Assembly (NCBI GenBank): GCA_963674595.2
Contig: CAXXFV010000016.1
Location: 672,001 to 736,000, forward strand
Origin: a bacterium
GTDB lineage: Bacteria > Zhuqueibacterota > Zhuqueibacteria > Residuimicrobiales > Krinioviventaceae
Reading direction: 5' to 3'
DNA length: 64,000 nucleotides
Made by a program: the position numbers and the translations under genes. Shown here in pieces: positions 1 through 64,000 of the stretch. The notes below the pieces were generated by a model. The model worked only from the letters and a program-made list of their open reading frames with translations. It did not search any database and was not told the DNA's origin. How positions within the stretch are numbered: position 1 is the stretch's first letter; the number at the start of each line of letters is the position of its first letter.

Positions 1-291
1 ATTATTTTATATGAATCTCCCAAACGACTTTATCGGACTCTTGTTGATATTCACAAAGTTATTGGCGATAGACAAATAGCAATTGTTCGTGAACTTACCA
101 AAGTTTTTGAACAAACCATTAGAGGTCCTCTTTCAGAATTGTTGACTGATTTTGATAAAATTACTTTAAAAGGTGAAATTGTCCTGGTAATTGAAGGTAA
201 TACGCGACAAATACAAAGAAATAAAAAGTCGCTTTTAAAAGAAAAGCGCTATAAAGATGATTGGAGGAATAGTGCAACGGATAATGTGTAA
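1..291 (+). CDS. rsmI: 16S rRNA (cytidine1402-2'-O)-methyltransferase, 3' part (5' truncated by window)
   Basis: Frame 1 translated by hand: IILYESPKRL...IAIVRELTKVFEQTIRG...KGEIVLVIEG, the typical RsmI YESP/RELTK/KGE motifs. Stop TAA at 289-291 overlaps the panD start. Confidence 0.9.
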   Translation: MILYESPKRLYRTLVDIHKVIGDRQIAIVRELTKVFEQTIRGPLSELLTDFDKITLKGEIVLVIEGNTRQIQRNKKSLLKEKRYKDDWRNSATDNV

Positions 292-628
292 ATCCAAAAT
301 CCATCGTGCACGTGTTACCGACGCTGATTTGAATTATGAAGGTAGTTTGACCCTTGATCCCGATTTTATGGAAGCTGCCGGTTTATTGCCCTATGAAAAA
401 GTTCAGGTTGTGAATATAAATAATGGTACCAGAGCAGAAACTTATCTTATTGAAGGGAAAAAAGGCGCCAAAGAGGTATGTATAAACGGTGCTTTAGCAC
501 GTTGGGCCCAAAAAGATGATTTGATTATTGTAATTGCCTATGCTGTTGTTGATGAAAGTGAATTAAGTGAATTTACCCCTAAAGTGGTTTTGATGGATGA
601 AAATAATAACATCAAAGAGGTGAATTAA
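272..628 (+). CDS. panD: Aspartate 1-decarboxylase (pyruvoyl proenzyme)
   Basis: KSKIHRARVT..LNYEGS (G-S autocleavage site), NG.R.ETY, CINGA. Likely GTG start at 272 after GGAGG (263-267). Confidence 0.96.
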   Translation: MQRIMCKSKIHRARVTDADLNYEGSLTLDPDFMEAAGLLPYEKVQVVNINNGTRAETYLIEGKKGAKEVCINGALARWAQKDDLIIVIAYAVVDESELSEFTPKVVLMDENNNIKEVN

Positions 629-669
629 TAATATCTTAAAGTTTAACTAGTGACCGAAAGTGAACAATT

Positions 670-2010
670 TTGCAAAAATCTTCACCTCTAAAAACGATCC
701 TTAAAACTTCTCTGCCTGCAGTTATCGATTTGTCTTCTCAAACAATTATGTGGACAATCGAAGCTATTTTCATCGGCCGGCTTAGTGCTTCTGCATTTGC
801 CGGACATGGTGTTGCTTTACAAATTATACTTGTGTTTTTTTCTGTTATGTTGACTTTTGTTGTTGGTGCCAGTTTAATTATTAATCGGCACCTGGGGGCA
901 AAAGACTATTTTCAAGCAAACCATGTTTTTGGTCAGGCTATGATTTTAGGCGTTTTGATGGCCTTTCTTTTTGCCTTTATCTGGTATTCAGGAGCCATTC
1001 ACATCATTGGTCTGATAAAGGAAGGTGAATCCGCCCTGGCTGAGGAAGCGGGCGTTACCTATATTCGCACAGTTGCTTTATTTGCGCCTCTGTTGATTAC
1101 TAATTTTGTTGCAGTTGGTATCATCCGATCTATCGGTGATACAAAGTATTCCATGTTTGTCAATGTTTTAATTAATTCTATAAACGTTGTTTTATCACCA
1201 ATGTTAATATTTGGCTGGTTTGGTTTTCCTCGTTTGGAAGTTAAAGGTGCCGCCCTGGCCGTTGGAATTGCTCATAGCATTGGTTTTGTAGTTACATTTT
1301 TTCTGTTACGCAGTAACAAATTGCAAATTTTTCTTTCTTTTAAAGAGCTGACTTCACCAAAATGGGAAAGTTTTAAAAAGCTTTTTAAAACAGGTCTACC
1401 GACAACAATGGAGCAATTGGCCTGGGCATTAGGAATGCTGGCTGCCACAATATATGCCGGACAAATATCTATTTATATATTATCAACTCACCAGGTTTTT
1501 GTTCGAATTCAAAATGTTCTTTCTATGGTATATATGGGCTTTTCTTTAACTGCCATGAGTATTATGGGACAGAATCTTGGCGCATCAAATAATGTTTTGG
1601 CTGAAAAAATGGCCAAAGCCGCGCACCGAATTATGGGTGTCTTTGTTCTGATTATTGTAGCCATTATGATGTGTTGCTCTAAAACATTGATTCTGGTTTT
1701 CAATCGTGATCCTCAGGTATTGGAACTTGGAACCAAAGCCATCTATATATTTGCATTTGCGCAGATACCAAAAGCATTAAATAATGTAATTAGCGGAAAT
1801 TTACGCGGCATCGGGCATTTACAATGGCTGATGTGGACGACGATTATATTTGTACTTATTTTCGAAATTGGATTGAATTATTTTTCCGCATTCGTGTTTG
1901 GATGGGGTTTATATGGTATTTGGGGAATACAGAGCCTGGATGAATCTATTCGATTTAGTATGAACTATTGGCGGTTTCATGGTGGTAGTTGGAGGAAAGC
2001 TGTTTCATAA
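670..2010 (+). CDS. MATE family efflux transporter
   Basis: 446 aa, about 12 hydrophobic segments in two repeats, with RSIGDTK..M, PRLEVKGAALA and GQNLGA motifs. Confidence 0.9.
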   Translation: MQKSSPLKTILKTSLPAVIDLSSQTIMWTIEAIFIGRLSASAFAGHGVALQIILVFFSVMLTFVVGASLIINRHLGAKDYFQANHVFGQAMILGVLMAFLFAFIWYSGAIHIIGLIKEGESALAEEAGVTYIRTVALFAPLLITNFVAVGIIRSIGDTKYSMFVNVLINSINVVLSPMLIFGWFGFPRLEVKGAALAVGIAHSIGFVVTFFLLRSNKLQIFLSFKELTSPKWESFKKLFKTGLPTTMEQLAWALGMLAATIYAGQISIYILSTHQVFVRIQNVLSMVYMGFSLTAMSIMGQNLGASNNVLAEKMAKAAHRIMGVFVLIIVAIMMCCSKTLILVFNRDPQVLELGTKAIYIFAFAQIPKALNNVISGNLRGIGHLQWLMWTTIIFVLIFEIGLNYFSAFVFGWGLYGIWGIQSLDESIRFSMNYWRFHGGSWRKAVS

Positions 2011-2663
2011 TGTCGAATTTGAAGGACCATAAATCCGGATATTTTATTACTTTTGAAGGAATAGATTATTCGGGAAAATCAGTACAGACGAATCTTTTTT
2101 GTCAATATTTAATGGAAAAAAAGATAGATTATATTTCTTTACGCGATCCAGGTGCGACACGAATTTCGGAGCAAATTCGTAAAATTTTATTGGATAACTC
2201 ACATACGGAAATGTCTGACTGGACAGAATTGTTATTATATGAGGCAGCACGTGCTCAAATGGTTGAGCAAAGTATTTTACCGGCATTAGCGGAAAATAAA
2301 TTAATAGTTTGTGACCGTTTTTTTGATTCTACAACAGCTTATCAGGGATACGGACGCAAACTTGATTTAAATATTGTTCATAATGCAAATCAAATCGGCT
2401 CCTGTGGATATACTCCTGATTTGACATTTTTAATTGATTTGGAACCCAAAACAGCTCTTCAACGTAGAACTAGGATTAATGCAGACGCGGACAGACTGGA
2501 ATCTGAAGGATTAGAGTTTCAAAATAGAATTCGGAATGGTTACTTGCAGATTGCAGCGCATGAAAAGCGTGTTCATATTGTGAATGGAAATCAAGCTGTT
2601 GAAAATATTCATAAAGAAATTATTGACATTTTTAGTGCAACATATCAGGGTTTTGTTGATTGA
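2010..2663 (+). CDS. tmk: Thymidylate (dTMP) kinase
   Basis: FITFEGIDYSGKS P-loop, RDPG, LLYEAARAQ, CDRF..ST.AYQG, PDLT. ATG at 2010 overlaps the MATE stop (TAATG). Confidence 0.95.
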   Translation: MSNLKDHKSGYFITFEGIDYSGKSVQTNLFCQYLMEKKIDYISLRDPGATRISEQIRKILLDNSHTEMSDWTELLLYEAARAQMVEQSILPALAENKLIVCDRFFDSTTAYQGYGRKLDLNIVHNANQIGSCGYTPDLTFLIDLEPKTALQRRTRINADADRLESEGLEFQNRIRNGYLQIAAHEKRVHIVNGNQAVENIHKEIIDIFSATYQGFVD

Positions 2664-2685
2664 AAGCCGTGAGAGGATAAAAAAT

Positions 2686-4422
2686 ATGAGTAAAACTAAA
2701 AAGATCACCCTTGTTGTATTGCTGGTGTTTTCTGCTACTATAATTACTGGCTGGTTTTCCGGATTATACAGCAACAGCACTAATGATATTTATGCTCAGG
2801 TTCGAAAGTCTATTTTAACTTTTGGTGAAGTATACAAAACTGTCACTGCAAGATATGTTGAAGATATTGAACCGGAGAAATTTTTACAGGCAGGTATTCA
2901 GGGAATGCTGGATAAACTTGATCCTTATACGGTTTACCTGGAGTCTGAGGGAAAAGACGAAATTGAAATAATGACCCGTGGTAAATATTATGGCGTGGGT
3001 ATGCGTATTGTTGTTCGTAATGGATGGGCAACAGTTGCAGAGCAGCCTTTTGCCAACAGTCCTGCTTTTCGGGCCGGTATTCGCGAAGGTGACCAGATTG
3101 TTGAAATTGATGGTCATTCAACCAAGGATGAAAGTTTGACTAAAACGGCCGGTCGTCTTCGTGGAACGGAAAAAGGCAGTGAAGTTAAAATAAAAATTAA
3201 ACGTGTTGGTGAAGAAAAATCATTGGCTTTTACACTTATCCGTGATGAAATTGTTGTTTCGGATATTCAATATACCGGTTTTGTTGAACCCGGTGTTGGT
3301 TTGATAAAACTTGAACGTTTTAACAGGGGCGCCGGTCATCAACTTTTTGAAGCTATCCAGGATTTGGAAGAACAAGGTCTGGATAAATTGATTTTAGACT
3401 TGCGCAGTAATCCCGGTGGATTGTTGGATGTAGCTGTGGAAGTTGCCGATTTGTTTGTGCCGAAAGGCTCACTTGTTGTTTATACGGAAGGACGCCATAA
3501 AGACTCACGGCAAGAGTTCCGGGCGAGAACCAATCCAATATTTGGGGAAAAACCGCTTGTTATTCTTGTTGATGGTTTCAGTGCATCTGCATCTGAAATT
3601 GTTTCCGGAGCAATTCAGGATTTGGACAGAGGTGTTATCATTGGAAGCCGGTCTTTTGGAAAAGGTCTTGTTCAAACAGTTGTTCCTTTGGATAGAAAAG
3701 GTGATACGCAATTAAAATTAACAACAGCAAAATATTATATGCCCAGTGGCCGACTTATTCAAAAACCGGATGCTTTTAACAGAGGCCGGGGTTCTGTTTT
3801 AATGAATTCTACAGAAAACGGAGACGAAGACGATCCTAAAGAAGAAGAAAAAGAAGAAACTGTGGAAGAAAAATTCTATACAAAAAATGGCCGCGTCGTT
3901 TTGGGCGGTGGTGGAATTACACCTGATGTAAAAGTTAAAAATCCACGAACAAGCCGCTTTGTCATTGAGCTTATGAGAAAATCCATGTTTTTTAATTATA
4001 GCTTGAATTATGCTGCTGACCATAAAAACCTTACACCTGATTTTGAAATAACAGATCCAATTCTTGATGGTTTTTTCAAATTCGTTGAAGGAAAAGAGTT
4101 TGATTATAATCCGGATGGATATGAAGAAATTGAAAACATTGAAAAGTTAGCAAAAGAAGACGGCTATTTGGAAAACATTCAGGCATCAGTTGATGCACTG
4201 AAAAAGGACTTTAAAGTGGTTAAACAAAAAGAAAAAGAAAATTCGATAGATGATGTAAAAATGTTGTTAAAACGTGAAATCTCAGCAAAACTATTCAGCG
4301 CTGATGTTGCCTACCAGTCTATGTTTGCAAGTGATTCTGTATTAACCAAAGCCGTTCAAATACTCAAAGATGAAAATGAATATTCTAAACTTTTAAATGT
4401 TCAGGTTGCAGTTAAGAAATAA
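2686..4422 (+). CDS. ctpA: S41 family C-terminal processing protease (CtpA/Prc-like, PDZ domain)
   Basis: N-terminal signal/anchor, LDPYT, G.GM...SPA..AGIREGD (PDZ), LDLRSNPGGLL, SASASEIVSGA, FGKG.VQ, GITPD. Start placed at ATG 2686 after GAGG. Confidence 0.93.
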   Translation: MSKTKKITLVVLLVFSATIITGWFSGLYSNSTNDIYAQVRKSILTFGEVYKTVTARYVEDIEPEKFLQAGIQGMLDKLDPYTVYLESEGKDEIEIMTRGKYYGVGMRIVVRNGWATVAEQPFANSPAFRAGIREGDQIVEIDGHSTKDESLTKTAGRLRGTEKGSEVKIKIKRVGEEKSLAFTLIRDEIVVSDIQYTGFVEPGVGLIKLERFNRGAGHQLFEAIQDLEEQGLDKLILDLRSNPGGLLDVAVEVADLFVPKGSLVVYTEGRHKDSRQEFRARTNPIFGEKPLVILVDGFSASASEIVSGAIQDLDRGVIIGSRSFGKGLVQTVVPLDRKGDTQLKLTTAKYYMPSGRLIQKPDAFNRGRGSVLMNSTENGDEDDPKEEEKEETVEEKFYTKNGRVVLGGGGITPDVKVKNPRTSRFVIELMRKSMFFNYSLNYAADHKNLTPDFEITDPILDGFFKFVEGKEFDYNPDGYEEIENIEKLAKEDGYLENIQASVDALKKDFKVVKQKEKENSIDDVKMLLKREISAKLFSADVAYQSMFASDSVLTKAVQILKDENEYSKLLNVQVAVKK

Positions 4423-4489
4423 GACATATTTAACATAAATAAACTAAAAATTATTAATTTAAATTTATCTAAAAACCTAAGGAGTAGTA

Positions 4490-7207
4490 ATGTCCGAAAA
4501 ATATGTTTATACTTTTGGCGCTGGTAAAGCCGAAGGTAAAGCTGATATGAAAAATTTATTAGGTGGTAAAGGTGCTAATCTTGCAGAAATGAATCTTATT
4601 GGTGTTCCCGTTCCTGCTGGTTTCACCATTACTACTGAAGTTTGTACTGTATACACTCAAAAAGGTCGTGATGCTGCTGTTGCAATGATTAAAGAACAAG
4701 TTGAAGCAGGTGTTAAGAATGTTGAAACTGTTATGAATGCAAAATTTGGTGACATTCAAAATCCACTGCTTGTTTCTGTTCGTTCCGGTGCACGCGTTTC
4801 CATGCCTGGTATGATGGATACTGTTTTAAACCTGGGATTAAATGAAAATGCCGTACAAGGTTTAGCGACAAAATCGGGTAATGAAAGATTTGCATGGGAC
4901 TCTTATCGTCGTTTTGTACAAATGTATGGAGATGTTGTTCTTGGATTAAAACCGGAAAGTAAAGAAGATATTGATCCTTTTGAAGAAATTATTGAAAAAG
5001 CCAAAGAAGCCAAAGGTGTTGAAAACGATACGGATCTTTCTACTGATGACTTGAAAAAAATGGTAACTGATTTTAAAGCCGCCGTGAAAAAACAAACAGG
5101 TAAAGATTTTCCTGATGATCCCTGGGAACAGCTTTGGGGCGCCGTATGTGCCGTATTTGATAGCTGGATGAATGAACGCGCTATCGTTTATCGTAAATTA
5201 AATGGTATCCCTGCAGAATGGGGAACAGCCGTTAATGTACAGGCCATGGTTTATGGAAACATGGGAGATAATTCCGGTACTGGTGTTGCCTTTACACGTG
5301 ATGCTGCTACAGGTGAAGATATTTTTAATGGTGAATATTTGGTTAATGCACAGGGTGAAGATGTTGTGGCCGGTGTTCGTACTCCGCAGCAAATAACCCT
5401 TGAAGGCTCAAAACGTTGGGCAGTTCTTGCCGGTGTTTCCGAAGAAGATAGAAAAACAAAATATCCTTCTTTAGAAGAAATTATGCCAAAAGTTTATAAG
5501 GAACTTATAGAAACAGAAACAAAACTTGAAAATCACTATAAAGATATGCAGGATCTCGAGTTTACTATTCAAGACGGACGCCTTTGGTTACTGCAAACAA
5601 GAAATGGTAAAAGAACCGGTGAAGCCATGGTTCGAATTGCTATTGAGTTGCTGGAACAGGGAATGATAGATGAAAAAGGCGCAATTTTAAAAATTGAAGC
5701 CAACAAGCTTGATGAATTGTTGCACCCGGTTTTTGATACTGACGCTGTTAAAGCTGCAACTGTATTGGCAAAAGGTCTCCCTGCTTCTCCTGGTGCTGCA
5801 ACCGGTCGTGTTGTTTTCTTTGCTGATGAAGCTGAAGAATGGAAAGCAAAGGGCGAAGAGGTTATCCTTGTTCGAATTGAAACTTCTCCTGAAGATTTGG
5901 CTGGTATGAATGCTGCTAATGGTATTTTAACAGCTCGTGGTGGTATGACTTCTCACGCTGCTGTTGTTGCTCGTGGTATGGGAAAATGCTGTGTTTCTGG
6001 TGCCGGTGCATGTAAAATTGATTATAAAATCCGTGAAATGAAAGTTGGCGGAAAGGTCATTAAAGAAGGTGACTGGATTTCGTTAAACGGTTCAACCGGT
6101 GAAGTTTATGACGGTAAAACAGAAACAAAAGATCCAGAATTATCCGGAAATTTTGGAAAATTAATGGACCTTTGTGCAAAACACACCAAAGTTCTTGTTC
6201 GGACCAATGCCGACAGTCCGCATGATTCCAAAGTTGCACGTGAATTTGGAGCCCAGGGAATTGGATTGTGTCGTACTGAACACATGTTCTTTGAAGGTGA
6301 AAGAATTAAAGCCATGCGCGAAATGATCCTTGCAAATGATGAGGCAGGTCGCCGTAAAGCTTTGGATAAACTTTTACCTTACCAACGTGAAGATTTTGAA
6401 GGTATCTTTGAAGCAATGGCCGGATACGGCGTTACCATCCGTCTGTTGGATCCGCCGCTGCATGAATTTGTTCCACATGAAGAAAAAAATCAGGCCGAAA
6501 TGGCACAGGAAATGGGAATTTCAGCAGAAGCTGTCAAATCCAAAGTTGAAGACCTGGCTGAATTTAACCCAATGCTCGGACATCGTGGATGCCGTTTGGG
6601 TAACACCTATCCTGAAATTACTGAAATGCAGGCCCGCGCAATTATTGAAGCCGCATTAAATTGTAAAGCCAAAGGTATTGATGCACGTCCGGAAATTATG
6701 GTCCCATTGATCGGTACAAAAGAAGAATTCAAAATGCAGGAACAAATTATTCGTGCAACTGCTGATAAAGTTTTTGCAGAAAAAGGCGCCAAAATCGATT
6801 ATTTGGTTGGAACAATGATTGAAATTCCCCGCGCTGCTTTAACAGCAGACGAAGTTGCAAAAGACGCTGAATTTTTCTCATTTGGTACAAATGATTTGAC
6901 CCAGATGACTTTTGGTTACTCCCGAGATGATGCTGGTAAATTTTTACCAATTTATCTTGACAAAGGCATCCTGAAGGAAGATCCATTCCAGGTATTGGAC
7001 CAAACCGGTGTTGGTCAGCTCGTTGAAATGGGAACCAAAAAAGGCCGCAGCACCCGACCTGACCTGAAGGTTGGAATTTGTGGTGAGCACGGTGGTGAAC
7101 CAAGCTCTGTTAAATTCTGCGCCAAAGTAGGAATGAACTATGTAAGTTGTTCTCCTTTCCGAGTTCCTATCGCACGCGTAGCTGCTGCTCAGGCTTCAAT
7201 TGAATAA
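4490..7207 (+). CDS. ppdK: Pyruvate, phosphate dikinase
   Basis: LLGGKGANLAEM, SVRSGA..SMPGMM, GGMTSHAAVVARG (phospho-His), EFFSFGTNDLTQ, GICGEHGG. Confidence 0.99.
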   Translation: MSEKYVYTFGAGKAEGKADMKNLLGGKGANLAEMNLIGVPVPAGFTITTEVCTVYTQKGRDAAVAMIKEQVEAGVKNVETVMNAKFGDIQNPLLVSVRSGARVSMPGMMDTVLNLGLNENAVQGLATKSGNERFAWDSYRRFVQMYGDVVLGLKPESKEDIDPFEEIIEKAKEAKGVENDTDLSTDDLKKMVTDFKAAVKKQTGKDFPDDPWEQLWGAVCAVFDSWMNERAIVYRKLNGIPAEWGTAVNVQAMVYGNMGDNSGTGVAFTRDAATGEDIFNGEYLVNAQGEDVVAGVRTPQQITLEGSKRWAVLAGVSEEDRKTKYPSLEEIMPKVYKELIETETKLENHYKDMQDLEFTIQDGRLWLLQTRNGKRTGEAMVRIAIELLEQGMIDEKGAILKIEANKLDELLHPVFDTDAVKAATVLAKGLPASPGAATGRVVFFADEAEEWKAKGEEVILVRIETSPEDLAGMNAANGILTARGGMTSHAAVVARGMGKCCVSGAGACKIDYKIREMKVGGKVIKEGDWISLNGSTGEVYDGKTETKDPELSGNFGKLMDLCAKHTKVLVRTNADSPHDSKVAREFGAQGIGLCRTEHMFFEGERIKAMREMILANDEAGRRKALDKLLPYQREDFEGIFEAMAGYGVTIRLLDPPLHEFVPHEEKNQAEMAQEMGISAEAVKSKVEDLAEFNPMLGHRGCRLGNTYPEITEMQARAIIEAALNCKAKGIDARPEIMVPLIGTKEEFKMQEQIIRATADKVFAEKGAKIDYLVGTMIEIPRAALTADEVAKDAEFFSFGTNDLTQMTFGYSRDDAGKFLPIYLDKGILKEDPFQVLDQTGVGQLVEMGTKKGRSTRPDLKVGICGEHGGEPSSVKFCAKVGMNYVSCSPFRVPIARVAAAQASIE

Positions 7208-7236
7208 ATAAATATCAGAAATATTTATAAAAGAAT

Positions 7237-7270
7237 AAGGCGTCCGCGTTAAACCGGGCGCTTTTTTATT
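7237..7270 (+). terminator. Intrinsic terminator after ppdK
   Basis: aaggcgtccg-cgttaaac-cgggcgcttt stem (with G-U pairs) followed by a T run. Confidence 0.8.
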
Positions 7271-7286
7271 TTTGTCAAATTCAATG

Positions 7287-7315
7287 TTGACATTTGTCGT
7301 TTTATTTAATATGCT
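7287..7315 (+). promoter_or_regulatory. Sigma70-type promoter for the ALDH gene
   Basis: TTGACA (7287-7292), 17-bp spacer, TATGCT (7310-7315), about 40 bp before the ATG. Confidence 0.6.
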
Positions 7316-7355
7316 TCATCGTAAGAATTTTCGTATGCATAACTATGGAGGCTTT

Positions 7356-8888
7356 ATGAAATTTTTGGATGAACTTGGAATTCAGGAAAAAAATTTTGGT
7401 ACCGCTTCTGGATGTGAATGGATAAAAACGACAGACCAGGGCGAAATTGATGTAACGTCTCCGGTTGATGGGAAAAAGATTGCCTCTGTATATCAGGCAT
7501 CGGTGCAGGATTTTCATCAACTTGTGGAACAAGCCCAGCAAACATTCCATGAATGGCGGATGGTGCCGGCACCAAAAAGAGGTGATTTAGTTCGCCAAAT
7601 CGGGCTGCAACTTCGGGAATATAAAAAGCCACTGGGGACCCTGGTTTCCTATGAAATGGGGAAATCCATTCAGGAAGGATGGGGAGAAGTTCAGGAAATG
7701 ATTGATGTGTGCGATTTTGCAGTTGGCCTGTCACGTCAGCTCCACGGCTTTACCATGCACTCTGAACGGGCCATGCACCGGATGTATGACCAATACCATC
7801 CTCTTGGAATTGTCGGTGTTATCACAGCTTTTAATTTCCCGGTTGCTGTTTGGGCCTGGAATGCCATGATTGCGGCTGTTTGTGGTGATGTAGTATTGTG
7901 GAAACCGTCTTCCAAAGTGCCTTTAACGGCGATTGCTGTTCAGAACATTATCGGCAAGGTTTTAAAAGAAAACAATCTCCCTGAAGGTGTTTTTAATTTG
8001 ATTGTAGGTCGTGGCGCGACTGTTGGTGAAAGTCTGGTTAATGACAAAAAAATTCCATTGGTTTCCATAACCGGCTCCACGGCTGTTGGGCGAAAAACAG
8101 CTGAAAAAGTTGGTAATCGACTGGGAAAGACGATCCTTGAACTTGGTGGCAACAATGCAATTATTGTAACGCCACATGCCGATTTGAAGCTTGCTTTACC
8201 GGCAATTGTATTTGGGGCCGTCGGTACAACCGGACAACGATGCACAACAACCCGACGTTTAATAATCCATGCCGGAATTTATGACAAACTAAAAGATGCT
8301 TTGGTTAAAGCCTACAAAAATTTAAAAATCGGCAGCCCGCTTGATGAAAAAAATCATGTTGGTCCGCTTGTTGATAAAGCAGCCGTAGAAACGTTTAAAA
8401 TGGCCCTTGAAAAAGTTGAAAAGAACGGCGGTCATATTCTTTGTGGTGGTGATGTTTTAAGCGGTCCTGAATACGCCTCCGGTTGTTATGTTGTTCCTGC
8501 CCTGGTAGAGGCAGAAAATGAATGGGACATTGTTCAGGAAGAAACGTTCGCACCAATTTTATATTTGATCAAGTATGAGGGAGATATTCATCAGGCGATT
8601 CGTATCCATAACGATGTGCCGCAGGGATTATCATCATCTATTTTTTCGGATAACATTCGTGAAACAGAAGCATTTCTTTCTCATGCCGGGTCTGATTGCG
8701 GTATAGCCAATGTAAATATCGGTACATCCGGTGCGGAAATCGGCGGTGCATTTGGCGGCGAAAAGGATACGGGCGGCGGCCGCGAATCCGGTTCTGATGC
8801 CTGGAAAGCATATATGAGACGCCAAACAAATACAATCAACTGGAGCTCAGAATTGCCGCTTGCGCAAGGAATCAAGTTTGATATTTAA
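7356..8888 (+). CDS. Aldehyde dehydrogenase family 7 (piperideine-6-carboxylate / alpha-aminoadipate-semialdehyde dehydrogenase-like)
   Basis: GEVQEMIDVCDFAVGLSRQL, AFNFPVAVWAWN, LELGGNNA, GQRCTT, GAEIGGAFGGEK.TGGGRESGSD are ALDH7/antiquitin signatures. ATG at 7356 after GGAGG. Confidence 0.93.
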   Translation: MKFLDELGIQEKNFGTASGCEWIKTTDQGEIDVTSPVDGKKIASVYQASVQDFHQLVEQAQQTFHEWRMVPAPKRGDLVRQIGLQLREYKKPLGTLVSYEMGKSIQEGWGEVQEMIDVCDFAVGLSRQLHGFTMHSERAMHRMYDQYHPLGIVGVITAFNFPVAVWAWNAMIAAVCGDVVLWKPSSKVPLTAIAVQNIIGKVLKENNLPEGVFNLIVGRGATVGESLVNDKKIPLVSITGSTAVGRKTAEKVGNRLGKTILELGGNNAIIVTPHADLKLALPAIVFGAVGTTGQRCTTTRRLIIHAGIYDKLKDALVKAYKNLKIGSPLDEKNHVGPLVDKAAVETFKMALEKVEKNGGHILCGGDVLSGPEYASGCYVVPALVEAENEWDIVQEETFAPILYLIKYEGDIHQAIRIHNDVPQGLSSSIFSDNIRETEAFLSHAGSDCGIANVNIGTSGAEIGGAFGGEKDTGGGRESGSDAWKAYMRRQTNTINWSSELPLAQGIKFDI

Positions 8889-8941
8889 AATTTACCTTTC
8901 ACTTTTTTTAAATAATTTTGTACCTTTTTAACTAAAATATG

Positions 8942-8983
8942 GCGCAAAGAATATCGCCAAAATTATTTTCTTTGCGCTTTTTT
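8942..8983 (+). terminator. Terminator-like hairpin between ALDH and HAD phosphatase
   Basis: GCGCAAAGAA...TTCTTTGCGC 10-bp stem with a 16-nt loop, followed by TTTTTT. Confidence 0.6.
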
Positions 8984-9018
8984 AATCTATGAATAATAAA
9001 GGATAATGGCAGCCTGAG

Positions 9019-9678
9019 ATGAGTGTTCGAATATTCTGTGATTTTGATGGGACGATAGCGGTTAATGATGTCGGTAATTTACTATTTACACGATTTGGGG
9101 ATAAAGAAAAATGGTGGGACCTTGTTGATTTATGGAAACAACATAAAATAAATGGCCCGGATTTGTGGATAAAACAAGCTGATCAAACTAGAATTGATCC
9201 GATTGAATTGGAGAAATTTATTAGTGAACAAACAATCGATCCTGATTTTAGATCGTTTGTCAATAAATGTGAAAAAAAATTGCTTCCATTGCATATTTTA
9301 AGTGATGGCATGGATATTTATATCCACAAGATATTGGAAAGTAACCATCTTGACTATCTTGACGTTAAAGCAAATAAAATGACCATTCAATCTGATAATT
9401 CTCTTAAATTAGAGTTTCCATATTTTAAATATGGCTGTGGACGGTGCGGGAATTGTAAGGGAAGCCAGATACGGTTGTTAAAGCAAAGCGGCGAAAAGAC
9501 GATATATATAGGAGATGGGCATTCGGATCTATGCGCCCTTGACGAAGCTGACATTACTTTTGCAAAAGGTGCTTTGCTAAAACATTGTAAAGAACGAAAT
9601 TTGAGTTATTATGCATTTGAAAATTTTTCTGATATTATTAATAAATTAGATAATATTATTTTTGAAGAAAATAATTAA
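9019..9678 (+). CDS. HAD-IB family phosphatase (MtnX-like)
   Basis: FCDFDGTI (motif I), LSDG (II), CG.CK (III), IGDGHSD.CA...D..FAK (IV). Confidence 0.85.
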   Translation: MSVRIFCDFDGTIAVNDVGNLLFTRFGDKEKWWDLVDLWKQHKINGPDLWIKQADQTRIDPIELEKFISEQTIDPDFRSFVNKCEKKLLPLHILSDGMDIYIHKILESNHLDYLDVKANKMTIQSDNSLKLEFPYFKYGCGRCGNCKGSQIRLLKQSGEKTIYIGDGHSDLCALDEADITFAKGALLKHCKERNLSYYAFENFSDIINKLDNIIFEENN

Positions 9679-9693
9679 ATAGGAGTAAATGCT

Positions 9694-11097
9694 ATGGGCG
9701 GCATTTTTGGCGTTGTTAGTTCACAGGATTGTGTAACAGACTTGTTTTATGGAACAGATTACCATTCTCATCTTGGAACACAAAAAGGGGGGATGGCGGC
9801 ATTAAACGGTAAACGGTTTTCTCGTAGTATTCATAGCATAAAAAATATTCAATTTCGTTCCAAGTTTGAGGATGATCTTCCAAAATTGTCCGGTAATATG
9901 GGAATCGGGTGTATCAGCAATATGGAAGACCAACCGTTAATCATTGGTTCACATTTGGGAAATTATGCAATTATTTTTTCAGGAAAGATAAATAACGCAA
10001 AAGATCTGGGGCAAAAAGCATTAAAAAAATATAAAACACATTTTTCAGAATTGAGTACCGGAGAAATTAATCCTACTGAACTTTTAGCATCTCTAATCAA
10101 TCAGGAAAATACTTTTGCTGATGGAATTCGACGCGTTCAGGAATCCGTTGAAGGCTCTGCTTCCGTATTGCTGCTGACGGAGGAAGGTATCTATGCTGCT
10201 CGTGACCAATTTGGACGCTCACCTCTTTTAGTTGGAGAAAAGGAAAATGGCTATTGTGTTTCAGTGGAGTCTTGTGCGTTACCTAATTTGGGTTATCGAT
10301 TCAAATACGAGTTGGGTCCTGCGGAAATTGTTTTATTAACACCTGATGGAATTGAGATTAAGCAGCTGGCTGGTGATGAATTAAAAATTTGTTCTTTTAT
10401 GTGGATTTATTATGGTTTTCCGGCTTCTTCTTATGAAGGTAAAAATGTTGAAGCTGTTCGATATCGATGCGGGGCTGCTCTGGCCAAAGCGGATGGAATG
10501 ATGGATGTAGATATGGTGGGGGCCATTCCGGATTCCGGCACATCTCATGCTATTGGCTATGCCAATGAATCTGGCCTACCCTATTGTCGACCTTTTACAA
10601 AGTATACACCAACCTGGCCCAGAAGTTTTACGCCACGCGATCAGTCTGTTAGGAATTTGGTGGCACGAATGAAACTTGTTCCTATTCGTGAAATTATTCA
10701 GGGAAAACGAATTCTATTTTGTGACGATTCAATTGTAAGAGGGACCCAGCTTAAACAAACTATTCAAAGACTTTATGACAGCGGTGCCAGTGAACTGCAC
10801 ATGCGTCCGGCTTGCCCGCCTCTTATGTTTTTATGTAAATACCTGAATTTGACACGTTCAAAATCTGAAATGGATTTGGCGTGCCGTCAGGCCGTGAATG
10901 AACTGGAAGGACGGGATGAAATTCCTTTGGATGAATATGTTTCTTCTGATTCTGAAAAATACCATGAAATGATAGAACGTATAAAAACCCGTTTGAATTT
11001 ATCATCATTAAAATATCAAACTTTATCAGATATGGTCCTGGCAATTGGTCTTGATAAAAGAAAGTTATGTACTTATTGCTGGGATGGTTGTGAATAG
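9694..11097 (+). CDS. purF: Amidophosphoribosyltransferase, variant without the N-terminal nucleophilic Cys
   Basis: MGGIFG..., ARD.FGRSPL, PDSG, PRPP-binding LFCDDSIVRGT, RPACPP and C-terminal CTYC Fe-S-type cysteines. Confidence 0.9.
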   Translation: MGGIFGVVSSQDCVTDLFYGTDYHSHLGTQKGGMAALNGKRFSRSIHSIKNIQFRSKFEDDLPKLSGNMGIGCISNMEDQPLIIGSHLGNYAIIFSGKINNAKDLGQKALKKYKTHFSELSTGEINPTELLASLINQENTFADGIRRVQESVEGSASVLLLTEEGIYAARDQFGRSPLLVGEKENGYCVSVESCALPNLGYRFKYELGPAEIVLLTPDGIEIKQLAGDELKICSFMWIYYGFPASSYEGKNVEAVRYRCGAALAKADGMMDVDMVGAIPDSGTSHAIGYANESGLPYCRPFTKYTPTWPRSFTPRDQSVRNLVARMKLVPIREIIQGKRILFCDDSIVRGTQLKQTIQRLYDSGASELHMRPACPPLMFLCKYLNLTRSKSEMDLACRQAVNELEGRDEIPLDEYVSSDSEKYHEMIERIKTRLNLSSLKYQTLSDMVLAIGLDKRKLCTYCWDGCE

Positions 11098-11128
11098 TTA
11101 TTTATTTAAATTTGATGGAGAAATCAAC

Positions 11129-12205
11129 ATGTTGAGAAAAAAATATTTTATCGCTATTTGTGTTGTTTTCGCTTTATTGGTTTTTAGCGGAATTTATTCT
11201 GTTTACAGTCAAACAAACCCACATTGGAAGATTCACGATCTTTCACGTCCGAATCCCCCGATTATAACGCCGGGAACGTTCAGCACCCAGGATGCTGTTG
11301 GAAAAGCACCTTCTGATGCTATAATTTTGTTTGATGGTTCGGATTTATCTGCCTGGGTGTCTTCCTCTGACGGTAAAGAAGCAAAATGGAATATGGGTGA
11401 TGGTTTTTTTGAAACGGTCAAGGGGACGGGTTCCATTCAAACGAAACAGGCTTTTGGTGATTGTCAGTTGCACATTGAATGGGCAGCGCCTGTTCCGCCA
11501 AAGGGTAAAGGGCAGGGAAGAGGCAACAGCGGAGTATATTTGATGAGCAAATATGAAGTTCAGGTTTTGGATTGTTACGAAAACACAACCTATGCCGACG
11601 GTCAAACAGCCGCATTATACGGTCAATATCCACCCCTGGTAAACGCTTGTCTGCCTCCCGGAATGTGGCAGGTATATGATATTGTTTTTCATGCTCCTCG
11701 ATTTTGTAAAGATGGAAAATTGTTAAAACCGGCCCGAATAACCGTCTTTCATAATGGTGTTTTGGTTCAGGATCATGTTGAATTAAAAGGACCGACAGAC
11801 TGGATGAACAAGTTGGATTATTCTGTCCACCCGGATAAGCTGCCTATTATGTTGCAGGACCATTCAAATCCGGTTCGATATAGAAATATCTGGATTCGTG
11901 AACTACCCAATCCGGCTGATTTTGCTAATGAACCAAAAGAAGTATATTTGATACCAAAACAAAAAGAAAAATATCTTGGCGATTATGAAATCAATAAAAA
12001 TCATATTATGAATATATCAATGGAAAATGATCAACTTTATATTCGTTTGTCTAAAACAAAATGGCCTTTATATTCTTCAAGTGAAACAGAGTTTTTTTTA
12101 AAGGATGTTGATGTTCAGGTGGGGTTTGATATAGATAAAGATGGAACTGTAACATCACTTACTTTTCGTCATGGTGACAGTAAAAGTGAGGCGAAAAAAA
12201 TTTAA
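11129..12205 (+). CDS. Secreted DUF1080 (3-keto-glycoside hydratase-like) protein with a C-terminal DUF3471-like domain
   Basis: Signal peptide, APSDAIILFDG, FGDCQLHIEW, GRGNSG, YEVQVLD, LQDH.NPVRYRNIWIREL, plus about 80 extra residues (KYLGDY...SETEFF). ATG at 11129 after GGAG. Confidence 0.85.
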   Translation: MLRKKYFIAICVVFALLVFSGIYSVYSQTNPHWKIHDLSRPNPPIITPGTFSTQDAVGKAPSDAIILFDGSDLSAWVSSSDGKEAKWNMGDGFFETVKGTGSIQTKQAFGDCQLHIEWAAPVPPKGKGQGRGNSGVYLMSKYEVQVLDCYENTTYADGQTAALYGQYPPLVNACLPPGMWQVYDIVFHAPRFCKDGKLLKPARITVFHNGVLVQDHVELKGPTDWMNKLDYSVHPDKLPIMLQDHSNPVRYRNIWIRELPNPADFANEPKEVYLIPKQKEKYLGDYEINKNHIMNISMENDQLYIRLSKTKWPLYSSSETEFFLKDVDVQVGFDIDKDGTVTSLTFRHGDSKSEAKKI

Positions 12206-12209
12206 TAAT

Positions 12210-12240
12210 AAAAAAGCCCGGAAAACTCCGGGCTTTTTTT
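12210..12240. terminator. Bidirectional intrinsic terminator
   Basis: aaaaaagcccgga-aaac-tccgggcttttttt between convergent genes. Confidence 0.9.
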
Positions 12241-13582
12241 ATCGTTGAGAAAGGGATAAATATTTTTGTGGCTTTGCCACGTTTTTGTAGGCTGGCCGGA
12301 TAATTCGTTTACCATTTACAAGTTCTTCAATCCTGTGGGCAGACCAGCCGACCACGCGCGACATGGCAAACAGCGGCGTGTAAATTTCCTGGGGAAAACC
12401 CAAAAGATCATAAACAAAACCGGAATAAAAATCAACATTTGGCGAAATAACTTTGGTGGAATTCTTTTTTTGTTGGAATAGTGAAGGCGTAAGTTTTTCG
12501 AGATTGATATATAAATTATACTCGTCCAGTCGGCCCTTTTCTTTTGCCAGTTCCCGGGCTTTTTCTTTTAGAATAATGGCCCTGGGATCTGATTTTGTAT
12601 ATACGGCATGGCCCATTCCATAAACAAGACCAGTACCATCATGAGCTTTTTGGTTTAGTATTTTTTGAATATATGCTGTTATTTCATCTTCATCAGCCCA
12701 GTCTTTGACATTTTCTTTAATATTTGTCATCATTTTCATAACATTGGAATTAGCTGCTCCGTGTAAAGGACCTTTTAACGAACCTACTGCTGCGGAAATG
12801 GCAGAGTATGTATCTGTTTGACTGGATGTTACAACATGGGTGGTGAATGCCGAATTATTTCCACCGCCGTGCTCAGCATGTAAAATAAGTGCCAAATCCA
12901 GTAAATCTGCCTCCAGTTTTGTGTACTTGTTGTCCGGTCGAAGCATGTATAAAAAGTTTTCCGCGCAGCATAATTCCGGATTAGGGGGATGCACAAAAAG
13001 GGATTCTGAAAATAATTTATGACGCATGGCCTGGTATGAATAGGCAATAATCGACGGGAATTTTGCAATCAGGTTTAAACATTGCCGGATTACATTTGGA
13101 ATAGACGTATCATCCGGATTAGGGTCCAGACCATAAAGTACAAGGATAACTCTTTGCAGTTTGTTCATTACACTCGGACTTGGAAATTGCAGAATAGACG
13201 TTTCGTTTAATCCCGGTGGTAAAGATATCATCGGACGGATAAAATCTTTAAACTCTTCCAGTTGTTTTTCTGATGGCAGTTTTCCGAATAGTAATAAATA
13301 CGTTACCTCTGGAAATCCATGCCGCTCTTCATTTTGGATACCGCTAACGAGTTCTGTGATGGGAATGCCCCGGTAATAAAGCTCTCCGTCGACGGGAACT
13401 ACTTCTTCGTCTACAATTTTAAATCCAACAACACTAGAGATTTTTGTTAACCCAACCAACACACCGGAACCATCATCATTTCTAAGACCGCGTTTTACTG
13501 AAAATTTTGTGTATAAATCACGATCAATTTCTGTTGATTTTACTAAATCATCTGCAATACCTGCAACAAAATCATTTTCCAT
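12239..13582 (-). CDS. gltA: Citrate / 2-methylcitrate synthase
   Basis: LHAEHGGGNNS, GPLHG.AN, YGMGHAVY..SDPR, NVDFYSG, SR.VGWSAHR.EE, IIRP. Citrate versus methylcitrate specificity cannot be resolved by eye. Confidence 0.9.
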   Translation of the reverse strand: MENDFVAGIADDLVKSTEIDRDLYTKFSVKRGLRNDDGSGVLVGLTKISSVVGFKIVDEEVVPVDGELYYRGIPITELVSGIQNEERHGFPEVTYLLLFGKLPSEKQLEEFKDFIRPMISLPPGLNETSILQFPSPSVMNKLQRVILVLYGLDPNPDDTSIPNVIRQCLNLIAKFPSIIAYSYQAMRHKLFSESLFVHPPNPELCCAENFLYMLRPDNKYTKLEADLLDLALILHAEHGGGNNSAFTTHVVTSSQTDTYSAISAAVGSLKGPLHGAANSNVMKMMTNIKENVKDWADEDEITAYIQKILNQKAHDGTGLVYGMGHAVYTKSDPRAIILKEKARELAKEKGRLDEYNLYINLEKLTPSLFQQKKNSTKVISPNVDFYSGFVYDLLGFPQEIYTPLFAMSRVVGWSAHRIEELVNGKRIIRPAYKNVAKPQKYLSLSQR

Positions 13583-13732
13583 ATAGCCTCCTGTTAATAT
13601 AAACAGATTATGTTTTTTTAAGAAAACATTAAAGCACGCTAACCTATTTCAATAATATTTATAATATTTAAAAGATGACGGAAATTGTGGGTTGGATAAA
13701 CATTCTTTGGAGGGCTTGTTGGAAGGTATATA

Positions 13733-13767
13733 TAAAAAAAGGAATGACTTGGTCATTCCTTTTTTTA
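13733..13767. terminator. Intrinsic terminator downstream of ferritin (symmetric)
   Basis: aaaaaaaggaatgac-ttg-gtcattccttttttt perfect stem with A and T tails. Confidence 0.88.
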
Positions 13768-13774
13768 TCGAGAT

Positions 13775-14260
13775 TTAACGTTGCCCTAAAACATTGTCGA
13801 GCATAAGTAATGCCTGCCCTGATTTACCGGCAAGTTTAAGTTTGGCCAGAATGGAATCCATAGAGGCCTCTTCTTCAACCTGTTCGGTGACGAACCAATC
13901 CAGAAATGTTTTGGTCGCATAATCATTTTCTTTTATGGCCAGAGAAACAAGGTCGTTTATACTTGAAGTGACATATTTTTCATGTTCCAGAGCTAATGCA
14001 AAAAGTTCTTCTACACTTGCAAAGTCAGTTTTTGGTTTTTCGATAGCTTCCAATATAACAGCATTTCCTCGTTCATTTACATAACCATAAATTTTCATTG
14101 CATGACCCAATTCTTCCTGGGCCTGTTTTTTGAAAAATGAGGCTACGCCGCCAAAATTTTCATTTTCAGCCCATGCAGCCATTGAAAAATAATAATAGGC
14201 AGAAAAAGTCTCTTTATTTATTTGTGCATTTAGTTCTTTTGCCATTTTTTTCGATAACAT
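13775..14260 (-). CDS. ftnA: Non-heme ferritin
   Basis: LNAQINKE..SAY.Y, Q..EE.GHA, ALEHE..V, FLDWFV.EQVEEE ferroxidase centre. ATG at 14260 after AAGGAG. Confidence 0.95.
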   Translation of the reverse strand: MLSKKMAKELNAQINKETFSAYYYFSMAAWAENENFGGVASFFKKQAQEELGHAMKIYGYVNERGNAVILEAIEKPKTDFASVEELFALALEHEKYVTSSINDLVSLAIKENDYATKTFLDWFVTEQVEEEASMDSILAKLKLAGKSGQALLMLDNVLGQR

Positions 14261-14389
14261 TTTTATCTCCTTAAAATATAATGTGTTTACTAGAATATTC
14301 GTTATTTGCAATCTTGAATATCACAAATCGTACAGTAATACTGTAACAAATTTTTTTCAAATAAATTTCAATAAACTATTTTAAAGAGA

Positions 14390-15328
14390 TTATTTATTAA
14401 GGGGTGAGATTTCTGTCAAGGTTCGGTAATATTTGCTGAATTGGTGTGCATTAACACCAGGTCCCATAGCAATGATTTCTGTCGGACCTGAGTAATTATC
14501 TACAGGAATGATATCGGTTTTGCCAAAACACGATTGAACGACAACAGTTGTTTCATCGGTTAAATTGATGAATCCCTTGAGCCGGTAGGTTACCGTTTGT
14601 TGTTCATCTAGTAATTTTTTTAAATTGTCCCTGGAAATTTTTTTAGTCGTTCTGACAACGGCAGACCCCAAATCCGGACGACCACTGTTTTCAAACGTTT
14701 CCAATTCTTTGGAACGCTGCAAAGCCACCGGTGTTTTTGCGTCATCCGGTAGCAGATCGGATTTAATGTTGCAATATTGCGTTTCCAAAATATCGGCAAA
14801 AGGATTGAGCGTTTTAATATACCCTTTAACATTTTCAATGTTTTCTGCTGCCAGGTCGGTTTTGTTAATAAGGACGGTATCGGCAACGCGAATCTGGTGC
14901 GATACCCGTGTTATGGATTTTGCTTTTTCAAAATTTGCGGCATCAACAATTGTCCAGATATGCGAAAGGTACAGTTGTTCAAGTTCCGGCGCTTCCAGTA
15001 ACTGAGCAATTGCAACAGGATCAGAAAGACCGGATGCTTCCAAAATGACAGCATCCGGTTTTGTTGTTTCTACAAGATCATACAGTGCTTTTTTAAAATC
15101 AGCTATCAGACAAACACAAAAAACCGAACCACGGTTGATTTCCAGTATTTCAAATGATTTCCCCATGGCCCGCAGTTCTTTTCCATCGATATTTGCCGGG
15201 GCAAAGTCGTTTTGTATGACAGCCAACCGTTTTTTATCAGCGTATTGATGGATGATTTTTTTTAACAGTGTTGTCTTGCCGCTTCCTAAAAAACCTGTTA
15301 AAAGATAAAATGGAATTTTTTTATCCAA
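14390..15328 (-). CDS. CobW/COG0523 G3E-family GTPase (metallochaperone-like)
   Basis: TGFLGSGKTT, QNDF, GSVFCVC, EASGL.DP, NKTD, R.KG C-terminal domain. Overlaps the upstream gene by 8 bp. Confidence 0.9.
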   Translation of the reverse strand: MDKKIPFYLLTGFLGSGKTTLLKKIIHQYADKKRLAVIQNDFAPANIDGKELRAMGKSFEILEINRGSVFCVCLIADFKKALYDLVETTKPDAVILEASGLSDPVAIAQLLEAPELEQLYLSHIWTIVDAANFEKAKSITRVSHQIRVADTVLINKTDLAAENIENVKGYIKTLNPFADILETQYCNIKSDLLPDDAKTPVALQRSKELETFENSGRPDLGSAVVRTTKKISRDNLKKLLDEQQTVTYRLKGFINLTDETTVVVQSCFGKTDIIPVDNYSGPTEIIAMGPGVNAHQFSKYYRTLTEISPLNK

Positions 15329-16943
15329 TGTCCTTGATCCATTCTTTAATAATAGCTACAGACGGGATGCTTCCTTCAGATTTTAATTTGTATTCTGCAA
15401 CAACAACGGCGGGTGTTGTATGAATACCATAAGACAGGATTTTTTCTTCGTCTGTAACATGTTGAATTGTAACGTCTGCGCCCAGTTCGTGAATAGCCAA
15501 TTCCACATGGGGATGAAGTTGCTGACATTCTTGCTCTGTTTTTCCCAAAATAAATATTGTACCTTTTTGTGTACGAATTTTATATTTCAATTTTTCATAA
15601 ATTCGTTTTTGGATTGCCGCTATCAACTCTTCTTTCGGGGGTATACGGGAAACAAAAGTAATATGCCCGTCAATACAAATAGTAGGAATGTTTTTGACCA
15701 TTAGCGAATTCATAAACCGGACAGATTCCCGGTATTTTATTTTATGCTCCCGCCAGGTTACCACACCTTCAAAAATTTCAACAGCTTTTTTAACTGCTTC
15801 AACGGAATACTGACAAGGTGCGCAGGATTCGGAATCCAGTGTAATAATATCGACAATAATTTTGTCTGATTTACCATATTCGCTCATGTCCAGAATATCT
15901 TCATCCTTGTCCGTAGTGGTAATCGTACGTATAACATCCTGTTGATACGGATCATGCACTAATTCCGTTACGGCTTTTAAATTTTCAGGTGGTGTGGCAA
16001 AGGGTAAATCACACCCGGGGGCCAGAATAAAGCCTGTATCTCCACCAATATCCATACAATCTATTGCGTTTAACTGGCATTCTTGCGTTGTGCCCATAAG
16101 AAGAACAACCGTCAGTTGCAGGTTTCCGCCAAAGCTGATATTATGTTTCAGGCAGATATCACGTACATAATCCAATGGTATGTTTTCATCGACAGAAACA
16201 TTGTTTGGGCCGCATTCGCACATCACTTCAATGTTTTGTTGTGCCTGTCCGCAAACAAAAAATGATCCTAATTTCCCTTTGCTTTTAATATGGCTGAATA
16301 CTGTTGAAGCGGCAGGAGTGACAAATTGTTTAAATTGTTCCGGTCCGATCTGGCTGGTCATCGGGTCGACAACGGCAATAATGTCACATCCGGCATCAAT
16401 ATAATAATCGGACATTGCAATACAGACATCCTGACAAAATTTCATAAGATCAAAAAGTTCATTGTCGTTATCAAACATTTTCATAAATAATTCAGTTCCC
16501 AGCAGGTGTAATGCCAGGGTGAAAGGGCCTGTAATTAAACCATAGAGTGCAAGGTCCGGGTACATTTTTCGCAGTTGTTTTGCAGCATTAATACCGATTG
16601 GAATTCGGCCTTCAGTTGGTTTTGGAACATGCAAATCTTTTAATTGTTTTCCCTCTGTTAAGGGATGCGAGATCACGGCGGGAGGATTTTCATCAGCCCA
16701 TTGAAGCTTGCAGCCAAGCGCTTCGGCTTCAATTTGTAAATCAAATATTACCGGGAGACCATCCGGATTATATTGTTTAATTGCTTCTGTTACGCCTGCT
16801 ATAATATTTTTTTCTGATTGCAGGTATTCTGTTGCCGATAAGCCGACAAGTGATCCGCCATGACAACCTACAAACGGCACCCAGGGAATTCTTTGTACTT
16901 TTTTCCCTTGTATTGCCGTAGTAACTAATTCTTTACCGGTCAT
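15321..16943 (-). CDS. UroD/MtaA-CmuA-family (MT2-like) protein fused to two C-terminal thioredoxin-fold domains
   Basis: RIPWVP, FDLQIEAEALG, GPFTLA, VDP, FVCG, GGN, FILAPGCD (UroD/MT2 barrel); then DSESCAPCQY (CxxC) and an MTH895-like domain (SYGIHTTPAVVV...EWIK). Confidence 0.82.
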   Translation of the reverse strand: MTGKELVTTAIQGKKVQRIPWVPFVGCHGGSLVGLSATEYLQSEKNIIAGVTEAIKQYNPDGLPVIFDLQIEAEALGCKLQWADENPPAVISHPLTEGKQLKDLHVPKPTEGRIPIGINAAKQLRKMYPDLALYGLITGPFTLALHLLGTELFMKMFDNDNELFDLMKFCQDVCIAMSDYYIDAGCDIIAVVDPMTSQIGPEQFKQFVTPAASTVFSHIKSKGKLGSFFVCGQAQQNIEVMCECGPNNVSVDENIPLDYVRDICLKHNISFGGNLQLTVVLLMGTTQECQLNAIDCMDIGGDTGFILAPGCDLPFATPPENLKAVTELVHDPYQQDVIRTITTTDKDEDILDMSEYGKSDKIIVDIITLDSESCAPCQYSVEAVKKAVEIFEGVVTWREHKIKYRESVRFMNSLMVKNIPTICIDGHITFVSRIPPKEELIAAIQKRIYEKLKYKIRTQKGTIFILGKTEQECQQLHPHVELAIHELGADVTIQHVTDEEKILSYGIHTTPAVVVAEYKLKSEGSIPSVAIIKEWIKDIG

Positions 16944-17149
16944 ATATTTCCTTTACTTGTTTTGCATAATGGGAGTTTAGGCACTGTAAACATTTTAGAT
17001 CAAGTAATAAATATAGCAAAGTATTCATCGATTTTCAAGATTATAATCTCGTGTATGTTAACTTTGATGCAAAAACAGTTGAAGCTTTCTTTTGATTATT
17101 CTATATTACAAAAAGTGTTTTTATTTTTGTAAGAGGCGAGGATATATTT

Positions 17150-18370
17150 GTGGAAAAGCTGAAAAATATTTTCAAGACCATAGGTCCCGGTTTTATTATA
17201 GCATCCGTTGTTTTGGGCCCGGGAAGTATTGCCACATCTTCAAAAATTGGTGCGGCGCATGGATATAGTCTATTATGGGTCCTTGTTTTTGCTGCGATAG
17301 GAATGGGGATTTATACAACAATGTCAGCCCGTTTTGGGGTAACACATGATCGTTCTATTTTAAACACGATTGCCGATACCTATGGCCGCTGGTTTTCAAT
17401 TTTAATTGGAATTTCTGCCTTTTTAGCTGCCACCAGTTTTCAGTTTGGTAATAATATTGGTGTCGCCACCGCACTAAACGCTTTAACCGGTGTTCCGGAG
17501 CCCGTATGGCCCCTGATTTTTACTCCATTTGCTATCATTTTGGTTTTTTGGGCAAAAAATTTGTTCAAAGTTTTAGAAAAAATGATGATGATACTCGTCA
17601 TGATTATGATTTTGGCTTTTTTAATAAATCTTGTTTTTGCCAAACCGGATTTAGGTGCTGCTGCCAAGGGCCTGGTTCCTTTTTCATGGCCTGAAAATGC
17701 TCTCAATGAGCTTGCTGCGTTGGTGGCTACAACATTTGTTCTGCATGCTTGTTTGTATCAATCTTATCTGGTACAAAATAAAGGATGGAAAATTGCCGAC
17801 TTGAAAAAGGGCGTGCGTGATTCTGTTTCCGGTATTGTTATGCTTGCAGGAATTACAACCCTGGTCATTATGACCTCTGCTGCTGCTCTTCATCCAAAGG
17901 GCATTATGGTCAGGTCTGCGGCTGATATGGCCATACAGTTGGAGGCCCTTTTTGGCGTGTTTGCAAAATACATTTTCAGCATTGGACTTTGGTCTGCCGC
18001 TTTTTCTTCGCTTGTTGTAAATTCGATAATGGGCGGTGGATTGTTGGCAGATGGTTTTGGATTGGGGCGAACCATGCAGGACAAGGCCCCGAAAGCTTTC
18101 ACCGTATTATCTATGCTTATTGGAATGATTATAGCCGTGTTTTTTCGCGGTGATATTGTTTATGCGTTGATTTTGGCACAGGCTTCGTCTCTTTTAGCTG
18201 TACCGGCAATCGGAATTGGATTGTTTTTGCTGCTTAATAATAAAAAGGTGATGGGGAAATATGCCAATTCATGGTGGCATAATCTGTTGGCGATATTAGG
18301 CCTTTTATTGATAATGATTATGGTTTACCGGATGTATCATTTTTTAATTACGTCACTATCAAATTTATAA
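17150..18370 (+). CDS. Nramp-family (YcsG-like) divalent metal / solute transporter
   Basis: IGPGFIIASVVLGPGSIAT..GA.HGYSLLW, FQFGN, AAFSS, about 11 TM segments. Has GPGS where canonical MntH has DPGN. Confidence 0.8.
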   Translation: MEKLKNIFKTIGPGFIIASVVLGPGSIATSSKIGAAHGYSLLWVLVFAAIGMGIYTTMSARFGVTHDRSILNTIADTYGRWFSILIGISAFLAATSFQFGNNIGVATALNALTGVPEPVWPLIFTPFAIILVFWAKNLFKVLEKMMMILVMIMILAFLINLVFAKPDLGAAAKGLVPFSWPENALNELAALVATTFVLHACLYQSYLVQNKGWKIADLKKGVRDSVSGIVMLAGITTLVIMTSAAALHPKGIMVRSAADMAIQLEALFGVFAKYIFSIGLWSAAFSSLVVNSIMGGGLLADGFGLGRTMQDKAPKAFTVLSMLIGMIIAVFFRGDIVYALILAQASSLLAVPAIGIGLFLLLNNKKVMGKYANSWWHNLLAILGLLLIMIMVYRMYHFLITSLSNL

Positions 18371-19953
18371 AAAGACCTATTATTTGTGCACAAATTATAA
18401 CGCATACCAGTGCAACGGGATAAACGGTAGCATAGGCGATTTGCGGGGCGTTACAGTCCGTTAACGGATCAATAGCCGCAAGACCTGGTGTGCTGGTCAT
18501 GCCGCCGGTAATGGTACCCAGTAACGTCAGAAAATTGAGTTTAAATATTTTTTGTCCCAGAAAACATGCGGCACCCATGGGGATAACCGTTATAAATGCG
18601 CCGATAAAAAACAGCTTTGGTCCGAATTGTTGATAAGTTGATGATATGTGCGAACCGGCTTCCGTGCCGACGGCGGTAAGAAAGAAAAGCAGTCCGAGAG
18701 ACCGCAATAACTGGTTTGCCGGTCCGGACATGGTCCAGATAACAGGTCCGGTTTTGCCGATTCTGCTGAGAATAAGTGCAGTAGCCAGAACGCCGCCTGT
18801 CAATCCCAGAGAAAAATTGAATCCTGCAAATGGTAAGCTTAATTTGCCAACGATTACTCCCAAAACAATTCCCAAAGCTATGGGTAAAAAATCAGTCTCT
18901 GAAAGACGTTTATCATTATTTCCCAAAAGTTCAATGACCTGTTTCATATTTTCTTTGTTACAGGCAACCATCAGTTTGTCACCAAAACGTATTTGATTGT
19001 TGGGGTTTGGTGCGATATCTATACCGCTACGTCTGATTCTTGTTACCGTCGCATTGTAATTTTCCAATAAATGTAAACTCTGCAATGTGGAATTGGAAAC
19101 TTTTTTATTGGAAACCAGAATCCATTGAACATCATATTCTTCTGATAAGGGTATTTCTTTCTCAGATGGTGATCCTACCAGAAATTTAAAACGTTCCAAA
19201 GCTTGCTCGGAACCGACCGCTTTAACAAAATCTCCCAGTTGTAATGTGGTATTGGGATTGGGTGTTATTGCCGTTTCATCATGCATAATTCGTGAAATGG
19301 TTGCACCTGTCATGGTGCGGATATGAAGTTCACCGATTGTTTTATTGTGTATGTTTTGATTTTCGACAATAAAGTTTTGGTTAATAATATCCGGATACTT
19401 TTGTTTTGATAAGTTCAGGTAGGCTGTTTTGGCCTCTTTCAGGTCAACTTTGATTAAACGAGGTAATAATCGGACAAAGAGAATAACACCAATTACCCCA
19501 AAGGGGTAGGCTATTCCATAACCAATAGATGCAAGGGGAGAATTTGTACTTTCAATTGCGGCTGCAAGGCCCGGTGTACTTGTTAAAGCGCCGGTAAAAA
19601 GTCCGACAGCAATTTTGGGATCAATATTAAATATTGTTCCCAAAAGGACCGTTATAAACGCACCACAAAATATGATACATATTGTTGTTAAAATAAGATG
19701 AAGACCCTGCTTATGAAAGGAATCAAAAAAAACCGGGTCCGGCTTGTATGCCGATGGTAAAAATAAAAAGAACAGAGCCAATTTGTCTGAAATCGGCTGG
19801 AATTTTTACACCCCAATGCCCTAATAAAAGGGCCACAAAGATAACGGCTGATATATCAAGCGAGATACCTTTGATTTTTATATGGCCTATTATAATGCCA
19901 AGAGCAATAATAAAAAAAAGTGCAAAATAGTGTTGTGAAAATAGCTGTTGCAT
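18348..19953 (-). pseudogene. AspT/YidE/YbjL-family antiporter with two TrkA-C domains, split by a +1 frameshift
   Basis: The 5' ORF (MQQLFSQ...IGIQAGPGFF*) and 3' ORF (FFDSFHKQG...GALTSTPGL, RIRRSG, GGMTSTPGL, YATVYP) join if one T is removed from the T8 run (A8 at 19725-19732 on +). Could be a sequencing error. Confidence 0.8.
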
Positions 19954-20037
19954 AAATTTCCTTAGATTATCACCTAATTTAAATAAAACAGATGATTTTT
20001 CAAATAAATTTATCTTGGAAATTAATTTAAATATTAC

Positions 20038-20059
20038 TATATTCGCATATCCGAATATA
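20038..20059 (+). promoter_or_regulatory. Probable ArsR operator
   Basis: Perfect 8-bp inverted repeat TATATTCG-catatc-CGAATATA ending 15 bp before the arsR ATG. Confidence 0.7.
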
Positions 20060-20074
20060 CGAAAGAAGGAATAT

Positions 20075-20452
20075 ATGAAAGAAATAGTCAAATTATTTAA
20101 AGCTTTATCCGATGAATCACGATTGCGAATATTAAATCTTGTTTTTCATGTGAATGAATTATGTGTTTGTGATATCCAGCGTGTTCTCGGATTTACCCAA
20201 ACCAAAGTTTCGCGGCATTTATCATATTTAAAAAATGCCGGTATTTTGGAAGACGAGCGAAACGGAGGGTGGATCCTTTACCGTTTGAACAAAACAAACA
20301 ATCCAATGCGGGAAGAACTTTATCAGCATCTTAAAAAGATGTTTGAAACAGAACAGGTTTTACAGGACGATATTAAAGTTTTAAACGATAGTGTTAACAA
20401 GGGGCAATGTGTATCGATAAGTGTTTTACCAATTCATAAAGTAAGCGAGTAA
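20075..20452 (+). CDS. arsR: ArsR/SmtB family metalloregulator
   Basis: FKALSDESRLRIL, ELCVCDI (As(III)-binding box), TQ.KVSRHL..LK.AG. ATG at 20075 after AAGGA. Confidence 0.93.
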   Translation: MKEIVKLFKALSDESRLRILNLVFHVNELCVCDIQRVLGFTQTKVSRHLSYLKNAGILEDERNGGWILYRLNKTNNPMREELYQHLKKMFETEQVLQDDIKVLNDSVNKGQCVSISVLPIHKVSE

Positions 20453-20455
20453 AAA

Positions 20456-21745
20456 ATGAAAAAAACAGAGATTAAAACATTTATTTGGTTCATTGCCATA
20501 TTTATTGCCGTCTATTTTATGCCGGCCGGAAAGCCCGTGTTCACTCAGGCTATATCCGAAGCTTTTATTTTGTTAAAATGGTATGCGCGAGAGCATGTTT
20601 TGTTGTGCCTGGTACCGGCGTTTTTTATCGCCGGATTTATCAGTGTTTTTATCAGTCAGGCTTCTGTCATTAAATATTTTGGAGCACAGGCAAAAAAATG
20701 GCTGGCTTATACAGTCGCATCGGTTTCCGGAGCTGTTTTGGCGGTTTGTTCCTGTACGATTTTACCACTGTTCAGTGGGATTTATAAACGCGGAGCCGGA
20801 CTTGGTCCCGCCATTGCATTTTTGTATGCCGGTCCGGCTATTAATATTCTTGCGATTATTTTAACGGCCCGTATTTTAGGATTTGAATTGGGTGTTGCCA
20901 GGGTAATCGGTGCGGTGCTGTTCAGCATTGTAATCGGCATTTTAATGGATTTTATATATAGAAAAGAACAAAAGGAAAAATCACAGAATAATTTCGCAGT
21001 GATAGATGCTCAACAGTCTTATTCTTTTAAAAGAATTGTTTTTTTGTTTTTTACATTGGTAGGTATTTTAGTTATTGTCAATTGGGGAAAAACGAATTCT
21101 AATGAAGGCATTTGGTTTTTTATCTATGCCAATAAATGGCTATTCACAGGTTTATTATCGCTGCTTTTGGCCGGGTCTTTGGTTGTCATTTTAAAAATTC
21201 GCACCGTATATGTATTGGCGGGTGTGCTTTTGACCGGTTTGGTCGCTGTTATTTTTAAAAATCATTTATTGACTTTTATAACAGGGGTGACAATTTTTAG
21301 TATTTTATTGTCATTTAAGCAGGATGATTCAAAAGAGTGGCTGTCATCGACCTGGGGTTTTACCAAACAGATTTTACCTTTATTGGCCTCGGGAATTTTG
21401 GTTGCGGGTGTATTGCTGGGTTCACCGGGTGGACACGGGTTGATTCCTGAAAACTGGATAGCCAATATAGTCGGCGGCAACTCGGTTCAGTCTAATTTCT
21501 TTGCGTCCATTGTTGGTGCTTTTATGTATTTTGCTACGCTGACGGAGGTACCTATTGTTCAGGGCCTTATCGCCAGCGGAATGGGTAAAGGCCCGGCACT
21601 GGCCCTTCTTCTTGCCGGACCGGCATTATCCTTGCCAAATATGCTGGTTATTCGCAGTGTTATCGGTTTGAAAAAAACAATTGTTTTTGTGTCGCTGGTC
21701 GTCATTATGGCCACCATCAGCGGATTAATATTCGGCAGTCTTTAA
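20456..21745 (+). CDS. arsP: DUF318/ArsP-family permease
   Basis: EHVLLCLVPAFFIAG, LAVCSCT.LPLF, FLY.GPAIN, MYFATLTEVPI, GPALSLP. Confidence 0.88.
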   Translation: MKKTEIKTFIWFIAIFIAVYFMPAGKPVFTQAISEAFILLKWYAREHVLLCLVPAFFIAGFISVFISQASVIKYFGAQAKKWLAYTVASVSGAVLAVCSCTILPLFSGIYKRGAGLGPAIAFLYAGPAINILAIILTARILGFELGVARVIGAVLFSIVIGILMDFIYRKEQKEKSQNNFAVIDAQQSYSFKRIVFLFFTLVGILVIVNWGKTNSNEGIWFFIYANKWLFTGLLSLLLAGSLVVILKIRTVYVLAGVLLTGLVAVIFKNHLLTFITGVTIFSILLSFKQDDSKEWLSSTWGFTKQILPLLASGILVAGVLLGSPGGHGLIPENWIANIVGGNSVQSNFFASIVGAFMYFATLTEVPIVQGLIASGMGKGPALALLLAGPALSLPNMLVIRSVIGLKKTIVFVSLVVIMATISGLIFGSL

Positions 21746-21758
21746 TTTGGGTGTTTAT

Positions 21759-22193
21759 ATGAAAAATGTGAATATTTTAATACTTTGTACCGGGAACAGT
21801 TGTCGCAGTCAAATGGCGGAAGGATACCTGAAATCATTGAATGATCGTTTAAATGTTTTTTCCGCCGGGACCCATCCAGCCGAACAGGTTCATCCCATGG
21901 CTGTTAAGGTTATGAAGGAAATTGGAATTGATCTATCAGGTCACTCTCCTGAAAATGTTTCCCGATATCTTGATTCTGATTTCGACTTTGTTATTACGGT
22001 TTGTGACCATGCAAAGGAAACATGTCCTGTTTTTATCGGTAAAGTTGACCAACAGCTCCATTTAGGATTTGAAGACCCGGCTAAAGTGAGAGGAACAGAG
22101 GAGGAAATTTTAAAAGCTTTCCGCCAGGTTCGTGATGAAATTCAAAATGTGTTTTTAAATTTTTATAAAGAAAAACTGGAAAATTTAAAATAA
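21759..22193 (+). CDS. arsC: Thioredoxin-coupled arsenate reductase (LMW-PTP fold)
   Basis: LCTGNSCRSQMAEG, ITVCD.A.E.CP, FEDP. Confidence 0.93.
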   Translation: MKNVNILILCTGNSCRSQMAEGYLKSLNDRLNVFSAGTHPAEQVHPMAVKVMKEIGIDLSGHSPENVSRYLDSDFDFVITVCDHAKETCPVFIGKVDQQLHLGFEDPAKVRGTEEEILKAFRQVRDEIQNVFLNFYKEKLENLK

Positions 22194-22220
22194 TTTTAAC
22201 TAAATATAAAGGAACATGAA

Positions 22221-22451
22221 ATGAATGTTAAAGTTTTAGGTTCAGGTTGCCGAAAATGTGCGGAACTGGCGGAAAAAGTTCAGCAAGTTGCCCTGCAAAA
22301 TAATATTGAGATAAACCTTGAAAAAGTTACTGACTTGAATGATATTATAGGTTATGGCGTGATGTTGACGCCCGGTTTGGTTGTAAATGATGTTGTCAAA
22401 AGCAGTGGTAAATTACCGACAGAAGAACAGATATTGGAATGGATTAAATAA
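22221..22451 (+). CDS. Small thioredoxin-like protein (MTH895/ArsE family)
   Basis: 76 aa, VLGSGCRKC, YGVM.TPGLVVN...SSGK.P. Confidence 0.9.
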   Translation: MNVKVLGSGCRKCAELAEKVQQVALQNNIEINLEKVTDLNDIIGYGVMLTPGLVVNDVVKSSGKLPTEEQILEWIK

Positions 22452-22468
22452 TAACCGATGGAGGAAAA

Positions 22469-22870
22469 ATGAGACAACTTTTAGGGACTTTAATAATTGG
22501 CGTTTTGTTAACGTTTGGGTGCTCTGACAAACCAAAACAAGAAACCGTAAAACAGGATGTGGCTCAGGATAAAATTGCTGCAAAAATTACGTTCCTGGAA
22601 TTCGGCGCCAACAAATGTGTGGCCTGTAAAAAAATGAAGCCTGTAATGGAAGCTGTAAAAAGCAACTATGGAGACCAGGTGGATGTTGTGTTTCATGATG
22701 TTTGGCAAAATAAAGAGATTGCCGAACAATACAATATCCAACGCATCCCGACTCAGGTGTTTTTGGATAAGGACGGGAAAGAATTTCATCGGCATGAGGG
22801 TTATTATGTCATTGAAGATATTGATAAATTATTGTCTGAACGTGGTTTGACGAAAAAATCATCGAGTTAG
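22469..22870 (+). CDS. Thioredoxin-family lipoprotein
   Basis: Lipobox LTFGC, EFGANKCVACKKM (CxxC), IPTQVFLDKDGKE..RHEG. Confidence 0.88.
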   Translation: MRQLLGTLIIGVLLTFGCSDKPKQETVKQDVAQDKIAAKITFLEFGANKCVACKKMKPVMEAVKSNYGDQVDVVFHDVWQNKEIAEQYNIQRIPTQVFLDKDGKEFHRHEGYYVIEDIDKLLSERGLTKKSSS

Positions 22871-22872
22871 AT

Positions 22873-23559
22873 GTGATTGATGGATTATTTGCTGTTTTAG
22901 ATTCTGCATTAAACAAGTCACCAATTTGGGCCATAGCCGGAGCTTTTGGATGGGGGCTTTTAAGTATCCTTTTAAGCCCTTGTCATTTGTCTGCCATCCC
23001 TCTGGTAACCGGATATATTTTAAAAAACAATTCCAGGGATCGGTCTGCAACCATTATTTCAATTATATTTTCCGGGGGCATTTTGTTATCCATAGCTGTC
23101 GCCGGTTTATTAACGATTGCAATGGGACGAATTATGGGGGACATTGGTTTAATCGGAAAAATACTGGTGGCTGTTTTTTTAATTTTTGTCGGTATTTATT
23201 TAATGGATGTTTTTCGGCTAAACTGGCAGTTACCTGTTGGTAAAATAAAAATTTCCGGTTTATGGGGCGCCTTTATTGTCGGACTTGTTTTCGGATTGGG
23301 GTTGGGGCCTTGTACTTTTGCTTTTATGGCGCCGGTGTTATCCATTGTTTTTGCCGTTGCTCATTCTAATATATTAAAAGCAGTTTACCTGGTTATTGCC
23401 TTTTCTGTAGGGCATTGTATTCTTATTGTTTTTGCAGGAGTGCTGTTGAACAAAGTCCAGGCCTATTTAAATTGGACAAATAATAATGCTGTTTTTAAAT
23501 GGAGCAAAAAGATCTGCGGCGTTTTGGTTATAATGGCAGCAATTTATGTGCTTTTATAA
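22873..23559 (+). CDS. ccdA: CcdA/DsbD-type transmembrane thiol-disulfide electron transporter
   Basis: Six TM segments with the two conserved Cys motifs LSPCH and GPCT. Confidence 0.85.
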   Translation: MIDGLFAVLDSALNKSPIWAIAGAFGWGLLSILLSPCHLSAIPLVTGYILKNNSRDRSATIISIIFSGGILLSIAVAGLLTIAMGRIMGDIGLIGKILVAVFLIFVGIYLMDVFRLNWQLPVGKIKISGLWGAFIVGLVFGLGLGPCTFAFMAPVLSIVFAVAHSNILKAVYLVIAFSVGHCILIVFAGVLLNKVQAYLNWTNNNAVFKWSKKICGVLVIMAAIYVLL

Positions 23560-23607
23560 TATATCTGATTTTTGTATTTTAACGATTATACAAGAATAAG
23601 GGATTGA

Positions 23608-24159
23608 TTGATGAAATACAAAGCGATTATTTTTGAAGCTGTTGCTGTTGTTGGAATTTCCTGTATCATTGGTTTGGTGGTTAACTTTTTTCACCCGGAA
23701 GGTGTTAAAATCGGCTTGCAGCGTCCCAAACCGGTTTATGCGGTTGATTCTGTTTTGACAACAGAACTACCCACTGTAAGCATCAATGACAAATCAAAAA
23801 GTGAACCGCCTGTCGATATGCAGGGTGAAATTATGATTGATACCCAACAGGTCATAAAACTGATGCAGGCAAAGCAGGCTGTGTTGCTTGATGCCAGGAA
23901 CCCGGATGATTTTAAAGAGAACCATCTTGACGGATCGATCAATTTGCCCTTTCATGAACTAGAGGCTTGGCAGCCGCAAATTGATGCTTTGACAAAGGAA
24001 AAATGGCTGATATGCTACTGTGACGGTCCGCCGTGTGATTTGGGTGAAATGCTTGCCTTTGAGCTTATGGATAGAGGTTTTAATAAAGTATTGATATATC
24101 AGGGCGGGCTGAATGCCTGGAATGAATTCCATTCTTTGGATAAAGCAAATGGGGAATAA
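23608..24159 (+). CDS. Membrane-anchored rhodanese-domain protein
   Basis: N-terminal TM, LLDAR...F...H..GSINLP, CYCDGPPC, Y.GGL.AW. Confidence 0.88.
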   Translation: MMKYKAIIFEAVAVVGISCIIGLVVNFFHPEGVKIGLQRPKPVYAVDSVLTTELPTVSINDKSKSEPPVDMQGEIMIDTQQVIKLMQAKQAVLLDARNPDDFKENHLDGSINLPFHELEAWQPQIDALTKEKWLICYCDGPPCDLGEMLAFELMDRGFNKVLIYQGGLNAWNEFHSLDKANGE

Positions 24160-24163
24160 CAGA

Positions 24164-24628
24164 ATGATAAAAAAGACTGTATTACTCGTATTACGAATCG
24201 TTCTTGCCGGTGTGTTTATTTTTGCCGGTGCCGGAAAAATAGTCCATCCGTCAAAATTTGCTGATCAAATAGATAATTACCGGATGCTGCCCTATTTGGG
24301 GGTAACATTTATGGCAGTTGTTTTACCGTGGTTGGAAGTTATGTGCGGTTTGTTGCTGATATGGGGAAAATGGCTGCGGGGCGTTTTGTTGGCGTTGTCA
24401 GGATTAAATATCGTCTTTATTATAGCTATTTTAACGGCGCTTATTCGCGGTTTGGACATCAGTTGTGGATGTTTTGCTTTGCCCGGAGAAGCAGCCAGGG
24501 TCGGCATCCCCCGTTTGGTGGAGGATATTATTCTTTTGGCTATATCATTATTTTTGTTCTACTACTATGCCTGGAAAAATCAACAATCAAATTCAAAGGA
24601 TGGGGCTAAAGTACCAGATGCTGCATAA
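24164..24628 (+). CDS. DoxX/MauE-family membrane protein
   Basis: LRIVLAGVFIFAG.GKI..P..F, LPWLEV.CG, RGLDISCGCF. Start may be 24149. Confidence 0.85.
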   Translation: MIKKTVLLVLRIVLAGVFIFAGAGKIVHPSKFADQIDNYRMLPYLGVTFMAVVLPWLEVMCGLLLIWGKWLRGVLLALSGLNIVFIIAILTALIRGLDISCGCFALPGEAARVGIPRLVEDIILLAISLFLFYYYAWKNQQSNSKDGAKVPDAA

Positions 24629-25973
24629 ATTCTGAGATCGGGTGTTTTGATTTTCCAAGTTCCATGGTTTTATCGATAATAAGCTGCTGTTTGTTCGTTG
24701 GTAAAATTTCGGCATTTGCCTTAAATTTTTTTATGACTTGTTCATCGGTCATGGGGTCTTCGGGACTTCCTTTGGCCGCGTCTGTGGTTTCCGTAAATTT
24801 TTCGTTTTTTATTGTTACAATTTCGACGATCGCTCTTTTAGTGGCCGGAAACAGGGCGTCAATTTCAGGATCGGCAATGACTTTGATTTTATCCAGCATT
24901 TGATGGATGTGCGGATCTTTGATTTTTTCAGCCGTAAAGGATGACGGCAGAACATTTCCATCGACCAGGGCAGCGGCAATGCAGTAGGGAAGGCTATGGT
25001 CGGCTGTTTCTTTTGTTGTCGGGTGATATTTGCTGGGATCTGATAAAATATCCGCACCACGGGTGGTTGTTTTCACCAAAACGCTTTTTATGTTGTCATG
25101 GGTCAGGTGGTGTTTATTTCGCAGATTTAATGCGGCTGTAATCGGCTGATGGGTCAACGCTTCTGTCGGGAAGGGTTTATATCCGCATTCCGTAATTAAA
25201 AATTCAGTTCCCAACCCGTTTAATAACGTTTCGGTTGACCATTTCACATTATTGATGACCTCGTACAATCCTTCTTTTCCCTCAATGACCTCCACAGGAC
25301 CGGTATAGTTTTCCATCGCCAACAGTGCGGCACGAACACCTGCTTCAGTTGCCATGGGATCAGCCGTGTTTTTCATATTAGTTAGGTGACCGGCAACAAC
25401 ACCGCCCAAAGTTAAGTGACTGCTGCCGCTGATACCTGCTGCTGCCACTGTCTGTTCCTGGTTCAGGTCCAGCATTCTGGCGGCAACAAAAGGGGACACA
25501 AATTGCGTCAGGGTTGCATGGTGCCAGCCAATTTCTCTTATTCCGGGCGTGGCCGCCAGACACCACCGCATTTCCAGTTCATAGGCAATGACGATTCCGG
25601 TGAGTAAATCCTGCACATTTTTTGAGGCTTTTTCACCGGCTGCCATAGCCGCCGGAATAATATCCGAAGGATGGCTGGGATCCTGTTTCCAGTAAATATC
25701 GTTATAGTCCAACGCACGTATATACAAGGCGTTCATTAATGCTGCATTGGGAGCGTTTGTTTTCAGACCGCTGCCTATTATGGTTGCGTCCGGTGTGCCG
25801 CCCAGGTTTTTAACATATTGAAAGGCTGCTTTCATGTCCGGAGTTTCCAGTGCCGCAAATGCGCAGCCCAGGCTGTCTAATAAAAAACGGCGGGCTTCGT
25901 GTAATGATTCTTGAGGAATTTCATCATAATCAAGTGATAATGCAAATCGGGCCATTTCCTGTGTAATACTCAT
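24606..25973 (-). CDS. prpD: MmgE/PrpD family protein (2-methylcitrate dehydratase-like)
   Basis: LLDSLGC, RALDYNDIY...SHPSD, GWHH, K.FP.E, ETADHSLPY, KGSPEDP. Confidence 0.85.
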   Translation of the reverse strand: MSITQEMARFALSLDYDEIPQESLHEARRFLLDSLGCAFAALETPDMKAAFQYVKNLGGTPDATIIGSGLKTNAPNAALMNALYIRALDYNDIYWKQDPSHPSDIIPAAMAAGEKASKNVQDLLTGIVIAYELEMRWCLAATPGIREIGWHHATLTQFVSPFVAARMLDLNQEQTVAAAGISGSSHLTLGGVVAGHLTNMKNTADPMATEAGVRAALLAMENYTGPVEVIEGKEGLYEVINNVKWSTETLLNGLGTEFLITECGYKPFPTEALTHQPITAALNLRNKHHLTHDNIKSVLVKTTTRGADILSDPSKYHPTTKETADHSLPYCIAAALVDGNVLPSSFTAEKIKDPHIHQMLDKIKVIADPEIDALFPATKRAIVEIVTIKNEKFTETTDAAKGSPEDPMTDEQVIKKFKANAEILPTNKQQLIIDKTMELGKSKHPISEFMQHLVL

Positions 25974-25997
25974 GACACAACCTCATTTTTAAAAATA

Positions 25998-27467
25998 CTA
26001 TAAACTAAACCAGTTTTTTAGCATGTTTTCCTGATATGGATCGGATTTTATATGATGATATTCATTTGTTTGTGAAGAATAGGTATAATCCTTTCCCCAT
26101 TCTTTTGCATTTTGGGCTATCTGACGAACAGCATCTGTAATAAAATACATTTCTTCATCTGTTGTAGTCGGATGAAAGGACATACGCACCCATCCCGGTT
26201 TTTCAGACAGATCACCATGATCAATTTTTTCCGTAATACGTTTTGATTTTTGAGGACCAACATGCAGCAAATAATGGCCATAGGTGCCGGCGCAGGAGCA
26301 GCCGCCTCGGACCTGTATCCCGAAACGGTCATTTAGCAGTTTAACGACAAGATTATAGTGTGTATTTTTAATATAAAAGGATATAATTCCCATTCGATGT
26401 TGTATATGATCTGCCAGGATGATTAAATTTGGAATTTTTTCCAGTTCGCTAAAGGCGATTTTTAACAATTGTTCTTCCCGGCTGAGAATTTTATCGACCG
26501 TCATTTGTTCTTTCAGTTTTATCGCCAGCGCAGCCTTTATAGTCTGTAAAAATCCTGGAGTTCCGCCATCTTCACGCACTTCAATATTGTCCGTGAATTT
26601 ATGATTCCCCCAGGGATTGGTATACTCTACAGTGCCGCCTCCCGGGTGGTCCGGGAATCTGTTGTGATAAAGATGAGAATCGAATATTAATACACCGGAC
26701 GAACCGGGTCCGCCTAAAAATTTATGAGGTGAAAAAAAGACGGCATCCAGTTTTTCTTCCGGATTTTCAGGATGCATATTTATAGCAACATAGGGGGCTG
26801 CTGCCGCATAGTCCACAAAGCAAAATCCGTCATGTTGGTGCATAATGTTCGCCATCTGATGAAAGGGCGGTTGAATACCTGTTACATTGGAGCCTGCTGT
26901 AAAAGAACCGATTTTTATCGGACGGTTTTTATGTTTTTTTAATTTTTTTTCCAAATCGTCCAGATCAACAAGTCCGTCAGCATCAGGACGAATCACTTCA
27001 ATATCTGCAATTGTTGTTAACCAGGAGGTATGATTGGAATGGTGTTCCATATGCGAAAGAAAAACAATAGGTTTTGTTGTTTTGTGTTCACATATAAATG
27101 AAAAACATTGTTCCGGGACTTTGAGCCCTAAAATTCTTTGAAATTTGTTGATAGCAGCCGTCATGCCGTAACCGGCATTGATGATAACATCGTGCGGACC
27201 GGCATTCACATGTTGTTTGATAATTTGATGCGCTTTCCGATAAGCCGACGTCATGGCTGTTCCGGTTATGCAGGATTCGGTGTGGGTATTCGCAACAAAG
27301 GGTCCAAAATCATTTGATATTTTATTTTCAATAGGGGCATATAAACGCCCACTGGCTGTCCAGTCGGCATAGACAATTTTTTTTGTACCGTAAGGGGATT
27401 CAAAATGTTGGTCAATTCCGACAATGTTTTGTCGAAACGGTTGGAAATATTTTTGGAGGTTATCCAT
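25998..27467 (-). CDS. Class V PLP-dependent enzyme (cysteine desulfurase / selenocysteine lyase-like)
   Basis: YADWTASGR, EHHSN, SNVTG, DYAAAAPY, SPHKFLGGPG (PLP Lys), RGGCSCAG.YGH, KPGWVR. Confidence 0.9.
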   Translation of the reverse strand: MDNLQKYFQPFRQNIVGIDQHFESPYGTKKIVYADWTASGRLYAPIENKISNDFGPFVANTHTESCITGTAMTSAYRKAHQIIKQHVNAGPHDVIINAGYGMTAAINKFQRILGLKVPEQCFSFICEHKTTKPIVFLSHMEHHSNHTSWLTTIADIEVIRPDADGLVDLDDLEKKLKKHKNRPIKIGSFTAGSNVTGIQPPFHQMANIMHQHDGFCFVDYAAAAPYVAINMHPENPEEKLDAVFFSPHKFLGGPGSSGVLIFDSHLYHNRFPDHPGGGTVEYTNPWGNHKFTDNIEVREDGGTPGFLQTIKAALAIKLKEQMTVDKILSREEQLLKIAFSELEKIPNLIILADHIQHRMGIISFYIKNTHYNLVVKLLNDRFGIQVRGGCSCAGTYGHYLLHVGPQKSKRITEKIDHGDLSEKPGWVRMSFHPTTTDEEMYFITDAVRQIAQNAKEWGKDYTYSSQTNEYHHIKSDPYQENMLKNWFSL

Positions 27468-27552
27468 AGGTTCCTTTTATGTTTTTCTTAATTGGTCTTA
27501 TTTATAAATATAGTCTTTTAAAAGTGTAATTTCAATATTGTTTGTAATGAAC

Positions 27553-27590
27553 AAAAAAAAGCCACACCTGATATTTGTGTGGCTTTTTTA
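27553..27590. terminator. Intrinsic terminator downstream of the DUF1080 gene
   Basis: aaaaaaaagccacac-ctgatattt-gtgtggctttttt. Confidence 0.85.
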
Positions 27591-27593
27591 ACT

Positions 27594-28610
27594 TTATTTT
27601 AAAATCGGTCTAATGGTGATGTCTTTATACATGACCTTACCGTGATCTCCCTGTAAATAAATCGGACCCGGGGAAAATTGATCAGCGGTTAATGCACCGC
27701 CGGTTACACCTAGTAACGGCTGGTTGTCAATTATCGTTGTTCCATTCAGGATGACCGTGACATGCCGGTCGCACAGTGTAATATCAAAAGTTTGCCATTC
27801 ACCCGGTTTTTTTTCGGCAGCGACGCTTGGGGTAATTCGGCTGTATATGGCGCCCATGTTATGACTGTCCAGAGGTTTGCCATAGCTGTCATATACCTGA
27901 ACTTCATAAATGCCTCTTAAATAAATACCGCTGTTATTTCCTTTCGGCACGTTAACTTTTAATTTCAAGTTAAAATCTTCAAATTTTTGTACGGTTTTAA
28001 TATTGCCGTAATGAATATGCGGTTGTCCTTCAATCTGTACCGGATCATTAATCAGAACGCCGTCTTTTGCTTTAAATCCATTTTTTGAGTCCGGATTAGT
28101 TAATTCCCAACCATCAAGGTTTTTGCCGTTAAATAATGAAATGGATTTTCCATATTTAACTTTGGACAAATCGGGTTGAGCGGGCAGTGGTGGTATTTTT
28201 TTACCAAGAAATTTTGTAACAGAAACACCCAAACCGTCTTTTTGCGGTTCGAAATATTTTCCAAAAAGTTGGTCGCCGACACGTTCCAACTTTATCCAGT
28301 GTGTTATTTTATGTGTGCGAACGGGTTTACCGTTTTCATCTTTTTGAAGAACATTGTCTCTGTTTCGAGTAATAACAAGAACATCATTATCCATGTAAAT
28401 ATTGTCAACCGGATAAACACTTCCGCCATACCAGAGGACGTCGGCGTCCATATATCCGTTTTCCTGTTTTATATCAAGCCAGCCTGCGCCTCCGGGCAAA
28501 TATAAAGACCATCGTCCCAAAAAAGGTTCAATAGATGGCTGTGCCGATATTTGTGTTGTGATGATAATACAAGATAATAGAATTAACTGCATAGTTTTTT
28601 GTTTTTTCAT
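27594..28610 (-). CDS. Secreted DUF1080 (3-keto-glycoside hydratase-like) protein
   Basis: Signal peptide, LFNGKNLDGW, FEDFNL, GNNSGIYLRG.YEVQ, GEWQ.FDIT, YLQGDHG. Confidence 0.88.
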   Translation of the reverse strand: MKKQKTMQLILLSCIIITTQISAQPSIEPFLGRWSLYLPGGAGWLDIKQENGYMDADVLWYGGSVYPVDNIYMDNDVLVITRNRDNVLQKDENGKPVRTHKITHWIKLERVGDQLFGKYFEPQKDGLGVSVTKFLGKKIPPLPAQPDLSKVKYGKSISLFNGKNLDGWELTNPDSKNGFKAKDGVLINDPVQIEGQPHIHYGNIKTVQKFEDFNLKLKVNVPKGNNSGIYLRGIYEVQVYDSYGKPLDSHNMGAIYSRITPSVAAEKKPGEWQTFDITLCDRHVTVILNGTTIIDNQPLLGVTGGALTADQFSPGPIYLQGDHGKVMYKDITIRPILK

Positions 28611-28735
28611 TATTTTCTCCTTTATTGTTCAGGCATGTAAAAAACAATTTTCTATTGATAGTGCGAAAAACAGGACATCTTTTTTCCGATGTTATTATAT
28701 AAAAAATATAGAGATTATACAAGAGTTATGTTGTT

Positions 28736-29500
28736 TTATTGTAATGCAGCTATTATAACAAGATCTTTTTCATTTTTAAATGGCGCTAATTTCAGGTCAC
28801 TGTAACAATTTATGTTTTTAAATCCTGCCGAGTTTAATAGTGTTAATAGTTCTTTTTTTCGATATGGATACAACATTGTGCTTGTTAATTGATTTTCTGC
28901 CGGTTGTTGTGCCCAGTCAATGGTTAACAGGTTGAAGCGAATTTTGTTATCCAAAAAGTCGTAAAAACGAATAAACTCCAGGTTTTCTTTTTTTTGTACG
29001 TTTACAATACGTTCCTGATTTTCGAGAATCCGGTCATAATTTAACAGTTGCAGAACCACCGCGCCATTCGGACGAAGCAGATTGTAAAAAGATGAAAAAA
29101 TATGTAAAAGTACGGTTGGGTCCAGTATATGTGGAATGGAATTACCAACACAGAACACGGCATCAGCTTTTTTCAGGCCAAGCGCATCAATTTTTTCCAT
29201 TGGCGATGTGATAAAATGAATGTTGACACCATAGTTATCGGCATTACTTTTTGCAGCCGTTATCATTTTTTCTGAAATGTCAATGGCAGTCACTTTTATG
29301 CCTTGCTGTGCCAGTAAAATTGAGTGGATACCGTTACCGCAGGCGGCATCTATGGCAGATTGCAGATGAAATTTTGAAATCATCTTTTTAATGTTTTCCT
29401 GCTCTCTCTCCATTCTGTTTGCAAAACGAGTCATGGAATTGTATTGCGGAGCAAGATTATCGTAAAATTTTTCGGGTTTGAAATCGTTTTTATTCATCAT
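28736..29500 (-). CDS. Class I SAM-dependent methyltransferase (glycine/sarcosine N-methyltransferase-like)
   Basis: IDAACGNG, IDIS..M, FCVGNSIPH, LLRPNG. Confidence 0.82.
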   Translation of the reverse strand: MMNKNDFKPEKFYDNLAPQYNSMTRFANRMEREQENIKKMISKFHLQSAIDAACGNGIHSILLAQQGIKVTAIDISEKMITAAKSNADNYGVNIHFITSPMEKIDALGLKKADAVFCVGNSIPHILDPTVLLHIFSSFYNLLRPNGAVVLQLLNYDRILENQERIVNVQKKENLEFIRFYDFLDNKIRFNLLTIDWAQQPAENQLTSTMLYPYRKKELLTLLNSAGFKNINCYSDLKLAPFKNEKDLVIIAALQ

Positions 29501-29502
29501 GT

Positions 29503-30549
29503 CTATTCTGCCGGACCTCTGGCGTGATCATATTTGTCAATATTTTGGTAATAATGCTGGTACTCCTGAGGTGTTATTGAATTTTGCCAAAATCCGGTCA
29601 TACTGGCAATCGTTGAACTGAGCAGGAAAAGAAGAACAATAATCACCGCATATAAAAAACCTTTGAGTTTATATTTATGTGATCGTGTAGACAGGTAAAG
29701 CGTTTTTTCTACGGGACAACTGTCAACACATTTAAAACAGGCATGGCATTCATCGGAAAAGACGTTTTTAGTTCGGTGAACCTGAATGTTTGAAGGACAT
29801 ATTTTGGTACATTTTTCACAGTCAATACATGTTTTCGTGTTTCTTCTGATTTTAAAAGGGCTTGACCAGCTCAGTGATCCCAGAAATGCTCCATAGGGAC
29901 AGAGGTACCTGCACCAGAAATAACGAATTAAAATTGAGAGCAATAACAAAGCGGCTAAAACACGAAATGTTGTTGACGACATGTCACTGAAAAATTGCAA
30001 CATTTTTATATCGGCGACCTTGTTATATGGACTGTAAATAAATTTTTGCAATTGCAAAACATCCATTTGAACAATGACGGCGTACAGGAAAAACAGCAAT
30101 AGGATATATTTGAGGCTCCTTAATGGATAATCAAGCCATTTGGGCAATTTGCGAGGTTTGTCGAAAATAAGAATATGAATTTTTTCCAGGTATTCGGACA
30201 GCAGACCGATGGGACAAATCCAACTGCAAAATCCTTTTTTTAGCAAAACCGCTGTTGCTATAATAACCAAAAGTATAATCAGGCCGGATGGATGTATGGT
30301 GTTGAAAACACCGGTTAAAATCCAGTATTTTAAACTCATTAAAGCGCTGATTGGTAAAAAGGCTTCCACACCCGGTGGACGTATTTGTGTCGGCAGTTGG
30401 CCCTGATCAAGTTGATTGACAAAAATAATAAATTCCAATCCAATCCATAATGTGACAAACAAAAATATAAACTGTACCACTTTACGGTAGTGTTGGATTT
30501 GGGCGGACAGGATCAAGTTTTTTATCTTGTTCAAAATATCATTTCTCAT
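29503..30549 (-). CDS. Membrane polyferredoxin (YccM/NapH-like 4Fe-4S protein)
   Basis: PPGVEAFLP, FCSWICP, WCRYLCP, CIDCEKCTKICP, CHACFKCVDSCP, several TM segments. Confidence 0.9.
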   Translation of the reverse strand: MRNDILNKIKNLILSAQIQHYRKVVQFIFLFVTLWIGLEFIIFVNQLDQGQLPTQIRPPGVEAFLPISALMSLKYWILTGVFNTIHPSGLIILLVIIATAVLLKKGFCSWICPIGLLSEYLEKIHILIFDKPRKLPKWLDYPLRSLKYILLLFFLYAVIVQMDVLQLQKFIYSPYNKVADIKMLQFFSDMSSTTFRVLAALLLLSILIRYFWCRYLCPYGAFLGSLSWSSPFKIRRNTKTCIDCEKCTKICPSNIQVHRTKNVFSDECHACFKCVDSCPVEKTLYLSTRSHKYKLKGFLYAVIIVLLFLLSSTIASMTGFWQNSITPQEYQHYYQNIDKYDHARGPAE

Positions 30550-30904
30550 TTATACCGTGTTTTTTTATTGAAAGAAATATAGTGCGATAAGAAGTTTTTG
30601 TCAAGATAAATGCCAGGAATTGAATAAAATTGTAGCTAAAGGCGTTAGATATATTCAAGTATGATATTTCCAAATGAAATAAAAAAAACAGATGTTTAAT
30701 AAAATAAATAGTTTGATGCTTAACAAAAAATCCTTATCTTACTCGCTTTATAAATGCTGTTTAGAGATTGAAAATGTGCTGCCGGTACAGCTCTTGTGGG
30801 ACATGGGTGTTTATCTAAAAAAATGAATCAAAAAACAGTTTTAACCGTATTAAGTAAAATCGTTTTGACGTTTTGCGTCCTGGTTTAATTATTGTGATAG
30901 ATGA

Positions 30905-31669
30905 ATGATTATAGTTAAAAAAGTTATATTTCCATTTTTATTTCATGTTGGTAATTATACAAAATTACTTTTTAATACTGTTCGGGCATTAGCTGACGTA
31001 CGGACCTATGCCGGAAATGTGACCGGTCAAATGATTCGGATTGGTATCCAGTCCATACCATTGGTTGCTTATATTTCATTATTTATGGGCATGGTTGTGG
31101 CTTTACAGGCTGTTAAGCAATTTACCAGCACAGTCCCTCTTTACATTGCCGGGACTGTTGTGGAAAAAGCAATTTTACAGGAATTATCTTCGGTGATTAC
31201 GGCGCTTGTTCTCGCCGGCAGGGTGGGTGCTTCCACGGCTGCTGAAATCGGGACCATGAAAGTGACAGAACAAATCGATGCGCTGGAGGCTATGGCCTTT
31301 AATCCGATAGCTTTCCTGGTAGTCCCCAGAATAATTGCTGCCGCGGTTATGGTGCCGGTGCTGACCATTTTTTCAGCCGCAATAGCCATTTTGTCCGGTT
31401 TGATAACGTCCGTATCACTGGCTGATATTACAGCCTTTGAGTTTATTAAAGGTCTGCGCATGCACGCGCAAGCCCATGATTTTATACTTGCTTTGTCAAA
31501 ATCTGTGTTATTTGGAATTGCCATTGTTTCCGTTGCCTGCTACCAGGGTTTAAATGCAAAACAGGGTGCCGAAGGTGTGGGCAAAGCGGCAACAAATTCG
31601 GCTGTTATTGCCAGTTTAATGATCCTGACACTGGATTTTATAATGGCAACAATTGTACTTGGCTTATAA
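30905..31669 (+). CDS. mlaE: MlaE-family ABC permease
   Basis: LAGRVGAS.AAEIGTMKVTEQIDALE, LVVPR, GAEGVG.A. Confidence 0.93.
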   Translation: MIIVKKVIFPFLFHVGNYTKLLFNTVRALADVRTYAGNVTGQMIRIGIQSIPLVAYISLFMGMVVALQAVKQFTSTVPLYIAGTVVEKAILQELSSVITALVLAGRVGASTAAEIGTMKVTEQIDALEAMAFNPIAFLVVPRIIAAAVMVPVLTIFSAAIAILSGLITSVSLADITAFEFIKGLRMHAQAHDFILALSKSVLFGIAIVSVACYQGLNAKQGAEGVGKAATNSAVIASLMILTLDFIMATIVLGL

Positions 31670-31683
31670 AAAATATTTAAATA

Positions 31684-32460
31684 ATGATACGATTTGAAAA
31701 TGTAAAAAAGAGATTTGATGATCTCGTTGTTTTAAAAGGAATTGATCTGGAAATACAGAGAGGTATGGTAACGGCTGTTATCGGCGGAAGCGGTACCGGT
31801 AAATCTGTATTGTTAAAACATATCCTCGGACTTTTAATGCCGGATTCCGGACATGTTTTTATTGAGGATGTTCGGGTCAATGCCCTGAGCTATAAAGAAC
31901 TTGTTAACATGCGCCAAAAAATCGGTATGGTCTTTCAAAATGCCGCCCTTTTCGATTCTCTTACTGTTGCTGATAATTTGGCAATGGGCCTAAAGAGGCA
32001 TTCGCGTCTGTCCCGTGACGAAATTGAAAAAGAGATCAAATGGGCCTTGTCCCTGGTTGGTCTTGACGGCGTAGAAGAAAAACATCCGGCTGAGTTGAGC
32101 GGCGGGATGCGTAAAAGGGCCGCTATTGCCAGGGCGCTGGTTATGAAACCGGAAATTTTACTTTATGATGAACCGACAACCGGGCTGGATCCGCCCAGGG
32201 CCGATTCCATCAATTGTTTGATTTCCGATTTAAATAAAAAACTTGGAATAACATCGGTCATGGTTACGCATGATATGTACAGCATGTTCCGGGTTTCTCA
32301 CATGACAGCCATGCTGCATGATGGAGAGATTTTATTTTACGGAACACCTGAACAAATGCTCCATGCAAAGGAGCCCATTATTAAAGAGTTTTTAAAAACA
32401 TCGAGTCAGAGTAATTGGTTAAAGGATTATCAGGAAGAAGAATCTTATGAGTCATCATAA
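31684..32460 (+). CDS. mlaF: MlaF-family ABC ATPase
   Basis: GGSGTGKS, FQNAALFDSL, LSGGMRKR, YDEPTTGLDP, VTHD. Confidence 0.93.
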   Translation: MIRFENVKKRFDDLVVLKGIDLEIQRGMVTAVIGGSGTGKSVLLKHILGLLMPDSGHVFIEDVRVNALSYKELVNMRQKIGMVFQNAALFDSLTVADNLAMGLKRHSRLSRDEIEKEIKWALSLVGLDGVEEKHPAELSGGMRKRAAIARALVMKPEILLYDEPTTGLDPPRADSINCLISDLNKKLGITSVMVTHDMYSMFRVSHMTAMLHDGEILFYGTPEQMLHAKEPIIKEFLKTSSQSNWLKDYQEEESYESS

Positions 32461-33367
32461 AAACGAAATTTTTGTCGGATTTGTCGTGATTGTTGCAATT
32501 GTTGTAGCGATTTTCGGATATTTATTTATACAGGAAATTCCTGTGAAAAAGCAGGGTTATGTCATTACCATTTTATTTGATAATGTAAGCGGTTTAACCC
32601 GCAGTGACCCGGTTACTGTCTCCGGTATGAAAATTGGCCGAGTTCGCGAGATGTCTTTGGTAAAAAACCATGTTGCGGTTTCGGTTTGGCTTGACGGGAA
32701 AATTCCCTATCCCCGTGATTCGCGTGCCGGTATTAAAAGTATGGGTATGATTGGTGAAAAGTTTATTGATTTACAGCCAGGTGTTTCTTCCGAAAGATTA
32801 AAAGATGGTGACACCATTTTAGGTACGTATGTTACGGACCTTGCGGATGCCGGAGGCTCGATAAACGAACTTGTTTCTCAGGCCACATCATTGCTTATGA
32901 AATTTAACGAAACAATTGATCAGAAATCATTGCAACAGGCCCATCAGAATGCTATAACATCTATAGAAAACATGCGTGAAATTTCTGATGCCGTTAATAA
33001 AGATATTGCCGATAATATGCTGTTGTTAAAGCAGACGCTGGTGAATTTTGATTCTATATCGTCAAGTGTGAATAAATTTTGGGCACATGAACGGCAAAAC
33101 GCAGAACTGGTTATGAACAACGTTGCGGCATCAACACAAAACCTGCCAGTTGTTGTGGCCCGTTTGGACAGCGCTCTTGTTGCTACCCAAACCCTGTTGG
33201 CAAAAATTGATCAGCAGGAAAATACTGTCGGAAAATTACTGGCTGATGACGAATTATACGTTAAAGCAAATGAAACCATCGGGCAAATGCAGGTTTTATT
33301 GACAGATATAAAAGAACACCCTGGCCGGTATTTTCAAATGGAACCCAGTTTAATAAATTTGTTTTAG
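32447..33367 (+). CDS. mlaD: MlaD/MCE domain protein
   Basis: N-terminal TM, FDNVSGL....V.VSG..IG.V, G.IGEKFI.L.PG, helical C-terminus. Confidence 0.9.
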   Translation: MSHHKNEIFVGFVVIVAIVVAIFGYLFIQEIPVKKQGYVITILFDNVSGLTRSDPVTVSGMKIGRVREMSLVKNHVAVSVWLDGKIPYPRDSRAGIKSMGMIGEKFIDLQPGVSSERLKDGDTILGTYVTDLADAGGSINELVSQATSLLMKFNETIDQKSLQQAHQNAITSIENMREISDAVNKDIADNMLLLKQTLVNFDSISSSVNKFWAHERQNAELVMNNVAASTQNLPVVVARLDSALVATQTLLAKIDQQENTVGKLLADDELYVKANETIGQMQVLLTDIKEHPGRYFQMEPSLINLF

Positions 33368-33371
33368 GAAT

Positions 33372-33405
33372 AAAAAAAGGGAATATCATTGATATTCCCT
33401 TTTTT
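33372..33405. terminator. Bidirectional intrinsic terminator
   Basis: aaaaaaagggaatatc-att-gatattccctttttt between convergent genes. Confidence 0.9.
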
Positions 33406-33407
33406 GT

Positions 33408-35543
33408 TTAATATACAAGCTTTTCTGCCCAGGGCTTAAACTCGTCTAAAATATTCTCCGTTGTAATTATTTCAAACTGTTTATTTGTGGATTTTGCCAG
33501 TGCATAAATATTTTCTTGCACTTGCGGCGTTAACACATTTTTTTCTGCATCCAGGGGATTGATGATTAGTGTCGGTATTTTGAATGTTGATATTATTTCC
33601 GGCAGATCATAATATTTTAATACGTTGGGTAAAAAAGCTTCCTGTGACCAGGTATAGTTTTCCGATGTTGCCAGAGATTCGAATGTCGCCAGACTGTTGA
33701 TCGTAAAGACCCCGGCAATTTTGTCATCCAGCGCTGCAATGTGTTGTGCAACAACACCTCCCAAGCCGTAACCTCCGACGATAATTTTGTTTGTATCAAT
33801 TTCTGTTCTGGTACGAAGATAGGCCAAACTTGCCAGTCCGTCCCGGATACGCATGGCTAATGTATGGTCACCCATGCCGGCAGAAACATAGGAAAGCCAT
33901 CTGCTGCTGTGTGCCCAGGAGGCAATATCATAGGGCATGTCTGCTGCTTTGGTGTCGCCCCAGCCTCGCAAATCAACTGTAAATACGGATGCCCGTTCCT
34001 GGTCTCTTTTTAAAAAGTGTGCCGGTTCAGACAGCAATGTCTGTTTCCTGAGATCAGTCCAGCGGCCGCGATCGTCAAAGTAGAGGATGGCACCCTTTTT
34101 TTCATCCTGCAAAATCGGATACATAAAAGTACATGGAAGCTCAATGTCTTTTTCCGGGTATAATGTCAATTCTTCCAGATTATGCACCCAAACCTGAGTC
34201 GGTTCGTTTTGTTGTGCTGGTGGAGCTGTTGGCAAGTTTTTACATTCAATGGTCTTTTTTATTTTTTGTTGAATGTTTCGGGTATTTCTGTTATTCTTAA
34301 ATTCTAAGGCCAATACTTTATTTAAACTAAAGATATTGCCATCCAATCCAGGATAACAGAAAAGCATGCTGTCCGGCAGCATTTTGAACTGGTCCGGTTG
34401 AATTTTTGGTAGTTTTCGATCAGGATCTTTTCTGACCCATTTGTCCATCCATTTTGTAAACTTTAATGCCATTGGGATTGTATAGGCGTGTCCCGATGTA
34501 TCTGCAAAATATGAAAATTTGTCATCAATACCGGCCTGTTTAAAAGACTTGTGAACATCATTTGATATTTCGAGACTGTATTCCAGTTTAAAAACTTCAT
34601 CTTTTTCGCCAAACATAAACAGGACAGGTGTTGGAATGGCTGCACATAAAAGGTCGATATTGTCCACACCATTTTTAAAACGGCCATATAACAGCGTTTC
34701 CGTGCAGGGAGCATAAGTATTTCGGATCGGATGATGAGCAGAGGGCAGTGCACAACAGGAGGGACCGGAAGCTGTAATACGGTCGTCCAGCAGTGTTGCA
34801 TACATGGTTGTTGCGCCTCCACCGCTGACGCCTGTCATACCAAATCCATTACTTGTGTCGATATCGGGACGGCTTTCCAGGTAGTCCATACAGCGAATAG
34901 CGTCCATAATAAAATAACGATTTGAAGATGTACCTGTTAAATAACATCGAACCCCATCCGTAAAATGATCATTGCCGCCTTGTTTTTCTCCGGCCATACC
35001 CGGCGGATCAAAAATTACGGCCACATAGCCCAAAGAGGCAAATACCTGTGCCGGTATTTGATAGTTTTTCCGTGTTTTTGAACTATGCCCGACCGGCACA
35101 ACAATGGCCTGCCAGGGCGGGGGATATTTTTCTTTATCGGGCAGAAATACCGATGCGTTTACGTCCCAACCCGGGTAGGATTCGAATAATACATTTTCAA
35201 TTGTGCAATGTTTCAGTTTATGACGAGAAACCAGCCTGACATTGAGTGGTGCACCGTTTTCGCCAAAAGGCATTTCACCCATTTGGTCCTTGATCGTATT
35301 TTTAATATGGTTTTGCCAGCTTTGCCAATCATTTTTTTCAAATGCCTGCATACGTTGAAAAGCGCCTACATCCAAATAGTTGCAGGTTCGGTTAACAATA
35401 TAGGACCGCATCATCATGCGCAAATCCTGAGATGGATTCACCGGCCCAAGCTGAAAAGGAATTTGAGAATAACGCCATTCAATTTCTCCTGCAAAAAGCG
35501 TTATGTGAAATAAAAGGATAAAGAGGGACAAAAAACGTCGCAT
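33408..35543 (-). CDS. Secreted tandem alpha/beta-hydrolase (acetylxylan-esterase-like)
   Basis: Signal peptide. Module 1: VPVGH, D.IR..DYL.SRPD.D, TGVSGGG nucleophile. Module 2: D.RGWG, GGYGLGG. Confidence 0.8.
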   Translation of the reverse strand: MRRFLSLFILLFHITLFAGEIEWRYSQIPFQLGPVNPSQDLRMMMRSYIVNRTCNYLDVGAFQRMQAFEKNDWQSWQNHIKNTIKDQMGEMPFGENGAPLNVRLVSRHKLKHCTIENVLFESYPGWDVNASVFLPDKEKYPPPWQAIVVPVGHSSKTRKNYQIPAQVFASLGYVAVIFDPPGMAGEKQGGNDHFTDGVRCYLTGTSSNRYFIMDAIRCMDYLESRPDIDTSNGFGMTGVSGGGATTMYATLLDDRITASGPSCCALPSAHHPIRNTYAPCTETLLYGRFKNGVDNIDLLCAAIPTPVLFMFGEKDEVFKLEYSLEISNDVHKSFKQAGIDDKFSYFADTSGHAYTIPMALKFTKWMDKWVRKDPDRKLPKIQPDQFKMLPDSMLFCYPGLDGNIFSLNKVLALEFKNNRNTRNIQQKIKKTIECKNLPTAPPAQQNEPTQVWVHNLEELTLYPEKDIELPCTFMYPILQDEKKGAILYFDDRGRWTDLRKQTLLSEPAHFLKRDQERASVFTVDLRGWGDTKAADMPYDIASWAHSSRWLSYVSAGMGDHTLAMRIRDGLASLAYLRTRTEIDTNKIIVGGYGLGGVVAQHIAALDDKIAGVFTINSLATFESLATSENYTWSQEAFLPNVLKYYDLPEIISTFKIPTLIINPLDAEKNVLTPQVQENIYALAKSTNKQFEIITTENILDEFKPWAEKLVY

Positions 35544-35580
35544 GTTTTGTTTCTCCGTATGGTTAGGGATTTTGGGTCGT

Positions 35581-36441
35581 TTATGGTTTTTTTTGATTAT
35601 ATTTATTCATCACAATAAAATCCCCCTGTTTTGCTCCAATACCGTCACCAATAACCTGACATTTAACCGTCAACATGAAATAGATACTTATACCCGCATC
35701 GAACAAGCCTTCGAGATTGCCTTGCCCTTTGGCGATAATGACATCGGCTTTTTCGAATGCTGCCAAGAGTTTTTTTGACGAGGGCGGCCAGATGACGCCT
35801 GGTGAATCTTCCTCTGTTGTAATAACTTGCGCAAATTTATCCATGCCTACGGCTAAAGCTTCTTCCATTGTTGCATCGTTTATTGTGGGCGCCCCTCTGA
35901 CGACAAATGTTACATTCGGGTGGTTAATATGCTCTATAAAAAGTTTATCCAAAACAATCTCACCACAGTTATCTCCAATATAAAGTATGGAATTCGCTTT
36001 CTCAATATCTTTTTCAAGCTGCTCAGAGTGATCAATGGCTATTTGTGATTCAAGAACCCGTTTTATTGTTTCGAAAATGTCCATTTGATGCTGCGGACCA
36101 AAATCAATAACATTGCCGGCAATGGCTAATCTCATGGCTGTTTGAAACGGATGGTCGGAAGTTTTGACCATTTCCTGGAATTTTGGATAAAGAGCCAGCA
36201 TTTCTTGATTATTTTTGTGTTTTACTTCTTTATATGGATCGGGATTTTTAATAATTTCCCGGATGAGGCGGTGCATATCCCGGCCCATGGCTGGTGGCGA
36301 CTGGTGATAATCTGCCTGTGATAGATATTCCAAAAGTTTACGTGCACCGATTTCCTGGATGTCTGACGAAATTATTCCCGATTGGGCAAGCTTCAGATAA
36401 CTGGATATGATGCAGGGTAAACAGTTTAAAGATACATCCAT
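35581..36441 (-). CDS. DUF89/ARMT1-like damage-control phosphatase
   Basis: CLPC, AIAGNVIDFG, DNCGEI..D, P.INDAT, KGQGN.E, VKC. Confidence 0.9.
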   Translation of the reverse strand: MDVSLNCLPCIISSYLKLAQSGIISSDIQEIGARKLLEYLSQADYHQSPPAMGRDMHRLIREIIKNPDPYKEVKHKNNQEMLALYPKFQEMVKTSDHPFQTAMRLAIAGNVIDFGPQHQMDIFETIKRVLESQIAIDHSEQLEKDIEKANSILYIGDNCGEIVLDKLFIEHINHPNVTFVVRGAPTINDATMEEALAVGMDKFAQVITTEEDSPGVIWPPSSKKLLAAFEKADVIIAKGQGNLEGLFDAGISIYFMLTVKCQVIGDGIGAKQGDFIVMNKYNQKKP

Positions 36442-36603
36442 GCAATACTCCTTTAATGAATTATATTTAAAAGTGAAATTTATATTTGATAATATTTGTA
36501 TAAAAATTTATAAATACCAAAAAATATTGTTATATTAATAAAAAAGATTAACTTTCGCAACAGGTTCAGGCTTGCAGTTGGGAATTGAAAGGTAGAGTTG
36601 TAA

Positions 36604-37578
36604 ATGTTGTTTAAAATAAAAAGTTTATTGTTTTTTATCGTGTTACCTGTTTTGAGCATTGCCGGTGAAAAAGCGGTAAAAGAGGCGGATGATTATTTTA
36701 CTATTCAGCTTCCGGATTCCATAAATAGTATTCGAATTTTACAAATTACCGATACACATTTGGGAAAAGACGGATTCTGGAAGCAGGATTTAACCACATT
36801 TAAACGGATTAAAAGATTAGTGGAAATGTATGATCCGCATTTATTGGCTCTAACCGGTGATATATTAACAGGCGGAAAAAAGGACCCACATATATTATCT
36901 GCCTTTATGATAAATTTTTTTGATTCGCTTAAACGACCCTGGCTTTTTGTTTTTGGAAATCATGATCCTGAAGGAGGTTTTAAAAGAGACTCTATCGCTC
37001 AATTTATTGATTTTTCAGAATGGGGTGTTTTAGGTTCTCATAAAACAGGTGTTGGTAATGAAATAAAGTATGATTATGTGGTGAATTTAATAAGTAAGGG
37101 AAACAAACCTGCCTGGCAAATTTATGCGTTTGATTCCGGTTCGGAAAAAGAATTCAAATCTATCAAAGACGATCAACTGGATTGGTACCGAAAAAAATCA
37201 AAAGAAACGGAAACAAAATATGCTCAAATAGTACCGGCTATTTCAATTTTTCATATTCCGCTAAAACAATATCAGGATTTGTGGAACGACGGTTCCATTC
37301 CAAAATCAGGTGAAAGCCGGGAAAAAGTATGTTTTGAACAAGATGACGGCAGGGTCTATGATGCTTTTGTTAAGGTCGGGAATATTAAAGCCACTTTTTG
37401 CGGGCATGATCATTATAATAATTACTGGGGAACATATAAAGGCGGCATTATTCTGGCCTATGGTTATATAAGCGGAGAAGCCACAAACTGGGCCTGGCCG
37501 ACAGGTGGAAAACTTGTTCAACTATCTTATAAAAATCAGAATATAAAAATTGAAAATGTGGTTCCAAAGTTTGAATAA
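36604..37578 (+). CDS. Secreted calcineurin-like metallophosphoesterase (Dcr2/PAP29-like)
   Basis: QITDTH, TGD, FGNHD, FHIP, CGHDH.N, and an N-terminal signal peptide. Confidence 0.88.
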   Translation: MLFKIKSLLFFIVLPVLSIAGEKAVKEADDYFTIQLPDSINSIRILQITDTHLGKDGFWKQDLTTFKRIKRLVEMYDPHLLALTGDILTGGKKDPHILSAFMINFFDSLKRPWLFVFGNHDPEGGFKRDSIAQFIDFSEWGVLGSHKTGVGNEIKYDYVVNLISKGNKPAWQIYAFDSGSEKEFKSIKDDQLDWYRKKSKETETKYAQIVPAISIFHIPLKQYQDLWNDGSIPKSGESREKVCFEQDDGRVYDAFVKVGNIKATFCGHDHYNNYWGTYKGGIILAYGYISGEATNWAWPTGGKLVQLSYKNQNIKIENVVPKFE

Positions 37579-37614
37579 AAATTGTAGGAGTTAATTTTAA
37601 AAAGGTCTTAGAAA

Positions 37615-39768
37615 ATGAAGGTTGCTATTATTTATAACAAAGATGTTACCAGAGTTATAAATCAGTTTGGGATGCAGAATAAAGAATTTTATAATCCTAA
37701 AACAGTGCGAATGGTTTCGAACTCTTTAGAGACAGGTGGACATAATGTAGAAATCATAGACGGCAATATGCATGTGATTGAAGCCCTGCAAAATTTTATG
37801 CCCAAGGTGCTTGAAGGTGAACGCATGGGAATGGTTTTTAATATGGCCTATGGAATTCAGGGTGAAAGCCGTTATACGCATATCCCTTCCATGCTGGAAA
37901 TGCTGGGAATTCCTTATGTCGGTTCTACTCCTGCCGGACATGCTTTGGCATTGGATAAAATTATTACAAAAATTATCATGCAAAAACATGGCATTCCGAC
38001 GCCAAATTTTTGGGTCTTTAATTCTCATAATGATGATATGAGTGATGTCATTTATCCTGTTATTATCAAACCAAAAATGGAAGCGGTTTCTTTCGGATTG
38101 CGGGTTGTTCATACTGAAGCAGATTTAAAAGAGGGGGTTGAATTTATTATCAATGAATTTCAACAGCAGGCGCTTGTGGAGCAATTTATTCCCGGACGGG
38201 AATTTGCAATTGGGCTGTTGGGCAATAATCCTGTTGAAGCTTTTCCTGTTTTGGAAATTGACCTTGAAGATGATCCCAACGCAATTCAAACGTTGGACGA
38301 TAAAAAGAAAAAGCCCAGGGCCAAGATTTGTCCTGCTAACCTGTCAAAAGAACTGGCATCGGAAATGGTAAAATTGAGTATTGCGGCTTTCAAGGCCCTT
38401 GGTTTAAGAGATTTTTCCCGTGTTGATATCCGGATGGATGAACATCATAATATCTATTTGCTGGAAATTAATTCCATGGCCAGTTTAGGGCCTAGCGGGT
38501 CCTATCCCTATGCTGCTAAAGTGGCGGGTTATGATTATTCCGCACTTGTAAATAAAATGCTTGATGTGGCGGCTGTTCGTTATTTTGCCAATTCTTCGTT
38601 GTTAAACGGCGATGTAAAAACAAAAGGAATTCCAATACATGTTCGTGTTCGCGGATTTTTAAGAAGCCGGCAATCTTCTATTGAAGAAATTCTGAAAAAA
38701 ATGGTAAACACCAATACATTTTTTCGAAATTCAGAAGGTGTAAATACGGTTGGGAATTTTATCAAAAAAGAATTGAGCCAACTGGGTTTTTCATTTCAAA
38801 GCTTTCCGCAAATTGAAATGGGAAATATTCTTTATTTTAGCAACTCGGATGATGAGCAAATTGATGTTTTGCTGCTTGGCAATCTGGATAATGACACGCC
38901 TGTTTACAAGCACGAATATTACCGTGAAATGGACCAAAAAATATTCGGCAGTGGTGTTTGGGAACACAAGGGGGGGATTGTCGTTATGCTGGCGGCGCTT
39001 CAGGCATTACGTTTTGTGAAAAAGCTCAGGGATCAGAAAATCGGTATTTTGCTGACGACTGATGATACTCAACAGGGACGATTTTCCCGTTCTTTAATAT
39101 TAAGGGTGGCATCCCATGCAAAGTTTATTTTAGGATTACATGGAGCTTTTTTAAACGGAGGATTGGTTACATCACGGTCCGGTGCGGCTGTTTACAACTG
39201 CTCAATGAATTTGGTTAATACGGACAAGGCAGAAAACGTTTCTCTGGCAACAAGTTTTTTTTCACGGCTCATCAATACCTGGATTGACTTGAGTGACGCA
39301 AAAAGTGGTTTGCTTATTTCAAGCCATAAAATGCAGATGAATTCCAATATTACCGAACCCTTTGCGCATGGTGAGGTTACACTTTCCGTTCGTTTTAATG
39401 ATTTGGAACAGATGATGGTAGTAGATAAAAAGATCAAAGAATTACTTTTAAAAAGAAAACATAAAAATTTAATTGATTTCCATTTGGAAGGAGGTATCCG
39501 ACGTCCTTCGATGCTTAAAAATGAAAATGTTGAAAAATTGTGGCATTTGATCAAAAGGCTGGCCGATAAACTTGATATTCAGTTAAGGGAGGAACATCGA
39601 TGGAGTTCGGCGGATATAGCATTTATAGAAAATAATAAAAACAAAATTGATGGTTTTGGTCCGATCGGAATAAAACCGGCAAACAAGTCCGAGTATATTT
39701 TACGTTTTAGTATATTGGAACGTGCGGCACTGTTGGCAATGACAATTTTAGAATTGAAAGAAAAATAA
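37615..39768 (+). CDS. D-Ala-D-Ala-ligase-like ATP-grasp domain fused to a degenerate M20 (carboxypeptidase G2-like) domain
   Basis: N-half: VFN.A.G, LG.PYVGS, LALDK..TK, IIKP..E..S.G, LVEQFI.GRE, SRVDIR, LLEINS. C-half: M20 fold motifs LLGNLD, GSGVWEHKGG, LLTTDD, SSAD, DG.GP.G, SEYI. Confidence 0.82.
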   Translation: MKVAIIYNKDVTRVINQFGMQNKEFYNPKTVRMVSNSLETGGHNVEIIDGNMHVIEALQNFMPKVLEGERMGMVFNMAYGIQGESRYTHIPSMLEMLGIPYVGSTPAGHALALDKIITKIIMQKHGIPTPNFWVFNSHNDDMSDVIYPVIIKPKMEAVSFGLRVVHTEADLKEGVEFIINEFQQQALVEQFIPGREFAIGLLGNNPVEAFPVLEIDLEDDPNAIQTLDDKKKKPRAKICPANLSKELASEMVKLSIAAFKALGLRDFSRVDIRMDEHHNIYLLEINSMASLGPSGSYPYAAKVAGYDYSALVNKMLDVAAVRYFANSSLLNGDVKTKGIPIHVRVRGFLRSRQSSIEEILKKMVNTNTFFRNSEGVNTVGNFIKKELSQLGFSFQSFPQIEMGNILYFSNSDDEQIDVLLLGNLDNDTPVYKHEYYREMDQKIFGSGVWEHKGGIVVMLAALQALRFVKKLRDQKIGILLTTDDTQQGRFSRSLILRVASHAKFILGLHGAFLNGGLVTSRSGAAVYNCSMNLVNTDKAENVSLATSFFSRLINTWIDLSDAKSGLLISSHKMQMNSNITEPFAHGEVTLSVRFNDLEQMMVVDKKIKELLLKRKHKNLIDFHLEGGIRRPSMLKNENVEKLWHLIKRLADKLDIQLREEHRWSSADIAFIENNKNKIDGFGPIGIKPANKSEYILRFSILERAALLAMTILELKEK

Positions 39769-39806
39769 GGCTTGTTGAAATTAATTATCTAAAATTCGGT
39801 TAAAGT

Positions 39807-41444
39807 ATGAAAAATATTTTACGTCAAGTTGAATCACGATTTAGACCAACATCCGATGGTAAATGTTCGGAATCGAAAAATGGTATGATTGCCACCCAGT
39901 CTTCCTATGCGACGGAAGCGGGTGCGGAAATTTTGAAAAAGAATGGAAATGCTGTTGATGCCGCTGTTGCCGCAGCTTTGGCCCTGGGTGTTAGCGAACC
40001 TCAGGCAAGCGGTTTGGGCGGACAAACCATGTTGTTGCTTTATAACAATGAAAACGTTATTGCTGTTGACGGTTCATCCCGTGCACCATCTCTGGCCCAT
40101 GTTAGTTCTGTTTATAAACAGGACCGGTCTCTGGGTTATCGAGCCACAACCGTACCCAGTACTTTGGCGACGTTATGGTATGTTCATGATCGTTATGGCC
40201 TGTTGCCCTGGGCACAATTGTGTGAACCCGCCCTGGCTTTGGCAAAAAACGGGTTTAAAATCAGTACCTTGCAGAACCGTTTGTTGAAACGTGAAATAGA
40301 AAATTTTAATAAAATTGAATCCAGGACCGGGCTCGAATATTTTTATAACAACGGCAAGCCTTATAACGTCGGCGATATTTTTAAACAGGATGATTTGTAT
40401 CGTCTGCTAAAAAAAATTAAAGATAAAGGTGTGTGGGAATTTTATCAGGGTAAAACAGCGCGTCAGATCGATGCGGATATGAGGGAAAACGGCGGTCTGC
40501 TTAGGATGGATGATCTGGCCCTGATCCCGTTTCCCATTGAACGGGAACCGTTGGTTAAATCTTTTCGGGATTTAGATGTATATACAATGCCGCCTCCCGG
40601 TTCGGGCAGAACATTGCTTTTCGTCCTTCTCATGCTTGACCTTATACCGGACACTCTTGAATTAAAAGACCCGTCTGTCAGGACACACATTTTTATACAA
40701 ATTTTACGCAAGGCCTTTCTTGAACGTTCCGACCGGCCCTATGACGCCAATTTTTTTCATCAAATCGCCGATGAAGCAGATATGCTGGATTCTCTTTTTG
40801 CCGGTGAATGTCTTACGGATATTTTAAATGATGTGGATAAAACTATTTTACCCACGCTTCCGTCCCTGGATGAAATAAAAGGGGAGACGACTCATTTATC
40901 CGTTATTGATAAAAAAGGTATGGCTGTTAGTTTAACACAATCCATTGAAAGAGTTTATGGCAGCAAAGCGGCGGCTTCGGGCCTTGGATTTTTGTATAAC
41001 AATTATTTATATGATTATGAATACAATCTTCCCAATCATCCTTTTTACCTGAGACCCAATGCTGTTCCCTGGGCAACAGTTGCGCCGTCTTTAGTGTTTG
41101 ATCAGGATAATTTATGGATGGCCCTTGGCAGCCCGGGCAGCGAACGGATCATTTCAACATTATCATTGTTTTTGCAGCATATTATTGATGACCGGTATTC
41201 TCTGGCAGAAGCTATGATGGCGCCGCGTATTCATTGTTCATTAGGCGGACGTGTCAGCCTTGAGGCCGGCCGGTTTCCTGAACAATTACTGTCTTACCTT
41301 CGGGATAAGGATTTTCGCCTGGATGAACGAGAGGATTTTGCTTTTTATCTTGGGTGTGTGCAGGCTGTTTTGCGAAAACATGATCATTCCGGATTTCAGG
41401 GAGTGGCTGACATCCGGAGAGACGGAACGGCTGCCGGAATTTAA
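39807..41444 (+). CDS. ggt: Gamma-glutamyltransferase family Ntn hydrolase, cytoplasmic
   Basis: A..AG..IL..NGNAVDAAVAA..ALGV.EP..SGLGG, FY.G..A, PPP.SG, ETTHLSVID..G.AVS.T (Thr nucleophile), GSPG, APR.H, AD.RR.G. No signal peptide. Confidence 0.9.
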   Translation: MKNILRQVESRFRPTSDGKCSESKNGMIATQSSYATEAGAEILKKNGNAVDAAVAAALALGVSEPQASGLGGQTMLLLYNNENVIAVDGSSRAPSLAHVSSVYKQDRSLGYRATTVPSTLATLWYVHDRYGLLPWAQLCEPALALAKNGFKISTLQNRLLKREIENFNKIESRTGLEYFYNNGKPYNVGDIFKQDDLYRLLKKIKDKGVWEFYQGKTARQIDADMRENGGLLRMDDLALIPFPIEREPLVKSFRDLDVYTMPPPGSGRTLLFVLLMLDLIPDTLELKDPSVRTHIFIQILRKAFLERSDRPYDANFFHQIADEADMLDSLFAGECLTDILNDVDKTILPTLPSLDEIKGETTHLSVIDKKGMAVSLTQSIERVYGSKAAASGLGFLYNNYLYDYEYNLPNHPFYLRPNAVPWATVAPSLVFDQDNLWMALGSPGSERIISTLSLFLQHIIDDRYSLAEAMMAPRIHCSLGGRVSLEAGRFPEQLLSYLRDKDFRLDEREDFAFYLGCVQAVLRKHDHSGFQGVADIRRDGTAAGI

Positions 41445-41454
41445 GGAAGGCAAC

Positions 41455-42225
41455 ATGACGAAAACTTTACCTTTTCTTGTTTCCATACCGCATGGCGGGA
41501 CAGTTATTCCTCCTGAATTTAAAGACCGGATGGCCTTAACAGAACGTGATTTATTTGATGATTCCGATGTCTTTTCAGATGAAATTTATAACGTTCAGGG
41601 ATTGGTTAAACATACTGTTCGTTTTTCCTTTGCCCGTGCATTTATTGATGTCAGCCGGCCTGTTGATGAGCGCCCGCCGCAGTACACAGATGGTGTTATT
41701 AAAAGTCATACCTGCTATCATGTTCCGGTTTATAAAAAAGACATGCAGCCTAATAGCCGGGAACAGGAAATGCTGATCCGGGAATATTATAACCCATATC
41801 ATGCAGAATTACAAAAAACCATTAAAATGCCGGGGATTAAAATAGCGTTGGATTGCCATACCATGCATGCGGTAGGACCGGCTGTTTCGCCGGATTCCGG
41901 AACCCCAAGACCCATAATTAATTTGGGCAATCTTGACGGGGCAGCTTCAGACATGACTTTGATAAGAAAACTGGCGTCTGCTTTTTGTAATGTTTTTCAA
42001 CTGGATGATCGGGATGTCTCTTTAAACAAGCCGTTTAAGGGCGGTTATATTACCCGACGTTATGGAGGGAAACCCCTTCCCTGGATCCAGATTGAATTGA
42101 ATAAAAGTTTGTATCTCGCATCACCCTGGTTCGACAAACCTTCGCTATCAATGGATACGTCCCGATTGACCGAGTTGAACCGGCTTTTTAGCAATGTCCT
42201 TTATCAATTTAGTCAAATGATTTAA
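41455..42225 (+). CDS. N-formylglutamate amidohydrolase family protein
   Basis: LVSIPHGG, D.D, RAFIDV.R, YY.PYH, LDCHTM, NLGN, N.PFKGGYIT..YG, IQIELN. ATG at 41455 after AAGGAAGG. Confidence 0.88.
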   Translation: MTKTLPFLVSIPHGGTVIPPEFKDRMALTERDLFDDSDVFSDEIYNVQGLVKHTVRFSFARAFIDVSRPVDERPPQYTDGVIKSHTCYHVPVYKKDMQPNSREQEMLIREYYNPYHAELQKTIKMPGIKIALDCHTMHAVGPAVSPDSGTPRPIINLGNLDGAASDMTLIRKLASAFCNVFQLDDRDVSLNKPFKGGYITRRYGGKPLPWIQIELNKSLYLASPWFDKPSLSMDTSRLTELNRLFSNVLYQFSQMI

Positions 42226-42295
42226 ATCTCTCATTCAGCATTCCACGGGGATCATTAATATCTGTTGTTTTATATTCTGTTTAAAATTTGTACCT

Positions 42296-42323
42296 TTGAC
42301 AAATTGGTTTTTATTAATAAACT
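42296..42323 (+). promoter_or_regulatory. Putative sigma70-type promoter for the thuA cluster
   Basis: TTGACA, 16-bp spacer, TAAACT, about 40 bp before the thuA ATG. Confidence 0.5.
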
Positions 42324-42362
42324 GTTCTTGGAATGATAACAACTGCGCGACAGGAGAAATAT

Positions 42363-43097
42363 ATGAAAGATTTCATTCAGGTAACCGTATGGAATGAATT
42401 TTTACATGAAAAAACCAATGATGCTGTTGCAAAAATTTATCCCCAGGGTATTCATAGGGCAATAGCTGAATTTTTAATCAAGACTTCCAATATTAAAACC
42501 CGTACAGCCACACTCGACCAGCCGGAACACGGATTGTCTCAGGCCGTCCTGGAAGATACGGATGTGCTGATCTGGTGGGGCCATAAAGCCCATGATCAGG
42601 TAGATGATAATGTTGTTGAAAATGTCAAAAAACGGGTCCTGGAGGGCATGGGGCTGATCGTTTTGCATTCGGGCCATTATTCCAAAATATTCAAATCACT
42701 TTTGGGGACGAATTGCTCTTTAAAATGGCGGGAAGCGGCTGAAAGACAACGGTTATGGAACCTTGAACCGGCACATCCGATTACTTTGGGAATTGGTGAA
42801 TATATTGAATTACCTCATGCTGAAATGTATGGGGAACGGTTTGACATCCCGACACCGGATAAGCTTGTTTTTATTTCATGGTTTGAGGGAGGGGAAGTAT
42901 TCCGAAGCGGATGCTGCTGGGAACGGGGCCACGGCAGGATTTTTTATTTCCAGCCTGGTCATGAAACCTATCCGATTTATCATAATCCTGAAATTCAACA
43001 TGTTATTACAAATGCCGTATTGTGGGCGGCCCCCCGTAAAAAGATAAAAGATGTATGTCCGAACGTTCCACCCATTGAACCGTTAAACCGGTCCTGA
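42363..43097 (+). CDS. thuA: ThuA (trehalose utilization) family protein
   Basis: [74 protein letters not shown] at 42363 after AGGAG. Confidence 0.93.
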
Positions 43098-43117
43098 TTT
43101 TAACTGGATCGGTTAAA

Positions 43118-44467
43118 TTGAATAAAGGAGTTGTATTGCAAGAGGAAACCCGAAGAGAATTTTTAAAAAATACAAAAAATTGTCTGTCTTTACTGGCTTT
43201 TCCATATATTGTTTCTGCCAAAGAAGGACCAACAAAGACCATATCTCATAATTTTAAACTGGTATCAAAAACTGTTTTTATGCCGGCTCCGGCCCAGAAC
43301 GTGGGGGTTCATGCGGCAAGCTGTTATACAGACCGTAAAAAAAATGACCTGATCAGTATTCATTCGCATACATCCAAAAGCGATTTAAATGATGCCGCAT
43401 TTTTTCGTTTTTCGTCGGATAATGGTCAAACCTGGAGCGAGGCTGCCCGGTGGTATACAAAATTTGAACATCCCAACGGTACAGGACGGCGTTATCCCCG
43501 GGCCGGTATTGTTGATCCGAATACCAATAAATTTATCCTTTTTTATAATAAAGCTGTGTTGCCGAATGATGATCCTTTGGAAGGGATGCAGCAGTTGAAA
43601 ATTCATTACACTATTTTAAATGAAAAGTATCAGTTCGAACCGGGGCAGCAGATAATCCATCGGGGCGTTGATTTTGATGAAATTCATCCTTTCCCGGATA
43701 TTTATATCGGCCGGAATTGTTACATGCTTGGAGATTATACCCAAGCGCCTTTATTTCTTCCGGATGGAACATTATTACTGCCGGTACAGTCAACACCGCT
43801 GGTTGACGATAAATATTTTAATCCCGGCGGCGGCATGACCTATACGGATTGTATGCTATTAATGGGGCGATGGAATTCTGAAAATCAACTGGAATGGACC
43901 TGCTCCGAGAGGATCAAAGGAAATCCGGCTGAAACAACACGGGGTTTGATTGAACCAACCATTGCATTATTGGCTGATCAATCTTTACTTATGGTTATGC
44001 GCGGTAGTAACGATGTGAATCCCGAGTTACCCGGTTATAAATGGTATGCCCGGTCTTTTGACGGAGGCCATACCTGGACAAAAGCACAGCCCTGGACCTA
44101 TTCTACAGGTGAAAATTTTTATTCGCCCAGTTCCTGTTCTCAGCTTTTACCTCATTCAAATAAAAAATTATATTGGATCGGGAATATTACACCGGATAAT
44201 CCTATTGGACATCATCCCCGGTTTCCGCTTGTTATAGGAGAGGTGGATCTTGAAAGCGGATTGTTAATTAAGGATTCTGTTTTTGTCATTGATGATAAAC
44301 AAATAAATGAAAGTGATTTTTTGTTCCTTTCCAATTTTTATGCACGTGAAGACAGAGAGACCGGAGATATCGTGCTGCATTTGAGCCGCCTGTTTGCAAA
44401 TGATTTTAGAAATAATGATAAAATTGACTGGACGGCCGATGCTTTGTTGTATCGAACACGTGTTTAA
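43118..44467 (+). CDS. Sialidase-like BNR/Asp-box beta-propeller protein with possible Tat signal
   Basis: TRREFLK near the N-terminus, Asp boxes SSDNGQTW and SFDGGHTW, EP...L...L.MVMR, SPSS, HPR.PL. Confidence 0.75.
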   Translation: MNKGVVLQEETRREFLKNTKNCLSLLAFPYIVSAKEGPTKTISHNFKLVSKTVFMPAPAQNVGVHAASCYTDRKKNDLISIHSHTSKSDLNDAAFFRFSSDNGQTWSEAARWYTKFEHPNGTGRRYPRAGIVDPNTNKFILFYNKAVLPNDDPLEGMQQLKIHYTILNEKYQFEPGQQIIHRGVDFDEIHPFPDIYIGRNCYMLGDYTQAPLFLPDGTLLLPVQSTPLVDDKYFNPGGGMTYTDCMLLMGRWNSENQLEWTCSERIKGNPAETTRGLIEPTIALLADQSLLMVMRGSNDVNPELPGYKWYARSFDGGHTWTKAQPWTYSTGENFYSPSSCSQLLPHSNKKLYWIGNITPDNPIGHHPRFPLVIGEVDLESGLLIKDSVFVIDDKQINESDFLFLSNFYAREDRETGDIVLHLSRLFANDFRNNDKIDWTADALLYRTRV

Positions 44468-44612
44468 CAAAGCTTTTATTTAATTAAAATGAGGAAAATT
44501 TTTTTATAGTCATTTGATTGTGTAAAAAAATGTAACCAAAAAATTAATCCCTTGTTTTCACTAAAATTTGTATTACATTGACGTTTTGTTTGAAGAGCAA
44601 GGAGAAGGCAAT

Positions 44613-47030
44613 TTGTTAGTCGACCTTTTAACCTTAAATGAACTTGAACCCCCAATGGGGGACCTTGGTGTGAAACCTCAATTTTCTTTTTGCCGTTCTT
44701 TTTGGACAAAGCCTATTGACGGTGAAAACGACGCACCGGAAAATCGCATTATTCATGTTCGCAATTTGCAAATGCATGATAATGTAAAAATTAAAAAACT
44801 TGGAATCCGCCGGGGAAAGGGATTTCATATTTGCGGCAGTCATCAGGACCTGGATTGGGTCGAATCATTACGCCTTTGGATTTGGCAGGAAAACGGTTGG
44901 AAATGCTGTTTTAGCAAACAGGACATTGCCAAAACCGATGAAAATACTGTTCAATGGTTTGAATTTGATGATCTTCTAACCAATACCGTTATATTGGAAA
45001 TTCGAAAAAGCGGTATTGATGGATATTGGCCGTCCTGGAACCTGGCCATGTCTGCTTTTATTTTACAAGGGGAAGCACCATCGCCGCCGGCACCTAGGGA
45101 TGAAAAAAATCTTGTTTGCAGTCAAATTTCAATGGATGATTTGCCGGATGGTTTTAAGGCTCAGATATTTGACGGACAAGTTCGTTATTTAACATCTCAG
45201 CTTGAGGTTGGATTTTACCTGAATCGTACCGGTTTTTCACATCTGGGGATCGATCATGATGGCGAACACCGTACAAATATCAATCTTTTAAAAATTCAAC
45301 CCGGACTCTTTTTTCAGGGCGTTCAACTTAATCCTGTCGGCCAACAACCGGTCGCCGGCATCTCTCTTCGTTACGATGTAACGGGAACGACCTCGGTTAT
45401 AAATAATCACGTTTTATATGAAATAAATGTCGGCGATAAAATACAATATAAAATGGATTGGCAAGTTTTATCGGACCGGTTATTATTGGATGTTGAACGG
45501 CATGCGGATGCTGATATACGTTGCTGGACCGGAAGCGTTTGGATGATCGGATTTGAAAGCCGGGCTGCCTCTACCCAGATGATCGGAAAAATTACAAAAG
45601 ATGGACAGACCGGTGGTTTGACTGTTCCTTCACTTATGCATGTGCCTAATTTCGGGACATTGAAAATTGAATCAGATAGTCCTGATGTTTTCCTCAGGTC
45701 CGATGCCCTTCGTCCCCAGGATATGAGCACACTGGAAATTAAACTCGGTGAAATTCCGCAGCCTGAAGGCGACTATATACTGCAAAAAGGTACCTTTAAG
45801 GCACGAATCGAGTTTTCTTTGGTAAAACCGGATATATCTTTACGGAAAGATACACCGGCTATTGTTCGTCGTGCGGTTGAAAAAACAACCTTTACAGCGT
45901 TGACCTATCGACCGGACACTGCTACTTTAAGCAATAATAGCATTTCCCTTCACTGTCCGATCTGTATGGATATGTGGTCGGCCAACACCACACGAATCGG
46001 TAAACTGTTGCCGGATTTAACGGCGAATGATTTGTTAAAAACGTCACTGGAACGATGGCTGGACGGGGGACAGGGTTATACCAGCGGACGTTTAATGCAG
46101 GATGGGATTGTTCATGCTGCCGAAGATGAGTATTTGATGACCGGCGCGGCCTGTTTTTTAGGACTGGCTGATTATTTGGAATCGTGTGGTACAGAGACCT
46201 GGGTGGACCATTATACCCAGGCCATTGAAAAACAATTGCAGCTTTTAAAAGCTAGAGATATTGATAACGATGGTTTAATTGAAAGTATATATCGCACCGG
46301 TACCAACGGGACCGGTCAATGGAGCACATGCTGGTGGGACGTTATCTCCTTTGGCTGGAAGGACGCTTTTTCCAATGCTGTTTTATATGCTGCTTTGGTA
46401 AAGTTGTCGGCTCAATTAAAACGATTTGGTAAGGATTCTTTATATGCCGGACTTGATGACTGGGCATTAAAATTAAATTCAAATTATTTTAAAACCTTTT
46501 ACAATCCGGATACAGGCTGGCTGGCAGGCTGGAGATGTAAGGACGACAAGCTCCATGATCATGCTTTTTTATTTGTTAACGGTGCGGCCGTCAGTTACGG
46601 ACTTGTTGAGGCCAAACCGGCCCTTGAGATTATGCAGCGTCTCTGGAATGAATTTGAGCGGGTGGGTGTTCCTGATGCTCAATATGGTTTGCCGGGTAAT
46701 TTATGGCATATTCCTGACCACGATCTTGCCGATATTATGCAGGGGTATCCCTTGGGATTTTATCAAAACGGTGGTCGGACCACATCTCAGTCCCGTCATT
46801 TTATCAATGGACTTTATACCGTGGGAATGGATGTGCAGGCTGATGAGTTGGTAAAACAAATCAGCAAGGGGCTGGCAGAGGGACTGGTTTTTGGCGGCGC
46901 AAAAAGCGGTGTTGACTGGCGATATTGGGATGACCGGCCAAGCGGATATGAAGGTCTGCTGACCGATCAATTTGGGGTTTTAGCTACAATTCTCGAACGA
47001 TATAAAACAGAAATGGAAATAAAAAAATGA
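44613..47030 (+). CDS. Large cytoplasmic protein with a C-terminal (alpha/alpha)6 glycoside-hydrolase-like domain
   Basis: D.DNDGLIE, WWD..SFGWKDAFSNA..Y.AL, FYNP.TG..AGW, NGAAV, YQNGG resemble six-hairpin GHs. TTG start at 44613 after GGAG (ORF track begins at 44568). Confidence 0.6.
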   Translation: MLVDLLTLNELEPPMGDLGVKPQFSFCRSFWTKPIDGENDAPENRIIHVRNLQMHDNVKIKKLGIRRGKGFHICGSHQDLDWVESLRLWIWQENGWKCCFSKQDIAKTDENTVQWFEFDDLLTNTVILEIRKSGIDGYWPSWNLAMSAFILQGEAPSPPAPRDEKNLVCSQISMDDLPDGFKAQIFDGQVRYLTSQLEVGFYLNRTGFSHLGIDHDGEHRTNINLLKIQPGLFFQGVQLNPVGQQPVAGISLRYDVTGTTSVINNHVLYEINVGDKIQYKMDWQVLSDRLLLDVERHADADIRCWTGSVWMIGFESRAASTQMIGKITKDGQTGGLTVPSLMHVPNFGTLKIESDSPDVFLRSDALRPQDMSTLEIKLGEIPQPEGDYILQKGTFKARIEFSLVKPDISLRKDTPAIVRRAVEKTTFTALTYRPDTATLSNNSISLHCPICMDMWSANTTRIGKLLPDLTANDLLKTSLERWLDGGQGYTSGRLMQDGIVHAAEDEYLMTGAACFLGLADYLESCGTETWVDHYTQAIEKQLQLLKARDIDNDGLIESIYRTGTNGTGQWSTCWWDVISFGWKDAFSNAVLYAALVKLSAQLKRFGKDSLYAGLDDWALKLNSNYFKTFYNPDTGWLAGWRCKDDKLHDHAFLFVNGAAVSYGLVEAKPALEIMQRLWNEFERVGVPDAQYGLPGNLWHIPDHDLADIMQGYPLGFYQNGGRTTSQSRHFINGLYTVGMDVQADELVKQISKGLAEGLVFGGAKSGVDWRYWDDRPSGYEGLLTDQFGVLATILERYKTEMEIKK

Positions 47031-48781
47031 AAATTACCAGAACTAAATATATTCAGATTTTTTTGGGGTTTGTTTGTTGTCTTGTTTTTTTAACAGGATG
47101 CCGGAAACCAGCGGCAAATGGTCCTGAATCAGCTTATATTCAATATATTTGTATTGACCCTGATAATAGTAATATTATTTATATCGCAACAACGACTTCA
47201 GGTTTGTACAAGAGTGTGGATGCCGGTGAACAGTGGGTATCCATCAATCCAAATGACAAAATGCGCAACTTGAACATTATTGAAAGAGATGCCTTTCATT
47301 CAGCACGTTTAATTGCCGGCGGACGGGAAACAGGGCTGCTGGTGTCAAATAATCTGGGACAATCCTGGGAGTCCGCAGGTTTGGATGGAATGACGATATG
47401 TGATATTGCCATTGATCCCGATGATTCCTATAAAATATTTGTTCTCGCGCCTATTGGTGTTTACAGAACAATGGATGTCCGCAAAAAAGAGTGGGAATTG
47501 GTTTTTGATCATGATGAATTTGTAAAAAATACGCTAAAAACCGAACCTAACCGTTATTCATTTATGTACACAAGGTTCCAAAAAATAGCCATCAATCCGC
47601 ATGACACACAGGACATTTGGCTCGGTGCGCGTTTTGATAACGGCTATTACCGCAGCAGGGACGGCGGTGATACGTGGACACATGAATCCATTATGGGTCT
47701 TTTCCGCCGTGTTGATCCGATATTGTTTCATCCGACCGACCCCGGCGTTGTTTATGTCGGTACGCATCATCAGGGAATGTTTGCTTCATTTAATAACGGA
47801 ATAAGCTGGGTGGCCATGAGTCGTGGATTGGAACCGGAAAAAAGAACACCATATTACGGCGCTTTTTTAATTTCAGGAATTGATATGTATGAGAAAAATC
47901 CGGATATTATGGTCACAGGCAGTGATTATTCCAACTGGAAAACGGTGGACGGTGGCAAAACATGGCAAGAGTTTGACAAATCCTTGAGCTGTGAGTTTGC
48001 ACGGACCATGGCGATTGATCCTGAAAATCCAGATATTATTTATGCCGGGACCAATGTCGGTATCTATAAAACCACAGATGGCGGCAAAACATGGGTCCCT
48101 AAAAACAATGGTTTTCCCAAACTGAAGATTGAAAAATCAATAAAGGCCGGATTTGGTTCAAAAGAGTATATTTACGCCCTCATCGGAAAAAATCGTATTT
48201 ATCGTAAAGCCTGTACCGGCGACAGCGCATGGTTGTCCTTGTCCTGGCTGCTTCGCGATGAGATTAAAGATATAGCCTATGATTCGACAAAAAGTCAACT
48301 TTTGTTAACAACAGACAAGGGAATAATAAAAAGCAATGACCAGGGTTTTCGCTGGGAACAATCTCATGTTGAATATACAGAGGTACAAAGTCCGGTTGTG
48401 CAGGCGCCGTTTGATGCCGATTTACAGAACAAAAATGTCCGAACGTTGGATGTCGAACTCCAGGGAAAAGTCTTTTTTGAAGATTCGCTTGTTGAAAAGA
48501 TGTATCAGAATCCTCCTTATATCAGCCTGCAACTGGTTTCTTTGGATTATCCCAGGGACAAAAGTGTGCCCTTGTGGACCGGTAATTTTGAACGGTATTT
48601 GAAAGGAAAAATTCAGATTCCTCTTGAAAAGATCAATAAAAAGAAAACCTATTTATTGTATGCCGAAGTTAGGGATTTTCAAAGAAACACTTTAACAGGC
48701 TATGCGAAAGTAAAGCCAAACCAGAAATCAGTCAAACTGCAATTAACCCAGGACACAATATTTTCACGATTTGAAAATTAA
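47027..48781 (+). CDS. BNR/Asp-box (VPS10/YCF48-like) beta-propeller lipoprotein
   Basis: Lipobox LTGC and about 7 S/TxD/NxGxxW repeats (SVDAGEQW, SNNLGQSW, SRDGGDTW, SFNNGISW, TVDGGKTW, TTDGGKTW, SNDQGFRW). Confidence 0.8.
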   Translation: MKITRTKYIQIFLGFVCCLVFLTGCRKPAANGPESAYIQYICIDPDNSNIIYIATTTSGLYKSVDAGEQWVSINPNDKMRNLNIIERDAFHSARLIAGGRETGLLVSNNLGQSWESAGLDGMTICDIAIDPDDSYKIFVLAPIGVYRTMDVRKKEWELVFDHDEFVKNTLKTEPNRYSFMYTRFQKIAINPHDTQDIWLGARFDNGYYRSRDGGDTWTHESIMGLFRRVDPILFHPTDPGVVYVGTHHQGMFASFNNGISWVAMSRGLEPEKRTPYYGAFLISGIDMYEKNPDIMVTGSDYSNWKTVDGGKTWQEFDKSLSCEFARTMAIDPENPDIIYAGTNVGIYKTTDGGKTWVPKNNGFPKLKIEKSIKAGFGSKEYIYALIGKNRIYRKACTGDSAWLSLSWLLRDEIKDIAYDSTKSQLLLTTDKGIIKSNDQGFRWEQSHVEYTEVQSPVVQAPFDADLQNKNVRTLDVELQGKVFFEDSLVEKMYQNPPYISLQLVSLDYPRDKSVPLWTGNFERYLKGKIQIPLEKINKKKTYLLYAEVRDFQRNTLTGYAKVKPNQKSVKLQLTQDTIFSRFEN

Positions 48782-48795
48782 TTTCAAGGAACGAT

Positions 48796-49800
48796 ATGAC
48801 TGCCAGAGAACGAGTTCTAAAAAGCCTTCAACATCAGCAGCCGGATAAAATACCCTATCAGATCAGCTTGACCCATAAAGCACGGCAATGTATAAACGAA
48901 TATTTAGGTACAACGGATTTTGAAGATTCTTTGGACAATTCTCTGGCCTGGTTTCATCCTGTGGGTCATGATACCGTGAAAGAAATCCGTCCGAACATCT
49001 GGCAGGACGAGTTTGGTGTGCAGTGGGACCGGAGCATTGATATAGATATAGGCAATGTTTGTAATCAGGTCATTACACCGGATAATTATATAGATTTTCA
49101 GTTTCCTGAAACGGACGACCCGAAGAGATTGGAAAATTTCCAATTGGTAAAATCCAAATACCCGGACAGGTTTATTCTCGCCAATATCAGTTTTAGTCTG
49201 TTTGAGCGGGCATGGACCCTGGCCGGTATGGAACAGATTCTGATGAGTATGGTCACGGATCCGAAATTTGTTCACGAGCTTTTGGACAGTATTTTAGATT
49301 TTAATTTAAAAGTACTGCATCCTGTTTGTAAACTCGACATAGACGGTGTTATGTTTGGTGACGATTGGGGCCAGCAGAACGGTTTGATCATGGGGCCGAT
49401 TCTTTGGCGGGAATTTATTAAACCCAGGATAAAAACAATGTATCAAACTGTTAAATCATATAATAAAAAAGTTTTTATCCATTCCTGCGGGCAGGTTGAG
49501 GAAATATTTCCGGATTTGATAGAGGTTGGTGTAGATGTTTTTAATCCTTTTCAGCCGGAAGTGATGAATGTGTTTGAGGTGAAAAAACGATTTGGTAATG
49601 ATCTTGCTTTTTACGGAGGCGTCAGCACTCAGCAACTTTTACCCTATGGAACCGCCTCTGAAGTGAAAGAGCAAGTGAAAATTCTGATAGACAAGGTCGG
49701 AAAAGACGGGGGCTATATAATTGCACCGGCCCACGATGTGCCTGGTGACGCCAAACCTGAAAATATTATGGCCATGCTGGAGGTGTTTAACGAACAATAG
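48796..49800 (+). CDS. Uroporphyrinogen-decarboxylase / MtaA-CmuA family protein
   Basis: MT.RERV..SL.HQ.PD..P, DEFGV.W, LFERAW.L.GME, GDDWG.Q, FIHSCG, NPFQPE, FYGGVSTQ.LLP.GT, GGYI.APAH. Confidence 0.88.
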   Translation: MTARERVLKSLQHQQPDKIPYQISLTHKARQCINEYLGTTDFEDSLDNSLAWFHPVGHDTVKEIRPNIWQDEFGVQWDRSIDIDIGNVCNQVITPDNYIDFQFPETDDPKRLENFQLVKSKYPDRFILANISFSLFERAWTLAGMEQILMSMVTDPKFVHELLDSILDFNLKVLHPVCKLDIDGVMFGDDWGQQNGLIMGPILWREFIKPRIKTMYQTVKSYNKKVFIHSCGQVEEIFPDLIEVGVDVFNPFQPEVMNVFEVKKRFGNDLAFYGGVSTQQLLPYGTASEVKEQVKILIDKVGKDGGYIIAPAHDVPGDAKPENIMAMLEVFNEQ

Positions 49801-49801
49801 G

Positions 49802-49897
49802 TGTGCGAAAATGATCATTGTTGTAATAAAAACGCACATTAAATATTACAAGAAATTAGTGTAATGCCTTAAAAAACAGTGGTGGCATGTTTTTTGT
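49802..49897 (+). promoter_or_regulatory. Putative sigma54 promoter with upstream enhancer-binding-protein sites
   Basis: TGGCATG-TTTT-TTGT at 49883-49897 has -24/-12 spacing. Tandem TGT-N10/11-(T/A)CA boxes lie at 49802-49817 and 49822-49838. Confidence 0.55.
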
Positions 49898-49949
49898 TCA
49901 TACTCTACAAGTCATGAGAACAGGATGTAATCATTTTTGGGAGTATGCC

Positions 49950-52352
49950 ATGTTTGGGATCTATCTGAAAATTGCATTACGAAATTTGGCAAAGCATAAA
50001 TTATTTTCCTTTATTAACATTATGGGCTTTGCATTAGGAATAGCAGCATGTATACTGGTCTTCTCTTTTGTGAAATATGAGCTGGGTTATGATGATTTTC
50101 AAAAAGACGGCGATCGGGTTTACAGGGTAACGTTGGAAGCAAAAAGCAGCAAGGGCTTGAGAAAATTCGTTGTCACAAGCTTTCCTTTGGCATCTGCACT
50201 GAAAGACAATTATTCTCAAATTGAAAACAGTGTTCGTATTAAATATTTCGACAATCTGCTTGTACAAAAAGGGGATAAAAAATTTTTTGAAGGGAAATTC
50301 CTTTATACAGAGTCGCAAATATTTGAAATTCTCACAATTCCGTTTATCAAGGGGAAACCTCAGCAATCTTTAGAAAATGTGAACAGTGTTGTTATTACTG
50401 AACAAATGGCTCAAAAATATTTTGGCGATAAAGAACCATTGGGGCAAATTTTAAATATTGATAACTATGACAGGACTGTTACCGGCGTTGTAAAAAATTC
50501 TCCTCATAACAGTCACATACACTATGACTGCTTTTTACCCATCTATCCCTTTCAGGAAAGAAATTCGGGCCATTGGGGCGTGCTGACCTATCATACTTAT
50601 ATTACAGTAAAAAATGATGTTGATATGGACCAATTACAGCGTTCCATTGCTCATATAGCTGATAAATACATCGGAAAAGATCTGGAAAAATATAACGAAA
50701 CACGCACCTATTATTTACAGCCGATTAAAGACATTTATTTGCATTCGGATTTTCCATTTGACGAATTTACATCGGGTAATTTTACGAACATTATTATATT
50801 CTCGTGTATCGCTCTTTTAATTTTATTAATTGCCTGTTTTAATTTTATAAATTTGTCTACAGCAAAATCACTAACAACAGAAAAACAACTGGGGATGCGA
50901 AAGGTTATTGGCGCCCAAAAATATCAGATTATTTTTCAATTCCTTGTTGAAACTGTAATTATCAGTTTGTTCTCTTTAATGTCGGCAATGATTATATCTT
51001 TTTTGTTGTTATCATCTTTTAATCATCTCGTAAACAGACCGGTTGATACGCCGTTATTTCTTAACAAAATTGATCTGGCCTTTGTTATATTATTCACGCT
51101 TGTAACAGGTGTTTTGGCTGGCTTATTTCCTGCGATAAAATTGAGCGCGACTCTTCCTATTCCGGCGCTTAAAGGTTCTCTTTCCAAAGGAAAACGTGGT
51201 ACAGGAATAAGAAGGGGGTTGGTTATCTTTCAGTTTGTCATATTTTCCGTTTTAATCGTTGCCGGCATTATTGTCTATAATCAACTGGTTTTTCTTAAAA
51301 ATCAAAATACGGGTTTCGACAAAGAACAGATTGTCGTTTTAAAAATGGTGGACCATGTTTCTTCGGGAAAATTACGCAGGGATTATCAACAAATTAAAAC
51401 CGAGTTTACAAATCATCATGCCATTCAGTCGGCAACAGTAACATCAATGGTTCCTGGTGTTCCCCAATATGCTATCGCAAAAATGCCTGTAAAAATATAT
51501 GATGACGATCAGCAACTGGAAGTCGGTATGAATCACCTTATGGCTGATTTTGATTTTATTGATACTTATAATATCTCTATTAAAGCAGGTCGTGCTTTTG
51601 ACAAGGAGATGATCACAGATTCGAAAACTGCTTATATAGTGAATGAAGCGGCTGCTAAAGCCTGTGGCTGGGCATCTGCTGAACAAGCCATTGGTAAAAA
51701 AATTCAATCTCGTAACGGTCCGGAAGGAATAATTATCGGAGTTTTAAACGATTTTAATTATCGGTCGCTGCATTATAATATTGAACCTATGGTTTTGCGG
51801 ATAAATCCGGGATGGTTTGTGTTTTTGTCGTTAAAAATTAAACTGCATGAAATTCCGGAAGCTTTGGATTTTCTGGAAAAAAAGTGGCAGCAATATTTTT
51901 CCCATGCGCCCTTTGATTATTTTTTCCTTGATACATATTTTAATAGACAATATGAAGCAGATATGAAAATCGAAAAGATTATTTTTGCCTTTACCGGACT
52001 TGCGATTTTTCTCGCTTGTTTGGGACTTTTTGGATTGTCCTATTTTAATTCTACACAGCGAACAAAGGAAATAGGCGTTCGTAAGATTTTAGGAGCATCT
52101 GTTATAAATATTGTATTTTTGTTTTTTAAAGATTATATGAGATGGATTGTGATCGCCAATCTTGTTGCGATGCCGATTACCTGTTATATCATGACAAATT
52201 GGCTGCAGAATTATGCTTATAGAATCGGTTTTAGCTGGCTGTTTTTTGCGTTTTCGTTTTTATTGTCCCTGGGTGTTGTCTTTGTAACTGTTTTTGCACA
52301 AACAGCCAGGACCGCTTTGAGTAATCCTGTTAACTCGTTAAGATATGAATAA
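49950..52352 (+). CDS. MacB/FtsX-type ABC transporter permease (duplicated)
   Basis: YLKIALRNL.K.K..SFINI.G, IACFNFINL.TA, G.RKV.GA, QRTKEIGVRKILGAS, NPV.SLRYE. ATG at 49950 after GGGAG. Confidence 0.92.
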   Translation: MFGIYLKIALRNLAKHKLFSFINIMGFALGIAACILVFSFVKYELGYDDFQKDGDRVYRVTLEAKSSKGLRKFVVTSFPLASALKDNYSQIENSVRIKYFDNLLVQKGDKKFFEGKFLYTESQIFEILTIPFIKGKPQQSLENVNSVVITEQMAQKYFGDKEPLGQILNIDNYDRTVTGVVKNSPHNSHIHYDCFLPIYPFQERNSGHWGVLTYHTYITVKNDVDMDQLQRSIAHIADKYIGKDLEKYNETRTYYLQPIKDIYLHSDFPFDEFTSGNFTNIIIFSCIALLILLIACFNFINLSTAKSLTTEKQLGMRKVIGAQKYQIIFQFLVETVIISLFSLMSAMIISFLLLSSFNHLVNRPVDTPLFLNKIDLAFVILFTLVTGVLAGLFPAIKLSATLPIPALKGSLSKGKRGTGIRRGLVIFQFVIFSVLIVAGIIVYNQLVFLKNQNTGFDKEQIVVLKMVDHVSSGKLRRDYQQIKTEFTNHHAIQSATVTSMVPGVPQYAIAKMPVKIYDDDQQLEVGMNHLMADFDFIDTYNISIKAGRAFDKEMITDSKTAYIVNEAAAKACGWASAEQAIGKKIQSRNGPEGIIIGVLNDFNYRSLHYNIEPMVLRINPGWFVFLSLKIKLHEIPEALDFLEKKWQQYFSHAPFDYFFLDTYFNRQYEADMKIEKIIFAFTGLAIFLACLGLFGLSYFNSTQRTKEIGVRKILGASVINIVFLFFKDYMRWIVIANLVAMPITCYIMTNWLQNYAYRIGFSWLFFAFSFLLSLGVVFVTVFAQTARTALSNPVNSLRYE

Positions 52353-52475
52353 AAAGGATGGTATTTTTTTCAAGTAGAAAATCCAGGATCGATGACAGAT
52401 TTTTTAAGTTAGTGCGTACGGACTTGGATTATTCGGAAGGAGGGTGCCCAGAGAGCTTTGATATAAGCTGTTTTA

Positions 52476-52505
52476 TAAAAGCCGGCGGTTTTAATAACGC
52501 CGGCT
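52476..52505 (-). terminator. Intrinsic terminator for the minus-strand GH106-YesU unit
   Basis: On the minus strand: agccggcg-ttattaaaac-cgccggct followed by ttt. Confidence 0.7.
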
Positions 52506-52530
52506 GGTGAATTAATTAATTTCCAATCGA

Positions 52531-53391
52531 TTAATTTTTTGTTATGCTTTGAGGGATGATTTTAAATACTTGTAAATTTTTAACTTGTGCTCTTACCAAG
52601 CTCCCGATAGCCCGGAATCCAAATTTGCCTGATTGAGGAATCGGTTCAGGAATTTCATTCAAATCCTCAAATCCTCCGGCGAAATTATTGTCAACCCACA
52701 TTTGCAAAATGCTTCCCAGTTTTAATATTTTAATATGATACCAAACACGCGGTTCCTTGCATAAATCAGGTTGCTGGGCCATTAGAAATATTCCCGGATT
52801 TCTGCGCCAATTGCTTACGCCTGTATGTTTCCCTGAATCATCATAACGGCTGATACTCACATGATAGCTTCTCAAATCAGGATTGCGGATGTAATCATCA
52901 AATACGCCACGCCGTTCGGGAAGCTCAGTCAGCATATCTTCTCCATGTCTGCCCTGGCCGGCAATAAAATTGATTACCAGACCATTTGTTTCCATAATAA
53001 ATAAATCATATTCTATGACAATACTATCGGGAAAGTCTGTTTTACAAAAAGCCATACATCCTTCATTTCCCTGCGATGACCCGACACAATTAATTTGAAA
53101 AATATTTGAATCCGGTTGGTTCAGAAAGCCAATGCCTTCGTGCTGCCAATTATCAAGATTCTTGAATTCATCTGTAAAAATAGTTTTTGTTTCGGTAACG
53201 TTGACAGGCCGGATATTATCATTTCCCCATATTTTTACTGAATCCGGATCTGCTATTTTGGCCTGGGCGTTTTTTTGAAAGGTTATTAATTCATCAATAG
53301 TTAACAGTTCCGCCTCTTTTTTTTCTGTACAACTCAGAAAGGCAAACGAAAGGATAATGACTAAATTAAAAAACCTGTGCCAATTTTTCAT
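52531..53391 (-). CDS. DUF1961/YesU-family lipoprotein (concanavalin-like fold)
   Basis: Lipobox FLSC, W..EG, FPD.I.IEY, GL.I.F.A, R.G.F..Y, YHVS..R, N.RRNPG, GK.GFR. Confidence 0.7.
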   Translation of the reverse strand: MKNWHRFFNLVIILSFAFLSCTEKKEAELLTIDELITFQKNAQAKIADPDSVKIWGNDNIRPVNVTETKTIFTDEFKNLDNWQHEGIGFLNQPDSNIFQINCVGSSQGNEGCMAFCKTDFPDSIVIEYDLFIMETNGLVINFIAGQGRHGEDMLTELPERRGVFDDYIRNPDLRSYHVSISRYDDSGKHTGVSNWRRNPGIFLMAQQPDLCKEPRVWYHIKILKLGSILQMWVDNNFAGGFEDLNEIPEPIPQSGKFGFRAIGSLVRAQVKNLQVFKIIPQSITKN

Positions 53392-53442
53392 TTTTTTACT
53401 CTTTTTTGTTTTGAGTGAAAAGTCCGGTTAATTACGTAGCCG

Positions 53443-56400
53443 TTATTTTACAAATAAAACAGATGCCGGAATGATCTGCCGGGAAACACCCGGTCCCTCA
53501 TAATAAACAGCCAAATCTTCTCCGCCGCCGTCCTCAAGATACCCAACTTTAATCGTATGCATCCCGGACTCGAGCTTGATGGTTCCCTGCCTGAACTGTT
53601 TTCCATGAGAACCGTTGTTATCAACGACTTGAATGCCATCAATGAATAACAGGCTGCCGTCATCCGATTCCGTATAAAATGTATACTCGCCGGATTTTTG
53701 TATATGGATATTCCCTGTAAATTCAATTGCAAAATTATTATTCCTTCGATCAATGTTTTCAAAGCTGAATTCAAACACCTTGCCTTTTTTGAGCGGCTGC
53801 AAATTTGTGAAATCCGGTACGCTTTTCCAATTCCCTTCATAATATCCATAATTCACGCCGTTTTTATCATCGACTATATTGAATGTTCTTTCGGCCAACG
53901 GACTTGTCAACCAGCCTTTTTTGTAAGCAACGGCTTTTACTGTACTGCTTTTATCCAATTTAATCGGATTTTCATAATGTATCGACGTTGGGTTTGGTGT
54001 ACTGCCATCCAGCGTATAGTAAATATCTGCATTATCCGTGTTTGTTGTTAAAGTAATTGTAACCGGTTTGTTATTAAAAATTCTCTTTTCAGGGTTTATC
54101 TCCGGTTGTACGACTTTACGATATTTTTTATAAACCCGTTGAGGAGCGCCTTCATATTCAATCAGTTTAAAATCTTGAAATAAACCATATTCAAGAGTGT
54201 CATATACATCTCCGGGAGGTTGGTGTAACGGGGCCGACTGAAATGATGCCGGCCAGGCGCTTCCCCGGACCGGACCTATATGGTGGGGTCCCAATAAATT
54301 TCGCAGCGTACCGATAACAACCACAGATATTTCATTTTTACCGTTAATAATATAATCCGTCACATCCAGTTCATTCGGCTGCCAGGCAATTATTCCGGCC
54401 TCTTTTTTATTGACGAACACTTTAACGACACTGCCTTCCCAAAATGGAACGCTTACAATGTATCGTTTGTCGCCGGGTTGAATATCAAAAGTTTTTGTAT
54501 AAGCAACGCCATCAGAATAAAAAGGCATTCCCTGTTTTTTCCATATTCCTAAATGTAATGGTTGGTGGGGGATGAGACTCCAGCCTTTTTCCTGCGAATT
54601 GAGATTAAAATCTCCCAAAATATAAATCGCTTCCAGTTCTGAAAAGACAGTCATTTTTGAAGCAATTACCGTGATAGTGTTAGTGCCTTTAACAACAAAA
54701 TCACTGATATTATAAACGCCAAAAGACCGGTCGAGCCAACTTTCGTTAGGAATTGGATCGACTATTGTGCCATTAACCGACACGTCCCACAGTTCCGGTT
54801 GTTCGACTACGGCGCGGAGGGTTGATGTTTCAACTCCCGGTTCAACAAAAAAATGATAGGCGGCTTCAAAACCGGTTTCCTCTGTAAAATGATTGCGATC
54901 AAGTATATCGGTTTTGTATTGAACGGCCCTGACCCAGGGCTGCTTGTTAAAACCGACATTTTTAAACAGTTTTTCTGCGGCATCGAAAACATAGATGTTG
55001 TTTTCTGTTGCCCCGTTCATTTTCAAATCACAATAATCAATCGTCAAAACATTGGGCTTGGTTCGTTTTACTGACACGCTGTCCAATGAAGAAACAAATT
55101 TCATCTGAGCGGTTTGTGATTTTTGAGGTATCTCTTTTGCCGAATTATTGATGGTAAAAAGTATACTCCCTTCAGGCGGCAGGTCAAAATCCACAATCAC
55201 TGAATCATTTCTCGCTTTGTACGGATATGTTTCGATTCCGCCATTAAGTAAATCAAGTTCATCAATAGATTTTCCTTTTATGACAAATGTACCCGTGGAC
55301 CATTCCTGTAAACTTGTATTAACAAGAAAAACCAATTCTCCGTCATTCAGGGTCCGCCGGTGATGAAATAATTTCCCGTGTGTTTTTTCCGGATCAATAA
55401 ATTTGATGCCGTTTAATTCTGATAATTGCTGAACCTGTTTATCTGTTAAAGAGTCGGTCTGTTTCCATTGGCCGGCATATTTTTCCTTTAAAGATTTAAT
55501 ATCCTCTTTTTTCAAACCATCGACGTATTTTAGATCGCTGTTAACGGATAATAATTTCCCGCCATTTTGCAAATATTGTTGAATCAAAGAAAAAGTGGGT
55601 GAATCAAGATTTTCCAAAGCCGGCGGGAAAATGACCAGATCATATTTTCGTTTACCGGCAACAAAACGATTCCCCTCAATTTTACCAATATCTTTAATAA
55701 TATTTTCAGAAGCTAGGTCATATTCGATTTGATGCTTTTCCAAATCAACGAGAAAGTTTTGAAAATCATCTCCCAGTTTGTATAATTTTTTGTTTGATTC
55801 TGTGGGCGAATAATACATCCACGATGTGCTTGTCGGTTCAATGACCAGGATTTTGTTTATTTGTTGACCTGAAGAGAGCGCCAGAGACAGCCGTGCAAAA
55901 TATTCTCCCAGTGTAGAATAATCATCCCACCATGGTTCATGATATGAAAAAGACTGTGGATGGTCCCTTTTTCGCGCCCCTTTAATGCTGATATAGGACA
56001 AATGCTGGTCCATAAAATTAACCCCCAAAACATATTCCCAATCGCCGATTCGTTTCATATCTTTAAACGTCAGATCCCAGCCACCGGCCCCATAGGTTTC
56101 ACTCAATGTACGGGCGCGCCCCATTTGGTTGGTAACGCTGCTCAATTCTTTTATAGCGCGAACATTACCAAATTGACCGTTCACATCTTCGCTGTATTGG
56201 TTCATTAAAAGATCAATTGCGGGCATTTGGTGCCAGGCATACATGGCCATGTTATCACCGCCATGTTTGGGATTGGGCCAGCCATGTTCCCAGTAATGGC
56301 CTGTCCATATCAGGTTTTTCTTTTCACAATACTCGTACCAGGGCTTGCTCCAATTTTCTATAAACAGTTCCAGCAGCAGTTCATAATAATTGTGCCGGAC

Positions 56401-57285
56401 ACGTTGCCAATTACCTGTTTCAGAAAACAAAGAGGGCAGGTTGACCTTTAAATCATATCCCCATCGTTGTTTAAATTTTTCAAATAAAGCCGGTGTCCAT
56501 TTTACACCTGATTCCGGATTGATATTTGGTTCATCCGTAAAAATTCCGGGAACGAGTTTACCGAACTCATCTCCGATGGTCTTTTCATAGCCGTCCATTG
56601 TAATTTCTATAAACTTGTCCGTTACGCCATCTAAAAGCAAATCTACATAGGTGCCTCCGCCAAACCGTGGTGATGTCCCAAAATCGGTTTTTTCGAATAA
56701 ATAATAGTCACCTTTTTGATTGATAAATTTTTTATACTCATGGGTAATGTTCTGGAATTTTGTGCCGTCTTTTTTTAAAATCACGAAAATTTTATCATCA
56801 ACAGTTTCAGGTAAATGATCTGCCTGATGCATTACAATACCCAGGCCTTGATTATAAGATTCCGGCATTTCAACAGGCACATGTCCGCCGGCAAATCCAC
56901 TGGGATAGGAATTTTCATCATAAAGCCAGACCTGCATGCCCATTTCTTTACATTTGTCAACCGTATATCGACACAGGGCAAACCATCTGTCCGACAAATA
57001 AGGCGTAATTAATCCCGGACGGGGATGAATAAAAACACCGCCAATACCGCCTGCTTTTAATTCAGCCAACTGGCGGTCAATTTCCTGTTCATCAACTTCG
57101 TTATTCCATACCCAAAGCGGAACGCTGTGATATTCAACAGGTGGATTTTTAAAAAGTTTTTTTACCTGTTCAGAAGAAAATATTTTTACCGTATTCATCT
57201 CTTTTGCATGACCAAATTGCAGAGTAATACAAAATAGCATTATGATTGCAATGAATAAAACTCTTTCCTTCACTTTGATCTCCAT
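53443..57285 (-). CDS. Secreted GH106 (alpha-L-rhamnosidase-like) glycoside hydrolase with chitobiase/FN3-like and PA14 domains
   Basis: F.NPP..Y...P.W.WN, GIGG.FIHPR.GL, WLYDENSYPSG.AGG, FTDEP, SETYG..GW, IYYTLDG..P, FYT.SDDGS.L.IDG (PA14). True start may be GTG 57273. Confidence 0.8.
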   Translation of the reverse strand: MEIKVKERVLFIAIIMLFCITLQFGHAKEMNTVKIFSSEQVKKLFKNPPVEYHSVPLWVWNNEVDEQEIDRQLAELKAGGIGGVFIHPRPGLITPYLSDRWFALCRYTVDKCKEMGMQVWLYDENSYPSGFAGGHVPVEMPESYNQGLGIVMHQADHLPETVDDKIFVILKKDGTKFQNITHEYKKFINQKGDYYLFEKTDFGTSPRFGGGTYVDLLLDGVTDKFIEITMDGYEKTIGDEFGKLVPGIFTDEPNINPESGVKWTPALFEKFKQRWGYDLKVNLPSLFSETGNWQRVRHNYYELLLELFIENWSKPWYEYCEKKNLIWTGHYWEHGWPNPKHGGDNMAMYAWHQMPAIDLLMNQYSEDVNGQFGNVRAIKELSSVTNQMGRARTLSETYGAGGWDLTFKDMKRIGDWEYVLGVNFMDQHLSYISIKGARKRDHPQSFSYHEPWWDDYSTLGEYFARLSLALSSGQQINKILVIEPTSTSWMYYSPTESNKKLYKLGDDFQNFLVDLEKHQIEYDLASENIIKDIGKIEGNRFVAGKRKYDLVIFPPALENLDSPTFSLIQQYLQNGGKLLSVNSDLKYVDGLKKEDIKSLKEKYAGQWKQTDSLTDKQVQQLSELNGIKFIDPEKTHGKLFHHRRTLNDGELVFLVNTSLQEWSTGTFVIKGKSIDELDLLNGGIETYPYKARNDSVIVDFDLPPEGSILFTINNSAKEIPQKSQTAQMKFVSSLDSVSVKRTKPNVLTIDYCDLKMNGATENNIYVFDAAEKLFKNVGFNKQPWVRAVQYKTDILDRNHFTEETGFEAAYHFFVEPGVETSTLRAVVEQPELWDVSVNGTIVDPIPNESWLDRSFGVYNISDFVVKGTNTITVIASKMTVFSELEAIYILGDFNLNSQEKGWSLIPHQPLHLGIWKKQGMPFYSDGVAYTKTFDIQPGDKRYIVSVPFWEGSVVKVFVNKKEAGIIAWQPNELDVTDYIINGKNEISVVVIGTLRNLLGPHHIGPVRGSAWPASFQSAPLHQPPGDVYDTLEYGLFQDFKLIEYEGAPQRVYKKYRKVVQPEINPEKRIFNNKPVTITLTTNTDNADIYYTLDGSTPNPTSIHYENPIKLDKSSTVKAVAYKKGWLTSPLAERTFNIVDDKNGVNYGYYEGNWKSVPDFTNLQPLKKGKVFEFSFENIDRRNNNFAIEFTGNIHIQKSGEYTFYTESDDGSLLFIDGIQVVDNNGSHGKQFRQGTIKLESGMHTIKVGYLEDGGGEDLAVYYEGPGVSRQIIPASVLFVK

Positions 57286-57478
57286 TGTTTAGTACCAATC
57301 CATCGTATCCGGTTTTCCGGCACAGTTTCAGGCTTGATCAGACGCTATTGGCTACACTAGCATACTAATTAGGTCGGTCCAGCCACCACCTTTGCTTTGT
57401 CTTTTTCTATTCCTTGCCATGACAAAAGCAAAGAATGGCATGTATTCCTGGGCCAATAAACATCTGCCCGTAATTTTT

Positions 57479-58246
57479 TTACCTTTTCGTCTTTTTGACT
57501 TTTGTCTTTTTGACTCTTGTTTTTTTGACGGTCGTTCCTTTTCTTGTTTTTGTTTTAGTAACGGTCGTCCTTTTTTTAACCAATGTTGATGATCGGGGAT
57601 GGTATTTTACTTTAGCACTTTTGACTCTGGTGGTTTTGGTGACGGCAAAAGTCCTTCGGTTTGTGTATTTGACCGTACGGGTACGATAAACCTTAACCGT
57701 TACAGGATGATAAGGTTTCCACCAACGCGGGTAAAATCCGAAATGAAAAGTGGATCGATAGGGATGGTAAGCCGGTCTGTAAATCCATGTGATTATCGGC
57801 CAGGTGTGGATGACAACATAGGTCGGCGCTATATAGTAATCGTTACCGTAAATAACTGAATTACCATGGACCTGCATGTTGTATTCATCTTTGTTTTGTT
57901 CTATTTCGATTGTTGCAACGTCCTGAAATTCATCTTCCGCAAGAGGTACCTGAAGTATGATCAAATGAGTGCCATTTTCGACTTCCTCAAGCACACGAAT
58001 AAAATCGACCTCGCCGTTTTCATCCAGGTCAAGATTATTGATACCGATTTCAGGATCGTTCAAAGCTTTTTCAAATTCCTCAAGATTTTCCGATTCTTTA
58101 AACAATTCACTTACAGCTTGCAAGTCCAGACCTTCGGCTGCTTCTACCGTCGGTGTTACAATTGTTACGTCTTCCTGGGCCGAAACGAAACAATAACTGA
58201 CGAGTAAAATCAGCAACGTTGTGGATACAATAAAAAGTTGTTTCAT
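57479..58246 (-). CDS. Secreted hypothetical protein with an acidic N-domain, W/Y/P-rich middle and very basic K/T/R tail
   Basis: Signal peptide (VSA-Q), GLDL.AV, INNLDLDENGEVDFIRV, YRP.YHPY, and tail KKTRVKKTKVKKTKR. RBS GGAGG. Confidence 0.8.
   Translation of the reverse strand: MKQLFIVSTTLLILLVSYCFVSAQEDVTIVTPTVEAAEGLDLQAVSELFKESENLEEFEKALNDPEIGINNLDLDENGEVDFIRVLEEVENGTHLIILQVPLAEDEFQDVATIEIEQNKDEYNMQVHGNSVIYGNDYYIAPTYVVIHTWPIITWIYRPAYHPYRSTFHFGFYPRWWKPYHPVTVKVYRTRTVKYTNRRTFAVTKTTRVKSAKVKYHPRSSTLVKKRTTVTKTKTRKGTTVKKTRVKKTKVKKTKR
57489..57533. repeat. Three imperfect 15-bp tandem repeats encoding the (VKKTK/R) tail
   Basis: gtctttttgactttt / gtctttttgactctt / gtttttttgacggtc. Confidence 0.7.
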
Positions 58247-58551
58247 TGTTTCCTCCGGATTTTTAATAGAACTTTATATTTAGATACTCGTTTAAAAATC
58301 GCAATTTTATTAATATACAAATTTTTTTAAAAATCCATTGTTTTATTTGTGCTTAATTGTATTGATGGTGAAATCAACACGATTAGAATAATTTAAATTT
58401 TTGAAAAGCGTAGGGAGTTGTGTTTTTTTGTTCGATGTGAAATAACAAAAATCAGCTCAGAGATAAATTAGTCCGATATTTTGAGATGTATACGAGCAGA
58501 AATATGGCTTTGGCTTTGTAGAGTATAGTTGCAGCTTTATAAATGAAATAT

Positions 58552-59286
58552 CTACCTATCAATTTCTTTTTTGTAAATATTATAATAAATTTTTTCGACA
58601 CTATAAAGATGGAAAAATTGTAAATTTTTAATTTCGTTTAATTCATTAACAAAGTAAAATATCGGAAGTTTTATTTGTGTCTTGGGAATTGAAACTTCAC
58701 TTTCGAATTCAGGCATATCAATGATTTTTGTATATAATTTTTTCTTTTGATTATTTCCGAGAATATATCTATGCTCTAAGGGAGAAAATGAGTTTGATTT
58801 TTCAAAACCGAACCAAAATAAAGTTTTAAATTTTTTTTCTTCACTGGAATAATCATACACATAATTATCAAGTCCATCAGCATAACCTGATAATACTAAT
58901 ATTTCCAACTCAATATCAGAATCAAGATTGACAAATCGTCTTTGAAAAATGCCTATAGCAGTATATCTAACTTCTTTTGCCCAAAGAGTCTGGTTTGAAT
59001 CAAGAAAATATTCGAATACATATCCTTCATCAATATTTTTAAGACTGTCTGTTTGAATCCAAACTATATAATCATCAATACTATCTCCTGTAAAATCTAT
59101 GGTTGTTACTTTAATAATGGAATCTTTAAACATATTATAAATAAATTTGGGTAATATAGTTTCCTTTTCTTTTTGTAAAAATTTCAAATCTAATTCTTGC
59201 GAAATTGCGAAAGTAAATGAATTAAAAATAATTATTGATATAAAGTATACATTTTTTAAACTTGTTTTATTCGGGAATAAATTCAT
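58552..59286 (-). CDS. Hypothetical protein, very AT-rich, probably exported
   Basis: 244-aa ORF with a hydrophobic N-terminus and FG-GAP-like DFTGDSIDD / NLDSD.ELE motifs. Confidence 0.6.
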   Translation of the reverse strand: MNLFPNKTSLKNVYFISIIIFNSFTFAISQELDLKFLQKEKETILPKFIYNMFKDSIIKVTTIDFTGDSIDDYIVWIQTDSLKNIDEGYVFEYFLDSNQTLWAKEVRYTAIGIFQRRFVNLDSDIELEILVLSGYADGLDNYVYDYSSEEKKFKTLFWFGFEKSNSFSPLEHRYILGNNQKKKLYTKIIDMPEFESEVSIPKTQIKLPIFYFVNELNEIKNLQFFHLYSVEKIYYNIYKKEIDR

Positions 59287-59395
59287 AATATTTTGATTAT
59301 TATTGTGTTAACAGGCCATTGTCGTTATTTAATAATGGTTACAGTCTGGGCTGTCTTTTTGAACAATGTCAAACAGTTTATCGTAACGTCTTGAG

Positions 59396-60922
59396 CTATT
59401 TATTAGAAATCCTTGCATCCTCGGCCTCCTCGATTCGCGCCTCAAGACGTTTTTGAAGACTTTTTTCGATTTCGGCATATTCATGCTTTCCTGCGAGATT
59501 GTTGAACTGCTTTGGATCTTTTTTCATATCGTACAACATATATTCGTTGCCCTCTTTTCCCCCGGAAGCGTATCGCATGTAGGCCCATTTTTCTGTGCGC
59601 AGACAAAAATCCGGTCCCACCTGTATAAAGGCATCCTCTTTTAATCCGGGCGCATCAGGATTATCCAGCAGGTGTGCAAAGCTTTTTCCCTGGACTTGCT
59701 GTGGCACGTCAAGCCCGGCAAGTTCTGCCAGAGTCGGATAAATGTCTATCAATTCAACAATGGACGCGCATTCGCGGCTTGTTTTTTTCTGTCCGGGAGC
59801 GCTGACAATCAACGGCGGGCGGATGCTTTCTTCGAGTAGACTCATCTTTTGCCACATGGTGTGTTCACCGAGATGGTATCCATGGTCCGACAGGAAAATG
59901 ACAATAGTGTTTTCACGCCGGCCAAGTTCGTCAAGTGTGTCGAGCAGCCGTCCGACCTGTTCGTCCATGTAGCTGATGGAAGCATAGTATCCGCGCAGGC
60001 TCTTGCGCTGGGCCTCGGGTGTGAGTTTATACTTGACGGCGTTTGTCTGTTTTTTTGCTGTTTCGGGTATGTCCTCAAGGTCCCCTTTAGGTACGTAAGG
60101 TACCTGCATTTCATTGACCTCGTATTCTTTGAAAGAACGCCGTGGGGCTACCAGCGGCACATGGGGACGTACAAATCCTACGCCCAGGAAAAATGGCACA
60201 TTGGCAGCGGCACGCTCTTTCAACAATTCAACGGCTTTGTTCGCGGCCGCACCGTCTGCAAGGTCTGCATTATCCACGTCAGCCTCTACAATAACAAAGT
60301 CACTGCCCTGGTGATTGCCATGTTCGATAAACAGCTTGCCGCCTTTGTTTTTAAGGGCCTGCCATTTTTTGCGATATTCATCGTAAACCGGCGTGCTGTC
60401 TTCAAGCATCACATCTTCCGCTTTGCCGGGTGTGAGTGACTCCATTACACTGACGTTATAACGTTCATCCCACGATGCCGGATGATCTGTACCGTTGTCC
60501 CCGGTATAGATATTTCCGGGAACGCCCATGTGATAGATTTTGCTTACGCGTCCGCTCCAGTAACCGGACTCCCTGAAAAGTTGAGGCAATGTGGGGATAT
60601 TTGCATCAAGAACATCGCCGTTGTTTATCACGCCATTGGACAGGGGATAACGCCCGGACATGATCGATGCTCGTGAAGGCCCACAAAGGGGATACTGACA
60701 GTATGCTCTGGTAAATGAGGTCCCGCGTTCCGCCAGCCTGTCCAGGTTCGGGGTTTTGCATTGGGGATGTCCGTAACCGCTCAATGCCGTGTTAAGATCA
60801 TCCGCCATGATGAAAAGGATGTTTGGCCTCTTTTTTATAGAGTTCGTACATGCCGTGAAGGGTAAAACGCTCGCCACGAATGCTGCGTTCAGGGATTTTA
60901 GGAAATCTCTTCGGTTCACCAT
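59396..60922 (-). CDS. Tat-exported S1 sulfatase (iduronate-2-sulfatase-like)
   Basis: NRRDFLK Tat motif, PNILFIMADD, CGPSRAS (CxPSR formylglycine motif), GFVRPH.P, SDHGYHLGEH..W.K. Confidence 0.93.
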   Translation of the reverse strand: MVNRRDFLKSLNAAFVASVLPFTACTNSIKKRPNILFIMADDLNTALSGYGHPQCKTPNLDRLAERGTSFTRAYCQYPLCGPSRASIMSGRYPLSNGVINNGDVLDANIPTLPQLFRESGYWSGRVSKIYHMGVPGNIYTGDNGTDHPASWDERYNVSVMESLTPGKAEDVMLEDSTPVYDEYRKKWQALKNKGGKLFIEHGNHQGSDFVIVEADVDNADLADGAAANKAVELLKERAAANVPFFLGVGFVRPHVPLVAPRRSFKEYEVNEMQVPYVPKGDLEDIPETAKKQTNAVKYKLTPEAQRKSLRGYYASISYMDEQVGRLLDTLDELGRRENTIVIFLSDHGYHLGEHTMWQKMSLLEESIRPPLIVSAPGQKKTSRECASIVELIDIYPTLAELAGLDVPQQVQGKSFAHLLDNPDAPGLKEDAFIQVGPDFCLRTEKWAYMRYASGGKEGNEYMLYDMKKDPKQFNNLAGKHEYAEIEKSLQKRLEARIEEAEDARISNK

Positions 60923-61205
60923 ATTCTTAATGACTCTGTTGTTTTATGTTTTATAAAACGTGAAAATTAATTGATCGTTCATGGATTCGTCAGTTAGTCC
61001 GAGGACTTCATTTTTAAAGGGATGGCATGCTATATATTAAATCTCTTTTTTTCGTAACAAGTCTATCTATTGCGTAAATAACACGTCTTTCACTGGTTCC
61101 TGTACAGTTCTGCATACCCTTGGGCGCATTAACAAAAGAATTGGGACCAACTATATCAAACATTCTTTTTTTATGTTTGTACCATTGTTGTTATTTATTA
61201 AATAT

Positions 61206-62906
61206 TTATTTTTTTGTATCCGCTTCAAGTGCGGCGATAGCTGCATCCAACATATAATCTTTGCCATCAACATATATAGCTTTAAGGCTTTCCATGGTGA
61301 TAGGGATACGGACATCCGGCGCAACTCCTCCCTGTAATAAATGGTTGCTATCAATCTGAATTTTACCATTTTTGTCCAGTGAGGCACCATTCGGAAAATT
61401 GACGGTATAGCCGCCGGGCAATTTAACCGTGGCACCTGCCATGCCAAACGATCCATTCGTACTGTGAAAACCGATGACTTTGCCCCTGTTTGCTAATTTC
61501 ATGATTAATGGAAAACCTTCTCCGGTGCTTCCGGTATTATTGCTGATCAACACAGCGACCGGACCCGTATAGGGTGATGAGTCGGGCTGCAATGATATAT
61601 CGCCAATTACTTTAGGCTGCCCTGTTTTTTCATCCATCATTGCGACCTGTTCATAAAAAAGAGTTTTGGACATAAGTGGTGCCATCATCATGGGAGTCAT
61701 TTCATCAATACCACCAAAATTCAGGCGGACATCAATCACGACGCCGTGAACATTGGCGTTCTTAAACTCATCGATAGCATTCCGCACAGCGCCTACCGGA
61801 TTCAGCGTGCCCAATGTCGGCATTTCCATAGTAATTTTCAAATAGCCGTACCCATTCGGCAAAATCTGTGATTCAACTGTTTTCATAAAAGCGTTCATGG
61901 AAATAAGAGGTGATCCCATCAATAGATCTTTTGTTAATGTTTTCATACTGTCATCAATTGCTATCAGGGATGCTTTTCTAATAAATGTTTCATCGGGATT
62001 TTGAAATGTGATAGCAATAGAGTCACCAACCGGCGCACGGCTGAGCAGGTTAAGCTTACGAATATGCTGTAGTTCCATTGTGGCACAGGGAGATGAACTC
62101 CACAGCGTCGAAACCTTTTCCAGGGTATTTAAAATTGGCTGGTTATTCCAGGTCAGGATTTCTGCACCCCAGGCCATACCCGCCTTTTGCGCTGGACCGT
62201 TTTCTTGGAGAATATGCGCGACCACACGGTTGTCGTCCAACTGAATGAGTGCAAATCCGAATCCGCCGCCAATGGCTGCTTTTCCCAGTCCGAATTTATT
62301 TCCTCCCAAACCGACATGACCATCGGGTATGGAAAAAACATACTGACGCAAGGCCAGATAATACGCGGCTGTGTCTGCGGCCTGTTCTGCAGCAACGATC
62401 TGTGGCTTGTAACAAGTATGAAGAGAATCCCAATTAATGGATTTCCATTCTCCGAATGCATAGTTTTTAGCAAGATGTGCATTCAAATGATCAAACGATT
62501 CGCTCCACCCCAGTTGGCTGAAATCGGTGTGACTACCCATAAAAAGTGATGCCTTTAAGCTATTGGTTTTACCAAAAGACCAGGTTAAAATAACAGAAAC
62601 CGCCAGACAGATAACAAATACCAGTTGCCAGATGATTGTCCAGCCGATCCGAATAGCACGAACCCGGGATTTGGATTTTTTAGCTGGAACTTTCCACTGG
62701 TATAATCCGATCACGATAAGGATAGCTGTTATGACATATACCAAAATCAACGTCTGGTAAAAGCCGTCGATCACCAGTTGCAACAACGCGACGACTGCTA
62801 ATCCCACCGGCCACCAACGCAACCATTTTGAAGACGGACGCAGTGCGGAGAGAACAAGCGCTATGAGATTTGCTATGAGTAAAATGATACTTGCTGGATA
62901 GAGCAT
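61206..62906 (-). CDS. S41-family peptidase with N-terminal membrane domain and PDZ-like region
   Basis: About 4 N-terminal TM segments, K.INW, DGHV, GPA..AG, IDVR.N.GG, TGSTGE (catalytic Ser), GVAPD. Confidence 0.82.
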   Translation of the reverse strand: MLYPASIILLIANLIALVLSALRPSSKWLRWWPVGLAVVALLQLVIDGFYQTLILVYVITAILIVIGLYQWKVPAKKSKSRVRAIRIGWTIIWQLVFVICLAVSVILTWSFGKTNSLKASLFMGSHTDFSQLGWSESFDHLNAHLAKNYAFGEWKSINWDSLHTCYKPQIVAAEQAADTAAYYLALRQYVFSIPDGHVGLGGNKFGLGKAAIGGGFGFALIQLDDNRVVAHILQENGPAQKAGMAWGAEILTWNNQPILNTLEKVSTLWSSSPCATMELQHIRKLNLLSRAPVGDSIAITFQNPDETFIRKASLIAIDDSMKTLTKDLLMGSPLISMNAFMKTVESQILPNGYGYLKITMEMPTLGTLNPVGAVRNAIDEFKNANVHGVVIDVRLNFGGIDEMTPMMMAPLMSKTLFYEQVAMMDEKTGQPKVIGDISLQPDSSPYTGPVAVLISNNTGSTGEGFPLIMKLANRGKVIGFHSTNGSFGMAGATVKLPGGYTVNFPNGASLDKNGKIQIDSNHLLQGGVAPDVRIPITMESLKAIYVDGKDYMLDAAIAALEADTKK

Positions 62907-63027
62907 AATCGATTCCTTTCCGTTTCGTTAGTGGTAAGCATTTTGTTGAAAAGGCAGCATTAAGCAGCTCCTTGTAGATTTGTGTTTTGGCGAATATTAT
63001 GTTTAACTGTAGTAATTTGATGGCTAT

Positions 63028-63594
63028 TTAGGTGTTTTTACGTTTTATGAAAAGCATTAGAAATCCAAATAAAAGTAGTATATAGAACGTAATGGTTAGT
63101 GCACTTTTTACAATTGAAAACAGGCTCGAAATTTGGACCACCAAGGGATTGATGTTTGGCCAGGATCTCAACATCAGGATAATACCGACATTCTCAAAAT
63201 AGTCAAAAAGACCGGCTAACCCTGGAATGAGTGCAAGTAAAAATATTTTTGATTTACTATCAAACCTTTTTCCAAAAAGCCAAACCAGCATTAATGTATA
63301 GGTTACAGCAAAAAGACCCGGGTAGATGAAATCAATCGGCAATTGACGTGTTAAATAGACTTTTCTTCCGACTGGTCCGATTGATTTGAGCAACTCTTTT
63401 GCGTATATAGAATCGTACCCACCCGGAGACATATCAAAAAGTTTCATTTCAGGCGCCTGTGCCGTTACTTTTGGAATTGAATAAAATATGATTATCAAAT
63501 ATACAGCAATCGTTATGATAAACAATAATAATAAAAGTCGCCCCGTCGCGTATTTTTGGAGTTTTTTAATGAAAATATCACTTTGGTTTACCAT
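63028..63594 (-). CDS. Hypothetical membrane protein
   Basis: 188 aa, 4-5 TM segments, FD...GY, G..GR..Y, D.IYP, FDY.EN. RBS AGGAG. Confidence 0.75.
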   Translation of the reverse strand: MVNQSDIFIKKLQKYATGRLLLLLFIITIAVYLIIIFYSIPKVTAQAPEMKLFDMSPGGYDSIYAKELLKSIGPVGRKVYLTRQLPIDFIYPGLFAVTYTLMLVWLFGKRFDSKSKIFLLALIPGLAGLFDYFENVGIILMLRSWPNINPLVVQISSLFSIVKSALTITFYILLLFGFLMLFIKRKNT

Positions 63595-63708
63595 GTTTTT
63601 AATGGCTCCTTGTGGATTTTTTTCGATATTGCGTTGAAATTGACTGATTGCCCAAGAGTTCGTGCTTGAGATGTTTTAATATAAGGGCTGGACCCAGCGA
63701 TGTCAACT

Positions 63709-63999
63709 TTATTGTAAGATTTTGTATTTTTCTGACCGTTTTTTTATCGCTTTTAACCAAATTCTTCTTATTAATGCACTTCCCGGGTATACAATCATCC
63801 AGTATATGGCAAATTTTCTTTTCGCTTTTTTATCGCTCATATAGATTCTGGTTTCAGTGCTTACCAGTACATTATCTTTACGTTCTGCTAAGAAGAAATT
63901 TGTTACTACCTTTCCTGATTCACTTTCATTAAAATTTTTGAAATCAACTTCCGAATTAATTCTTTTCCTTTTTATTCTTCCGAATTGTCCAATAATACC
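63709..63999 (-). CDS. Hypothetical protein, 3' part (DUF2867-like), 5' end outside window
   Basis: Hand translation, not in the ORF track: GIIGQF...VSTETRI...RKFAIYW..YPGSALIRRIWLKAIKKRSE...*. Stop at 63709-63711. Confidence 0.65.
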   Translation of the reverse strand, partial: GIIGQFGRIKRKRINSEVDFKNFNESESGKVVTNFFLAERKDNVLVSTETRIYMSDKKAKRKFAIYWMIVYPGSALIRRIWLKAIKKRSEKYKILQ

Positions 64000-64000
64000 A

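What the first reader, a model, noticed from the sequence alone, without database searches (positions are those of the whole stretch)
37615..42225. Candidate undescribed amide/peptide metabolite system: ATP-grasp-M20 fusion + cytoplasmic GGT + N-formylglutamate amidohydrolase
Seen: three co-directional genes with 38-bp and 10-bp gaps, none with a signal peptide. Established: Ddl-like ATP-grasp enzymes form amide bonds, GGT-family Ntn hydrolases transfer or hydrolyse gamma-acyl groups, and FGase (HutG-type) removes N-acyl groups from glutamate. No hutH/U/I/F, cell-wall genes or glutathione synthesis genes are in the window, so none of the textbook roles is supported by context. Inference: a self-contained build/transfer/deacylate pathway for a small glutamyl-type peptide or amide (osmolyte, storage compound or protein tag), analogous to ligase+peptidase operons such as the NAGGN osmolyte system.
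Basis: partly seen in the sequence, partly recalled or inferred. Interest (0 to 1): 0.78.

Follow-up and report, generated by a model that had tools for sequence, protein, structure and literature searches.

The report
Orphan ligase-GGT-amidohydrolase gene trio
Three tightly packed genes encode an ATP-driven amide-bond ligase fused to a dead peptidase domain plus two amide-cleaving enzymes: a conserved but unstudied unit that probably makes and recycles a small glutamine-like compound linked to salt balance.

Summary
Three co-directional genes lie at 37615-39768, 39807-41444 and 41455-42225, with gaps of 38 and 10 bp and no N-terminal hydrophobic segment. They encode a Ddl-like ATP-grasp fused to an M20-like domain (FUS), a GGT-family protein and an FGase-family protein.

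The synteny test passes. In 151 genomes of the phylum, FUS occurs in 15. The special GGT occurs in 13, all of them FUS genomes, and always next to FUS. FGase follows the GGT in 11 of those 13.

The textbook roles fail:
- The genome has a canonical Ddl elsewhere.
- Urocanase is in 32 of 41 relatives but FGase in only 5.
- All five M20 metal ligands are replaced, so that domain is a dead peptidase.

New here: in other lineages, mostly marine Bacteroidota, the GGT(+FGase) is replaced by a small TrpG/GuaA-like glutamine amidotransferase. Of 93 FUS copies, 53 had the amidotransferase, 24 the GGT, 0 both and 16 neither. MscS channels lie within three genes in 37 of 129 copies, though none lies in this window.

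Best reading (about 0.45): a cytoplasmic module that makes and turns over a small glutamine/glutamate-derived amide tied to osmotic balance. The substrate is unknown. The scan has met this module before on other DNA (five earlier notes).

The parts
37615..38640 (+). FUS, N-terminal Ddl-like ATP-grasp ligase domain (about residues 1-340)
   Evidence: PF07478, E 8.7e-33. It is 29% identical to E. coli DdlB, and hhalign gives probability 99.6. K144, E180, E187, K215, R255, D257, E270 and N272 of DdlB are matched by K152, E189, E196, K230, R269, D271, E284 and N286. H63, S150, Y216, S281 and L282 are replaced by Y79, V158, K231, G295 and S296. This is the most conserved part of the protein across 162 homologues.
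38647..39768 (+). FUS, C-terminal M20-like domain with all metal ligands replaced (a dead peptidase domain)
   Evidence: PF01546 at 25.1 bits against a cut-off of 24.6. Carboxypeptidase G2 (1cg2) matches at E 9.4e-10. Alignment with eight stand-alone M20 relatives that keep the GH(L/M)DTV, GPGVxDMKGG, NSDEE, EPAR and final-His motifs shows N, H, D-T, H and N at those places in the window protein. The same places are degenerate in all 162 family members.
39807..41444 (+). Cytoplasmic GGT-family Ntn hydrolase of a FUS-specific subfamily
   Evidence: PF01019, E 3.7e-108. TIGR00066 scores 325.2 against a cut-off of 357.85. It is 30% identical to E. coli GGT. The nucleophile T391 is matched by T361 and D433 is kept. 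R114, N411, Q430, S462, S463 and G484 are replaced by S, E, Y, A, T and S. This signature is invariant or nearly so in 27 FUS-adjacent GGTs. There is no signal peptide.
41455..42225 (+). FGase-family (PF05013) amidohydrolase
   Evidence: PF05013, E 1.8e-48. TIGR02017 hutG scores 94.2 against a cut-off of 278.75. Its only solved relative is 2q7s, E 3.3e-07, with the family motifs aligned. The motifs are invariant in 16 copies that lie beside GGT-FUS. It is the only PF05013 gene in the genome.

Best explanation
The trio is a dedicated cytoplasmic module that makes and processes a small glutamine/glutamate-derived amide, most likely a compatible solute or nitrogen-rich osmotic-balance metabolite.

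Step 1 (inferred from conserved catalytic residues): the ATP-grasp half of FUS activates a carboxylate as an acyl phosphate and joins it to an amine. Its D-alanine-specific residues are replaced, so the substrates are not D-Ala + D-Ala.

Step 2 (shown: the ligands are lost; the role is inferred): the fused M20-like half cannot hydrolyse. It descends from glutamate-carboxypeptidase-like enzymes. It probably serves as a binding, regulatory or scaffold domain for an X-Glu-type ligand.

Step 3 (shown: intact Thr nucleophile, altered pocket, strict co-occurrence; the role is inferred): the GGT cleaves a gamma-glutamyl amide bond of the compound or its precursor. The substrate's alpha-carboxyl is probably not free.

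Step 4 (inferred): the FGase removes an N-acyl group from the glutamate/glutamine moiety.

In other lineages one small class I glutamine amidotransferase replaces GGT(+FGase). The essential partner activity is therefore cleavage of a glutamine-type gamma-amide.
For: Dedicated unit:
- In 151 genomes of the phylum, FUS is in 15.
- The FUS-type GGT is in 13 of the 151. All 13 are FUS genomes and the GGT is next to FUS by coordinates. The query gave no match at E <= 1e-120 in the 136 genomes without FUS.
- FGase lies next to that GGT in 11 of the 13, in five families (loci checked).
- Spacing is tight. FUS stop to GGT start is -11 to +5 nt in 23 of 27 loci, and GGT stop to FGase start is -1 to +10 nt in 10 of 12.

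Interchangeable partner:
- Of 93 FUS copies with both flanks visible, 53 lie by a GATase1, 24 by a GGT, 0 by both and 16 by neither.
- GATase1-linked subclades are nested inside the GGT-linked clade. The GGT label needs at least 5 changes on the tree.
- Among five genomes of the family, four have GGT+FGase by FUS and no close copy of that GATase1 (best matches 26-32% identical). G009 (96% complete) has the GATase1 by FUS and no match to the GGT or FGase queries.
- The GATase1 keeps its Cys-His-Glu triad. It resembles GuaA-N, TrpG and CPSase small subunits.

Ligase is active but not Ddl.

Dead M20. Its nearest live relatives score best on the 'glutamate carboxypeptidase' and 'hydrolase PRK07338' models.

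Osmotic link:
- MscS lies within three genes of FUS in 37 of 129 copies, or 17 of 59 clusters at 80% identity. G000 itself has only 5 MscS-family genes in 6.6 Mb.
- A cation-chloride cotransporter, a TrkA_C protein, CorA, HSP20 and a glycosyltransferase-HAD pair occur nearby in several lineages.
- Named hosts are mostly marine genera.

Precedent: the osmotically induced NAGGN operon also combines a ligase, a glutamine amidotransferase and a metallopeptidase (PMC8070244, abstract and passages read).
Against: - No product, substrate or activity is known for any member.
- In this window no MscS or other osmotic gene lies beside the trio. The osmotic link therefore rests on other genomes.
- 16 of 93 FUS copies have neither partner nearby.
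- FGase is missing after the GGT in 8 of 25 loci with room for it.
- One genome, G107 (78% complete), has a 59%-identical GATase1 with no FUS found.
- One synthetic and two hydrolytic enzymes in one operon would run a futile cycle unless regulated, and nothing here shows regulation.
Confidence: 0.45

Rival explanations
1. True glutamine-dependent amidotransferase. The GGT here, and the GATase1 elsewhere, is the glutaminase subunit. It hands ammonia to the acyl phosphate formed by the ATP-grasp, so the product is a carboxamide such as an amino-acid or dipeptide amide. The FGase would be an accessory.
For: - The alternative partner is a minimal 191-aa class I GATase. Its best matches are amidotransferase subunits: GMP synthase subunit A at 117.9 bits, then TrpG/PabA and the CPSase small subunit.
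- Its stop overlaps the FUS start in L055, and GGT starts overlap FUS stops in many loci, as expected for subunits.
- ATP-grasp plus GATase1 is the architecture of carbamoyl-phosphate synthetase (established knowledge).
- NAGGN synthesis uses an amidotransferase (PMC8070244).
Against: - No GGT-family protein is known to me to act as an amidotransferase subunit (recalled).
- The residues that hold the alpha-carboxylate of free glutamine or a gamma-glutamyl donor in E. coli GGT (R114, S462, S463; roles recalled) are replaced in all or nearly all of the 27 FUS-linked GGTs.
- Only 1 of 23 FUS columns that differ between GGT-type and Bacteroidota GATase1-type copies follows the partner in the nested GATase1 subclades, and that change is A/S. 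14 follow phylogeny. So there is no sign of a partner-specific interface.
- The FGase is left unexplained.
- Complex prediction could not be run.
Confidence: 0.25
2. Mainly catabolic or salvage unit. GGT and FGase break down an imported or stored gamma-glutamyl or N-acyl-glutamate compound. The ligase re-uses a fragment.
For: - Two of the three enzymes are hydrolases from glutamate-releasing families.
- The dead M20 descends from glutamate-carboxypeptidase-like enzymes.
- G002, L061 and L063 carry a second GGT paralogue just upstream of FUS.
Against: - No transporter is a constant neighbour.
- The most conserved component is the ATP-consuming ligase. It is 52-76% identical to the window's protein (best aligned segment) in the loci sampled.
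- The GATase1 form has no second hydrolase.
Confidence: 0.1
3. Peptide tagging or amino-carrier system, in the manner of RimK or LysX/LysK. The ligase would extend the acidic C-terminus of a protein and the hydrolases would remove the tag.
For: - ATP-grasp with M20 recalls LysX/LysK (recalled).
- In 13 loci, Bacteroidota records and metagenome contigs of the same layout, a 105-122-aa protein lies between the polyamine genes and the GATase1. Only one member was read: it is acidic, has an acidic C-terminal tail and has no Pfam family.
Against: - That small protein is absent from the window and from the GGT-type loci.
- The ligase is Ddl-like, not RimK-like.
- The M20 domain is dead.
Confidence: 0.05
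4. Textbook roles: D-Ala-D-Ala synthesis for the cell wall, glutathione turnover, and the last step of histidine degradation.
For: Best family names are Ddl, GGT and HutG-type FGase. The genome has hutU-hutI, and the window's FGase is its only PF05013 gene.
Against: - All three score below the NCBIfam cut-offs.
- A canonical Ddl lies elsewhere in all five genomes tested.
- The D-Ala-specific residues are replaced.
- Urocanase is in 32 of 41 relatives but FGase in 5 of 41. Four of those FGases sit by FUS-GGT and the fifth is fused to another ATP-grasp.
- The GGT has no signal peptide and an altered pocket.
Confidence: 0.03

Closest known systems
D-alanine--D-alanine ligase / VanA family (ATP-grasp; PDB 3se7, 1e4e, 2dln and 1iov)
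   Same: The fold and the ATP/Mg/phosphoryl-transfer residues are the same. PDB hits reach E 6.3e-28. Identity to E. coli DdlB is 29%.
   Different: - It scores below every Ddl/Van cut-off.
- The substrate residues S150, Y216, S281, L282 and H63 are replaced, and the replacements V158, S296 and Y79 are invariant or nearly so in the family.
- It is permanently fused to an M20-like domain.
- The genome has its own canonical Ddl.
Carboxypeptidase G2 / glutamate-carboxypeptidase-like M20 enzymes (PDB 1cg2)
   Same: The catalytic and dimerisation domain layout is recognisable. The nearest live relatives score best on NCBIfam PRK06133 'glutamate carboxypeptidase' or PRK07338 'hydrolase'.
   Different: All five metal ligands and the general base are replaced, so no metallopeptidase chemistry is expected.
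NAGGN osmolyte operon (AsnO amidotransferase, Ngg acetyltransferase-ligase, PA3461 glutamyl aminopeptidase)
   Same: It combines a ligase, a glutamine-amide-handling enzyme and a metallopeptidase-type protein in one osmotic-stress operon that uses glutamine units (PMC8070244, abstract and passages read).
   Different: - The proteins are not homologous. The Ngg model TIGR03103 finds nothing over its cut-off in G000 and does not hit FUS.
- There is no GNAT domain in the trio.
- The peptidase-like part is dead and fused.
- GGT and FGase have no counterpart in the NAGGN operon.
Class I glutamine amidotransferase-synthetase pairs, such as carbamoyl-phosphate synthetase (ATP-grasp large subunit + GATase1 small subunit)
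   Same: In other lineages FUS is paired with, and translationally coupled to, a small TrpG/GuaA-like GATase1.
   Different: In this window the partner is a GGT-family Ntn hydrolase, which has no known amidotransferase role (recalled). No complex could be tested.
ATP-grasp amidoligase + FGase neighbourhoods (Iyer, Abhiman, Burroughs and Aravind 2009, Mol Biosyst; recalled only, paper not held)
   Same: The general logic is an amidoligase coupled to an FGase-type amidohydrolase. It was seen here independently as a GSH-S/RimK-like ATP-grasp fused to FGase in G004 (L140:3416-5494).
   Different: I could not check whether that paper describes this particular Ddl-like-M20 fusion with GGT. My full-text searches found no description of it.

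Membership tests
D-alanine--D-alanine ligase (EC 6.3.2.4) | ATP-grasp catalytic residues for ATP, Mg and acyl-phosphate chemistry | tested here: met
   K152, E189, E196, K230, R269, D271, E284 and N286 align with DdlB K144, E180, E187, K215, R255, D257, E270 and N272. The residue roles are recalled.
D-alanine--D-alanine ligase (EC 6.3.2.4) | Score above the curated Ddl family cut-offs | tested here: not met
   NF002378 scores 171.4 against 243, and TIGR01205 scores 153.1 against 245.65. The whole-genome search gives 155.4 bits, marked as not over the cut-off.
D-alanine--D-alanine ligase (EC 6.3.2.4) | D-Ala-binding residues (DdlB S150, Y216, S281, L282; E15 network) | tested here: not met
   These are replaced by V158, K231, G295 and S296. 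The E15 equivalent could not be aligned.
D-alanine--D-alanine ligase (EC 6.3.2.4) | Being the cell's source of D-Ala-D-Ala | tested here: not met
   A canonical Ddl over the cut-off (336-344 bits) is present in all 5 of 5 genomes tested, including G000 at C15:87770-88873. 35 of 41 relatives lack a full-length FUS.
M20 metallopeptidase | Recognisable M20 catalytic + dimerisation domain | tested here: met
   PF01546 scores 25.1 bits (cut-off 24.6). 1cg2 matches at E 9.4e-10. The domain aligns over its full length with stand-alone M20 proteins.
M20 metallopeptidase | Two-metal site (His, Asp, Glu, Glu/Asp, His) and general-base Glu | tested here: not met
   The window has N, H, T (with D at the general-base place), H and N at those places. 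Eight stand-alone relatives keep the motifs. Four of these places (His, Asp, general-base Glu, ligand Glu) were tabulated in 162 homologues: the ligand Asp and ligand Glu are never kept, and the other two are kept in few (His 27 of 162, general-base Glu 9 of 162).
Gamma-glutamyltransferase (EC 2.3.2.2 / 3.4.19.13) | Full-length GGT domain with the Thr nucleophile | tested here: met
   PF01019 covers residues 41-540. T361 aligns with E. coli T391, and this Thr is invariant in 27 of 27 FUS-adjacent copies.
Gamma-glutamyltransferase (EC 2.3.2.2 / 3.4.19.13) | Curated equivalog score | tested here: not met
   TIGR00066 scores 325.2 against 357.85, and NF007187 scores 208.7 against 990.
Gamma-glutamyltransferase (EC 2.3.2.2 / 3.4.19.13) | Pocket for a free gamma-glutamyl moiety (E. 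coli R114, N411, Q430, D433, S462, S463) | tested here: not met
   Only D433 is kept. The others are S (with an Arg two places later), E, Y, A and T, in 24-27 of 27 copies. The residue roles are recalled.
Gamma-glutamyltransferase (EC 2.3.2.2 / 3.4.19.13) | Export signal (periplasmic or secreted enzyme) | tested here: not met
   There is no hydrophobic N-terminus. The five N-termini printed (window, L001, L052, L053, L063) are hydrophilic.
HutG N-formylglutamate amidohydrolase | FGase fold and family motifs | tested here: met
   PF05013 scores 166 bits. The motifs align with 2q7s and are invariant in 16 copies.
HutG N-formylglutamate amidohydrolase | Curated hutG score | tested here: not met
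   TIGR02017 scores 94.2 against 278.75.
HutG N-formylglutamate amidohydrolase | Hut operon context and co-occurrence with hutU | tested here: not met
   hutU-hutI lie on contig C8 with no FGase beside them. Urocanase is in 32 of 41 relatives and FGase in 5 of 41. I did not search for HutF.
NAGGN synthesis system | Ngg (GNAT + ligase, TIGR03103) | tested here: not met
   No match over the cut-off in G000, and FUS is not hit.
NAGGN synthesis system | AsnO-type amidotransferase and M42 peptidase | not tested
   I did not search for TIGR03104 or TIGR03106. The names of these models are recalled.
Glutamine amidotransferase complex (synthetase + glutaminase subunit) | Physical complex and ammonia transfer | not testable with these tools
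   Complex prediction never accepted the job. The partner-tracking residue test found 1 of 23 columns.

The most novel reading that the evidence does not exclude
The cytoplasmic GGT-family protein is the nitrogen-handling partner of an ATP-grasp amidoligase. Together with FUS it makes an amidated, glutamine-type solute of the NAGGN or N-carbamoyl-glutamine-amide kind. The dead M20 domain would sense or present the glutamate-type ligand. This would be a previously unknown and widespread compatible-solute pathway of marine sediment bacteria and archaea, and the first GGT-family member working inside a biosynthetic ligase system.
Probability: 0.15. Interest if true: 0.85.

Novelty: new variant of a known kind. 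Interest (0 to 1): 0.62.

Why it matters
The fusion protein is common. One search gave 1866 hits at E <= 0.001 among 7999 scored candidates. In one search, 446 of 548 matched stretches in metagenome contigs encoded a relative. The dead-M20 part alone defines 39 clusters at 50% identity with E <= 1e-30.

It is strongly conserved across phyla, yet source names call it only 'D-alanine-D-alanine ligase', 'ATP-grasp' or 'M20 hydrolase'.

If the module makes a compatible solute, it would fill a gap in how many uncultured marine sediment lineages balance salt. It would also add a nitrogen-rich metabolite to marine budgets. Three further points follow:
- A GGT-family enzyme and a class I amidotransferase would be shown to substitute for each other.
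- A peptidase domain would be shown recycled as a non-catalytic part of a ligase.
- A systematic mis-annotation as a cell-wall or vancomycin-resistance-type ligase would be corrected.

Tried and rejected
- Complex prediction (FUS + GATase1, alignments A3 + A2). The queue was full, and the tool was declared unavailable. No result exists.
- Structure prediction of FUS (alignment A1). The job was accepted and failed remotely. There is no model, so no fold search was run.
- RNA evidence. No RNA holder was listed among 6 runs that hold the stretch.
- Literature. Full-text searches for the trio and for ATP-grasp/M20/osmolyte combinations found nothing on this module. Iyer et al. 2009 is not held. 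PMC2922099 has none of the searched terms. PMC13625781 (the SpeY pathway) has no occurrence of 'ATP-grasp' or 'osmo'.
- Promoter and terminator scan of 35400-43200. Promoter-like sites numbered 34 against 23.1 +/- 3.7 in shuffles. Terminator-like sites numbered 7 against 8.4. Nothing marks the operon ends, except a promoter-like site at 42296-42323 before the next gene.
- Rfam on 35000-43500: no match.
- Partner-specific residues in FUS: only 1 of 23 candidate columns.
- The Ddl-like paralogue at G000:C23 was first taken for the housekeeping Ddl. It was rejected because it is 21% identical to DdlB, scores 98 bits and lies beside thymidylate kinase. The real Ddl is on C15.
- Search for short proteins with the M20-like part: mostly contig-end fragments. 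One probable true split form (P0133, Fusibacter, 353 aa on a 368-kb contig) turned up. Three stand-alone dead copies appear.
- Upstream metallophosphoesterase (36604-37578, 36 bp before FUS). It is not conserved beside FUS in any other locus, so it is not counted as part of the module.

Full report
**1. What is in the sequence**

The ORF lists and the sequence at the junction give three co-directional genes:
- FUS, 37615-39768 (717 aa).
- A GGT-family gene, 39807-41444 (545 aa).
- An FGase-family gene. Its longest ORF starts at 41251 inside the GGT gene. Its likely start is the ATG at 41455, 10 bp after the GGT stop and just after a GGAAGG stretch. This gives 256 aa.

Pfam finds Dala_Dala_lig_C (E 8.7e-33, residues 121-316) in FUS. 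It also finds a marginal Peptidase_M20 match (25.1 bits, cut-off 24.6, residues 438-711). The second protein has a full-length G_glu_transpept domain (E 3.7e-108) and the third has FGase (E 1.8e-48).

NCBIfam places all three below the curated cut-offs of Ddl/Van, GGT and HutG. None has a hydrophobic N-terminus.

**2. Is the trio a unit?**

The first sample was misleading. A scan of one genome per species returned 39 loci, 38 from Bacteroidota and 1 from a spirochaete. Only the spirochaete had a GGT beside FUS, and none had an FGase.

Among 41 relatives of the window's genome, a full-length FUS occurs in 6. Three of these (G002, G008, G015) keep FUS-GGT-FGase. G009 does not.

A metagenome scan with a profile found 446 relatives, of which 80 loci were kept. 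I called ORFs in 124 loci: the window, 39 named loci, 4 relatives and 80 metagenome loci. I clustered the products and tallied the neighbours of 129 FUS copies:
- Of 99 copies with at least 900 nt downstream, 27 have a GGT directly downstream.
- Of 25 GGT-linked copies with room for a further gene, 17 have an FGase next.
- Of 114 copies with at least 600 nt upstream, 47 have a small GATase1 directly upstream, and 61 have one within two genes.

These loci include near-duplicates. At 80% identity there are 59 clusters, 21 with GGT and 23 with GATase1.

A cleaner test used 151 genomes drawn from the phylum:
- FUS (E <= 1e-100) is in 15.
- The window-type GGT (E <= 1e-120) is in 13. Every one of the 13 is a FUS genome, and by coordinates the GGT lies immediately beside FUS. 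The query gave no match at that threshold in the 136 genomes without FUS.
- An FGase lies next to that GGT in 11 of the 13, spread over five families. Four of these were re-read as loci.
- The two FUS genomes without the GGT are G009 (GATase1 type) and G144. In G144 (82% complete) FUS is cut by a contig end and an FGase sits on another short contig.

Spacing is tight. FUS stop to GGT start is -11 to +5 nt in 23 of 27 loci. GGT stop to FGase start is -1 to +10 nt in 10 of 12.

The trio is therefore a conserved, dedicated module. The window's 38-bp first gap is at the loose end of that range.

**3. The textbook roles**

*D-Ala-D-Ala ligase.* The Ddl model TIGR01205 finds a canonical Ddl over its cut-off in all five genomes tested. 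In G000 it is at C15:87770-88873, at 341.6 bits. FUS scores about 155 bits, below the cut-off.

Against E. coli DdlB (fetched; BLAST, hhalign), the ATP, Mg and phosphoryl-transfer residues are kept. The residues I recall as shaping the D-alanine sites are changed: H63 to Y79, S150 to V158, Y216 to K231, S281 to G295 and L282 to S296. Of the replacements, V158 and Y79 are invariant and S296 nearly so in the family alignment; K231 is not conserved.

*Histidine degradation.* G000 has hutU and hutI side by side on contig C8, with no FGase beside them. Urocanase is in 32 of 41 relatives, but FGase in only 5 of 41. Four of those five are the FUS-GGT genomes. The fifth (G004) has FGase fused to a glutathione-synthetase/RimK-like ATP-grasp. 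I did not search for HutF.

*Glutathione.* The GGT lacks a signal peptide and has an altered pocket (see section 5).

**4. The M20 half is dead**

I aligned the window's C-terminal half with eight stand-alone M20 proteins found by the exhaustive representative search. The eight show the family's motifs, apart from single substitutions in three of them: GH(L/M)DTV, GPGVxDMKGG, NSDEE(I/V)GS, EPAR and a late GxxxH.

The window protein has GNLDND, GSGVWEHKGG, TTDDTQQG, LHGAF and KPAN at those places. All five metal-ligand positions and the general base are therefore replaced.

In 162 family members the first His position reads N, P, H or S. The Asp position reads N, H or Y, and the ligand Glu reads S or T. 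A different set of residues is invariant instead: D425, G445, W449, D483, R521 and G523, with G447, K452, S520 and S522 nearly so.

The live relatives score best on the NCBIfam models 'glutamate carboxypeptidase' or 'hydrolase PRK07338', still under the cut-offs. The domain is almost always fused. Full-length hits carry it at residues of about 336-717. A few stand-alone dead copies exist.

**5. The GGT subfamily**

Against E. coli GGT (fetched), the nucleophile Thr (T391/T361) and D433 are kept. T409 is Ser.

The residues I recall as binding the alpha-carboxylate (R114, S462, S463) are S, A and T, with an Arg two places later. Two of the alpha-amino binders (N411, Q430) are E and Y.

This signature holds in 24-27 of 27 FUS-adjacent GGTs. 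Four other GGT paralogues in the same loci differ at several of these places, though not at all of them.

The enzyme should self-process and cleave a gamma-glutamyl-type amide. Its substrate is probably not free glutamine or glutathione. A blocked alpha-carboxyl would fit, but this is inference.

**6. The partner is interchangeable**

Of 93 FUS copies with both flanks visible, 53 lie by a GATase1, 24 by a GGT, none by both and 16 by neither.

The GATase1 is 191 aa and keeps its Cys-His-Glu triad. It resembles GMP synthase subunit A, TrpG/PabA and the CPSase small subunit. It is below all cut-offs, and its match to Peptidase_C26 is weak. In L055 its stop overlaps the FUS start.

On a FastTree of 111 FUS rows, GATase1-linked subclades (9 rows) lie inside the GGT-linked clade. 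The GGT label needs 6 changes, of which at least 5 are forced by well-supported branches. The shuffled mean is 27.4. Long-branch rows are flagged there and do not bear on this result.

At whole-genome level, G000, G002, G008 and G015 have GGT+FGase by FUS. Their best match to that GATase1 is only 26-32% identical. G009 (96% complete) has the GATase1 by FUS and gives no match to the GGT or FGase queries.

Two unrelated enzymes that both cleave the gamma-amide of a glutamine-type substrate therefore replace each other. This is the main new point.

Results against a simple subunit model:
- Only 1 of 23 FUS columns that separate the two types follows the partner.
- G107 (78% complete) has a 59%-identical GATase1 next to an arylamine N-acetyltransferase, and no FUS was found.

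**7. Context**

An MscS-type channel lies within three genes of FUS in 37 of 129 copies, or 17 of 59 clusters at 80% identity. This holds in both partner types. In G002 the MscS gene lies between FUS and the GGT, and a cation-chloride cotransporter follows the FGase. G000 has only five MscS-family genes in 6.6 Mb, so this is a strong enrichment.

Other recurring neighbours are a TrkA_C protein, CorA, HSP20 and a glycosyltransferase-HAD pair with large MscS genes.

In 22 loci, mostly Bacteroidota records or contigs of the same layout, an arginine decarboxylase, a ureohydrolase and a deoxyhypusine-synthase-like gene lie beside GATase1-FUS. By its Pfam families this set resembles the agmatine-dependent SpeY homospermidine gene clusters described in PMC13625781 (abstract and passages read). 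I did not compare it with those genes.

Named carriers are mostly marine genera or marine candidate phyla.

In this window itself no such gene lies nearby. The flanking genes are a metallophosphoesterase, ThuA and BNR proteins, and they are not conserved beside FUS elsewhere.

**8. Mechanism**

Shown:
- A conserved module.
- An intact ligase core with non-Ddl substrate residues.
- A dead M20 domain.
- A GGT with an intact nucleophile and a changed pocket.
- FGase motifs intact.
- Interchangeability of GGT(+FGase) with a GATase1.
- An osmotic and ion-balance neighbourhood in other genomes.

Inferred: the ligase builds an amide from glutamine/glutamate-type units. The partner cleaves a gamma-glutamyl amide, and the FGase cleaves an N-acyl bond. 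The whole serves a solute pool.

I rate this make-and-process reading at about 0.45. The stricter amidotransferase reading, in which the partner feeds ammonia to the acyl phosphate, rates about 0.25. It fits the GATase1 well, but the altered GGT pocket, the unexplained FGase and the lack of partner-tracking residues count against it. A catabolic reading rates 0.1, protein tagging 0.05 and the textbook roles 0.03.

**9. Comparison and novelty**

The nearest solved relatives are Ddl/VanA and carboxypeptidase G2. The nearest system by logic is the NAGGN operon, with its ligase, amidotransferase and metallopeptidase under osmotic induction (PMC8070244). It is not homologous.

I found no paper on this module. 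Iyer et al. 2009, which I recall as describing ATP-grasp/FGase neighbourhoods, could not be read.

The Atlas and source names give only generic labels.

Earlier notes of this scan describe the same module on five other genomes, with similar readings. I saw them after my own analysis. They are not independent evidence. One gave the lead to the SpeY paper.

I class the finding as a new variant of a known kind, namely ATP-grasp amidoligase operons with amidohydrolase partners.

**10. Limits**

There is no structure model, no complex test and no expression data. Residue roles in DdlB and GGT are recalled. The loci are not independent samples. Metagenome ORFs were called by a simple longest-ORF rule.

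Noticed in passing
L140:3416-5494 (G004:C9): A 692-aa protein fuses a glutathione-synthetase/RimK-like ATP-grasp (PF02955, PF08443) to an FGase domain. This is a second, unrelated ligase-FGase pairing in a relative that lacks FUS.
   Followed up: partly
G029:C1:363639-365449 and similar places in about 20 relatives: Relatives without FUS carry tandem pairs of stand-alone Ddl-like ATP-grasp genes of about 350-365 aa, 28-39% identical to the FUS ligase half. They are distinct from the canonical Ddl. Their function is unknown.
   Followed up: no
L002:6118-6444 and 12 other loci: A 105-122-aa protein lies between the SpeY-like gene and the GATase1. The one member read (L002, 108 aa) is acidic, has an acidic C-terminal tail and has no Pfam family. 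It is reminiscent of amino-carrier or RimK-substrate tails.
   Followed up: no
L002:2857-6084 and 21 other loci: An arginine decarboxylase, a ureohydrolase and a deoxyhypusine-synthase-like (SpeY-type) gene lie next to GATase1-FUS. This resembles the agmatine-dependent homospermidine pathway of PMC13625781.
   Followed up: partly
L062, L075, L106, L117: Two or three FUS-family genes lie in tandem or close together on one contig. Some are very divergent: L075:4338-6350 and L106:6637- sit on a branch of length 3.17.
   Followed up: no
L052:6313-7929; also L061 and L063: A second GGT paralogue lies immediately upstream of FUS, in addition to the FUS-type GGT downstream. The L052 copy is 35% identical to the window's GGT. 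The paralogues in these loci differ from the FUS-type signature at several pocket places.
   Followed up: partly
L141:2626-3198 (G107:C7): A GATase1 59% identical to the FUS-linked type sits beside an arylamine N-acetyltransferase. No FUS was found in that genome, which is 78% complete.
   Followed up: partly
window 15321-16943 (-) and 48796-49800 (+): There are two URO-D-family genes. One is fused to a thioredoxin domain and lies next to a CobW-type GTPase and a ferritin. The other lies among BNR/sortilin-like genes.
   Followed up: no
window 44568-47030 (+): An 820-aa ORF with no Pfam family lies between BNR-repeat and sortilin-like genes.
   Followed up: no
G000:C23:109755-110534 (L137:5525-6544): A third Ddl-like ATP-grasp gene (339 aa) is 21% identical to DdlB and scores 98 bits on TIGR01205. 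It lies next to a thymidylate-kinase-like gene. It is neither the housekeeping Ddl nor FUS.
   Followed up: partly
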